Assembly (NCBI GenBank): GCA_051294375.1 | Contig: CM119271.1 | Span: 1,606,721 to 1,670,720 of the forward strand | Direction of reading: 5' to 3' | From: Paraspadella gotoi | Lineage: Eukaryota; Animalia; Chaetognatha | DNA: 64,000 bases | Shown: positions 1 to 64,000 of the stretch, piece after piece | How positions within the stretch are numbered: the stretch's first letter is position 1 | How the letters are laid out: each line of letters starts with the position of its first letter | Notes under the pieces: generated by a model | Databases searched by the model: none | What the model was told of the DNA's origin: nothing | Seen by the model: only the letters and a program-made list of their open reading frames with translations | Position numbers and translations under genes: made by a program

Positions 1-319
1 TTAAATTATGCAAGTTGACCAAGTTAGCTTATTACCACTTAATTATCGTAGGCAGATCCAACATTGTTTGCTCAAACTTGTTTATTCACAATCACATAAA
101 AGAACTTATAACTTTTATGACCCAAAAAAAAGAAAATGTTTTTTTCGGTCTTTTTAATTTTCATCATCGCGATTTTATTGCTTGTTATGGTGACTCGCTC
201 ACGATACAAACGAAGCAAATCGTGTAATGTTCCCTTCACCGATTTTGGCGGTAAATCACATTGGTTCTTTGGAATCATCAAAATTCCGGTGAGAAAGTGT
301 CAATCATTAAAGTAAGAGA

Positions 320-356
<37 letters not shown>

Positions 357-508
357 ATTATTATACTTATTATATTATATTACTTATAATTTATTAATTG
401 ATATATTTATCAAAGAACGAAACTAGATTCTATCAATGAATATTCAACAATCATACGCCTCCACATCTTCCCTTCACATCCAATCTCGCTTTTCCCCGTC
501 GATTCCAG

Positions 509-3500
509 ATCTCCGACTTGTCCAGACTCATGATGGAGAAGAGCCGCACCTTTGGCGAGCTCTTCCGCATCCGCGCCATCCCGTGGATGCCGTCGACGAC
601 TTTCGTCGTCGCCAACGAAGTCGGGTTGATCAAAGAGATGCTGGAGAGGAAAGAGTTCTCGTCACGTTCCCCCGTCGCCGACGCAGGAATGAGGATGATC
701 AATCCCGAGAAAAAGGGTAAGGTTAGAGGGATGGGGGAAAGAGGGTAAGGGCGATTTTGGGGGGGGGCTGAATTGACTTCTAAAATAGCTTGCGGATTCA
801 TATTTTTAAAAACAAATGTTGAAAACATCGAGACAAAACGTAATATCACAAAACGTATATTTCAATGCAAGTGCAAAATGGATCTTCAAAACAAACTCAT
901 TGTAAAAATATTGTCTCGCATCCGGTTAAATCTTTTGACCTTAAAATGACCGATTCTTTCCACTGTCTGGGCACTTTTATTTGGTTTCTTTTAGCCCCAG
1001 TTTGGAGAAACTTATCATTATAGTACGCCCGTCAGGTTCCACAGATTCCGCATTTTAAACCACAATTTTCATGATTTAATCTTCATAAAATAGAACGTTT
1101 TCGGAATTTATACCAAGTTTTCAAGATTTAATTCCACTTTCCAGATTTAGAGAGCCAGCAAGAATTTGCGGACCGACGTTAAAACAGCTCGGAACGCCGC
1201 TACCTCGAACGCTCGAAATAAGATACATTTTCTACACTCGTGCTAATATTTTTTTTAATAAAAATAAAAAAGAAACCTTTAATTTAAATAACAAGAAAAA
1301 ACAAAACAAAAGGGAAAATCACAAAAAAGACGTTAAATAATAAAAAAAAGTGACAAAAATACTCCATCACCCGATGCTCTAACAAAAGACAACAAATAAT
1401 AACTTATAATGACTATATCTTGATCAGGAATCGGGCTTCAAGACTACACACCAGCGTGGAGAAATCTGCACAAATTGTCATTTTCCATTCTCAATTTATT
1501 CGGATTCGGGAAACAATCCATGGAAAATATGGTAAACCCATTGAAGAAAATCGTGCACTATTTTTCAAAAGCGCCCCATTCCTGTCCCTTAATCCTTAAA
1601 CTTAATTTTATTTTGAATATTTAACCTGGATCTTTTTATAAATGTTCAGTTCTATCCCTTATTCCTAACCATAACCAAATCTGTAATCCTCAACCAAAAT
1701 ATAGTCCCCTACCTAATCTCTAACCATATTCCCTAACCTAATACTTAACCGAGAGATTTAAAAATTGATTAAATAATGAATTTATGCTATAATAAGGCAT
1801 TTTTGGATAATCTGTTTTTGTTACTTTACAACTTTACAACATCAGCCATCGTAACATAATTTTTCTAAAAGGTATTAGAAGAAGCAGATGCGCTGATCTC
1901 CGAAATGTTGAGCATCAAAGAAGCATTCTCAGCTATCGATCCCATCCGCGTGGCAATTGCCAACATCATCTGCCAGATCATTTTTGGCGAACGGTCAAAA
2001 ATTCAAAGACGATCTCCGCTTCACGAAGCTTTATTTGTATCCAGCGAAGGATATTTTGATCTTGGGAATGAACTTTCATACATTCTTTTCCCAAAGTAAG
2101 GTTTAAAAATATGAAAGCGTTTTTGGCTTTATTTTTCAAAAAAAAATTTTAAATTGATTTTATTTTAAAAATTAGGTTAAGAAAAAGGTTAGGGATTTAA
2201 ATTTGGAATGATGTTATGAACTTAGTAAGAGATAAGAGTTAAATATTTAAAATAAAAATTTAGTTCAGGGATTAAGAACAGAAATGCCGTATTTTTTCAG
2301 TTATTTTTGAGACCCGAACTAACTTTTTTAATCCACAGATTAATCGATTGGTACAAGACACCGCGGGCTCAAAAGATTCATCAATCTTTGCTTTTCGTAA
2401 AATCCTTCATCAAATCTTCAGTTTCATTTCACGAGGAAACTCTCGATGAGACTGAGGAGCCGAGAGACTTTATCGACGCCTTCATACGGGAACGTCGCCA
2501 ACATCCGGGTGCCGAACATCTCAGCGAGGAAAACATGATGAAAACGATCATGGATCTATTTTTAGCCGGAACGGATACGACCACCTCCTTGCTGAATTGG
2601 ACCATCGCTTGGTTGCTGCATAATCCCGACGTTGTTGAGAAGTTGCAAGCCGAATTGTTTGATGTTCTGGGTAAGTTGGTTATGAAATTGATACAACCAA
2701 TATAAAATTATCTATTTGTTCCTGACTGTGGACAGGCTATGGTGGTTTAAGGCATTCATCTCATAAACCACCAAAGCCTGTCCAAAGTCAGGGGCAAGAT
2801 AGCTTATTTATTAAATGAATGGATAATTTTTATATTGGTTGTACCAATTTCATAAAATCAGCTCCTTGTATTTTGATGCTAGTGCGGAGTACAATAAGTA
2901 TTCCCCGATCTAATACTTAAGGGAGTGGTCTTTTCATACAATTGAAACATTCTTTGAAATATTTTCCACTTCATTGATAGGGAAGCCAGGTACTCTGGGA
3001 GTGAATAAACGGGACTGTGAGAGAGTCTTGATTGAAAGCTTGCAGGGACCTGCTATGTAATTATCTTGTAAGAGTGATGGAGGCCTTAAACCACCAAAGC
3101 CTGTCCAAAGTCAGGGGCAAGATAGCTTATTTATTAAATGAATGGATAATTCTTTATATTGGTTGTACCAATTTCATAACATGACTCAATAAGCTTTCAA
3201 ATAAAGCCTCGTTCGTTAACGCCCAGAGTGCTTGGTTTCCCTACCAAGGAAGTAGATGTTTTTAAGAACTGTTTCACTATTATTATGTAACATTACCAAA
3301 ATACTAGGTGAAGATGGAAAACCATCGATGGCTGTTCTCAAGAACCTAAACTATCTTCGCGCTTTTATGGACGAAGTACAGCGGATGTCGACAGTGGCGG
3401 ATTTTACTGTTCCTCACTGCTGTTCGGCGGACGCTGAATTCAGGGGATACACGGTCAGTTTTATAAGGTATTTTCATTAACTTGCAATCAATTGATTAAA

Positions 3501-4132
3501 AATACATATTATTTTACTTTCCAGATCCCAAAAGGCGAAAAGATTTTATTTAATATTTATTCTGTTCATCGAAACCCAGATTTGTGGAAAGAGCCCGAAA
3601 TTTTTAAACCTGAAAGGTTTTTGAATGGGGATGGACATTACCAAAAAAATCCCAATCTGATTCCATTTGGGTGGGGAATCCGGTAATTTTTAAGGATTTT
3701 GATGTTTTTAAACTTTAGTTCTTTGTTAAAAGTTAGGCATATACTAATGAGTAATGATGTATAAAATGGCCGTAATACAAAAAAGACGACAACTCCAATC
3801 ACGACAACGACAACAACGACGAGAAAATTACCCCCTAGTCAATCTCACAACGATATTAAAAGTATAAAGATAAACAGAGCTTTATCCTGCATAATACTAC
3901 ATAATACCGTAAATTAAAAGTCGTCTGCCACAATAACTTATTTTTCAGACGCTGTTTGGGCGAGAGATTGGCTCGCCTGGAACAGTTCATCTTTACCGCT
4001 CGCATGGTCCAACGACTTTCCATTAACCCAGGATCTCGGTTGCCCGACATGAAAGGTCAACTTCATTTCGTCCGAATGTCGGGACCTTTCGCGGTCAAAG
4101 TGGAACGTAGACGTTTGACTGCGCGGGACTGA
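509..4132 (+). CDS. Cytochrome P450, clan 2 (CYP2-like); 7 exons visible, N-terminal exon(s) upstream of window
   Basis: Phase-consistent GT-AG exons: 509-716, 1428-1531, 1872-2095, 2339-2670, 3308-3453, 3525-3682, 3949-4132. They encode WRNLHK..FGFGKQSME (C-helix region), PRDFIDAF, I-helix DLFLAGTDTT, K-helix EVQR, PERF and heme motif FGWGIRRCLG; stop TGA at 4130-4132. Confidence 0.95.
2765..3180. mobile_element. Unclassified interspersed repeat (~325-bp unit with ~90-bp direct terminal redundancy), in a CYP intron
   Basis: taaaccaccaaagcctgtcc...gtaccaatttcataa occurs at both ends, with an inverted copy at ~2680-2760. Homologous pieces at ~5885-6085, 8140-8350, 18585-18660, 24050-24175, 36395-36500, 41945-42010, 47045-47270 and 62612-63016. 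Confidence 0.8.
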
Positions 4133-5320
4133 AAAATGTGAAGATTTCGGCCTTGTGTTCTCAAAGCGCCCCATTTCATCTTAAATTCAAAATTAAATTA
4201 GTTTTTATGTTTAAAGAAAGTTGGACAGACCGACCGACAACATACCGATCGACAGACCGACAGACCGACAGACCGACCCAAAAGGCGTAACTAAAAAGAG
4301 CTAAGATTCCTTAGTTTGGTCATTATTCTTTTTTCATATTGCTCGTAACAATTAAATAATGATTTTATAAAACAATTACAATTACACTTTATAAAACAAT
4401 TAAATAAAATTTAGATGTAAATTCATTTAATGAGCATGATAAAATTTTCTACAGCTGATGTGGAAAGTTTAAAATTTTGGAACTAAATTCAAAAAAATTG
4501 TTTGAACGGGTAGACATAACAACAATGATATAAAAATTGGTATACATAAAAATGTTAGGAGAATACAAACTATTAAAATAATTCATCTTCGGCAACAATG
4601 ACCTTCTAAAAGTGTCCACGGAAGGCGGCATATGCTTTTACGACCACGCCCATTGGAAATGCTGCAATTCCCGCCACTTTTGCCGCTGTCAGAAAGTCGA
4701 CAGTTCTTAACGAGATGCAGGGGACATTCTGCTTCTCTATCCTACATTTTCATTAATCAAGGGGATTGCAGCCACGAAAACTGCGCGGTCAAAAGTCAGG
4801 AATCATTGTCCTTCATCTTGATTTTTGTTAAAATTTCCTAAAATTTTGTAAGGGAAAAACGCAAAAAAAAAAAAAATTAATAATAATAATTAATTACATT
4901 AGTTGCCGTTGGATTTTCCAGACGATTGAAAGAAAAATTAACCTCGTTTCCAAATATAGTAGTGTTTTTTTTCTTCCATTATAAACCGTTTTTATGCTGT
5001 AAGCACTTGAACTTAGTCCCATTAGAGCTGGACCTTCCGGTATACAAGTCCAAAATCATTCGAAAAATATTTAAGTCAAAAAGACCAAAAAAAATGTTTA
5101 TAAAGATAAACGAGGAAATATGAGAAGGAGAGGGAATGATAGAATTAGATGCTTAATTAGTTATATCCTGAAAACTAACCAAAAAAAAATAAATAAATAA
5201 CCGGAAAACAAAATAAAACCAAAACAATATATAAAAAAATACGGTAAGTGCATCACATTTGTCAATCGCCCTAGTACATGGAGTCTGGACGTTAAACTTT
5301 AATATAGAAACAAGGATATC

Positions 5321-5395
<75 letters not shown>

Positions 5396-5603
5396 TCATA
5401 TGCACACACTCTCACTTTGGGTTCACGATTTTTGGTTGCAAACGGATACAAGAAGTCGCCATTCCGAGATTAAGCACAAAATAAAATAGAATTCGCATTT
5501 TGTCATTCCCACGTCTTTTGACTCGTGATTCTACGCCATCCCCACGCCAATTTAAGCATCATTCTACGCCATTCCGACGTAAATTGACTCGTCATTCTTT
5601 ACC

Positions 5604-6338
5604 ATGAATTTTCCAATAGACGCCTTGCAGAAGCTTTATCCGCAGCCTTCGGGAGCTTGCAGTTCGGCGTCACTTACTACAACGCCTCTATCCTCTTGGG
5701 TCTTAGTCGGCTTCAGCGCCGTCTTCGTCGTCGCGGCGCTCATCTGGGAATACCGGGCGCCGTCTCCAAGAGGTGGCTACCTGTTCGCCCTTATTCGCAG
5801 GAAAATTAAGCGGCTCGGGAACTGGAAACTTCCGGTAACATTTGGCAAACTTGAAAGTTTTTGAACAGATGTATGTAATTGGTACCATTGGTACAACCAA
5901 TATAAATATTATCCATTCAATTAATAAATAAGCTATCTTGCCCCTGACTTTGGAAAGGCTTTGGTGTTTTAAGACCTCCATCACTCTTACAAGATAATGA
6001 CATAGCAGGTCCCTGCAAGCTTTCAAGACTCTGTCTCGTTAATTCACTACCAGAGTACCTGGCTTCCCTTTCAATGAAGTGGTATATCATTTCTATACTT
6101 TAGTGGTGGAAGTATTTGTTATTTTAGTTATTCAAATTTATTATTTATTATCTTTAAATTATTTTTGATTTATTTCTTAGTACATTACTTTTGTCAGACG
6201 CTCCCTTGGAAATTGACCGGCAACCCTGGAACCGTTCGCGCCCACAACTTAAACTCCCCTTCGCGAACGCCTGGAGTTTCTACGGGCGAATCCGCAGCCG
6301 AAGGCTTTGACGTCTCATGGCAAACTCCGGCATCATGA
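5604..6338 (+). pseudogene. Orphan CYP-like N-terminus (TM anchor + basic stretch + Pro hinge) or small membrane protein; probable truncated duplicate
   Basis: Exon 5604-5834 (..WVLVGFSAVFVVAALIW..RRKIKRLGNWKLP|gt) splices in phase 0 to 6198-6338 (TLPWKLTGNPG...stop). KLP-x-LPW-x-L-x-GN resembles the P450 proline hinge. No downstream P450 exons were found before the Mcr gene. Confidence 0.4.
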
Positions 6339-6712
6339 ACCATTCGGGTTTAAAGTGTTGGAACAATTACAACCTGCCCACGAGTCACATCGCTCAACAT
6401 CTCTTGCATATTAAGTTTGGAGAAATCCTGTTTTAATTTTGTCACCTCATTTGCTAAATATTAACATTATTTACAAACTTTTTATCTCCATAAACAATAC
6501 ATTTTGAAACGTTAGCGTGTTTGTACAAAGAATAGAACGGGTTAATTTTACTTTCGCCGACCGGGGTTAGGTAGGGGTTGTGGTTAAGGGTGGTTTAGGT
6601 ATTTATATTACACAGGAGGTTGTTCCTGATAGGTGGTTAAGGGTGGCGAGGGTATTTTTAAGTGGTTTTTTTAAAAGACGCCAAATGGGCTTAAGCCTTA
6701 AAATAAAGATAT

Positions 6713-6913
6713 TGAAGAGACAGTAATTATTGATAAGTGTTAATGACAGAACCGTGCAATATATGCAGTCCCTGAGCTTCGGATCAGGCTGAAACACCAT
6801 GTTACAGGCGGGTTAAGCGCCCCGTCCCTCTTAACTGCTAGGCGGCCACCGGGCTAGAACCCCGGACCTTTGGGTTGGGAGGCGAATGACTTGCCTCCGG
6901 CACCAATGGCCAC
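6713..6913 (-). mobile_element. tRNA-derived SINE-like family 1
   Basis: The minus strand begins with a tRNA-like head: acceptor stem GTGGCCA/TGGCCGC, A-box-like TGGTGCCGGAGG and B-box GGTTCTAGCCC within a CCGGG/CCCGG stem. A ~125-bp body follows. Second copy at 41711-41899. Confidence 0.75.
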
Positions 6914-7197
6914 AGTCCTGTGCAAAAAAAAGATATCTTTTAAAATGAAAGATATTATAAGTGAATAATATTTATTGAAAAAAAATTATTGGTATAAATT
7001 TGGTTAATTTATAGCTATCTGTTACTGAGCAGTGAATTTTTAATAGTAACTATTCAGTGAAAACTACTAAGTATTCAAACAGAATATCAGAGTAAAAGGA
7101 AATTTTTAACCTTTTGTGTTTAAGATGCTGTAGCTCTGGAATGATTGGACTAATTTTTTTTAAATTATTCATATAATTTTTTTAAAAGATTTTTATT

Positions 7198-7675
7198 TTT
7201 CTTTCTTTCCTTTCTATTCTTTCTTTCCTTTCTATTCTTTCTTTCCTTTCTATTCTTTCTTTCCTTTCTATTCTTTCTTTCCTTTCTATTCTTTCTTTCC
7301 TTTATTTTCTTTCCTTTTTATTTTTTCTTCCTTTTTATTTTTTCTTTCCTTTTTATTTTTCTTTCTTTCCTTTCTATTCTTTCTTTCCTTTCTATTCTTT
7401 CTTTCTTTCTATTCTTTCTTTCCTTTCTATTCTTTCTTCCTTTCTATTCTTTCTTTCCTTTCTATTCTTTCTTTCCTTTTCTATTTTTCTTTCCTTTCTA
7501 TTCTTTCTTTCTTTCTTTTTATTCTTTCTTTCCTTTCTATTCTTTCTTTCCTTTCTATTCTTTCTTTCCTTTCTATTCTTTCTTTCCTTTCTATTCTTCT
7601 TTCCTTTCTATCTTTCTTTTCTATTCCTTCTTTCCTTTCTATTCTTTCTTTATATTTCTTTTCTTCCTTTTCTTT
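7198..7675. repeat. 18-bp pyrimidine minisatellite (TTTCTTTCCTTTCTATTC)n
   Basis: Tandem units are directly visible. Confidence 0.95.
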
Positions 7676-8554
7676 CTGTTTATAAATTAATTTTCTTTTT
7701 TTAAATTTGATTTTTTTTAGTATTAAAATTTGTCATCAATCCAGATTTTTCTTATGTGATTGCGACGATCCTTAAGCTTTTAACATTTTTTGGTTCATAA
7801 TTTTAAAAAAAATATAAATACAGAGCTCATAAAGTAAAGCTAAAAATATTTTTGGTTTTTGGCAGATTTTTAAATATATTGATAAATGACAAATAACAAT
7901 TTTTTTTATTAATGTTTTGGTAGTTATAGCTTTTGAATGCTTACACTGATTTTTATTAATTTATACATATGGATTTCCCATTTTAAAATCTATATTCATT
8001 ATTTATAAATTTTTATAGTATGTGTATAAAATGAGCGCAACTTAATATTTGAAGAGTATCCTCTTTTTTTTCACAAGACTGAATCAAGAAACGATTTGCT
8101 ATCTTTTGTTACTACTAAGGTAAAAATAATTCTATTTTAATCAAGACACTCTCACAGTCTTGTTTATTCACTCCCAGAGTACCTGGCTTCCCTATCAATG
8201 AAGTGGTATAATATTTCAAAGAATGTTTCAATTGTATGAAAATAATACTTCCTTAAGTATTAAATGTTTCAAAGAATTTTATGTCATGTTATCTTTGTAC
8301 AACCAATTCAAAAATAATTCTTCAACGAAAAAGCTATCTTGCCTTTGGACAAAAGATTTTTAATATTTTAAATCTCTCTCGATTTGGTTTTATACTTTTA
8401 TGATGTTAAAATTGTTTTTATTTGTTTATTGGTTAACATTTAACGAAAAAAATGCTAGGGTTTTTTTTGGTTGGAATATTAACTCATTTTATCACCAGGA
8501 TGTATTAAGCATTTTCCAATTTTGGAAAAAAATTTTTTACGCATTACTCTGTTG

Positions 8555-8587
<33 letters not shown>

Positions 8588-10240
8588 CTCAAATTGGTCG
8601 TCGACCCATCAAAAGTGCGGAGAAGCGAAGAAAAAAATTCGGCGCCAACTCTTAACTCGTTTTTCCACTGAGTTCCGAATCAAATCAAATCGATTTACTA
8701 TCTTTGATGAGGGGAAAAGTCGCGCTTATCCCTATAATTAACTGGGTCGGTCTGTCGGGACGACCCACTTATAAAATTTAATTATTTATTGCGTGTTAAC
8801 AAATTTCATGACAACTATACTTCAATTTAATTTTTAAATTTTATTATATCGATTAAATTTTCGTAACTTATGAAAAATTAAAAAAGAAAAGATATATATA
8901 TATATAAAATGAATTTATAGTTCTAAACGTTCTTAATTACCACATTAGCTATATTTAAAAGGGACCCGTCGAGACGTTGTTTGCTTTCGAAAACTTGTTT
9001 TATCTTTCATTAAAATAATAATAAAAGAGTTATCGAGATAAAAGAGAGATAAAGAAAGGGAAGGCAATTAATAAACTTTTTAAGAATCATACTTAATTAA
9101 GATGAAAAATTTGAGCGTTTTATAAGTCGATAATTTTCCGCGATTGAAAAATAACGAATTTCCAATCGAGATGCGCAATTTTTTTGAGCAAAACAAGAAT
9201 CGAAACGAGAAGATTGAGACAGAGAGGGGAGCGTAAGTTTATGACGATCGTGACGCGATGCAGACTAAATTAGAATTGAGAATTTATTGAAGATAAAATT
9301 GCCGTCTCATTAATAATGAGGGTCTGTAATCCGTGGATAGAGTTCATTTTGAGTCACAGGTTTAAAGAAGTTGTTCTTAATACTAGTTTTCAACAACAAT
9401 GAATCGAAAGAAATTACATAATGCCTAGTAGGCCTACTTAATACTTAAAATAATAAGTGTGTATAGTATACTGTATACTGTATACGTATACTGTATACGC
9501 TTACAAATCTTCATGTCGGGATATACCCTGCGGACCTGCGATTACTTACAAATGACAATAGAATCTAAATGCGGAGGAGGGGAAAACATGATGTATGTAA
9601 CATTCTTTACCGCATAATGAATAAGTCATATGCGTAAAAAAGTATCACTCTCATTAAAATGGACAAATAGAATAGTATGACATAAAGCGGCCTCAAAAAG
9701 GAGTGTCCGAATGCTACTCTTGATCGGCGAGCGGACGAAGATTCTTTTCCAAAGATGCTCCACAGTTTTTCTCTCTGCGAGATTATTAAGGTTCGATCCC
9801 GAAAAAATCCGGTTCAACGACAAAGATCTTCATACGACTGATTATGATTCCAAGTCTTTCATATTTGTCTCCCATTTCAAAGAACAAGACGCCGGAGATT
9901 ATAACGAGGGAGAGAAAAAAAAACAATTTTTTTATGTAACTAAATAAAAATTAAGGGGGAAATTGGGGTGATTTAATTTTTATTTAATTTTTTAAGGGGA
10001 AATGAACATTTTTTTTTGTTTAATCTTTCTTACTTAAATATATTATTTAATTTGGTTTTAAATTCAAAATAAAGTCTTTCATGAGTTTTAAACGAGTGTT
10101 CTATCAATTTGACTTTAATATTTTCATTAAAATAAATTATATAAACATAGTAAATAACTCTAAAGAAGTCTTTAATTCATATTTTTGGTCTTGTTTCATC
10201 TCGCAGTTAACTTCCGCGCTATTTTTTTTTAATGGAAAAA

Positions 10241-13200
10241 ATGAAAATATTTTACAATCTCGCTCTTTTGATTCAACGACCGTCATTTTCTCCGATCCTG
10301 TTATGCCTTTTGCTCCTGTGGCTCGTAGGGAGTGGAGCCGGACAAAATGCCGGAGAGACAGGGACGGGAAACGTTGTGACTGGGGGAGGTGTGTTACTGC
10401 GTTGGTTCAAGGGGAAGGTATACTTTAGACTAAAGTTTAGAGGGAATGAAGAAAGAAATTCAGCTATATAAAGGCGAGAGTAAGAAAGGGGGCAAACTTT
10501 TTTTGAAAGCAAATACCAAAAATCATTACATAGGTTTTAAATGGGAGTTAAATGAAAATATTTGTTATCACTCTAACTTTTATGTTCCGATATAACAAAT
10601 TGAGAATACTTTATATCATAACAACTGCCTTGTAGGAGCTTTTTATCGAGCCNNNNNNNNNNTAAGATTTTTTTGCAACTGTTTTACCCTCCTTTTGGAT
10701 ACTTAAATTTTAAACTTATCGTAACAAAATTAGAGCTAAATATTTTTATTACTTTGACATTTATGGGTTAGTATAATATTTCGGAAGCATGGAAATGAAA
10801 TGAATATATTTTTAGGTTTAATAAGGATAAAATTGTTATTTTCTATTAGTTTTTTTAGAAATACTATAAAATGAAAAAAGCTGATAGAAACTATAATATT
10901 TGTAAGATGAACCCACATTTTGTTTTTTTAATAGAAATATATCTTATACCCATGAGTTCCTTTTCAAATGCAAGAATTTTCCTTTTTTTTAAAAAAAAAA
11001 ATAAGCAATTTTTGTACCATGGTACAAAATTTTAAATCGCGATAACTAATAATTTAGTTACAGTATTTATATTTTTATTTGACTCCCATTTGAAATCTGT
11101 GTAAATAGTATAATCTTTTACTTTTTATAAACAAGCTAACAAAAAATTACCAGTTTATTACCATTTTTTTTGTTTTATAACTTAATTGTATTTTCAATAT
11201 GGAGAGGTACCGCAATTATAAAAAAAATGATATTTTTTGCTTCTTATTTATCTTATTTTTTAGGTTATTATCATTGGTAAAAGAATTAACAGGAAGAAAA
11301 GTTTTTCTGGATACAAATAAGAAATAGAGAGAAAACAGAGAGAGAGAGAGTACGCTAAAACTAGGACTGATCAGTGACCATGGACCAATAGAATGAAAAA
11401 CAGGATTTCAGGCATCTGTCTTGACTTAAGCCCCCCAGTCTTTTTTGTACTTACTCTGAGTCTTATTATTGCTTAGAGCTACTCACAGTGCATGCAATGA
11501 CTTTTAAAGAATTAATCATCTTGGTTTTCATGGGCAGGATCCGGAACCCAAAAAAATGTGATTACCCGACATCCTTTTTATGTCATTATGGCTCCCAAAA
11601 TAGTGAGTTTATATAACTTATTATAGATTGCCAGAATCATCGGTTTATTGTTGCTTAAGGAATTTTTTAAAAAGTTGAATGATAAGGAAATTTATAAGTT
11701 CCTTTTTTAGCTTTTGATTACTTAAGATTAATTTTTTATCTTTACGGTTTTTAATTGTAAAGTAATTTGAAAAATGTTCAAAATAATTAATTAATTGATA
11801 AATTAACTAATTATTAACTGCGATACTTCGTTCTACAGGTAAGACCCGATATCAAATACAAAGCCATCGTTACAATCACTGAACATTGTCCCTACAATTC
11901 GGTGAGAGTCAGTGGGACAATCACAAGAAACGGGATGGAGATTGCAGGCGATTCTAAGGTGATTGAAAGGAATGTGAGGAGTAGAAGGAGGGATAGGAGA
12001 AGGAGGATACCGAGGAGGAGGTAATGGTGGGGGGGAGAGACAAAAAAGAGAGAGTTGGGTGGGGGATTATTAAAAGGAGAAGAGAAAACAGTAGGAATGC
12101 ATTATCAGTATTAAAGAGAGAAAAAATGTTGTTTAATTTTATTAAAAGATAATTTAAAATGTTTTCTGGCTTTCAGGTTTTTTACAGAGGAATTCCGGAC
12201 CACCTTTTGATGTCAGTTCCAAAGAATACGGATATTGGGAATTACGAGTTTATTGCTCAAGGTGATGATAATGATTGATAATGATCTTTGTAAATACTAT
12301 TCTGATTAAACAAATAATGATTCTTGATATTTTTTTTCCCCTCTTTTGGGTTTTAATATTTATATCTTTTAATCTCAATCTTTTAATCCTAATTTTTTTT
12401 TTTCTTAGGCTTCGTCGATGTCACCAAAGGTTTTTTATTCAACGAGCGTCAAAGTCTCGAGTTTGATTCCCGGTCACTCATAGTTTTTGTTCAAACATCG
12501 CAGCCAATACAGAACAATCTTCTACCCATCACGTTACGGGTCATTGCATTGAACAAGGATCTTTCGCCCTACACGGGTGAGATGGATTATTATTAGTTTA
12601 TTAATTCCAAAGTGCTTGGCTTTCCTATCAATAAAGTGACAATATCTTTTAACTACTCCTAGAAGCATTAGATCAGAGAATACTGCTAATATTAATAAGT
12701 TCTTTTTTTTCCTCCCAGGAAATGTGGAGGTTAAAGTCATAGACAAAAATGACGTCGTCTTAAAATTTTACAAAAACATCCGCTGCTTTCAGGTCGCAAT
12801 AGAATGAAGGGACCCACTGAACATTAACCACGTTAATTTTCCGCGACCATTTTTAAATACCTAACTTTTGATTTCCTATTGCAGGGCGTGGCACGAATCC
12901 CCACTTTCGACCGTCCAGGGTCAGTCCCCAAGCCGCTTTGGCGAGTCGTTGTTCGCGCGCAGAATCACGACTATGTCACGATGATGTACCAAGCAAGAGT
13001 CAAGCAGAACAGGCTGGAGGCGAGTGATTGATAGGGTGATTTGCTTGTGTTAAGAGGTTGTAACAGTTGACGTTGATTGATTGTTCCAGAATCATGTTTT
13101 ACCTCCAGTAGTTCTTACAGTTTTTATTATTTATAATTATAATTAATAAATTAATAATTCCCGGTTAAACTCCCAAGGTAAACGTCTCCTCCCCGTTAAT

Positions 13201-15790
13201 CATCCCCGATGACAAAGAGACATTTACCGTCGCCGCCGACGCTGTCTACATCCCCGACATGAGATTCGTAGAGGGAGAGATCAACATGACGGCCACCGTC
13301 GTCTCTGCTGATGGAAAATCGTAAGTTTTGACGAGTATGGAGCTACTGTTTTCTGAAAGCCCCCCTTTCCGTTCTTAATCCTTAACTCTAATCTCTTATG
13401 CAATGCTCTTAACACAAATCCTTAACTTTTTCCCTACCCTACCCTTTCCCTTTCCCTACCCCAAACCTAAACATAAACTCTAATTCTTAACCTTAAATAG
13501 CCATAGCCGATGAAATTTAAATGCTATGTATTAGGAAAAAACAGTTTTGTGTTGACAACGAATTATTTGACACAATTTAGTCAGACATGTCGGCTCATCA
13601 AATTTAGAAGCCTTCATCAGTGTTGACAATCAATATTTTGTCTCTGTTGAAAGTAAGTTCTTTTGAGAGAGAGAAAGAGAGAGAGGAGAGAGAGAATGAG
13701 GGAGAGTTTCCAACAGAAGAATAGGGTAAGGGACAGTGGTCAGATCTGAGGACAGCTGAAGGTGAGGAGAGGGAAGAAGTAAGTCTTTGAAAAATGAAAT
13801 GAGAGTGGGAGAGAGAGAGAGAGAGAGAGCAAAGCAAAAATTTTTTAAAAAATACATTTAGCAATGTACAACAGAAGATAAAATGCATGAAATCTAAACA
13901 TAAACTGAAATTAATGTTAACAATAGAAGGGAGAGATCAACATGACGGCCACCGTCGTCTCTGCTGATGGAAAATCGTAAGTTTTGACCAGGATGGAGCT
14001 ACTGTTTTCTGAAAGCCCCCCTTTCCGTTCTTAATCCTTAACTCTAATCTTTATGCAATGCTCTTAACACAAATCCTTAACTTTTTCCCTACCCTACCCT
14101 TTCTCTTTCCCTACCCCAAACCTAAACATAAACTCTAATTCTTAACCTTAAATAGCCATAGCCGATGAAATTTAAATGCTAATGTATAATGTGTTAAAAT
14201 AATCTATCATGAGCATAGATTATGGTATTAAAATATTTTTTGTCAAAATGCTTTCTTCTAATAAGGCTTATTACAATTATTATATTATTATATAAAGAAA
14301 AACAATTTTTTTGAAATTTTGAAATTTTTTGGATTCTGATAAAGCATAAAAAGCTTTTAAAAATTCTTACGTTTTTTAAGTGAAGATAGAAAAAAAACTT
14401 CTTGTTTCAGAATCATGATTTTGGCTGAAGATTTAGAAGTTAATAGTTTGATTTGGTCTTTACAAATTACATGCTAATAATATAAAAAAGAAAACAAATT
14501 ATTTCTGGAGGTAACAATTTTGTTATGCACCTTTGAGGGAGACAGAAGTCTCTGAAGATCAGTGCATATATTTAAAAATAAACATGTTACCTTCAGAAAT
14601 AATTTGTTTTCTTTTTTAAATTATTAGCACGTAAAGACCAAATCAAACTATTAACTAATAAAAAACGGATAAAATCATCGAAAGATGATTATGATGATGA
14701 TTTTTAAAAAATTTTCTCACTCATTTTTATATTTAAAAAAGAAATATAAATTTAAATATTCTCAAAAAAATTTCTGGCCTTTCCTATCTATAAATAAATA
14801 TTAAAAGAATAATTACTAGGTTATGGAGCCATGTGAGAATTTTTTTGTCCATTGAAAGTCTACTTAAAAAATTTACAGGGAGTACATGCTCAAACCAAAA
14901 TTTATAATTAATTAATTGTAAATTTTTGACTCACCCCTACTATAAGAGTATTTAATACATTACTTATTTACTATTAATTTAAAAACACTGATACCATCTC
15001 AATTTTCAGCAATGGCACAGTGAAGAAAATAATAGGGTATTTTTACGAATATGTCGAGATTCGATACACACTGGCGGAGTTTCGGAAATTCGTCCCCGAT
15101 CTTGACGGCGCCACTATCAAGTTTCAGGCTGACATGTCCGATCCCGTCTGGTTGGATAGCGCCGTCGGTTATTCCATCTCCAAAGTCATGAAACAAAAGG
15201 TAAATTTTTGGGGATAATAGTAGATTAATTAGTTAAAAAGTATTATATTTAGTAGTTACCTGACCCGCGCGATTTTCCTTTCTACCAGGTGCATCTCAAG
15301 TTCCTTGGCACCGCTCCTTTTGTCTACAAACCGGGGATGCCTTTCTCCTTTCAGGTTGTTGCTTTTACAACGGACAGGTGCGAAAAAAAAACAAACAAAA
15401 GTACAATCTCTATTTAACACGATGAAAATGTATTAGTAACCAAAGTATTCGATAATGCCGCTAATCTAAAAGTTTACTGTTTAAACCCCAAAAGAACCTC
15501 TAAACTTCCGGGCGAACAAAAAAAAGCTCATCCGCGTCGACGCCGCCGGCCAGCGTCTCGACGAGCCGATTCGCGAAGACGGCGTCGCCCGTTTCGAGAT
15601 TCGGCGGCCCGTCTCGGGCGATTCGTTTTCCATCGACGCCACTTTGGACGGAGACCCCAGCGTCACCGCCAGGATCGTCGCCGTCCAACATCGCGACTCG
15701 AAAAAACAGTTTTTACATTGACGACGACGACGGTCAATCCGACAGTCGGTGAGTGGAGAGGGAGAGAGTGAGAGAGAGAGAGAGAGAGAT

Positions 15791-15843
<53 letters not shown>

Positions 15844-18800
15844 ACAAACTAAGAACACAACAAAAAGAGAGAAAGCTGAAAAAGAAGAAAGAAAGAAAAA
15901 AAGAGAGAAAGAGAAAAAATAAGAGAAAGAAAGACAGAAAGAAAGAAAGAAAGAGAAAGAAAGAAAAGAAAGAAAAAGAGAATAAAAGAGAGAAGAAAAA
16001 GAGAATAAAAGAGAGAACGAAAGAAAGGAAAATAGAATAAAGAGAGAAAAAAGAAGAGAGAAAGAAAAAGATAATAAAGAGGAGAAAGAAAGAAAGAGAG
16101 AAAGAAAAAGAGAATAAAGAGAGAAAGAAAGGAAAGAGAGAAAGAAAAAAGAATAAAAGAGAGAAAGAAAGAAAGAGAGAAAGAAAAAGAGAATAAAAGA
16201 GAGAAAGAAAGAAAGAGAGAAAGAAAAAGTGAATAAAAGAGAGAAAGAAAGAAAGAAAGAAGAGGAAAGAGTCAAAAAGAGAGAGAGAGAGACAGAGACA
16301 GAAGAGTTTGAAAGCTCGTTATTTTCTCCGAAGGTCGTTTCATCATCATCCACGCCTACTCGGACCATCATCTGCAACACTTTCAGTTCGTTGTCCTCTC
16401 TGCTTCCGATCTCATTGCAGACGGAAAAGTCTCGATGCAAAACAGACAGGTCAGAATATTTATGAGGTGATTCATTATGACAAAAACAGACAGATAGACT
16501 GACAGATGATGAAGACAGACTTGTCAGAAGATTAATGAATTGATTTATGATGACAGACAGTCAGACAGTTATGATGAAAAGCGACGGGTCAAAAGATTGA
16601 TGTGATGATTTACTGTGAGGAATACGGTGCACGAAACTCGACTTTTGCTGTTTAAAACCAGGCTACCTTTGACATTGCCGTCTCCAACAAAATGCTACCA
16701 ACAGCTCACGTGGTCGCCTATCATGTCGCAACTGATGGCCGACTGCTCTCAGCAGCTCTACATTTTCACGTCAGGTAATTCAAAATATCTGTTCATGACA
16801 AAGATCGATAGGCCCCACTAATCTTGGCATAGTAGTCTCATATAGTGACACACTTTTTAACCAAGAGTGAGACTTCAGATTTGATTTGACCAAAAGTAGT
16901 ATTAGAAATTTGAGGCTCGAAATCTCTTCCCACAACCCTCAACTAAAAAGCCAAGAAGTAGACTCGGACCTGGGAATGCAAGTTCACTACTCCAAGGACC
17001 CGACCACCAACACGATCGAGATGGTGGCCAACGCTCACCCCGGGTCCTACGTCGGCTTTTCCGCCGTCAACTTCTATCAACACTCCTTGACGGGCGGTTG
17101 GGGCGTCACGGAGCAAAGAGTCAACCACGAAATGTCCAAATTGGATAGAAATAAGTTTCTTGTGAATTCGTTTACGTTCGTGGTGAGGAAATAGAAAAAA
17201 TATGTATATAAATAAATAAATAGATAAATTTTTAAAAAAATCCATAAGTTTTTGTTATGAAAAATTGCCCCATCTCCCATCACGCAGGGGTCAGAGGGTA
17301 GTCACGGTGATCGTACAGTTCACATACCATCCTCGAATCACGGGATCGACTCACTGGCCACAATTCAAAGTAAAAACAATTTTTGAATTTTTGGGATATT
17401 TTTCACTGATTCCGTTCAATGGACGACCCTCTCCAGGCGCGGGCCTCATCGTAATCACGGACGCGGTCGTCGAGAGCCTCTTCTCGACCTGCAACTCCTC
17501 GCGCCACGCCGGATTCTGCGACGGCGTCTGCTTCGCCGTCGACAAAGTCTGCGACGGCGTCCTCGACTGCACTGACGGATCCGACGAGAGTGAGACGAGC
17601 AGCTTTTGCGCGGCTGCCGCTGATGCCGCCGCCGCCGCTGCTGCTGCTTTGTTTGTTGTTGAATTTAGGAAGATACTGATTCTCATATTACAATATTATA
17701 GACAACTTGAAACAAAACGCTAACACATCACTCTTTGAATAATTTACTGCAATATGCAAATGAGATTTATGAACTCAACCATATCTTTCAGATATTAATA
17801 AGTTATTTAACTAATAAAAATATTACTTAATTAATACTTTGGTTGATCTCTAGGCAAATGTCCCGATCCGGAAGAAGAGGCGAGACTCGACCCATTTCTC
17901 CGCGCTGTCTTCACCCACGAGCTGACTTATGTCCACACTACCGCCAAATATTTATCCAACAGACTGGGCTTTTAAGGTAATTCATCGCCATGGATACGGC
18001 TGGGTTATAAACAACATTAACTAGGGACATTGTGAAATTTTAAAATTTCCTATTTTCAATAATAAGTCAAAATATACAACAGTACATGTTTTCACGGGTT
18101 TGTTTCAAGTCTTTATAAAAAAAGTTTTTTGTATGAAAAAAATAAACTAAAAATGACCGAAGAATTATAATAATGATTAATTTAACAAATTGTACTATTA
18201 AACAACTAAAAATCCCAACAGGAGAAAATGGTCGACTACTACGGTAAGGCGATTGTAACAGCAACTGTGCCAGAAGAAAGAACACTGTGGGCCGTTTCTG
18301 CTTTTGCCATTCATAAACACAAAGGACTGCAGATCATTCGAGGTGAATCTTGTTCCGCTGGACTCTTCCTTTTAGAAGGAACAGTTTCCTGACTAAATAT
18401 TAGATTTAAATAAAATTTTATTATCCGAAATTAATTAATCTCACCTGTTTGTTTTTGAATAAAGTTTAAAAAACTCGCTGATTAACTGATTGAAAAGCTG
18501 AAATCTATTTTTAGTTTATCGATACCGTTTTTTCCCCCAAATTAAGTTGGCAGACACATGGGTTAAGGACTCTTAGAAGATAACTTTCAATCAAGGCTCT
18601 CTCACAGTCTAGTTGGTTAACTCCCAATTGTTGGCTTCCATATCAATGAAGCGTTATAATGTTATGTTATCATTTATCCTTTTCAGATCCAACATTCATC
18701 GTAGGAGCCCCTTATCTCACTATGAAGCTTCAGGGGCCGAGAGACGTTCGCCTCGGAGAACAATTCGGTACGCTAAATATAATTTTTTTTTGCCTATGGT

Positions 18801-19283
18801 TTTAAAATTGCAAACTAAGTATATACATTGTACAATTTAGCTTTGTTTTAACTTGAATACTAAACTCTTTAAATATAGTTTAAATATTTCTTTTCCCCTC
18901 AGCCGTCATGGTGGGCCTAACCAATGAAGTTCCACAAACGCTCGAGGCGCTCTTGTCGCTCAAAGGATCCGATACTTACTCTTTTGTTCACGTGGACGAT
19001 TTCAATTACATACGGGCCTACGATCCAACGACCTACTCCGGATATGATTTTCAGACATTGGTAAAAGATTTTTAAAACATTATTAGTATTATACAAATTT
19101 TTTGATAGAGCCGCAATGTTCCATTTTCATTTACAATTAATATTAAAAAATACGTAAAAAGTCATGAGAAATTCAAAACTACATTTATTTCTCACTTGGC
19201 ATTTATATCAACGTTCTTGTCTTATTTTGATTTCAAATAATCAAATCAAAATAAGACAGGAATATTGCGAGAACACTTTTAAT

Positions 19284-19336
<53 letters not shown>

Positions 19337-22300
19337 CTCATTTTTACTCATTTTAACTTTCCTCAGGTTGTGCTCCGAGGTCGTCGCAGTCGCCTCATTA
19401 ACTTTCCCGTCGTGGCGAAGGAGTTGGGTGAGGTCAAAATCAAAGTCATCGTTCAGACTCCCGTCGTTTCCATCACAAAGACACTTACCCTGGGTAAGGA
19501 CTATAGCAACTCAATAAATAAATAAAATTATTAAATAAGTAATTCTAAAGTTTTTTTGTCCTTTAATCACTGAATAAATGAATAACTTCAACCCATCAAT
19601 GAATCATTGAATAAATCAAATAGTCATTTTTTGGACAATCAGAGGTTCTACCACAGGGAGTCGTGGCCGATGAATTTACGCCCATTTTCATCAATCTCGA
19701 CAGCACAGGTATTAAAAAAAGTCATAAAAAAGTCATAAAAAAAAGTTGTTTTTTTTTCTTGTTTCTGTTTTCGCGTCCATAACTGTTCTCCAATGTTCAT
19801 TCGATCGTTCATTTCATTACTGAGAATTTAGTGTGCAATTAATGTGCAAAATATTGTTTTAAGAGATTTCAACTTTGTGCGCCTAAGTCCTAATGGCCTT
19901 ATTAACTTCATTTCTCATCAAATTTAAAACCTACATGTACTTATGACCTCCCAACCCAGCCAAGTACAAAGACTTCTTGGCCATCTGGATGCCCGAGCGC
20001 TTCAAGGTCCCCTTGGAGCCTCGCTACCAGTTCGTTCCCGGTTCGCGCCTCGCCAGCATCTCGCTGGTCGGCGACGTCATGGGCAACAACTTTATACACG
20101 ACGTCTTGACTGTAGGGAACACAATCGCGTTGGAGTTTCATTCCGGCGAGGCGGTTCTTTACACGTGGGTGGTTGTACTTATTTTTTTTTAATATTTTTT
20201 TATTTTAGTTTTTAGTATGGAAAAAATGATGCGAGTTCAAAAAATGATGCGAGTTAAAAAAAAATTTAAAAAAGGTTTGCCCCCTAACATATTGTGATTT
20301 ATCATCTGATTAGCAGATTACCGCTTAATTATTGTAGGCAGATCCGACATTGTTTGCTCAAACTTGTTTATTTTTATTTTATTTTTAAATTTTTATTTTT
20401 TTAATATTATCTCGCCAGACTGGTTTAAGATAATCGTTTAGAATTGCTTCTTTGTGCCGTCGTCGTCGTCGTCGTTACGCTTTTTTACAATTGGAAATTG
20501 TAAAAGTATGTAACCATAAGAAGCTAAAAATTTAGATATGGCTTCTCATCATCAAGATCTCTGAAATTGTCATTTTTCATATCAATACTCTGATTTCTTT
20601 GTTTTATTTACTAAACAATTTTTATATAAAAACTACTACGAATTACAAATACAATTATGATTTAATTATCTGTTGCTCTCTCTCTCTTTTAATTATATGT
20701 CGCTCTCTCTTTTTTTCTCCATCGCTGCCTCTTCAGATTCGTTTAAAAACAAGTTCAGATCTGCAGCAGCTGGACTGCTCTTTTTCTTTCTCTCTCTCTT
20801 TCTCTGTTACTATTACATAAATAATCTATTACTATTACTTTAATAATCAATTATTATTACATCAATAATCAATTACTATTATATCAATTATCAATTACTA
20901 TTACATCAATAATCAATTACTATTACATCAATTATTAATTACTATTACTTCAATAATAAATTTCTATTACTTAAATAATTTGTTATCGCATCAAATTTTT
21001 TCCCGGATGTTTTATGATAGAAACGACTTGCGAGATCACTATACTATATCACTATACTATCACTTTATTGTTGAAATCTTAATTAATTTAAATATAACAG
21101 CATCATCATTTTGACGAAATGTCATAATTTCCATTTTCCATCAGCGTCGTCGTGAATCTGTTGACACTTCGCTACCTCAAAGATTCGGATTATTTGACCC
21201 CGGATCAACTGCAGAAGACTATGAAGGGCGTGGCCCTACATCAGATTCGACTCATGTCGATGTACGTCTACGATCGAGAGATGGACTGGGGCTATTTTCG
21301 ACCCTTTAGGGGCACCACCAAGGGTAGGGAAAGCAAAGGGCTACAGGCGCGATTCTATTATTTGAAATTCGTTCTCCCCTCAATTACGGAAAAATTACAG
21401 AAAACTTGTGGTTCACCGCCAGCGTGTTCAAGTGGCTTCGTGTAGGCCAGATCCCCGAGTGGGAGGATTACTTCTGGGTCGACAACACCATGCTGGAGAG
21501 ACTGCTGAAGTGGATGATGGCTCACCAGCACAACACCACCGACTCTGTAGATCGTGAGTCACTAATCTATTGGGATGGATTTATTTGATTTATTTCAACC
21601 AATTAAAGGAATTTTAAAGCTTTCCGCTTCATTTTTCTTCATTTACGTACATGTATAATTTATTTTTTTAATTATTTCTATATATGGCATTAAATATTGA
21701 CGTCAATACATAACAACCTTGCTTTTCCTGTTTGGGTTCTATTTTTTTTTTAATTATTAATTTATTTGACTTACATAAGTCATAACTTTACGTGATTTTT
21801 TTCCCTAAATTTAATTCCCTCATATTCAAATTTATTAAATTCTCAAATTTTTATTTAAACATTTCCCAACATCCCCAGTCCACCGTCGCGGCTGCTTCTA
21901 TGAACCTTACAACGAGACTTACCTATTCATCCACTTTGGCTCCACCTTCGAGTTGGACAACAACACCAACTTGGCGCTCACCGCTCATGTCCTCATCGCC
22001 ATCGCGCAAGAACCTCGATATTTGTTGGGATCGGTGGGCGCGAGGCTCGTCGTGGCCATCAACAACGCCGTCACTTGTTTGGAGAATAACTTAAAGTGGA
22101 TTCGGTAAGAAAAGATATGTATAATAGGAAATGCTTTCGACATTTGTATCTTATATTTGACCCAACCAAATAAACCACATTCTTACCCCAGAGAGCCCAA
22201 TCGACTGGGCTACAAAGATGCCCACTTAGTGGCTTTAATCACCTATGCGCTCCACGTTGCGGGCAGCGAGCAAAAAGATGAAGCCTTTAAGCAACTGGAA

Positions 22301-24926
22301 AGACTCAAGCTCGGGGAGACTTATTGGTACTGGACCAGGGACGGCAACGAGGTCCCTGCGCTGAAGAAGTCTAAATTGGCCAATTTTCCCAATCAATTGT
22401 GGGAACCAATGGAGGATTCAACTTTTGATTCATACACTATTGGTTGGCTATCATTATATATCATAATCCATTTATATGAAAGCTTATTTTATATTATCTT
22501 TATTTCTATTAAATTTATATTTATTCGCATTTCCATTTTTGCCTGACCTTTTTTATTCTTCCCTTCCATAATTTGCTCCTTTATTGTTATTTATATCATT
22601 ATAATCTATCGCTATATTATATTTTATTGCCTTCACCCAACTTTCAAATAATTCTTTTCCTCCCCAACATTCACAGCGGCGTCCTCCCTTGCCATGATGG
22701 TCTACAACATCCGGGAGAATCGAGAGGGTGAGTTCAACATCATGAAGTTTCTCCAGCAGCGTCGTCCGGCGATGTTCGGTTGGCGGTCGACTCGGGGGAC
22801 ACTCCTCGCTCTCGATGCTCTGAGAAGATTCGCCAAACTAGAGTTTAAAAGAACCACCTTCGACATCACCGTCAGCATGAACATGTCTCTTTCACCACCA
22901 GTCAGGCACAGGTATATTGTCATGGGTAATGATTGTTAGAGTAAACAGAAAAGAGTAAACAGTCGATCGAGATGCTAGTCAAACAACATTCATGCTTTTG
23001 GCTTATAGATCCACACCAGTTCCCAAGTCGCAAGTTCATTAGCAAATTCATTATTTCTAAATGACCGTTATCACTCACAGTTTTGCCAATCTCCACAAAA
23101 AGAGCCTCCCTTCAATGCAACTGCTCGAAGTCCCTGACGCTTGGGGTCAGTTGGAGCTCCAGGCCAACGGGACGGGTTACGCCCTATTTGGCGTCCTCCA
23201 CGAGATGAGCGTCGAGCACGAGGATCAATACGCCGCGTGGAATCCGCCGCTCACGCAGCGACCGGATTTAGTTGGTTTGATTTATTGATATTGTTTTTAT
23301 TTTTGCTTTTATTGTTTTAGTTTTAGTTTACAAAAAAGATTTATCTCCACAAAATTTTCATATGTTTAATTTTTATCCATTGAGCGTCTAAATTTTGTGT
23401 ATCAAACTTTATTTTTTACAATCTAAATTTAAATATTATTATAATTTTTATTTAGGGACGGACCAGGATATCATGCCTTTTGGACTTAGATGGGAAATAA
23501 CTTATTCAGGACGAAATTTATCTCACATCCACTTTAAGGTAATAAGATAAAATTCAAGATAAAAAATGAACTGTGCATTCTACCTGTTTATGCTCTGCTA
23601 TCTGATAAATAAGATACGGTATACTTTAGGTGAAATTACGCTATCAAATGCTGGACGTCTCTCCTCGCAGTAACATGGCAGTTTTAAAGGTTAGTCTGCC
23701 TTTTAGGAGTTTATAACAATATAATTTTGAACCAATATGTATATGATTAATACGTATCAATATCATGGCTATCATCTTTTTCCTCAGGTGGAGCTGCCAT
23801 CTGGTTATAACTCGTGGGATCAATACTTTGTCAGTTACGGTTACGCAAGAAATCCTCCAAATTTGTTAAGAGCAAAATGTTCGCGCGGTTCCGCTTACTT
23901 CTTTTTCACGTGAGTTAGTAAAAATTAATTTTTGTTATATCTTACTTGTGACCTATTACTTAGCCTATCTAAATTTATGATTAATCATTACATTGGTTGT
24001 TCCAATGTTATAACATAGCATAATTAATAAAGCAAACTGTTCCTAGTATGTTATTGTCTTGTAAGAAGAATGCAGGCCTTAAGTGACCATAGCTCGTACA
24101 AAGTCTACAGCGAGATGGTTTATTTATTAAATGAATGATTAATCAATTATATTATATTGATTGTCACGATTTCATACACAAACATTGAACAAAATCATAA
24201 ACACCCTACTTTGACACGTGACACGTTCCAATAACTGCACTATGTAAATTTTTTGCAATTCCACTAATTTAAACAAAGATGTTTAAACTTTTTCGACCAG
24301 ACATTTGGATGATAAATGGACGGAGGTCAAATTCACAGTTCAACGATGGTTCCCCGTTGCCAACATGAGTCAATGGCACGCCATCACCGTTTACGATTAT
24401 TACGAACCCATGATGACGAGCATGAGGTTCTACTCGACGATAGGTACGAGTTATTTGGGTTAGGGATTATTTAGTCAGGGATTAGGATTAAGGATTAAGA
24501 TTTAGGGTTAGGGATTAGATTTGTGTTTGGTATAAAGGTTCGAGATTAGGGTTAAGAATTGCGTTAATATTTAGAGGTGAAAGTTAAATATTTGGGTCAA
24601 AATTCGGAAATAGATTTGTATTGAATATTTGGGTTAGAATTAATTTCAGGGATTAGGAACAGAAATCGGGCGGTTTTGGAAAATAGTTCCCTTAACTCAT
24701 TACCAACTTAACTCTATAAAACCAATAACACATAAAACTCTCCAACAATATATCAGGATTAAAAAATCTGGACATTTGCAAAGTGTGCGGCAGTTTCCAG
24801 TGTCCCTACTGCTTCGACTACAACGCGGCGCCATCGAGCTTTCGATCGTCGGCGTCGTTTTTCGGCGTCATCGGCGTCATCGTCGCTTTGGTCGTCGTGA
24901 TCGAAAAGAGATTCGAGACATTTTGA
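10241..24926 (+). CDS. Mcr: Macroglobulin complement-related protein (Mcr/TEP6-type, alpha-2-macroglobulin/TEP family), ~30+ exons
   Basis: Signal-peptide exon 10241-10388. FYVIMAPKI|VRPD...TRNGMEIAGDSK|VFYRGIPDHLLMSVP (11538-12261) matches the Mcr N-terminal pattern. LDLa module CDGVLDCTDGSDE (~17490-17590); ISLVGDVMG followed by degenerate thioester site HSGEA (~20058-20153); FGWRSTRGTLLALDAL; RSNMAVLK|VELPSGY; RWFPVANMS...VYDYYEP; last exon 24757-24926 ICKVCGSFQCPYC plus a hydrophobic tail. Confidence 0.9.
13272..14185 (+). repeat. ~255-bp direct duplication (13272-13527 / 13928-14182) of an Mcr exon 3' end plus donor and intron, flanking a ~400-bp insert
   Basis: Two near-identical copies of agggagagatcaacatgacggcc...gaaatttaaatgcta. 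Confidence 0.95.
14438..14657. repeat. Inverted repeat (~75-bp arms), MITE-like hairpin in an Mcr intron
   Basis: agttaatagtttgatttggtctttac...ttatttctggaggtaaca mirrors tgttaccttcagaaataa...gtaaagaccaaatcaaactattaact. Confidence 0.85.
15753..16305. repeat. (AG)n / (AAAG)n purine tract within an Mcr intron
   Basis: Low-complexity tract that starts right after the donor at ~15749. Confidence 0.95.
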
Positions 24927-26418
24927 AAGGAGGAAGAGAAGAGGAGGAGGAAGAGGAGAAAGATGAGATGAAATCTAAATTTTATTTATTATTGATATTT
25001 TTGCTTGCCGTAAAAAATTAGAAGAAAAAAATAACAAATTTTATTTTGAGGTTTCATAATTCAATATTTTATTTCATATTTTATTTCATATTTTATTTTA
25101 TTATTTGGAAGACAATGCTATTGTCTTTTAATTCTCTTAATCACGGATTTTTATAGTATTTTAATAATACTACTAGTAATCATATAGCTTCATGCCCTTG
25201 ATTATGCCTATCACATTTCCTTCAATAAGAGCTAAAAAAAAAATTGGTTTATCGATTTCTTATGACAAGCAAAAACTAATAACAAATGAAATTGAAACTA
25301 CAATTGTTTCCAAACTTATCACTCCTAAAAACTATATTAGAAATGATGATCCTAAGCGTTCTATAACGTCTTAATTTGTTTGTTTTTCTTGTTTATGTTC
25401 CGTGCTGCTGCTGTTATCTTATCTCACCAATCAAAAGCCATCTTCATTTTGAATTCTCACAATAAAAAGCCATCTTCATTTTGGATTCTCACCAATCAAA
25501 AACCATCTTCATTTTGGATTCTCAATGGAGCATAAAAGATATTATATCTATGCATAGTTTATATTCAATAATGTGCATTGTGCAATGTAGTCTTGTTAAT
25601 TTAAAAATTACCTAGATCACAATAATAAGCGGTTATGTACAATGAAGAAGATTCCTTGGGGGGTTTCTCAGTTTCAGATGAGAACATTGTTTGAGCAGTG
25701 CTTAATCTCGACTTAATATTAACTCAATCCATATATCAAAAGATAAAAATAGAATAATAACTTTATTAAGTATTCAATATCCAATAATCATTGAAAAACA
25801 TACATCAGAATGACAGAGCCAAAATGCAGCAGCAGCAGTAGAGCCGATACGCAGCAACAGTAGCAGTAGAACCGAGATGCAGCAACAGACGAGACGCAGC
25901 AACAGCTCAAAGCTACATAAAAGTTTAAATTAATTAACATATTCAAGTAATTTTACAAATATCATTTAATACCTGATGGTCTCAGAGGAATCTCCCAAAA
26001 ATTAAGAATTTACTCTCCTTTTATATACAAGGACACAATTATTACAACCAATGAGAGAATAGTTCACATTTTGAGAATAAAATCAAAACATCTACTAGTT
26101 ATTATTAACCAATAAGAGACCAGATATTCAAATTCAAGGTATAAAATTCAACCAATTAGAGACTTTAAACAGAACTATTGGAGTCATTCAATTAAACTTT
26201 AAATTCAGATATTTGAACCATTAAAAAATAAAAGGTCAGGGCTCAATTCAGATAAAAATCTTTATAAACTCTTTAACATACAATGTATATAAAAAATTTA
26301 GCCTTTTAACAAAATTAGAATTTTTTTAAAAACTTTTTTAACAAATTTAACTTGTACTAATTTTTTATTAATTTTAAAAAGGCGGCTAACATTCTATTAT
26401 GCTTATTTAGATATTTTT

Positions 26419-26455
<37 letters not shown>

Positions 26456-26840
26456 TCAAGGAAACAAAAATTTGAACCGTTTATAAATCTGCTCTCATCA
26501 TGTTAAAAAAAAAATCAGTATTCTTTTTAGTTATTTTGGAAAATATTTATTAAATATTTTTTTCGGTTTATATTTACTTCTCACCGTCTTGGATTGTTCT
26601 TTTCCAGCTAAAAAAATCATTACTATTGAAATTATTTTAAATTATTATTATTGCATCGTTGCAACAAACGAACATGGGTTGACAGACAAGCTATGAGTAT
26701 TGAGTAAACACCAAGCAAACAGAGAGGCTTTTTATATTTGAATTCAAATATAAAAAGCCTTTAATATTTTCTTTAATTATATTTCTTTAAATAAATATAC
26801 GAAATAAGCCCTTCACCACATCTTTCCAAAATGGCGTCCC

Positions 26841-29800
26841 TTATCCCCAGTAGAAAATTTCGCCGACGCCGCTGCCCCCGCCGCTGCCGACGACGCCGTC
26901 CTGATTAACGCCGGAAGTTTAAGACAGATCATTTAAACAAAGTTATTATCAAAACAATAATGTAAAAGTTTTGTTCATGGCATGACTAAAAAACAAGTTT
27001 GAGCAAACAATGTCGGATCTGCCCACGATCATTAATTATTAATTAATTAGTACAAACTATATAAACTAAAATAATAATTTAATTAACAAATTAATTGATT
27101 GATTGATTAAATAATTAATTAATTTATAAATAAATTGATTATTGAATAATTAATTAATAGATAACTAAATAAATTTATTGATTGAATAATTTATTGATTA
27201 ATTATTTATTAATTAATTGACTAATTGATTAATTAACTGATTAATTATTTGCTTATTTAATTCCATCAAAACTTGATTTCCAGCTTAATCACACACTTTC
27301 CTACCCACATACAAAATTTCAAATCAATCGCCCCATCCATTCATGAATAATTGAAGTTCAAATAGTGAAATTTATTTTTTTGTTTTTTCCATTTAAACTC
27401 ATTTCCACTCGCAAGATTTTATCGAAACTTCATATCCAGCTCAATCACACACTTCCCTATCCACACACAAAATTTTATTCCAATCCATTCATCCAATCAC
27501 AAGCCGTCGGACCGACGGACGGACATTGGTTTTTTGTGCATAATTTATCATAATTCGATGTTCTGACATGATATAAGTGAATGCCCGACAAGATTGACCG
27601 ACGGACCGACAAAGTGAATTATAGAGTCGGGATCTGCTTATAAGCATATCCGACTAAAAACTGATCTCGAAAATGAAAAATCAACTCAACTAAAAGCTTG
27701 ATATAAAAATCGGTACTTCAATATTTATTTAGCCCCTAATATCGTCTAGTGATTGCCACTACCCAGAACCCACCCGCAACCCCCCCCCCTCATATTAGAC
27801 TGGAACTCACCCAGTCTTCGTCGTCGTCCTCATAGTCGTCGTTGGGAACGTCAGACGGAAAGTACAAGCCTGAAAATGAATGGGATTGATGAATCAGTCA
27901 GTCTATTCGTTAATTTTTTAATCAATTTAATCAATTTAATCAATTAAATAAATATAATCAATTTAATCAATTTAATCAATTAAATAAATATAATCAATTT
28001 AATCAATTTAATCATTTAATCAATTAAATCAATCTAATCAATTTAATCAATTTAATCATTTAATCAATTAAATCAATCTAATCAATTAAATAATCATTTT
28101 CCGGTCTCACTTAAATCTCGCTCATCTCCAAAGCCCTCGTACGCGTCTTTCTTGCTCTTCGTAATGTTTACAAGAATGTAATCTTTTCAATACACTCACT
28201 TACCTCAGTCAATATCTTTCCCGACTTTCCTCAGCCGCAAAACCTCACCTGTGTCTCGGCCGGGGATTTGGCAAATGTATCTGAGTGGATTGTTGCAGGA
28301 AAAATCGTTGATGCCTCCGTGATAGACGTCGACGCATCTCTCTTTGCCGAGATAGTTGTTGGGCTCGTTTGGGCCCCACCTGGATTTAGAAATTGATCGA
28401 TCAATCAATCTATCAACCAATCAATTGGGCAGTCAATCAGTTATAGGCAATAAATAATTAAATCGATGAAACCAATCAAAAAAATCATTGAAATTAAAAT
28501 GAAGCAAATAAATTCATCAATCAATCATTCAAACTAATAGTCATTCTTTTTTTTTTCAGTATAGTTTAAGCAATCATTAATCAATTATTAACAATCAATC
28601 AATAATTACTTCGAAAGAAATAGAAACAAGCCGGTCAATCAAACGATGAAATGAAATTATTTTTAAAAACAGACCCCGATCCGTGTTTTCTTTCGCTCGA
28701 CTCCAGTCCCTCACCAATCTGAATCCTCGTACAGGGTCGACTCGTCGATCCACTGGAAACCCTCGTCGGTTTTAAAGGCGCCCACGAAAAAGCCTTCGTT
28801 CCAGCGAAGGCGTGAAGGACGGGGAAGCATCATCCCGAGCTCTCTCTGTGTTTTGAGTTGTACGGGTAGGGGGAAGGGGGAAGGAAGGGGGGGGGTTGTT
28901 GGTGTCGGGAACTGTTGTCGGGCATTGCAATACGTTTACCCCGCCTATAAGCATGTCACCTTTAGTCGTGACACGGTGCCTCTTTGAGTATTACCATCAG
29001 CTCATGACCATTAGGTACGGGGATCGATCCCCTTCGGTACATACCCTGCGGGAAGCGTGAGGACGGCCGTCAACCGCCTTGGGGGCGTGGAAAACCCTCA
29101 AGCCTGGTTCCAAGCCCATGATCCGTTTCATGGCTGCTAGAGGTGGTTGAAGAAGTTACGGAAAGCTTTCTTCAGCCCATTTAGCGCCTTTTTCACAGAA
29201 CAAGTTTATCTTTGGTCTCTCTTTTCATCACGCACCAGTTTTGTTCCGAATTAACTATTAACGTGATTGATTAAATTAATCCACAACCTAATCCATAACC
29301 CTGATCTTTAACCTAAACTAACTTAATTTCAAATTTAATATGAAATCGGGCTCTTTGCGAAAATAAAGCCTAAATTTTTTTTCCCTATCAGAAATAAAAC
29401 AGATAATAAACATTACTCTTCTTGCAATTTTAAAAGAAATACATTGTTTTTAAATTGGCTTTATAATTAGGATAGAATTACAATATGGAGCTTTCCCAAC
29501 GCCATGCCATACCATGCCTCAAGCGGTCGCTACAAAATCGATTTCGAAGTCAAATTGGATTTATGATTTATTTGTTTGGTCTAATCTTCGAAATCCATTA
29601 ACCTCAAAATTATTTTTAAGCTTCTGGCAGCGCGTCTCAGAGGGATAACTGCAATATGCAAATAAGATTAAGAGCCCTCAGTTTCAATTTGGTTTTTTTC
29701 CCCAATAACGAAACGAATTCGAGGATTGATCGTTGAATTAAACAGAGCAAACAACCCTCTTTTCGGAAAGCGCCCTAATTCAACTAGAATTCAGAAATAA

Positions 29801-30247
29801 GTTTGTCTTTAGGTTTAATAATTCGGTTAAAAGCTAGGGAGAGGAAGTAGATTAGGAATTAGGAATCAGAGTTAGGAATTAGTTTAAGGATTAGGGTTCA
29901 AGGTTAAAAAATATGGTAAGGGATTAGTGATTAGGATTAAGGATTAAATTAGGGTTAGGGATTGGAAAAAGATTCGGTTAAAATGAAATGGGCCACTCTC
30001 GGAAAATAGTGCCAAAACCTGAATAAAGTCGTAATCTTTCTGATCGCTGATGACGGCCAAACTTCCTCCCTCGAGGCGACAACTGTCTCGTGCGATGGAG
30101 AAGACAACTCGATCCTGAAATATAAATATAAGGATTACATAATAGTATTAGTATTACGTAATAAAATTACTCACCAGTTTGAACCCGTAACATTTTCCTT
30201 GTGGACCATGAACGTAGTTCGCTGGACAATTGGCTGAGTGGAGAAAT

Positions 30248-30300
<53 letters not shown>

Positions 30301-31939
30301 ACGATAACTTAATAAATTACCCCCCAAATTTTTTTTATTTAATGTATACAACTTTATACTTTATATGCAAATTTTTCTTACCATCAACTGGTTCTTGGAA
30401 CGGTCGCTGGCAAATAAAGCGAAGTCGATAATTACAAGGAAAATCGTTGAGGCCCCCGAAAAAGACGTCGACGCAATCCTCTTGGACGAGGTAGTTGTTG
30501 GGCTCGCCCTCTCCCCACCTGATTGATTGATAGATTGAATGATCTATTCACGGGTTTATTGATAGTAGGGTGGATGACGAAAAATATCACAGGGTTTCGC
30601 TACCAAGCCAGAACGACTACACTATAATAGCTTAGTAAGGTGGATGATGGAAAATATCACAGGGCCTCGCCCCACACCATTCAGAACCGAGGTCGATTCT
30701 CCCTTCTCCAGAATTCCAACGAAATTCTCCCTCTTCTTTGAGATCCGTGGCGCCAACGAAGAAAGCCTGCCTCCAGTCGGTCAGACGAGGTACGACGGGA
30801 AGTTGGGATAGTTGATTCTTGAGGGGAATTTAAGGTGCGGGTGGAGAGAGGGTAGTTTATTGGCTAATTGATTGGTGAATTAAGTTGAATGGAGAATCGA
30901 TTGGTTGATTGATTTTTGGCAGTTGATATTTTTAATTGAAGCAGAGAGAGAAAAAAAGATGGAACAGTGAGGCGTGATTACTACTCCTTGGAGTTTTATT
31001 GTTTCGAAGGAGATTGATTGGTTAAATGATTGCTTGAATGATTGATTAAATGATTGGTTGATTTATTTATAGATTGTATGGTTGGTTGATTGTTTCACTG
31101 TTGAATTATTGATTAATTAATTGATCGATTTATTGATTGGAAAATTGATATGTTGATGTTCGATAGGAGAGAATAATCGCTCATTAGTATTTCTAAAATT
31201 ATTAATAATTCTGTTCCTTTTGTTATTACTCAAAGACCAAACTTATTTGAATTAGGTTAAATTCATGAATCTCAAGTTCTAAACTGAATTCGCCGGCATT
31301 CATCTTCCCCGGCCGCACCTGAATAAAGTCGTAGGTCTCTCGATCGTGCATCTCGGCGAGGATCGCGTCGTGCGACTCGCAAGTCTTTTCCGCCGACGCG
31401 AAAGTTTCTCTGTCCTTGAGATCAGAATGAAATATTTTAGTTAAAAGATTTTTTCGATAATTAATCAATTCATAATTAATTATCCTTTCACTTTCGTTGT
31501 GTTTGAGATTAGCGAAAAATTGTTTGTTTTTATTTCGACAACGATGATAAAAGATTTAATAATTCATATATACTTGCATAATGTACATTCATTGAATCAG
31601 GTTGATTAATTTGTTAATTGATTAAAATAAAGATTATATTTGCATTTACGTGAAATAGACGGAAGCATTGATTGTGAGGCCCACGAACGAAGCCATTTTT
31701 GCAATCCGAAGTTGACGGTTCTGCAAATTTGCCAACAAAAAAAAAATGTTTTGATAAAATATTTTTTATCAAAATAGTTAATTATCATATAAGTTCCTGT
31801 AATTACATATAATTTATTGTAAAATTATTTGTTTTGTTTACTTTTGCTTTATTTTATTTTGTTTATTTGTTTTCATTACTTAGTCTTTGTTTTCATTTTA
31901 GTTTCGTCACCTTCGGTCGTCGTCGTCGTCGTTGTCGTC

Positions 31940-31970
<31 letters not shown>

Positions 31971-32372
31971 TCTTCNNNNNNNNNNNNGTCGTCGTCGTCG
32001 TCGTCGTTTTCTCCGTCGCGGGTCGCGACGCGTTAAACTCGCAGATGTAGGAACATCTGTAGTTGCATCTGTGATCGTGCCATTTGTGGTCGTAGGAGGA
32101 CTTGTGGCCAATGAAGAGACATTTCTCCCATCCGCCGTCCGGTTGACCCGGGAACCAGTTGACGAAGCCTGTATTGAGAGATGTATGGCCGGGTCGTCAG
32201 AGTCATAATCTTCATCATCATTATCATTGTCGTCTTCATAATCATCGTCATCATCATCATAAAAATTATTCACTAAAAGTAAAATTATTATTTATTTATT
32301 TATTTATTTATTTATCGTCAGGATCAATCGTAATGGATGTCTTAATCAGAATCATCATTGTTATTTATCAGC

Positions 32373-32414
<42 letters not shown>

Positions 32415-34954
32415 CTTTCTCACCTTCTTCCGCCAGCGTCTTACTCCTTCCCGCCCAATGATATTTCCTGTCGCTTCCTTCCCGTCCGCTCGTCCAAAAA
32501 TCCCACTCTGAGTCTTAAAATTAACCAAAACATTAAATTTGGCCTTATTTTCTCAAAATGACCTATTTCACGGTATATTTGGTTTTAAGATTAATTTAAT
32601 AGTTTGCATTAGCATTATAGATTAAGTTAGTGATTAGGGTTAGGGATTAGTATCAGGATTATAGACTATAGTTTAAGTTTAGTATGAAAATACAATGCAT
32701 CGCCTATCTTTTTTTCTTTTCCAAATCTAATAACCATTCATTTTTAGTGACTGAAGCATAATTTTTAAAAATTAATATTTTCTTTATTCTGATTCGTTTT
32801 GATTCATGATCGAATCATGTAATTGAAGAGAGGTTTCCAGGGTTTTTAAAAATACTAAAAATTATAAAATATTAATTATCCAAAACTCAAGTTGTACTAA
32901 TTTAACTGGGTAACGCCTCAAACGCGGAACCTAAAAGGCATAAAAGGTTAAAATACATTTTATACCAACGCAGAGAATAGATTATCAAGTAGCTTGCCTC
33001 TCTTGGCTTCTCCGTCTTTTCTTCTGATTGACCAATCAGAGATGAGGCTTCCCTCAGGAAACCGACGGCACAGAAACGAGAAAGGGAACTGGATCAATCT
33101 TCAACTTACCTTTTAAAAACTAACATCAAACTCCTTATGGACTATTTGTTATATTGTTTATTGCTTGCCTTTTTCTCTGCCTAATCTACATATTTTGTAT
33201 GCTAATTATCATCATCCCAACGTGTTCTTATGTCAATAAAACTCCTCTTATTTCTTACGTACTTCCTTCGTTGATAAACAATAGGGTTAAAGATTAGCTT
33301 ATAGATTTGGTAACAGATTAAGAATAAATTTAAAATTTAGAAACAGAAATAGGGCGCATTTAGAAAAGGGCGCATTAAATTAAAAAGTATTCAACTCTAT
33401 TACTCTATTACGCAAAACACAACAATATTAGTATTTAAAATACTTTTTACCTCCTTTTTCTGCCAAGAGTTGCTCGATGAATTCTTGTTCGTCCGCTGAT
33501 TCAATGCTTACGAGTTCCGCGCCTGAGTGAATGAAATTAAAGAAATTAACGTATGGATGAATGTATGAATAAATGGATGGAATGAATAAATGAACGGAAT
33601 GAATGAATTAAATTAATGAATAAATACAATGATTAAGTGATAAATAAATACATAAAAAAATCATTATCTAACAAACCATGTGTGGATGGAATGAATGGAT
33701 GTATGAAAGAATAAATGATTAAAATTATGATAGGATGAATAAATGAATGAAATGATTATGTGATGAAGAAGTAGACAGGAAAAAAATGACTACTAATAAC
33801 CTAAAAAAAAAAAAAAATAAAACAACAAAAATAAAAATCACAACAAAAACAACAACAACACAACAACATCAGCAACACCAAAAACAAAAACATCAGCATG
33901 AACAACCATCGAGCAGTCGGCCGCAAATCTCGTTGGCAAACCCCTGTCCGTGAAAATGATCCGTTTGGGGCGATTCGGGGACATAGTAGCAGGAGGATGA
34001 CCCCGCGGGGCCGGGAGACCAGCCCGGTGGGCAGCCTTGAAAAAAGGAGATGGGGGAAGAGGGTTGATTAGTTGTGGGAATTGACATCCGGGATTGACAT
34101 CCGGGTTTGTGGTCGATCAATGTACGGTGTGTCAATGTTTAATGTGAAGGATTCTCATAAAGCTTTATGAATATTACTCGCATATAGCATATAAGTATTT
34201 TGTGGAGCAAATTAAAACACATGGTGGAAGTATAACACTGGGTTTAGCCTATATTTAAATGGACCTAATTAGGGGGGGTTTAGAGTTAAGGGTGGTTTAA
34301 GGGAGGTTTAGGGTTAGCGGTAGTTATGGTTAAGGGGCTTTAGGGTTAGGTTAATTAGGTAATAATCTTTTAATTTTTTTTAAAAAATAAGTATTTTTAA
34401 GTAGTTTTTCAAAAAACGCCAAAACCCTGGCCGGCGAAAGTAAGATTTTTACTTTTAAATGATTGAAATTATAATTTTTATTGTTGTTATTACTATTTTT
34501 ATTGTTATTATTATTATTATTATTAAAATTATTTAAAATCACCTGGTCTATCGTCATCGTCAGTTCCGCTTACGAGTTCCTTTATCTTCGTGAGTAATCC
34601 CTTGAAAAAACTCCCCACGCCGGCTGAGATTTGAATTGGTTGGAATGTTTATAATAAACTGCAGTTTTAAAATTAACATCAGTTAAACTTGTAAATAAAC
34701 AAGTCATCCTAGCAATTGGGACAATTACGACTGAATCAGAATAAAAGTTTAAATTGATTAAATTGCATAAATAACTTTTATAATTGTGTTAATTGATAAA
34801 ATATGGCTGCCAATGAAAGAAAAAAATTGCCTGTAATTAAAATTAATTGCAGGTAACTACCTTGATTAACCGCCGGAGTTTCGTCTCTTTTCCTGAAGGC
34901 GGAACACAGAGCGAAAAACAAAATGGCCGACGAACAAAAGGTCAACAATTTCAT
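26841..34954 (-). CDS. Secreted multi-domain C-type lectin A: signal peptide, RKR, amphipathic peptide, CTLD1 (QPD/WHD), poly-Thr linker, CTLD2 (EPN), CTLD3 (EPN), acidic Ser-Gly tail
   Basis: Exons about 34954-34861, 34623-34543, 34036-33908, 33522-33451, 32507-32424, 32168-31912, 31720-31650, 31414-31319, 30817-30678, 30518-30382, 30233-30175, 30114-30019, 28845-28715, 28379-28249, 27869-27811, 26900-26841 join in phase. Motifs: CPPGW..CY, LVSIESADEQEFI, FWTSG, NWFPGQPD..WHD..C..ICE, FFVGATDLKEEGEFRW, GEPNN..C..LND..C..FICQ. The tail exons are less certain. Confidence 0.88.
27495..27660 (+). mobile_element. Helitron/Helentron-associated (DINE-1/HINE-like) non-autonomous element end
   Basis: (GAC/GGAC)-rich stretch, then hairpin GTCGGGAT-ctgcttataagcat-ATCCCGAC followed by TAAAAA. 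Related inverted segment at ~54395-54640; similar GACA/CCGA-type remnants at ~4222-4298 and 37563-37637. Confidence 0.55.
27920..28095. repeat. (AATCAATTT)n minisatellite, intronic
   Basis: Tandem 9-mers are directly visible. Confidence 0.9.
28914..29198 (+). mobile_element. tRNA-derived SINE-like family 2 (CAT in anticodon-loop position), in a lectin A intron
   Basis: tRNA-like segment 28970-29040 (..CT CAT GA..GGATCGATCCC) followed by a GC-rich body. Homologous inverted copy at 46347-46626. Confidence 0.65.
29757..30012. mobile_element. Representative of a small TIR-like family filled with degenerate TTAGGG/TTAAGG hexamers
   Basis: Ends resemble gcactattttccgaaagcgcccattt in inverted orientation, with (ttagg-like)n inside. 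Related pieces at ~1555-1750, 2170-2290, 13345-13500, 24455-24690, 29280-29365, 32560-32680, 33280-33375, 35745-35895 and 42890-43060. Confidence 0.6.
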
Positions 34955-35074
34955 CTTTTTTTTTTCCAAAAAAATTTGGCTTAAAATGTAGCGAAATGTC
35001 CGGATCTTAAAGTTAAAGCAAAAATGGGGGTTTGGGGAAATTGGCTTAGAAATGTGAACGAGTCGAAGACCGGA

Positions 35075-35129
<55 letters not shown>

Positions 35130-35170
35130 AAGCCAAGCGAAGGAATCTTCGTGGGGCTGAGGGCAAGGAT

Positions 35171-35238
<68 letters not shown>

Positions 35239-36258
35239 AAAAGATATATATGTGTCAACACGAAATGATTTTTTTCGGCAAAAAACGCAATCACAAAGCG
35301 GGACTTGTAAATTGGGAATATTTTACAGGGTCGTAGCATTCAACGAACAAACAAAGGCGCAAAAAAAATTTTGTCGGTTTTTCCGCTTGCATAACCGAGT
35401 GTTAAAGGCGATGGGAGCAATATCCCTATATAAATATTTATATGTACTCAAACCATATTTCATATTCGTAAAACTAAAAAAAGCTAAAAATATCTTTTAT
35501 AAAAATCTACCATTTATCTTAGATCATCCTGTTAAACATATCCAATGTATGTAAATTTTTTTTGGTTATCGTCCCCAGTTTTCTCCTCTTGACTTGAGAG
35601 ATAAAAACCAAAAGAAATAAATTAATCGAGTTAATGCGAAATCTTTCGTGGAGCAATTGGAGATCTTGTGGTCGCATTCTGGATTCTTATTTTATGCGAG
35701 ATATTTTAGTGTAGCGAGGACCTAACCTTTTGGGCCATATTAACCGAGAGCGCCCACTTTCATCTTAAATTCGGAATTAACTTAGTTTTTGGGTTTAAAA
35801 ATAAGGTTAGAGATTAGGTTATGGATTATGGTTCCAGATTAGAGTTAGAGATAAGGCTATGGCTTAGGGTTAAAGATTAGGATTAGGTTAAGGTAAAGTG
35901 GCTAAATATAAAAAAAGAACAATTAAATAATCAGAAAATAATAACTTGTTTATCAAAGTAATAAAAAAAAAAATTGTTTTAGATTTTGAGCAATAAAACT
36001 TTTTATTTGACAAACGCGGTACAAATAATTCTGTCCAAGTATATTAACTTCGATACTGTAGAAGACCGGTGGTAAGTCGCCTCAATACCATAGTAAACGC
36101 GTCTATCTTTGATGTTTCGTCTGCAGTCGTCTCGGAGATCTGTGATCGAATCACCCAGATCTTTTCCCGTCAACGCACACTGTGTCACAACTGTGTCCCA
36201 ACTGTGTACTGAACATCAGACTCCTGCTCCCGAAGACTAATTGTCCATCCAGTGCCAA

Positions 36259-38866
36259 CTAGTTCCAGCGACAATCGCCTCTCTCGCCCTGTAAATTGTA
36301 AATTACAATGTTTTGAAAAGTAAGAGATCCTACAGAAAACTGTTTTTTTTTCGTAAACTACCATGAGAGATAGTTAGTCTAGCCTGGCCTTAGAAGGTTA
36401 TTGTCTTGTAAGAAGGATGGATGTCTTAACCCACAATAGCGGCCAAAGATGGAGCTGGTTTATTAAATTAAAGTTTTCTATATTGGTTGTACCAACTTCA
36501 TCACATCACTTTCAAGTCAGACTCACACGTTTTCTCACTTGGTAATCATCGTCCTTCCCGTTCGCCTCTCTTTTCACTGAAAATAAAAAAAATAAATCTC
36601 TATAATAATTAGTAAATATTAAGCTAATTTAACTAATATTTACTTAATATGTAGTAAATAAATCTCAACAAACTCTTTTCATTCTTGCCCGTTTGACGCG
36701 AGGCGATTTGACAAATGTATCGTCTCTCGTCGGAGCAAGGAACGTCCTCCAGTCCGCCCACGTAGAGCGATACGCAAGATTCGTTCTTGTTGTAATTGTT
36801 TGGCTCGTGGGGTCCCCACCTGGCAGAGGGGGAAAAAGATAGACCGATTCATTCATCTATATAAACAATCATTCAAATTAACATTTATTATTGTACGTAG
36901 ATATGAATAAATGTAAAAAAAATATAAATAAAAAAATTCGTAAAATGAAATAAAGACGAACAATCAATGAATAATCAATTTAAATGTAAAAATAGATTAA
37001 TGAGCAAAAAGATAAAATTAACATTACACTAATTAGTAATATCAAATAAACAAATATAAATCAATCATTCAAACAGTCATTCAATTATTAATCGGTCAAT
37101 TCTACTGAAGATAAATAAATAAATCAAATCAATCACTCACTCCCTCAATCGCTAGGTCCCCCTCACCAAAGCGACATCTCTCGCAACGCCCTCCCGCTCA
37201 ACCATCGGAAATCTTCGCCATCATCTCTGACCGCTCCGACGAAGAATGAATCTCGCCAATTGCGTTTTAGGGGAGGGGGGCGGGCAGCTTCGAGCATTTT
37301 CTGGGGGAGGCGGGGGAAAAGAGAGAAAAAGAGATGATGAAAATAAAATATATATAGAAAAAAGTGAGAAAGGAAGGTAGGAAAATGAAAATATAAGAAA
37401 AAAAAGAGAGAAAAAAACGAGTTGAATGAAAAAATGAAGGAAAAGAAAAAAATAAAAATTAAGGAGAAAGAAAAAAACTAAGAAGGGAAAAAGAAATGAA
37501 TAAGTTTTAAAAATAAAAATGAGGCAGAAAATTGAAATTGTTATTTTTTTTTCAAACAACATTTTTTAGTCACTTTTTGGTCGGTTGGTCGGTCGGTCCA
37601 TCGCTCCGTCGGTATGTCTGTTTGTCGGTCTGTCCCATTTGCCTATAGTTAATGATTGCTCATTTGTTAAGACAGAAAAAACCACAAATCTAAGTGTCTG
37701 CTAGCGCATGTCAAGTCATATAGCGTCAGATCATGTCACGAGAAATACTCGTCACTGCGGCGCAACACATTTGAATTACCGTTCTTGTTTTATTGACATT
37801 AAAACGTTTGCGAGCCTTCATCAGCGCAAAATAGAATAATAAATAATAAAATAGAATAATAAATAATAAAATAGAATAATAAATAATAATAAAACACAAC
37901 AGTTGCGAAAAATAAAATAAAAAAGGCCGAGAAAATCAGACAGAAAGGAGAAAGGATATAAAAAAAATATGAAAGGAAAGGACAAAGATATCAAGGCAAA
38001 TCAAGACAAAGATATCAAGGCAAATCGACCTACGTGAAAATAGCAAAAGACCTTGTCGTCCGGAATGACGGCGATTTCGGCTTCCAAGAAACTGCAACGT
38101 CCGAGGCTGGAGAAAAAGTCGGTCCGCTCCTTGCAAGTAGAAAGTAGAAATCGTTGCGTAATTTTCAATAGTTTAGCCGAATCTTTACCGTATTAAAATT
38201 TCAAGATTATTTGTTTCACTATCTTTAGTTTTTTTTAGACTTTAAAATATTATTTTTTTAAAAATCCAATTTCATTTCTATTTTTATTATCCTTATGCTT
38301 ACATATTTAAATTTAATATTATTTCATATTTGTTTTATCATTTTATATATATATTTTTTTATATATTTTGTATTAATTTATTCGTATATATTTTTTAACC
38401 CCCGCAATCTTTGTTAATTTATTTCAAAGCCAGTGTCAGGGTTGTTAAAGAAGACCAGTATTCTCACCTCCATGAAGGCGTAACAGTTTCCATTGGGACC
38501 TTTAACGAAAGCACGAGGACATGTTACTGGAACACAAACAAAACATTCGACGCAATAAAACGGCTAATTATACTTCCTAAGACACGTAATATATAGACAA
38601 TAGTTTTCCTTGAAATTTGGCAACCTTAGATAGTTTATTTCTTCTTCGCTATATTGTTCTGTTTTATTTATTTTTTTATTGCAACGAATCACGTTTAGAG
38701 ACTGAGGTTCAGTAATAATACGTACAATTACAAGTATAATTATATATGTTCGTCATTAATCAATTGTTATTTCACCACTTTTTCTTTTCGTCTCCCCCTT
38801 TTCCTTCCCGCGCTGCATCGAAGCGACGACAATGATGAGGGCCACGAAAAATATCAGTAATCTCAT
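36259..38866 (-). CDS. Secreted single-CTLD C-type lectin B (EPN motif)
   Basis: Exons 38866-38776 (MRLLIFFVALIIVVAS..TKRKS), 38526-38468 (CPRAFVKGPNGNCY), 38129-38034, 37300-37167 (WRDSFFVGA..FRW), 36819-~36689 (WGPHEPNN..C..C..YICQ), 36576-36539, 36288-36259. The donor of exon 5 is ambiguous (GC donor or a later GT). Confidence 0.85.
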
Positions 38867-40681
38867 TGTCTTCTCGCTTCTGGTTCCGATGAGTTGCGAG
38901 TAGCGAAACCGTGAATTAAATTGAACAGTTAGAAGCAGTTAGGAACAGTAAGAAACATAAAAGGTCTCGCGATGCTGTTGTTTTAAGTTATCTTATTGAT
39001 TACTCAGGTCCGATATTTGAGCCTCGTCATCGTTCATCGATAATTAATTACGATAGGAAAGCGTAATTTTTTACATGAGGGTCCCGACGGGTCGACGTGT
39101 ATATTTACATGTGACCGCGCAATTCCAGACGCTCTATAAAGACATTTTTAAAAATTATATATAAAAAAATATTTTTTTTTTTATAAAAGGAATCAATGTG
39201 TCTAAATTTTCTTACAATCGGTCAAGTGGTTTAGGAGATATGACTTTTAAACTTGAGTGTTCAAAAACCAAACCGGAAAATCCACTTTTATCTACGCATG
39301 TTTTTTTTAACTAGATAACCTATAAAATAAAAAAGACTGTCATTGGGGTTGTGAAAAAGCTTTTAACATTCAGATTGCTCAAACACATACTCCAATGTCT
39401 AATATCTGTAAGATGAACCAAAATATCTTATAATAGGAAGATCCTATTCAAATGCAAAAAATTTGCTTTTTAAAATTTGATAATGCTATTGATGAGCACA
39501 TAACTAAGAAAGTAAGTAAGCTGGACTACTTGGAGTTGGAAAATAAAAATTTTTTTATTAAGGTACAAAATCCGAAGTCACTATATCAGATAATTCATCC
39601 ATAGTAGTAAATCATTTTATTTCACTCTTTATTTGAAATTCGTGTAAAAGCTTCAGAATTATAGACCTGTTTTAATAACTTTAAGATCATTATTTAGGAT
39701 GTTTATGTCTATTTTTAATCTACTTCAAGTATTGCAAAATATTAGAAAAAAAAGATTAGTCTTAAATATATCAGATTATTTTAAATTCAGCTTTGCGGTA
39801 TTGTACTTGATTTTAAAAAACCATTGCTCCTCAACGGATAGCCATATTTGTATAAAATTTATGCCAAACTTATCATCTTACAATAAACTTTAAATCACGT
39901 TTAATTTTTTTTTAAATCCAAGTATATAGGGTGATTTTTAAGGTCTGAAATAAAGTGGCGCGTTTTTTTTTTGCACAGGTCTGTATAGGGAGTGGGATTC
40001 CAAACAATCTAGTTCTTTGACCTACTACGCTTGTTGCTTCAATGACACTGGTTTTGTAAAAAAAATATTTTTTGTTGTTTGCAACAGTTCAATGCGCAGG
40101 TGACACTCTGATGAATGTAAAGCTCTCACTGTCTTTTACATTACAAATTGTAATTTTGCAAGGTTTTTTAACTTTTTAATTTTTTAATCTTTTTAAAACT
40201 AAACAAACTAACTTAGCAAAGCAACTATACAGCATTTTGCCTAATCTGTGCCATGGAGAAATTTATTATTGATAACCAAAATATATTATCGTAATGAGCG
40301 GTAATTTCATTGATTCAATTTTACAGATCATAGCATGTCGTCCAAATACCAATGAATATAAACAAGAAAAAACTACTAACTACAAAAAGCTTATCGTTAA
40401 ACGTTATGAATAATGTAACAGGGCAATCATAACACGGCTTATTAAACTAAGTTATAAAAAATTATTCTAGATACGAGCAAATCATTAAATGAATGAGACT
40501 TAATCAAGTCTAATCGGGTATTTCTGGGAACACTTAAAATTTTTAGATTTTACGAATTTTAGTCCGTCGCATTTTTCCGTTTTCTTTTCTCTTGTTTTCT
40601 TTCGTTTTTTCTTGTTTTTTCAGTTTACTTATGTTTTCTTTTGTTTTCTTCCGTTTTGATTTGTTTCCTTTTCTACATTTT

Positions 40682-43600
40682 CTACCAATCTCCGCTTCCG
40701 CTTCCGCTTTCGCTTCCTCCCTTGAACAAAGATTGTGGTTTAATTAATACATAATTAATTAATTACATCATTAATTACATCACACATTATGACATCATGT
40801 ATATCATGTCGTTTATTTTTCACAGTAGAGGGCCGCTCACCGCACCTTTATGTAGTAACTTCGATTATTATCAGTTACCGTAGCAGGAAAAACCCATCAC
40901 AATGTCACAATATGACACATCAAGTAATTTCTGTTACCTCTTCTGAGTCCTCGTCGTCGACGCTCGTATCTCCGCTAAAATCCTAAATGAAATTAGGTCA
41001 TTATCAGTGATAATATCAGTGATAATATCACTATTATATCTCATAAAAAAATGTTATGATAAACGGAAAAATCCCTGTTAATGTTATCTCAAATGTTAAA
41101 TCCCAACAGAGTCATATCACAATCATCTGATTACACACTCAAGTTGCAATATATATGTATAATATTGTATATTCGTAATAATATCATATCAAAATCCTGA
41201 CATAACATATCATAACAAAGTCAAGTCGTAATCTCGACTAATCATAACATAACACAGTCATGCCACAATCACATCAAATATTATCATAATACAGTTATGT
41301 CAGGATCATATCAAATTAAACTATCACAGTAATATCACAGTCATATAAAAATATTTTTACCTCCTCGATTTCGTCGTCGCCGCTTTCACCCTGACAAAGA
41401 TTATTGGGCATTGGGTAGGGATTAATAACATAATAACATTTAAGTAATAATATTATAATAATATAACTATTATATATAATAATATTATTATATCTCTTTT
41501 ATTTATAACAGCTTGAATACAAAATGTACGGAATGACTCATTCCATTTTTTAAAGATCGTTATAGTTTTTAAATGCTTTTATCAAATCTTATCTTATCAC
41601 ATCTTATTCTTTTTCCCCAATTCTCACTTCTTCAATTTCCTCATCCACGTTCGAATCTCCGCTGCCGCTTTCGCCCTCATAAATCGAATAGAATTAAGAT
41701 TAGTTTATAATGAAGAGACAGTAATTATTGTTAAATGTTAGTGACAGAACCGTTCAATATATGCAGTCCCTGAGCTTTGGATCAGGCTGTAACACCAAGT
41801 TATAGGCAGGTTAAGCGCCCCGACCCTCTTAACTGCGAGGCGACCACCGGGACTTTTGGATTGGGAAGAGAATGACTTGCCTCCGGCACCAATGGCCGCT
41901 GATGAACGGTTGGTGGATTTTAGTCCACCATAATAACATAACGGGGACAAGATAGCTTATTTATTAAATGAATGGATAATTGTTATATTGGTTGTACCAA
42001 TTTCATAACATTTTACATCACTCTGTACCTGTCACACTCGTTTTAGTCACACATTAACAACACACGACATCATTTGTTCAATTGTTCAATTGTTCAATTG
42101 TTCATATCTCTTTTTTATCACAGATGTTTCACCTCCTCTTTCTCGTCTTCGTCGTCGACGCTGCCGCCGCCGCTGCCGCTGCCGCTGTCGTCGTCATCGC
42201 CGGCACTTTCTGTACTTTCTGATTTATAAATGAAATGTAAAAAAAACAAATGAACTTTTCGGAAATTAAGAATAAAATAACAGCCCATTTACATTTAGTC
42301 TTTCTCAGTCCGAACATTTCCTTCTGTTACTTAACGTGTTTCTGTTTTATAATCCATATGTCAGTCTGGGTCCCCTTCTCTGTCTGTCACTATGGGTCTT
42401 TAAACCGTATCGCTACAGATGGATCTATGATTGATTGAATAATTGATTGGTTCGTGTGCTTACTTGTTTTGTCCGTGAATTGGCAGATGTGTCGCAAATT
42501 GCTTCTGCAGTCGACGGTGCCGAGTCCCCCGATGAAGACTGCCACGCAATCTTCTCGTCCGGGCTTCCCGCCGAACCACCTCGAATCAAGCAGAAGGATG
42601 AATCAAGCAGTAAACGAATCAATGAATGGGAGATGTCGTTTGCGAACGAATTTAAAGAGAGGAAAAAATAATGAATGGAACTAATGAAAGTATTAAACTA
42701 ATAATGAGTTAAAGATTAATCAAGTTTAGAACAAAATTTAACAATAGCATAGAAAAGCGGTGGAGAAATTCCGAACATTAAGCGGGTAGTACCGAGTAGA
42801 ATTAATCATTCAAATCGATCAAATCGCGACATCGAATCAATTAGTTCGAAAGGACATTTAACCAAACGAAATATACGAATTTGATTAGGTTAGTTTTAAG
42901 AATAAATGGTTTAGGATTTGCTCAGCGAATAAGATTTAGGATTAGGGGATAGAGGTTAGGAATTAGATTATAAATTAAGATTAGGTTACGGATTTAGTAA
43001 GGGATTAGGATTGAATATCAAGCCTTAAATCAAATTGGGGAATTAAATAACAGAAATGGGCACGGTTCCCAAGACAGCCCGGAAAAGAAAATAGAAATAA
43101 CCCATTTTTGAAATACAAAAAAAATGAAAAATATGTTTTTACTACATCGTAGTGAAGTCAAAAAATTCTGATCCAGGCAAGTTTTTTTAAAAAGTTTTGT
43201 TATATTTTTTTATAAAAAAAAAATGAGAAATTAATCAACGACTTTTACATTCTTTGTCAAATTTAACTTAACTATAAATCATTATCTACTGAAAGTGAGC
43301 TTTAATTTGAACCCACTTTTATTATAAAATAGTAAAAATTTGTTAATTACTATGTGAAAGACTTATTTATTTCTTATTTAATAAAAAAACTATAGAAATG
43401 TAACATACTATTGCTTAGCTTCAAAATCAACCTAATTTTAAATTTTTCTTCAACAAATAACTACTATTAAATGCTATGTATAAAATTGTTAAATTGTATA
43501 AAAAATTAGAACAAAACTTTAAAATTCAATTAAAAAAAAACCTGCTTTGATTAAAATTTACTACGACGTAGTAAAAACATATTTTTCATTTTTTTTTGTG

Positions 43601-45481
43601 TTTCAAAAATGGGTTATTTCTATTTTCTTTTATGGGGTGTCTAGGGAACCGTGTGGGGCGAATTTAGAAAATAGCGACCCATTAAAAATGATTCCTTACC
43701 AATTCGAGGATTCGTGAAGCGACTTTCCATCGAGCCAGTCGAATCCGGCGCCGCCGACTCGGACCGCGCCGACGAAGAAGGCGTCGCGCCAGTTCTTGCG
43801 AAACGGCGCCGGGGAGACCTTATTCAGCTTTTTCTGAATATTTTCAGTATTAATTTTAATAATGAATTTAGTTTCAAATGATGATGGTTTAAGGACTGAT
43901 AAACTCATCGAATGTTTTTTAAAATATAATTTTAAAAATGATTTTATAATAATCTTATCAAATGATTTTACAATCGAATTAAATTGTTTTATAAACTAAT
44001 CAATTTTTTTATAATATAATTAAATGAGTTTATAGTCCAATCCAATGATTTTATATTATAATCGAATGATTTGATAATCTACCAAATGATTTTAAAATCT
44101 AATTAAATGATTTTGCAATCTTACCAAATGAATTTATAATCAAATCAAATGATTAAATAATTTGTTTGAATAATTTTATAATCTAATCAAATATTTTTAC
44201 GATCGAATCGCACCTGAACCAATTTGAAGACCATTTTGTCGTGGATGACGATCAATTGTCCACCCAAAAGTCGACAATAGTTGTTTGCGCTGTCAAAGTC
44301 CATCCTTTCCTGAATTGAGAGAAGGAAAGTAGGGGAAAGGAAAGGTAAGTCAAGTGGAGGCACTTGGAGAGGTAACAAGAAATAAAACTAAATTTATTTT
44401 TATTCTTGATCATTACATTATCAATTGAATGTACCTCGTCGAAAAAGTAGCAATTTTTGCCGAAATGGACGTACGGTGGCTGACACCAAGCTGAAAGGAA
44501 AGCATTACTCTTTGTATTTAATGTCATAACTCTTTTAATATTTAAATCTAATTTGGAGAATCAAAAGAAAAAAGTGTAATCGGTAAATATTGTGTGTGCG
44601 ATGTTCTTAACCAAAACTGCAATTAGTCAAGATTTATTTATAATAAAAAGTCATTAAATCCGTAATGATGTAAGCTAAGATGTATGGTTTAAGCAAGCAT
44701 GTCCCATCCATTGACACCCTGCAGGGCCTGCAATGTACCAACCTATGTTCGAATAACCTCTGGCTTTCAAGCTTCTCTTTTTGCGAATCACGTCTCCTCC
44801 TCCTGCGATATTAATTAATTCGGCGAATAAGATTAATAATAGTGAAGCTTATAATCGTCATCTTAGTCTATAAAGGGCATTAATAAATTGCAAATATATT
44901 GATACGTTGATAAAGTAAAAGAAGTAATTTTTGAAATTTTCATACTTACTGTAAGATTTCTTTCCTCTCCTTCCACTTTCAAATTCTCTCTTTCCACTTT
45001 CAAATTCTCTCTTTCCACTTTCCATCTCTCTTTTTCCACTTTCCATTTCCCTCTTGCCGCTTATCATTGCTCTCTTTCCACTTTCCATTTCCCTTTTTCC
45101 ACTTTCGATTATCCTGTTTCCACTTTCAATATTCCTTTTTCCACTTTCCAACTCTCTCTTCCCGCTTTCTATCTTCCTTTTTCCACTTTCTATCTCCCTT
45201 TTCCCGCTTTCAATTTCCCTTTTCCCACTTTCCAACTCTCTCTTTCCACTTTCCAACTCCCTCTTTCCACTCTCCAACTCCCTCTTTCCACTCTCCAACT
45301 CCCTCTTTCCACTCTCCAACTCTCTCTTTCCACTCTCCAACTCCCTCTTTCCACTCTCCAACTCTCTCTTTCCACTCTCCAACTCCCTCTTTCCACTTTC
45401 AACTTTCCACTTGGCTTCAGCCGCGAGATCGCTGGCGGCAAAAATCAAAATGGCCGCCGCGAAAAACGATGGAAATTTCAT
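40682..45481 (-). CDS. Secreted chimeric protein C (~405 aa): signal peptide, 21x (x-x-E-S-G-K-R) prohormone-like repeats, RKKR, degenerate CTLD, acidic Ser-Gly-rich tail
   Basis: 11 phase-consistent exons: 45481-44950, 44802-44758, 44490-44435, 44309-44214, 43833-43700, 42579-42464, 42209-42133, 41675-41628, 41390-41361, 40982-40938, 40720-40682 (1218 nt). CTLD motifs: CQPPYVHFGKNCY, ANNYC..GGQL, WRDAFFVGA..FDWLDG, C..C..HICQ. Confidence 0.85.
41711..41899 (-). mobile_element. tRNA-derived SINE-like family 1, second copy (B-box deleted)
   Basis: Colinear with 6713-6913 but lacking the gctagaaccc segment. Confidence 0.75.
43061..43653. mobile_element. MITE with ~95-bp TIRs, CACGG...CCGTG termini and 4-bp TSD (TGGG); Chapaev (CMC)-like
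   Basis: Left arm cacggttccc..tttttactacatcgtagt mirrors right arm actacgacgtagtaaaaa..gggaaccgtg, with TGGG on both sides. Removing the element restores a motif seen intact at ~33345-33372. Confidence 0.85.
44966..45406 (-). repeat. Coding 21-bp minisatellite, 21 units (consensus GAGTTGGARAGTGGAAAGAGR = ELESGKR)
   Basis: 441 bp = 21 x 21 nt with no indels, counted directly. Confidence 0.97.
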
Positions 45482-46346
45482 CTTTGGTTTTATTAATTTA
45501 TCAATTTTTTTCCCCGAAATGTCGCTGATGAGAGTTTGTTGAGGCGGAGAGACGTTAAATGAAATTAATCTCGATTTGAGACAAAAGATCATTCGACAAT
45601 TAGATCGTCAAACGTGAGACACGAAAAATAATGAAGGCTCTTCTCTACATGTTGAGTAGAAAAAATAAACCTGGTCCATTCTCTTTGTATATTTTAAAAT
45701 ACTTTGTTATTATTTTACAAAGAAATACATTGAGGCGACTACAACATATATAAAAAATAAAAATATTTAAACTTTTAAGTATTTTTTTAAAATCAGTATA
45801 CCAGTTTTATCATAGTATATCCCAGTGACCATTTTGGGTATAATATAATAAAAACTTGTATATCTATGAATTAATATTTGTCACTTATAGAATCGAATAT
45901 TTTTTTGAATCAAAACATTTATTTATTTTAATTATTTTACAATGGTATTATCATATTACTTTATAATCTTTATAATAATTATAATCCTCTTGCAGACGTC
46001 GAAGTTTTTCGTGATTACCCTGTAACCAAAAAAAAAGTCATAAATTAATTCGGTTAACGAAAGAAAGTAGATTTTCCCAGTTTTTCGGTTTTTCATGAGG
46101 GTCAATGGATCCGGAACGACGACGACAACAACGACAACGAAAGGTCACGTGACGAGAAAGAGATTGCGATCGATTGCAGTTGATTGCAATCGATCGATTA
46201 AATGAAAAACTAATATTGATTATAATTTAATCACCAAATTCCATTATTCGCTTCAAATTTGCTTAATTGCGTAATTTCGTTTCCTCACGCCTCTTAATAC
46301 GTCACTGGATTAATTGAATTATAATATAATCGAAATCAGTTGAGAT

Positions 46347-46626
46347 TGTGGATAAGGCGTTAAGTGGGCTGAAGTTGAACAACCGTAACTATAACCCCCA
46401 CTAACATTAAGGAACGGGTCCTGGGCTTGGAACCAGGCTTGAGGGTTTGCCACGCCCCGAAGGCGGCTTACGGCCGTCCTCACGCTTCCCGCAGGGTAGG
46501 TACCGGGTTGGGATTGAACCCGGTACCTAGTGGTCATGAGCTGATGGCTTTACTCAATGAGTCACCGGGTCACAACTTAAAGTGTCATGCTTATAGGCGT
46601 GGTGAACCTAAGCAATGCCCGACGAC
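46347..46626 (-). mobile_element. tRNA-derived SINE-like family 2, second copy
   Basis: The minus strand has A-box-like TGACTCATTGAG and B-box GGTTCAATCCC, and is colinear with 28914-29198. Confidence 0.65.
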
Positions 46627-47641
46627 AAGATAAATTCTGAACCTCGACTTTAATAAAAACCCAGGGCGGCGAGTGACGGTGACTTTTTGGCTTTTCATTG
46701 GAGAGATCAAATATCGAGACTAAACAGAGAAAGCGGCACGAAGGAGAGTGAGAAAGAGAGAGTGAGAGAGTGAGAGAGTGAGAGAGTGATGGAGAAAGAG
46801 AGAGAGAGTCAGTGGCTCGCTTCATTTAGATCGCTCATCACAAGTAAATTGAAAAACAAACTTTGACTGACGAGGAAACTGACGCTTGTCTTTTGTTAAT
46901 TTTTTTGATTTAACGCCTCGCGGCAGAACTGGTCTTCTCTGATTCACTAATTTCTTTTAGTGACAAAAGACCAACGCTAGATTGAGAATAATAAAATTAG
47001 GACTTCTGGCGTTTTTTTGCCTTTGATAATTGGCAACTAAAACAAGGGAGTGGTCCTTTTATACAATTAAAACATTATTTGAGTTATTATACCACTTCAT
47101 TTAGAGGAATGGGAGTGAATAGGAGTGAATAAATGAGACAGAGAAAGCTTGCAGAGACCTGCTGTCATTAAACTGCTGGCCTTAAACCACCATAGCATGT
47201 CCAAAGTCAGGGTCAAAATAGCTTATTTATTAGAATGAATAATTTTATAATGGTTATACCAATTTCATTCCAATATACATATAAATCAATAATTTCAAAT
47301 TAAAATACTAATTGCAATCACAATTTCGTTTAGTTTTTAAGGTCGAACTTACAATTATTGATATTATTTATATCTTCGCTTTTATAAAGACTTCTTTATC
47401 TTTTTCGTTGTCGCCTCTTTCTCCGTTGACGTCTTTTCACAACAACAACAACAAAGAAATATAAAATAACAATAATCTTTCATGTTCCCAAGACGAGATT
47501 TCCCATGGAACGGCGTATAATTTCTTCTTTCTCCGATCCGGCCGAAAATTACGCCCCCCTTTCCGTTTGGGGCTTAATTTTGACTCCAAGGCGATCATTA
47601 CCTCCGCGTTTCGTGGACACTTACCCCGCCCCCTCGCACGC

Positions 47642-47710
<69 letters not shown>

Positions 47711-48287
47711 CCGCCGCCACGCTTTTTCCCGCCCGTCGTTTCTCGCCTTTCAGATCCAACGCCACATCCTTTCTCGGCCACGCCCACAAAGCGGCTCCAT
47801 GCCGCGAGTTTTATTGCTCGCTTGTCGTCGTTGTCGTCGTCGTTGTCGTCGTCGTTGTCGTCGTCGCAGCAGCCGCGTTTACTCTCACACTCTCTCTCGC
47901 TTTCACCTGTTCATTTTTTTCCTCTTCCTCTNNNNNNNNNNCCTCCTCTTCCTGATTTATCTCTTCCTTCGCCTCTTTTGTCGAATTTGATTTATCGAGT
48001 CAGTGTCAATAATTTTGTTTCATAATTCCTTATCTTTTTCCTTACCCTGCCTTACCTCCGAATTTCTCTCCTTACCATTTAATTCATATCTTTTAATTTT
48101 CCTCGAGTCTCTAAATTTCCTTTATTTTCCTTTAACTTTATTTGATATTGTTTTAATACTCAATATTAACTCGTTGTTCAAGTTAGAATATGATTTATAC
48201 TCTCTCTGATATTAATTCATTTCTTCACCTCTATTTGGAAGTCACTAGCCTAGTCATTTTCTTGTGGCCCCGACAGAAGGGTATCAA

Positions 48288-48332
<45 letters not shown>

Positions 48333-49508
48333 TTTCCTATTATTTATCACCAATGCGGGTAAGGATCGGTGAGAAAGATGAGTGAGATTTATGGACCCTT
48401 TTTTTACGGTCGTCCTCGTCGTCGTCGTCGTTGTTATTATCATGATTTACAGAACAACAACAACAACAACTTTAGACAAAAAATCTCCGTCGGGAATCAA
48501 CCTTCTGTCATTTATTTCTATGTACCATCTGGGATGGTACGAGAACAAGAACAAAAGTTGAACAAAAAATGTAATTATAACTATTTTAAAAATGTGTTGT
48601 TTTATTACTGAAAATTATTCAGTTTTGATCAACTTGTCATCAAAATATTGAAAAAAAGAATTATGTTACTTTGAGTAGACAACCTTTTAGAAGCTATGTG
48701 AATCTACTTTTGAAATTAAACAATTAAAAAAAAAAGATATTTCTTATCTTTAAGTAAATATTAAAAAAAATTAATTACTAGTTCTTGAAGCTTTTTCTAG
48801 AAAATTTTTGTCTATTGAAAACGTTATCAGATATGTATAAAGTTTAATTTAGGAATTTTCCAAAATCAAAATTTTGACCCACCCCATTGACTTCGATCGG
48901 GTCTACCTAGAAGACACTCACCCCACCAGAGTCAAGTCTTGCCAAAACAGAAAAAAATACTAAAAATCTATGAATACAGACTTCACCGCCAGAGGCAAGG
49001 ACGACAACGACGACGGAGACAACAACAACAACAACAAAACCCACTCACCAAAAAAAAAAAACCCCGGAAAATCTGATTTCCCACCAAAAAAATTTATGGG
49101 TTCATTTCTTTCCCTTTTTCTGGTGGTTTAAGGGGGAAAAGGGAAATGCCCCAGTGCCCATCCTGGGAATTTTCCTCCCTCACTTCTCCTCCTCCTCCTC
49201 CTCCTCTCACAGGTTCACGCCCCTTTTTTTCTACGTGATCTACGACCCGGTCGCGGACGACCGCCCCGGCGTGCCGTCTCGGCTGCGGGCGAGGTCATCC
49301 CAGGCGGTCGTCGTGCGAAGGAATCTTCGTGGGGCTGAGGGCAAGGATGAGAGATTTGATTTGAATAGATTCTATTGCACCTGGAATGTTTTATCATTCC
49401 TTAAGGCGACATTAGTTCAACAGTGTGTTACATTAAAATTTTTATGTCTACTACAATTATAGACCGTGAATAAAAGCTTCTTACTGAACAGAACTGTACA
49501 TGTTCAAT

Positions 49509-49583
<75 letters not shown>

Positions 49584-50289
49584 GGAGACAGAGAGAGAGA
49601 GAGAATAAGGGAATGTGTTTGAGTGATGCGCAATAAAATTCCTTGACTCAATCGGATAGGGGCGCCTGTGATCAGTGATAAGAAATGAAGCATAGAGATG
49701 AAAGGAAGATGACCCCTTGAGGTCGGAGATGGCGAATTAGCGGGAAATAAAAAGGGTCAACGGGATGATGAGGATGAGCTAGACTTTGATTAGCATTAAT
49801 TAATTAGGATATAATTATTGCACAGCTTGAGTATTTGTAATCATTGCGCTTCGTGAAAGTCAAAAATTCATGGCTGAGTAAAGATCTTTATTCGACTAAT
49901 TAACAGTATTTATCATTGCTGGTTGTATCGGCGTTAAAACTGAAAAGATGCTATTTGAAATGTTCTTTAAGTTTAAAATATCATGTACTGTTAACAATAT
50001 TGATATTATGTATGACTATTCTGTGATTATCGATTACGTAACAAATATAATTATCGAGCCATGACCGGCGAAGCCGGTTCAGGCTCTATAATGTTTTAGA
50101 TTTGCTTCTTTGTGACGTCGTCGTCGTCGTCGCCGGCGTCGTCGTCGTCGCCGGCGTCGTCGTCGTCGTCGGCGTCACGCTATTTTTATATAAAAACTAC
50201 TATGCTTTTATAGGTTTGGTTGGGCTACTTACCGTTTTTTTTTAATAAAAATTATTATGAATTATGATAAAGTTTTACAAAAGTGTGGC

Positions 50290-50389
50290 NNNNNNNNNNN
50301 NNNNNNNNNNNNNNNNNNNNNNNNNNNNNNNNNNNNNNNNNNNNNNNNNNNNNNNNNNNNNNNNNNNNNNNNNNNNNNNNNNNNNNNNN
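50290..50389. other. Assembly gap (100 N); other gaps at 10653-10662, 31976-31987, 47932-47941, 63054-63078 and 63509-63690
   Basis: Runs of n. Confidence 0.99.
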
Positions 50390-51028
50390 AAACTACATGT
50401 AGTAATCAATGCAATCTTGACTAGTGTATAACAAATTCCCTGAGATTACGTAACAAAATAATTAAGTAGAGAAATCAAACTAATTCCCTTCATTTATGAT
50501 GACCCTCTCTCGCTCACTTCACCCACCGTTGCTACCTTACTGATCAAACTGTTAGAATCCATCGTGAAAACAGAAAAGAAAAAGTCATATAGCGATCGTC
50601 AGCTCTAAACTTTTAACTCGTCCTAATCGTTTCTCGGTCATCTCGTCGTCGTCCGGATCTCGTCGCTCGCGTACGGAAAATAACGGGGAGATGTGACATT
50701 CGATTCATTTGATTTATTACGCTCGATATGTAAAGTTTAACGCAATAACAGTAGAATTGTTAATGATCTGTCATCTGTATATATTTGTATGGAACGAATG
50801 CACCTACAAACCTTTCGTTTATTGGCGCTAGCGTCGTCGTCGTCGTCGTCGTCATCGTTGTCGTCGTCGTTGTCGTCGGAGAAGTAAAGAAGGATGGAAA
50901 AGCCTTTTGTTATCGAAATCGTGATCGTCTTGATCGTCGTCGTCGTCGTCTACATCCTTATCGTTGAATCGTTGAATTTGATCGATCCTGTTTCCGAAGA
51001 AAAAGTCATCGTCCCTGTAATTGTTCGA

Positions 51029-51067
<39 letters not shown>

Positions 51068-51347
51068 TTCACCAAGATGGTCTCCCGATGGAGACAAACA
51101 GCTCAGAGACAAAGTGAAAGGAAGAAGAGGAAGATTAGAGGAGATAAGGGGGGGGCGGTGGAAGGAAGGGAGAAAGGGGAAGAAGAGGGAAAGAGATGGG
51201 AGAAAAAGAAGAGAGAGTCAATACGGAGGAAAAAAGAAAAAGGAGACGAGCGAGGCGGTAAGGAAGAAAGATGATGAGTTTTTAGTCGCTATGGAAACGG
51301 AAAAGAGAAGAAAAGAGAGGGCGGGAGGGAGAGAGAGATTGAGAGAT

Positions 51348-51398
<51 letters not shown>

Positions 51399-51723
51399 TA
51401 ATATAGTTGATTCTTTGAAAATTGAAAATTGAGAATTTAAAACTAAACTAACGATAATCCTTTGACCCGAGAGATTGAAAAACGGATTGAAAAGCTGACA
51501 AAGTCATTCAGTCCCGTGATTTTTAATGACATTGTTTAATAAACATGTTTATACTACAAACTATACTACGCAGGCATTGATCTCGTCCTAAAACTCTCGG
51601 TCTCCCTTCACTCCAGCTAAGACTTCCGCTATCACTCGACATCCTCAAAAGATTCTTCACCAACTCGAAGCCGCAAAGAGAGAGACGCTCAGTTGTGAGC
51701 GAAATTCGAAACCTAAGATTTGA

Positions 51724-51761
<38 letters not shown>

Positions 51762-51982
51762 TGATGGTAGCAACGCCGAGAAAATGACGGCATGGAGACC
51801 GAAACGTAAAAAGTATTGACAAAGATAATGACAAAGACGATGACGGACGTTCGGAGGAGCGACGTCATATTTGGAAACGATTATGACGACGACGACGAAA
51901 TTCGAAACAAAAAGTCATTGTTCTCATCTGCGAACCAGAAGCGTTTTCTCTCTCTCTCTCTCTCTCTCTCTCTTCCTCTTCT

Positions 51983-52030
<48 letters not shown>

Positions 52031-55000
52031 CCACCCCGTAATCTTACCCTCGAAACCCCGCCTCCTATACTCCCCTCAAATCTATTCTCAATCAAAATAT
52101 CTCCCTCATTTCTTCTGTTCCAATTAAGGGTTCTCCTTCTCCTCCTCCTCCTCCCCTCCTCCTCCTCCTCTCTCTCCTCTCCTCCTCTCCTTTTTCCCAT
52201 GAAGGAATCGAAGGTCGTTTATTGCGATGCCCGCTGTAGATTATGGGGGGCATGAGAGATGATTAGGGTGATTAAAGGCAATCGGTGGCCTTGTTTTACT
52301 GTTGATCGCAGAGTTTATGAGATTTGATTTCTATTTTTAGATTTAGGATGGGAGGGCGGTGGGGGAAAAAATGGAGTTTTTGTAGATATCAAACAAATTT
52401 TAAAGGTTTTAGTTACAATTATTCTTAAAAAAAGGCGTCAAATGTATTTTCAAAATTCTTTAAACCTAAGGTTTTAATGTAAATTTAAAGATAAGAAAAT
52501 ATATATTTTAACACATTGAAAAAAAAAATCCCCCACCCCCCATCCGGCCATCCAAACGTTTTAATCTCTTCTATAATAAAAAGAACATCCCACATGTTCT
52601 CGTCTCTGCTGCCGCCCGTCTGAGTTTTTAAAAGCCATGGGCATGTTACACTAGGAGACTTGTGCTGGTCGTCGCGAGCGTCCCTTATTCGACGCCTTTA
52701 CCCGAAGGCCGGTGAGCGGACCTCCCCATAACTCGTCGATCCTACCAGAATTGATTCCCTTACCAATACAATCCGTAAGCAGATTGATCTCTTAGCAAAC
52801 CAATTGGCCGTTAAGCAGATGATTCCCTAAACAGATTCCTCATGGAATGTTTCCGGACCATACTTGATAAAAAGCGGTATGTAGAATCTTAGATGTAACC
52901 GTGATGAAACCGGAACAAGAATTCGCGCACCTGCTTTGGAGTGTATGCTGGGCGTGCGATATACTTCTCCTTTCTGTCTGTCTCCTTTAATGTTTTGTCT
53001 CGTTGTCTGTTCCGTTTCTCTGTGTATCTTACAGTATCTCTGTACTTCTGCTATCTTTCGTCGGTTGAGCAGCTCTATGGTGCTTCGTAGAAAGTTTTGG
53101 CTATCTCCCGCCCCTCTCCTCTAATCGCCTATTTCTCTCTCTCTTCTCCTCCTATCTCTCTCTCTCTCTTCTTCTCTCTCGTCTCTCTCCATCTCTCTCT
53201 CTCTCTCATCTCTCTCTCTCCTGGCCTTCCCATATGCTCTGCAACCTCCCATCCTTCTCCTCCTCTTTCTCTTTCCCTCGCCAACGCATAAATTCGCAAT
53301 AAAAGCTCAAAAGCTTAAGACGAAACGCGAGAAAGGACATCATTAGCGGAAAAGAGCTGGAGTTGTTGTTGTTGTAGTTGTGAAGGTGAAGAAGGTTATG
53401 AGAGTTATGCTCAAGGGGACCACAGAGACCAGTTAAAGAGAGAAAGTAGCACCGGAGAGGAAGAGAGAGAGCCCAGAGGAGAGAGAGAGAGATTTGATGA
53501 GAGAGATAGGAGAGAGAAGAAATAACGTCAGTAGGAAAGGTAGTTTGATTTTTAAGGCGGAGTAACAGCATCACTGAAGAAAAGTGAAGACGAAATTGGA
53601 AGATGACTTTTGAAAGAGGAGAGAGAAGAGGAAGAACGAAGCGAGCAGAGAGAGGAGAGTAAGAGAGACGAGAGAGACACGAGAGAGACGAGAGAGAGAG
53701 AGAGAGAAGACGAGAAAAAAGAGAAATACTCGAGAGAGAGGACTGAGAGACGCGACGCCAGCGAGGGTTTGGGTGAGTACGATCAAAGAGTGGAGAAGAA
53801 AATGAATAACGATGTTGAAAAAGAGCGTGCGGTCTTCGTAATTTGAGGTACGCGCGCGAGCGCACGACAAGCACAAATCATATCCTGCTGAGCGCGCGCA
53901 TTAAACGAGAGGAACACAGATAGAATATGAGAGATGAAGAGGTTGATTAGCAAGTGAGAGGCGAGATTACATAGAGAATATTGTGTTAAGGTTTTGGTGA
54001 GAAGCCGATGAAGAGAAATAATAACTATTCTAGAGTCGTACTAGATTATCAATATCAGCGCGAACACTTAGAGAGAGAACGATATAGATTGAGTAAAATA
54101 GAGCAGATTCTCGTCGCTGAGATCCGAGAGCGAGAAACTATATGCAAAGGAGTCATCACTTCTCTCCTCTCATCGCTCTCTGCCTATAATACTTCTGCCT
54201 CCGTCTCTCTCTCTCTACATCTCCTCTCTTCCCTCTCTCTCTTCTCACTCTCTTTATTTCAGAAAACCCACGTCAACTCTTCACAACAAATCGCAATCAC
54301 ACACGAGTTCAATCACTTCGCCTTTTGTTTTTCTCGACTCGTTATGCACTTTTCTCCATTCACATTTTTAGTTCCGGATCGTGCATGATAATCAGCAGAT
54401 CCCGACTGCTTATAAGCTCACTTTCGTCGTCCGTACGGGTCGCAGCTTCCCTCCCAATTCTTGTCGGATAAGCATCACTGTATATCAGTGTCAACAACAT
54501 CAAATATTGAGTGCAAATAATTTATGCAAAATATAAAAAACAATGTCCGTTGCGTCCCGGGTTCCTCGTCTGTCTGTCTGTCTGTCTGTCGTCGTCTGTC
54601 TGTTGTCCTGTCTGTTCCTGTCTGTCTGTCTGTCTGTCTGCTCTTTCCGTCCTTGTATCTTGTTTGTAAATAGACACGCTAACAACACCACGATAAGCAC
54701 TTTAGAGATTCCCGATATTCCGTATGCAACAACCTATAGCAAAAAGACCACCGCAATTGATACTCGGTGAATTGGATGGTATGGATTTGTCGAAATTGTA
54801 AAATAGTTAGTGTGTGGGTAGGAGTAAGTTGCTTGTGAATAAGAGCTGTAAATAAAGCAAGTTTCGATGGAATCCGTGGCGATAGAGGTGAGAGATATTG
54901 ATTTAAATGGCAAACAAAAAAAAAATTAGTCCACTATATTAAAAGAGCAACGCATAAGTAAGCTCAGAGCTGGAGAAGTGGGACGACTGAACTTAGAAGA

Positions 55001-58000
55001 TTCTTCGTACTTTGGGTTAAAGAGAAGTTGTGATTGAGTTGGACACATGCAACGTTTTCGATGGAATCGTTTTGTAGTCAGCGAATCATGAGTTTAAATG
55101 AGGAAAAAAAAAACCTGTTTCAACACTAATTGATTTATGCTTTCTATTTTCCTTTTATATTAAATCGTAAGCAATTGAAGGATGTAAATTAATCAAATTC
55201 AATAATGATATATCAATAATTAATCACTAGTCAAGTTAATTAATCAATTAATTAATTAATTAGATCAATAAATTCCGTCCTTAAAGTTCTCAACAAAGGC
55301 GCTCCATCTTAGCAAAAAAGCTTTAATAACTCGTGATTGCTTGTGATTGGATATTGCGATAATTTATGTGTGACCGTAGGAACATGTGTGAGAAATGCCA
55401 ATCGCTGAGTATATAAGTAGTTTTGATGGAATTCGGGCGCAGTGGAAATAAGAGTTTAAATGGAAAAACAGTAAAGTTGCATTTTGCTCGAAATAAGTAC
55501 TCTCTTACTTTACATCATTAATTGCATGATATTTTTTGAAGATTAAAATTTTGTTGTGGGTAGGAAAAGTGATGGTGACGAAAGTCTTGATACAGAAAGT
55601 ATCGGTAGAAAAGTAAAAGTGGAAAATGATGTTTAAATTATAAAAAATATATGAGCTCACATTTTTACTTAGAATTAATAATTAGCAAATAAAAATAAAA
55701 TCGTAAAGCACCTATTGATTGGCAAAAAATTTCCAATTGTAAACCACTGTACACCTTTTTTTTCCTCGAGATCTTTATCTCTAATAATTTTATTTTTTTC
55801 AAATTACTATATTAGTTTTCTTTGTTTCGTCGGAGCGCTGGCACATTTCTATGTATAAACGAGTTTTAAGAACCAGACGTCTCCTCTCTCAGTCTCTCAT
55901 CCTAGTCTCTGTCTTGTCTTCAGCTCGTGTGCGTGTCTACTCTCTGTATCGAGGTCTCTTGCGTGGAGTCGTTCTCTCGTACTTTTTTGAAAAAATTTCT
56001 GATTATTTTTTCTTTCTAAAAAGAAATATTATATTGTCGATTCAGTAGCCGCTGTGGCTTTTTCTGAATTCCGTTTAAAGAACGAGTTCAGGCTGCTCTC
56101 TCTCTTCTTGTCTCTCCCTCCGTCTCTCCTTCTCTCTCCTCCTCTCATCTTGTCTTCTCTCTCTTTCTCTGCCCTCTCTCTCTCTCTCTCTGTCTCTTAA
56201 CTGTCTCCTTACTCTCTCCCTCTTCTCCTTTCTCGTCTCCTCTCTTTCCTCTCTATCCTGTTTCTTTCTCTCTCTCTTTTATCTCCTTTCTTCTCTCTCT
56301 CTCTTCTCCTCTTTCCTTTCCTCACCGGTGCTCAACTTGTCCTCTCTCTATCTCTTCATTTTTATTACCAAAATAATTTTTTTAGTCATGCGGTTTTTTC
56401 AGCCACCCCGTCTTCATTATATATTACTATTAACCGGTTACTCCTACATCTCTCCACACCTCCTTCACCACTAGGACGACTACCCAGTATAAACATGATT
56501 AAACGAGTTCCGAGTCTCTCATTTCTTACTTTACAAGCCTTCACCTCTTACTCTCCTCCATTAGGTTTCAGACAACCGGTAAACAATATTCCATCTTCTT
56601 AGTCTTTTCTACATCCTTATTTCTATAATCAATCACTCTATGCGTATGCATATTTACCTAACTCATAGCCGCGAATTACATACCTCTACTCTTAATCTCT
56701 ATATCGGCCAAGGTTATTTTCTGTTTTACACAGACCTTTACAGAATATCTTTTTTATTAGGATCACCACCAAAAAACATTAATTCATTGAGAGACGTTTT
56801 ACCAACATAAATGATAACAACAGAAACCCCACTTTGAGTTAAATTAAGACATGACAGCCTCCCCAATATTTCTTGTAAAGTATACCTCCTCTCAAAGTAA
56901 CCTCCGTACGTTCACTATTTCACCGAATCTCCGAGCCCAGTTTGCGTTCCAGGTCACCCAAAACCTCCCTACCTGATCAGAATTTGTTTAACTTCTACCA
57001 TGCTTTCTTCTCTGTCTCCTCTCTTCTTCTCTCGTTCATATTTACCACCATATATTACCCCTTCTAGGTACATATAATCCTTTCTGGTTGGTTTTGTTCT
57101 ATAGATTATATTTTTCTCTCCCTCCAAATCCTCTTCTCCCTCCCGTTCCCGATACTCTCTTTCTTCTTTTGGCTCTCGACTGAGCTCTTCTTGCTTTGTT
57201 CATCTTTTCATCGTCTCGCAACAACCTATCTTACTATTGATCATATTAACTATATATAAAAGGTACAAAAAACCAAGAAAGCCCCGGAGAATTACGAAAA
57301 ACCATAGAATGGTCCGGTAACATATGAGAATCCTCTCTTTCCTTCTCCCGGCTACCCATCTAGTGTGCCATCCAGGAAATGAAAATATTTGAAGGGAATT
57401 AACAATTAACTAAAAATCGAACACATACCAGTAAGAATTTCGAAAGAGTCATTGAAGTGCTAGCGCATTTTTTTCATCCCTAATTTTTAAAATTACTTTG
57501 CTATTTTGCAGATAAGAAGCAGGCTACTCCATTCCTGTAAACGTCCCTGTTAAAATAATTTACATTCGTTACTTATTAGTCTTATGAATTGGCTTGATTT
57601 GGTGAAAGTTTTTAGCTAATTTCTACTTAATACCTGTTTATCCCTTATCATTTTCTCTACTCTGTTACCCGCCCATAATGGATATACTAAATGGGTTCAT
57701 ATACTATTCTCATATTCTTACAGGATTTCTGTCCTCGTTATCGGTTAATCTATAAATCTCCTCTGTTACACCGACTTCTAGTTATTAATAATATCAGTTG
57801 AAGATTCAGATTTTCTGAAAATATTCTTGTTTATTTTCTTTCCGTGTGCTTATCAATAACTTTTTATATTTATCTTGCCTTTTTATATCCTTGCTTTAGT
57901 TGGTTTGGGTTTTTTTAGAGATAAATTCTACCATTTTGGTTCTCGCGCGTATTTTTTTCTCATGAAATGCATGAGTCAATCTCAATTCATTTTTAATAAT

Positions 58001-59479
58001 GATGCGTCACAGCATAGATTATATCAAGGTTATTCAACCATAGAATTCATTTAATATGAGAAGCTTAAGATGAAAACAAGAAAGAACTGAAAAAAGTCTT
58101 AATTTCATTCGAATAAAAGGAATAAGGTGAGATTGATGTCATGTAATCACACTAGCTAATAAAGGAAATTTTAATTTTTATTTATCAGCAAGAAGGAGAA
58201 GAGGATTTGGAGATGAGGAGGAGAGGATAAGCAGAGCCACTTTTTTCTAATACATAAATCCCATATTGTAATTCACGAATATTTTTCCGTGTGATGTTTA
58301 TTATATATTTGCCATTCTAAAAAGCGTGGGTTATTAATATTATTTATTATATCTCTCCTATATTGTCTCTTTCTCTCGAGAGATTTCGAAGAAATCAACA
58401 GAGATCTTGCATTTCTCGAGGCAATCGGAGATACGAAAAGATGAGAGCAGACATCAAAAGTAAGACAGATGCGAGTGGGCGCCAATTAAGGGTCGAAGAG
58501 AGGATATATAACCGAAAGAATGACTAATCATGACGATCAGACGAAGAAGAGGAGAGGAGAGAGACAAAAGATATGAAAAAGAGACACAAAGACAGAGAGT
58601 ACTAGCATGGAACAGATACACGGGAGAAGGAATCGAGAGAAAGTATGAAGACGAGATGAGAGAAGAGAAGAGAGAGCAGAGAGGAGAGAAGAGCGACAGG
58701 ATTGGAAACAGTCTTTATAATCATAATCTAATACATAATAAATGGTAAAGAAACTCATAAACGCGGATCAATGAATGAGACGATATACACGCAATGTCGG
58801 CATCGAATGAGAATGACATAATATCATCAGCATGCAAAATGAATGATTAACAAAAAAAACACAATACAATGAAAAATATAAACATAAAAAATCATAACAA
58901 CATCAAATAGAAGGATTATCATCAGAAGAGCATCAATTGAGAGATGTATCAACGGCATCTCCAATAGAATGATTGAGTCATCAAACAACAGACATCCATG
59001 CATTTGGTTATACATCGCGAAGATCAATCCTTTGGTTAGTCATCGCGCATCAATATTTGTTATCATCGCGAGGGATCAAAAGATATAATTGGTCTATCAT
59101 TTCGCATCAATATTATGGTTTATTTTCATTCCAAATAGCAAGGCTCGATCCACATTAGCTGTGAAAATGAGTTTCTTTAAGTAGTAGAAATGAAGAGCTA
59201 CGTTTCCTTTCAATTTATTGATGACACACACCTCACATCGAGACTCACACACAAATTATCACCAGGAAAAAAAAAAACCGGTGTGCGGACCTGGAGAGGA
59301 GAACAGAGAGAAAGGAATACACAGGTATTGATACAAACTGATATAGGAAATACAGGAATCAGAGAACATAATAAAAACAAAGGCAAATTAGATTCGATCG
59401 TATCACAGACAAATCAAAACGTTTAACGTCGTCGGTGATCGGTGGGATTTTACAGTCAGAATCGGTACGGAAAGGTCAC

Positions 59480-61792
59480 GTAATCGTCGATCGTCGTCGT
59501 CGTCGTCGTTGTCGTTGAGAATAAATCGAAGAAATAACCGAATTCGAATATCCATTTGATTTTTTATATACTACGACTATGGTGGAAGAGGGGTGTTAAC
59601 GCAGAGTAGACGAGTCAGGAATAGTGTTAAATTCGGCATCTTGTCATCATGTATATCATTCTGTAATGGAACAAATAAGCACTACAAAACCGTTTCGTTT
59701 ATTGGGCGCTGCGTCGGGTCGAGTCACGTTGTCGTCGAATAGTCGTCTTGCGTTGGTCTCCGAGAAGTAAATGAAAGAGATAGGAAAAAAGCCTTTTGAG
59801 TAATAAGAAACTCGTGAAAATCAGTCGTCAGTTGTCGATCCGTCGATCGTCGAAATCGTCATAACATCCTAATAAATCGTTGAAAATCGTTAATATATTT
59901 TGATCGATCCTGGTTTCCGAAAGAAAAGTCATCAGTCCTGAAATAATGGTATGAAGAGAGAACGTGCGAGGTCGTCGTCAGATACGAGGGCGAGGGTCGA
60001 GGGTCGTGGACAGAGTCCGTCCGAAGCTCTCAATCACAAGATGGTCCACTCCCATGATGGAAGACAACAAGCATCAGAAACAAAAGAGAAAGGAGAAGAA
60101 AGAGGAAGATTAAGATGGAGATAGAGAGGGGGGCGGTGGAGGAGAGAAAGAGAAAAGAGAAGGAAGAAGAAGGGAGAATAGAGATGGGAGAAAAAAGAAG
60201 AGAGAGTCCAATACGGAGGAAAAAAGAAAAGGAGACGAAGACGAGGCGGATCTAAGGAAAGAGAGAAGAATAAGAGTTTTTTTAGTCGCTATGTGAACGG
60301 AAAAGAGAGGAAAAAGAAGAGGAAGGGAGGGGAGAAGGAGAGGAACGACCAAGAATTAAGAAGAAGAGAATAGTAAGAAGATGAAGGGGAAGAGAAAGAG
60401 AAGAGAGAAAAAGGGAGAAGAGGGAGAGAAAGAAAGAAAGAATAAATAATAAGTAATAAATCTTTGAAAATATGAAAAATAGTGGGAGAGATGGGTGTAA
60501 AGCTGAGAGGGACTAAAGATAATCCTTTGACCAACAGAGAAAAAGTTGAGAGAAAACGGATTGAAAAAGCATGACAAAAGGACACAATTCAAGATCACCA
60601 AGATGAATATTATATAATTGGACAGGTTGATTAATAAAAATAGTATTAAAATAACAATAACAAACACTAAATAACTAAAAAAAAAAAACGACAAGAAAAG
60701 AACCAATTGATAACATAATACCTAAAAACTAGGAGCGTCTCGGTCCCCTTCACTCCAGGGCTAAAGACTTCCGCTATCACTCGACAGGAGTCCTCAAAAG
60801 TTCCCTTCCACCAACTCGGAAGCCGGGCAAAGAGGAAGAAGGAGAGCGGGAGGGGCTCAGTGGTGGTGAGGGGCGAAGTTCGGGGAAGGACCTAAGATGT
60901 GGGGAGGATGCCGAGGCGACGACGGAGCGACCACGAGCGAGCGACGACGGACAAAGCGACGACGACGATGATGGTAGCAACGAAAACCGAGAAAATGAAC
61001 CGGAGAGATGGAGACCGAAAACGTAAAAAAGTATTGACAAAGGATAATAAAGAAAAGACGATGACGGACCGTTTCGAAGAGGAGCGACGTCATATTTGGA
61101 AACGAATTATAACGGACGAGCGACACGAGAATTCGAAAGCAAAAAAGTCAATTGTCTCATGCGTGCGAACCCAAGAAGGCGTTTTCCGTCTCTCTCTCTC
61201 TCTCATCTCTCTCGTCGTCTCGATCTTTCTCTCTCTCTCAGTCTCAGTTCTCGTCTCTCTCTCTCTCTCTCTTGACCCACCCCGGTAATCTTCACCCTCG
61301 GAAAGACCCGCCGCCTCCCTGGAATCTCCGCCTAAATCTATGTCTCAATCAAAAATATCATCCCGTCTTCTCTTCTGTTCCATTAAGGGTTCTCCTCTCC
61401 TCTCCTCCTTCCCTCCTCCCCTCCCTCCTCGCCTTTTCCCATGAAGAACGAGATCGTTTATGTGGATGCCCGCTAGGGTAGAGTTGATGGGGGGCATGAG
61501 GAGGATATTAGGGATGAATAAAGCAATCGGTGGCCTTGTTAAAAACTGTTGAAGTCGCGCAGAGTTATATGAGGATTTGATTTTATATATTTAGATTAGG
61601 AGTGGAGAGAGGCAGTGCGGAAAAAAAAATGAGTTATTTGTAGATATCAACAAATTATTAAAGGTTTTAGTACAATTAATTCTTAAAAAAAAGGCGTCAA
61701 ATGTAAATTTTAAAATTCTTTAACACCTAAGGTTTTAATGTAAATTTAAGATAGGAAAAGTATAATTAATTCAACAAATTGAAAAAAAAAAG
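59480..61792 (+). other. Indel-riddled duplicate of ~50650-52530; probable uncorrected long-read or gap-fill artefact
   Basis: Colinear anchors (e.g. ctaagacttccgctatcactcgac, gagcgacgtcatatttggaaacga, aaaggcgtcaaatgta) with pervasive scattered 1-3 nt insertions in the second copy. Confidence 0.8.
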
Positions 61793-62611
61793 TTGCCCGA
61801 TTAGTCGGGTCGAGTCGATTGTAGTCTCTAAAGTGCGCCCTCAACATTTTTCGTCACTAGCCAGCGACTGACCCACCGATCCTTCTCGTCGTCGTTATGT
61901 CTTGTCGCCGTCGTCGCCGTTGCTTCCCCGCCCGCGCGGCCCACACGTCGCGAAACAAACGCGAAACGAAGGCCTTTTCCCTACAACTTTCCTTGTCGAG
62001 AAAAAGAAAGAAAGGAAAAGACAGAAGCGCGTGACGGGATTACAAGATTTCCGGCACAGACTGCGTGGAAAGGTCGAAGCGCCGTCAAATAGGAAACTCG
62101 AGAACTCAACTTAGGAGACGACCAATCACGAAACATAAGGATTTTCATTTCAGAAAAATGTGTTTTGCACAATTCGTCAAATAGAGAAACAGAGACGTAG
62201 TCTGAGAATATCTATATGACAATGAAGAAAGCGATTATGAAGACATCTATCGACAATCAGGGGAATCGGAGGAGAGGAAGACGACGAATATGAAGGAAGG
62301 TAAGAGGAGAAATATTAGAGAGAGGAAAAAAGAAATGAGTGAAATGAATGAGAAAGAAAATTATGAAACGAGACGTGAGGAGCGCATGAACTTGAGGCAG
62401 AGAGGACAAGGGATAGGGAGTGATGATAATTAGGGGAAGAAGTGTGAATAAAATGGGATCGCGAAAGCTGGAAAAAGTGTGAGGAATAGGAGGTTATATG
62501 GAATGCGGAATTATTTAAGAAAAAGTGAGTTCTTATATAAGTCGAAAAATATGTAATTAGTAATTGTGAAATTTTAATTAGTGATTGTAGTTAGTAAATA
62601 AAAAAAAATGA

Positions 62612-63016
62612 CTGGAGGCCTAAACCACCAAGCTGTCCAAAGCTTATTTATTAAATGAATGGATAAATTTTTATATGTGGTACCAATTTCATAAAATTCA
62701 TCTTCTTGTATTATGATGCTAGTGCCGGAGTACAGTAAAGTATTCCCCGATCTAATACCTAAGGAGTGGTCTTTTCATACAATTTGAAACATTCTTTGAA
62801 ATATTTTCCACTTCAATCGATAGGGAAGCAGGTACTCTGAGAGTGAATAAACGAGGCTGTGAGAGAGTTTTGATTGAAAGCTTGCAGGGACTGCGATGTC
62901 ATTATCTTGTAAGAGTGATGAAGGCCTTAAACCACCAAAGCCAGTCCAAAGTCAGGGGCAAGATAGCTTATTTATAAAGAATGGAAATTTTTATATTGGG
63001 TTTACCAATTTCATAA
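62612..63016. mobile_element. Second near-full copy of the 2765-3180 repeat family
   Basis: Colinear similarity, including the same terminally redundant layout. Confidence 0.8.
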
Positions 63017-64000
63017 AATGAATATGAACCGTAATTGGGTTTCAGTATATATANNNNNNNNNNNNNNNNNNNNNNNNNGTATATTATAATGAAATGTTAT
63101 TAATGTATTTAAGGAAAGTTTTTTTATTCAATTGACATAGCGAAAACTATATCTTGCTACTTCTTTGAGAAGGAAGCTAAAAACTCTGGGAATTTAAATT
63201 TAAAGACAATAGGATTAACTCTGAGCTTGCAGGATTTTGCAACGTTGTTAGGAATAACCAGTATATTAGTTATACCAATTTTATGTAACGAACATTTAAC
63301 TGCATGAAAATTAAAATTTTAATTACTAAAATTAAACTCTCTGTCTCCTCATTTCCTTCAGTGCAAACAAACCTCCAGTTGCCCGTCAACCAGCTGGGGT
63401 CTACTCCTCTTCTACCTCCTCCTCCTCTTGCTCCTCCTGTCCCGTCAAATATTATAAATTATTCTTTAAATTCTATTAAAAATCATGAGAGAGAGAGAGA
63501 GAGAGAGANNNNNNNNNNNNNNNNNNNNNNNNNNNNNNNNNNNNNNNNNNNNNNNNNNNNNNNNNNNNNNNNNNNNNNNNNNNNNNNNNNNNNNNNNNNN
63601 NNNNNNNNNNNNNNNNNNNNNNNNNNNNNNNNNNNNNNNNNNNNNNNNNNNNNNNNNNNNNNNNNNNNNNNNNNNNNNNNNNNNNNNNNNGACCTCGGGA
63701 GTCTTCCTGCCAATTAAGCAAAGTAAGCGAAAAGTGTCATCTTTAAGCGGATTGTTTAACCGATAGATTTTTCAAATCTCGAAAGCCGTTTGATTAAGGG
63801 GGCGGAGAGGAAAAGAAAAGGGGTTGAGAGATGGTGAGAGACGGTGAGAGACGGGCAGGGGTAGGGTGAGGAAAAGTGGGAAAGAAACAAACTCGTATAA
63901 ATTGAACAATTTGAATTTTATAAAATCAATAGCTAATTTTAATATAGAGGAGGTTAGTTGGTATTTCTGAAATAAAACGGAAATAAATACTACTTATAAA

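Follow-up and report, generated by a model that had tools for sequence, protein, structure and literature searches.

Does a gene that places 21 short repeats ending in amidation-type basic sites ahead of its C-type lectin-like domain (CTLD) encode a precursor of secreted peptides, or do the repeats serve an intact lectin-like protein? The question is raised by a gene in a 64,000-nucleotide window of the Paraspadella gotoi genome (contig CM119271.1), and it is of general interest: the origins of multi-copy peptide precursors are hard to trace, and their ancestors are usually unrecognisable.

Gene structure and transcript evidence

The gene lies on the reverse strand at positions 40682..45481 and comprises 11 exons encoding 413 amino acids (Table 1). 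Nine of its ten introns are backed by contigs of the public run X1, eight through listed joints and one through a loose end; X1 is a single run without an RNA label and was used for spliced joints only, not for expression level. A single 573-nt contig contains the last repeats, the RKKR exon, the entire CTLD and the beginning of the acidic tail. Its loose end comprises 60 letters, and the 30 that are printed agree with the next exon (exon 7). For the remaining intron (42132-41676), no joint was found among those listed for X1, where the repeat letters 42132-42202 were skipped and four joints were unlisted. No listed X1 contig runs from the signal peptide through the whole array into the remainder of the gene. 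Within the repeats, an X1 contig is identical to the genome over 44993-45281 (0 differences).

The exon structure and the joining in RNA are established by these contigs: the repeat exon is spliced to the RKKR exon, the CTLD and the tail within one contig, as the preliminary description of this locus had proposed, and the junction that it placed at 44950/44802 was recovered as a contig joint. The RKKR exon is indeed separate and spliced to the CTLD, but its length is 60 nt (44802-44743) and not 45 nt. The predicted junction 44758/44490 was incorrect: the actual contig joint is 44743/44490, exon 2 ends at 44743 and the protein gains five residues.

By hydropathy alone, the protein resembles a precursor with a signal peptide and no membrane anchor: its hydrophobicity peaks in an 11-mer at residues 6-16, and no other hydrophobic stretch of membrane length was found. 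Recounting the array gave the same figures as before, a signal-like N-terminal segment followed by 21 heptads (19 GKR, one GNR, one GRR) with nine ELES, three EMES, two EIES and two EFES units and one each of KVES, KIES, NIES, IIES and AMIS. The array carries 43 K/R and 36 D/E. Also present are the CTLD, an acidic tail with its Ser-Gly pairs and the single furin-type site; RKKR (residues 184-187) is the sole R-x-[KR]-R in the protein, and the tail of 86 residues contains 36 D/E against 3 K/R, with 10 SG.

Table 1. Features of the repeat-bearing lectin gene and of its neighbours (positions in the window)
Feature	Positions	Strand	Evidence
Signal-peptide-like N-terminus at the start of exon 1 (residues 1-23)	45413..45481	-	Hydropathy; homology to gene C signal exon
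21 tandem 21-nt units, x-hydrophobic-E-S-G-K-R heptads, residues 26-172	44966..45406	-	17 distinct DNA units
Exon 1 (532 nt), with the signal, the repeats and the first part of the basic linker	44950..45481	-	Open frame; contig joint 44950/44802, 52 letters on exon-1 side
Exon 2, 60 nt: basic linker; RKKR at 44774-44785	44743..44802	-	Contig joints on both sides
Exon 3: N-terminal CTLD part, long-form disulfide cysteines	44435..44490	-	Contig joints; translation
Exon 4: CTLD	44214..44309	-	Contig joints; weak Pfam Lectin_C match (E 0.037, under cut-off)
Exon 5: CTLD core	43700..43833	-	Contig joints; 35-52% identity to corresponding exons of three neighbouring CTLDs
Exon 6: C-terminal CTLD part; EPN replaced/shortened, xND changed to LGT, Glu before Cys retained	42464..42579	-	Alignment
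Exon 7: beginning of acidic Ser-Gly tail	42133..42218	-	First bases match loose end of 573-nt contig
Exon 8: acidic tail	41628..41675	-	Donor joint in contig; acceptor predicted from the letters alone
Exon 9: acidic tail	41361..41390	-	Contig joints
Exon 10: acidic tail	40938..40982	-	Contig joints
Exon 11: coding portion with stop codon	40682..40720	-	Contig joint; contig runs on to 40296; AATAAA at 40267
Gene B, without repeats: signal and short basic segment before a single EPN-bearing CTLD	36539..38866	-	Model from sequence only
Gene C/D, without repeats: signal, RKR and propiece, then probably three CTLDs (two with EPN, one with QPD) and an acidic end	27811..34954	-	Models as for gene B

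A repeat array within a cluster of lectin genes

The gene belongs to a local cluster of C-type lectin genes. The CTLD of gene B is 42% identical to that of the repeat-bearing gene, whose six cysteines align with those of three neighbouring CTLDs (34-42% identity) and give it the cysteine pattern of the class. The neighbouring CTLDs match Pfam Lectin_C and PDB lectins, and single exons of the query match weakly: the best PDB match of exon 6 was mannose-binding protein A (E = 0.32), against MBP-C for the neighbour's exon (E = 3.7e-5). EPN, xND and the Glu before Cys provide the calcium site-2 ligands. Four of the five site-2 ligand positions have been lost, and the combination of EPN/QPD with WND-type ligands that marks calcium-dependent sugar binding is absent; the neighbouring CTLDs retain EPN with ND or ED. 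Because of this loss, the domain is lectin-like but is not a predicted sugar binder.

The signal exon of gene C is homologous to that of the repeat-bearing gene (32/45 nt; equalled in none of 2000 codon shuffles), which establishes that exon 1 is of lectin-family origin. Both neighbours lack the repeat array and present only short basic propieces. Given the shared signal exon, the repeats grew within a lectin gene without capture of a prohormone, and the array thus arose in place. The earlier wording of a peptide precursor "fused" to a lectin is misleading in this respect, since the signal exon that houses the repeats belongs to the lectin family itself. The link between C and D is unproven because of an assembly gap at 31976-31987. 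Gene C also carries a basic site, RKR, directly after its signal peptide, and Asp-rich C-terminal stretches are found in the neighbouring lectins too.

Variation among the 21 repeats

We analyzed the variation among the repeat units. Ser, Gly and the final Arg are invariant across the 21 units despite synonymous changes, and the hydrophobic position is the most variable (per-position entropy). G[KR]R is found in 20 of the 21 units, which gives the array the conserved, G-K/R-R-bounded C-terminal ends expected of a precursor; Lys is replaced only by Arg, which keeps the dibasic site, or once by Asn. The 21 GKRs are one motif tandemly copied and not 21 independent events, and random open heptads of the same base composition yield G[KR]R in 7.8% of cases (1.1% when followed by x-hydrophobic). 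Among the copies, pN is 0.13 and pS is 0.71 overall (0.024 and 0.72 for S-G-K-R alone). Counted as minimum amino-acid-changing events, with statistics that all derive from a young array of non-independent copies and some 12 events, 10 of 12 changes fell at positions 1-3 and two in S-G-K-R (binomial P = 0.006). Gly and the final Arg are unchanged though synonymously variable (P ~0.03 for 12 events; 0.06-0.08 if a double change counts as one); the shortage of changes in GKR by itself was not significant (P = 0.09), and the invariant Ser contributes part of the S-G-K-R signal. The codon of the hydrophobic position has T as its second base in 21/21 units, with variation at bases one and three. The copies are under purifying selection, which constitutes the evidence beyond chance.

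This pattern was compared with other heptad arrays. In two TRH-like precursors of sea urchins (P0246 and P0252, with 16 units in each), position 2 likewise varies and GKR is fixed. A set of 156 mostly bacterial LxxG heptad runs presents the opposite, with the hydrophobic and Gly positions most conserved, although the pattern used to select them demanded that the first position be hydrophobic and that Gly make up at least half, and so lowered the entropy there by construction. KR or RR occupied the matching place in 2.5% of the heptads of these runs, and the last position was as conserved as the hydrophobic one in only 8 of the 156. In a kinase without signal peptide that carries ESQSGKR heptads, GKR is kept in 13 of 28 units, and both G to D and R to Q changes occur. 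P0031, apparently a bacterial-type protein, contains exact ELESGKR units.

Searches for homologues and for described equivalents

All homologue queries were single exons, which implies a low sensitivity for relatives of the lectin. Against longer proteins, exon 1 yielded 98 matches among 7999 scored candidates, nearly all of them with FtsX- or MMPL-type Pfam domains and LxxG heptads, and exon 5 yielded no relative (0/15 candidates scored). A HMMER search of 1.84 billion representatives returned 5989 matches; helical heptad runs were on top among the best 150 of these. With the query CTLD, phmmer detected no CTLD in the 247 collected proteins (best E = 2.6), and the single-exon protein searches revealed no relative combining signal, heptad array and CTLD. 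Exon 1 gave no usable match in the ESM Atlas, and only rows under 0.9 once the signal peptide was removed; NCBIfam returned only sub-threshold coiled-coil families. Degenerate DNA patterns of the repeat matched nothing in contigs from metagenomes or from prokaryote genomes. Four metagenome loci recovered with an exon-5 profile were rejected as chance, the short motif alone having matched.

In the accessible literature (most subscription papers and bioRxiv supplements lay outside its scope), no description was found of the exact peptide motif, of the repeat-plus-lectin architecture or of the TRH motif, and ESGKR had only isolated matches in the searched supplements of PMC8557429, PMC6188537 and PMC3890597 (2, 1 and 1, respectively). 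The 18 papers listed for the exact motif bear unrelated titles; those listed for the architecture were one abstract book and 13 others, one of which contains "lectin domain". The preliminary description had not recognised the peptide or the architecture among known neuropeptide families.

Alternative roles of the repeats

The preliminary description overlooked a coiled-coil heptad. Coiled-coil necks are common ahead of the CTLDs of C-type lectins, and the array could be an uncleaved helical stalk of this kind (a hydrophobic, d Gly, e Lys, g Glu), about 22 nm long, which would oligomerise or extend the lectin-like head and be removable at RKKR. An exact period of 7, with Gly three residues after a hydrophobic one, is a known helical heptad type, to which nearly all of the 98 exon-1 matches belong, and the mean helix penalty of the array (0.44) is close to that of the LxxG runs (0.435 +/- 0.05). 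AlphaFold predicted one 150-residue helix in five of five models (pLDDT 92-93), and the kinase ESQSGKR control, without the hydrophobic residue, was unfolded (pLDDT 50); the array model was made from a single sequence without alignment, its pTM is 0.48, and Foldseek found 0 matches to it in the PDB. A neck should have hydrophobic residues at a and d in a conserved core, but here d is Gly and the variation is reversed: 10 of 12 events fall at a, d, e and g and two at the exposed b, c and f (P = 0.04), and L, I, M, F and V are tolerated at a, yet the exposed Ser and Arg are fixed. A furin site that separates stalk from head would also undo the oligomerisation. We consider a stalk rather unlikely on these grounds. 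Unlikely too is a left-handed beta-roll, as in grass ice-binding protein or the heads of autotransporter adhesins, and to the point of being hardly credible. In its favour, Pfam LbR_Ice_bind (PF21300) scored 41.5 bits against a cut-off of 30, and PDB 7O23 and 3ULT were within the top three sequence matches. Small Ser/Ala positions in such rolls face a tight core. The 7O23 alignment pairs little beyond the periodic S-G and sets Glu opposite those positions, the inward small or Asn/Val residues and the flat Thr/Ser ice-binding ladder are missing despite the score, and AlphaFold gave no beta structure.

Two further explanations leave the repeats without a specific peptide product. Furin requires Arg at P4, and no repeat has it, so that in a constitutive cell RKKR should be the one place where furin cuts. 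This would suit an intact, charge-patterned and mostly disordered polyampholyte that forms, with the acidic tail, a cohesive, granule-matrix or mineral-matrix protein. Since the neighbouring lectins also end Asp-rich, the acidic role looks family-wide. Two papers describe GRK-rich repeats paired with a C-type lectin domain in the flatworm adhesive protein ap1 of Macrostomum (PMC8621496, PMC6745481), but those regions are strongly cationic and accompanied by vWD, C8, TIL and EGF domains absent here. If charge alone mattered, R-to-K and E-to-D swaps should occur, and 0 were found in 21 units, R-to-K being one transition; the conservation of the hydrophobic position would also be left unexplained. 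We regard this explanation as unlikely, and as very unlikely a nearly neutral minisatellite expansion in a disposable propeptide that is cut off at RKKR and degraded. The neighbours without array, the ease with which purine-rich units yield GKR by chance and a comparable array in an unrelated kinase would fit such an expansion; the low pN relative to pS, above all in S-G-K-R, and the fixed second base of the hydrophobic codon argue against it.

A putative precursor of amidated tetrapeptides

The reading that we favour, though at slightly less than an even chance, is convertase cleavage into amidated tetrapeptides and a lectin-like chain. It is preferred because S, G and R are fixed and the hydrophobic position is variable, a pattern shared with the TRH precursor of sea urchins and opposite to that of the LxxG runs; the predicted helix (pLDDT 93) and the helical heptad runs among the top matches speak against it. 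Convertases favour a hydrophobic residue two places past the cut. In this proposal, a secreted C-type-lectin-like protein had its signal exon expanded by 21 heptad repeats; prohormone convertases would cut after every K-R, and trimming followed by amidation at Gly would release about 19 short peptides, chiefly ELES-, EMES-, EIES- and EFES-amide. Three units are presumably poor or non-amidating (one GNR; Ile or Lys directly after the cut). Cleavage predicted at RKKR would release a chain of 226 residues with the lectin-like domain, predicted to lack calcium-mediated sugar binding, and the acidic Ser-Gly tail, which may carry glycosaminoglycan or bind calcium and aid granule or matrix packing. 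The precursor would travel in regulated secretory granules, in a nerve or gland cell that has a carboxypeptidase, PAM and convertases of PC1/3 or PC2 type, and the peptides may act as a signal co-released with the lectin-like chain. The amidated tetrapeptides of the preliminary description thus stand as the best single reading, favoured by the repeat variation, with processing as a prediction; its free lectin chain is amended to one not predicted to bind sugar.

Possible, though rather doubtful, is the bolder proposal of a de novo multi-copy precursor of neuropeptide type derived from a lineage-specific C-type lectin: a 21-nt unit multiplied in tandem in the signal exon would have produced ~19 TRH-sized xLES-amide-type tetrapeptides and a non-sugar-binding carrier or matrix chain, a young signal convergent on the TRH precursor layout. 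The states before and after the expansion can be compared directly, because repeat-less sister genes adjoin and have this signal exon in common with it. Should the peptides be made, a new peptide would have arisen from a lectin propeptide, in a peptide-plus-lectin precursor of which our searches found no description. Should they not, the gene would show that GKR repeats behind a signal peptide can make up a helical stalk, a reason for caution in sequence-based neuropeptide prediction.

Comparison with known systems

The closest layout is that of echinoderm TRH-type precursors (P0246 of Lytechinus, P0252 of Strongylocentrotus and ArTRHP of PMC4772807), in which a signal peptide precedes tandem tetrapeptide-GKR heptads with fixed GKR and variable position 2. 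The same paper defines their peptides as tetrapeptide amides that begin with Gln (pyroGlu) and whose positions 2 and 3 are aromatic or cyclic. In contrast, 16 of our 21 units start with Glu and none with Gln, no Pro occurs at positions 2-3, and an aromatic residue is found in 2/21 units at position 2 (EFES) and in none at position 3. Pfam TRH matches P0246 weakly (E = 0.0015) and does not match exon 1, and TRH-type/EFLGamide precursors are described in PMC11890989 as two-exon genes without further domain; the query gene has eleven exons, a CTLD and a signal exon of lectin origin. TRH identity is ruled out by the peptide and precursor features tested. Of the conserved neighbours of echinoderm TRH genes, which are TBC1D22B, CADPS1, COG5, GAT-2 and CYP2J6, the first four were unseen in 47 hand-picked frames of the window. 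A CYP2-like P450, a common gene type, is present ~40 kb from the gene, with one exon matching two fish CYP2 at 44%.

Vasotocin-neurophysin and NG-peptide precursors (PMC8557429) also place small N-terminal peptides before a folded Cys domain. The likeness noted is one of layout; our folded domain is a CTLD and not neurophysin, the peptide units number 21, and an acidic tail is present. The flatworm adhesive protein Mlig-ap1 (also Mile-ap1 and ap3) is secreted, and Mlig-ap1 combines Gly/Arg/Lys repeats with a C-type lectin domain in one chain; it is far larger, with vWD/C8/TIL/EGF domains and cationic repeats against our near-balanced ones, and no Gly-Lys-Arg amidation pattern is reported in the accessible part of its description. 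The bacterial LxxG runs, found in FtsX-like permeases and in MMPL proteins, share the 7-residue period, the hydrophobic residue three before Gly and the richness in E/K, and have a similar helix propensity. By context they are not homologous: theirs vary at exposed positions and KR is rare, whereas Ser and Arg are fixed in our array. Eosinophil pro-major basic protein (PRG2) and serglycin offer the pairing of a calcium-independent basic CTLD with an acidic Ser-Gly segment of glycosaminoglycan type in the setting of a granule precursor. Compared with these two, the chaetognath protein carries its acidic part at the C-terminus and adds a repeat array.

Structure and splicing of the query gene

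The lectin gene carrying the heptad array (the query gene) is real, spliced and unusual. It runs from 45481 to 40682 on the minus strand in 11 exons and translates into 413 residues; a recount from this translation gave the same numbers of repeats and peptides as the preliminary description. Evidence for splicing comes from a single public run of a single study, presumably of RNA, whose contigs cover part of the window and omit introns at GT-AG ends. In one contig of 573 nt, exons 2-6 directly follow the final 52 nt of exon 1; this contig extends 60 letters past exon 6, the printed 30 of which match exon 7. Further joints link exons 8-11. In this way 9 of the 10 introns are supported, and the repeat exon is joined to the CTLD exons, as had been proposed. 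No joint was seen among the run contigs for the exon 7-8 intron, and none of the contigs listed for the run carries the signal peptide together with all the repeats. Exon 2 had been described as 45 nt long; the contig uses a donor at 44743, and the exon therefore measures 60 nt. In the tail, a low-depth contig (8.4; 41361-41656) reads unspliced from exon 8 through to exon 9, reflecting a retained intron, pre-mRNA or DNA.

Features of the query gene and of the surrounding window (window positions unless residues are given)
Feature	Location	Strand	Basis and remarks
Signal-like N-terminus	start of query protein	minus	translation
21 heptads	residues 26-172	minus	translation
Basic linker with RKKR	RKKR, residues 184-187	minus	translation
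CTLD	130 residues, after RKKR linker	minus	translation
Acidic tail	86 residues, C-terminal	minus	translation; 36 acidic residues, 10 Ser-Gly pairs
Gene B	36539-38866	minus	one CTLD; model from sequence alone
Gene C/D	27811-34954	minus	QPD/WHD domain, Thr-rich linker, two EPN domains, Asp-rich end; sequence model
Gene C 81-nt exon	34543-34623	minus	between RKR site and first CTLD
Assembly gap	31976-31987		interrupts Thr-rich linker of gene C/D
High-copy repeat elements	41704-42008; 46286-46500; ~29000-29150		in or near lectin genes
Thioester-protein/macroglobulin-like gene	~10200-24950	plus	LDL-receptor class A module, hydrophobic C-terminal stretch; Pfam matches sub-threshold
Cytochrome P450 gene	~450-4100	plus	one exon 44% identical to fish CYP2B-like proteins

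The lectin cluster and the origin of the array

The query gene is the first of several C-type lectin genes arranged in tandem on the same strand, among which gene C/D probably encodes three CTLDs. Its CTLD is 34-42% identical to three neighbour domains and has exon phases in common with them. The first 45 coding bases match those of gene C at 32 positions, a value that none of 2000 codon shuffles reached; gene B matches less well, with 57 of 2000 shuffles doing as well. Both neighbours have short basic segments behind the signal peptide and neither has heptad repeats, nor did we find a second G[KR]R array in any frame of the window. The simplest reading of these sequences is that the array grew in place within the first exon of a lectin, and the value of the gene is that this origin is visible within the cluster.

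The 81-nt exon of gene C encodes a Lys/Leu/Phe-rich stretch, amphipathic and helix-like by eye, with four Asp behind it; the lectin family might thus have another type of propiece that can be released. Among the repeat elements, those at 41704 and 46286 show contig depths of thousands to tens of thousands, and those at 46286 and ~29000 share a common sequence by eye. The macroglobulin-like gene resembles Mcr-type proteins. CpG observed/expected is 1.12 over the whole window, without depletion, a figure inflated by TCG microsatellites. The genes present point to an intron-bearing animal, presumably an invertebrate.

The neighbour CTLDs retain EPN with ND or ED, and one domain has QPD and WHD. 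In contrast, the corresponding loop of the query CTLD is shorter and lacks EPN, LGT stands in place of ND, and of these residues just the Glu preceding the cysteine is retained. Measured against site 2 of mannose-binding protein, the domain has lost 4 of the 5 positions that bind calcium, which makes sugar binding through calcium unlikely. The computed pI is 8.8 for this domain, which is spread over four exons (mildly basic), and 4.05 for the tail (strongly acidic).

Cleavage or structural role of the repeats

Sequence searches with the repeats returned three kinds of look-alike, all through period and composition, and none of the 247 proteins examined contained a CTLD. By far the commonest were LxxG heptad runs of FtsX-like and MMPL proteins. 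The sea-urchin (Lytechinus) TRH-like precursor P0246 shares the tetrapeptide-GKR heptad (E = 2e-25, ranking low among the best 150 matches listed). The third kind consists of beta-roll repeats (Pfam LbR_Ice_bind above cut-off; PDB 7O23 and 3ULT); we rejected a beta-roll as scarcely credible because Glu sits at small-residue positions.

A helical stalk would agree with the single-sequence AlphaFold prediction of one helix (pLDDT 93; a control array that lacks the hydrophobic residue was unfolded) and with a helix propensity equal to that of the LxxG runs. However, variation among copies makes it doubtful: S, G and R are invariant whereas the hydrophobic position takes five different residues. 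The 21 copies comprise 17 distinct DNA units (pS 0.71, pN 0.13). Positions 1-3 account for 10 of a minimum of 12 replacement events (P = 0.006 for S-G-K-R, P = 0.09 for G-K-R alone), and only 2 of the 12 affect positions exposed in a coiled coil (P = 0.04). Counts are small and the array is young. TRH-like precursors present the same variation profile; 156 mostly bacterial LxxG runs present the opposite one, partly forced by the pattern used to select them. Random heptads of the array's composition contain G[KR]R in 7.8% of cases. The signal-less protein kinase P0122 has 28 ESQSGKR-type heptads (residues ~565-760) with GKR kept in 13, and can usefully serve as a negative control when GKR repeats are called. 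That the array acts instead as an intact polyampholyte, by analogy with the region described next to the lectin domain of flatworm ap1 (PMC8621496 and PMC6745481), is unlikely; that it is a neutral expansion is improbable. Overall, the evidence leans toward cleavage without settling the question.

We infer each step of processing beyond splicing from general enzyme rules. The likeliest single reading, if short of probable, is that the precursor would enter regulated secretory granules and be cut after K-R in each repeat; trimming and amidation would then yield short peptides of the form x-hydrophobic-E-S-amide, and a cut at RKKR would release the lectin-like domain together with the acidic tail. 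Such processing would be expected to depend partly on cell type, the repeat chain staying whole in a furin-only cell.

Comparison with known precursors

The layout resembles that of TRH-type multi-copy precursors. The peptides, however, lack the N-terminal Gln and the aromatic or Pro pair of the definition in PMC4772807, and the gene has no Pfam TRH match and a structure different from that in PMC11890989. In a search of literature and supplements from a collection without most subscription papers, neither the peptide itself nor any combination of a GKR array with a CTLD turned up as already described. Precursors combining a peptide with a folded domain are a known kind, for example with neurophysin (PMC8557429), and multi-copy precursors restricted to particular species are described in PMC6188537.
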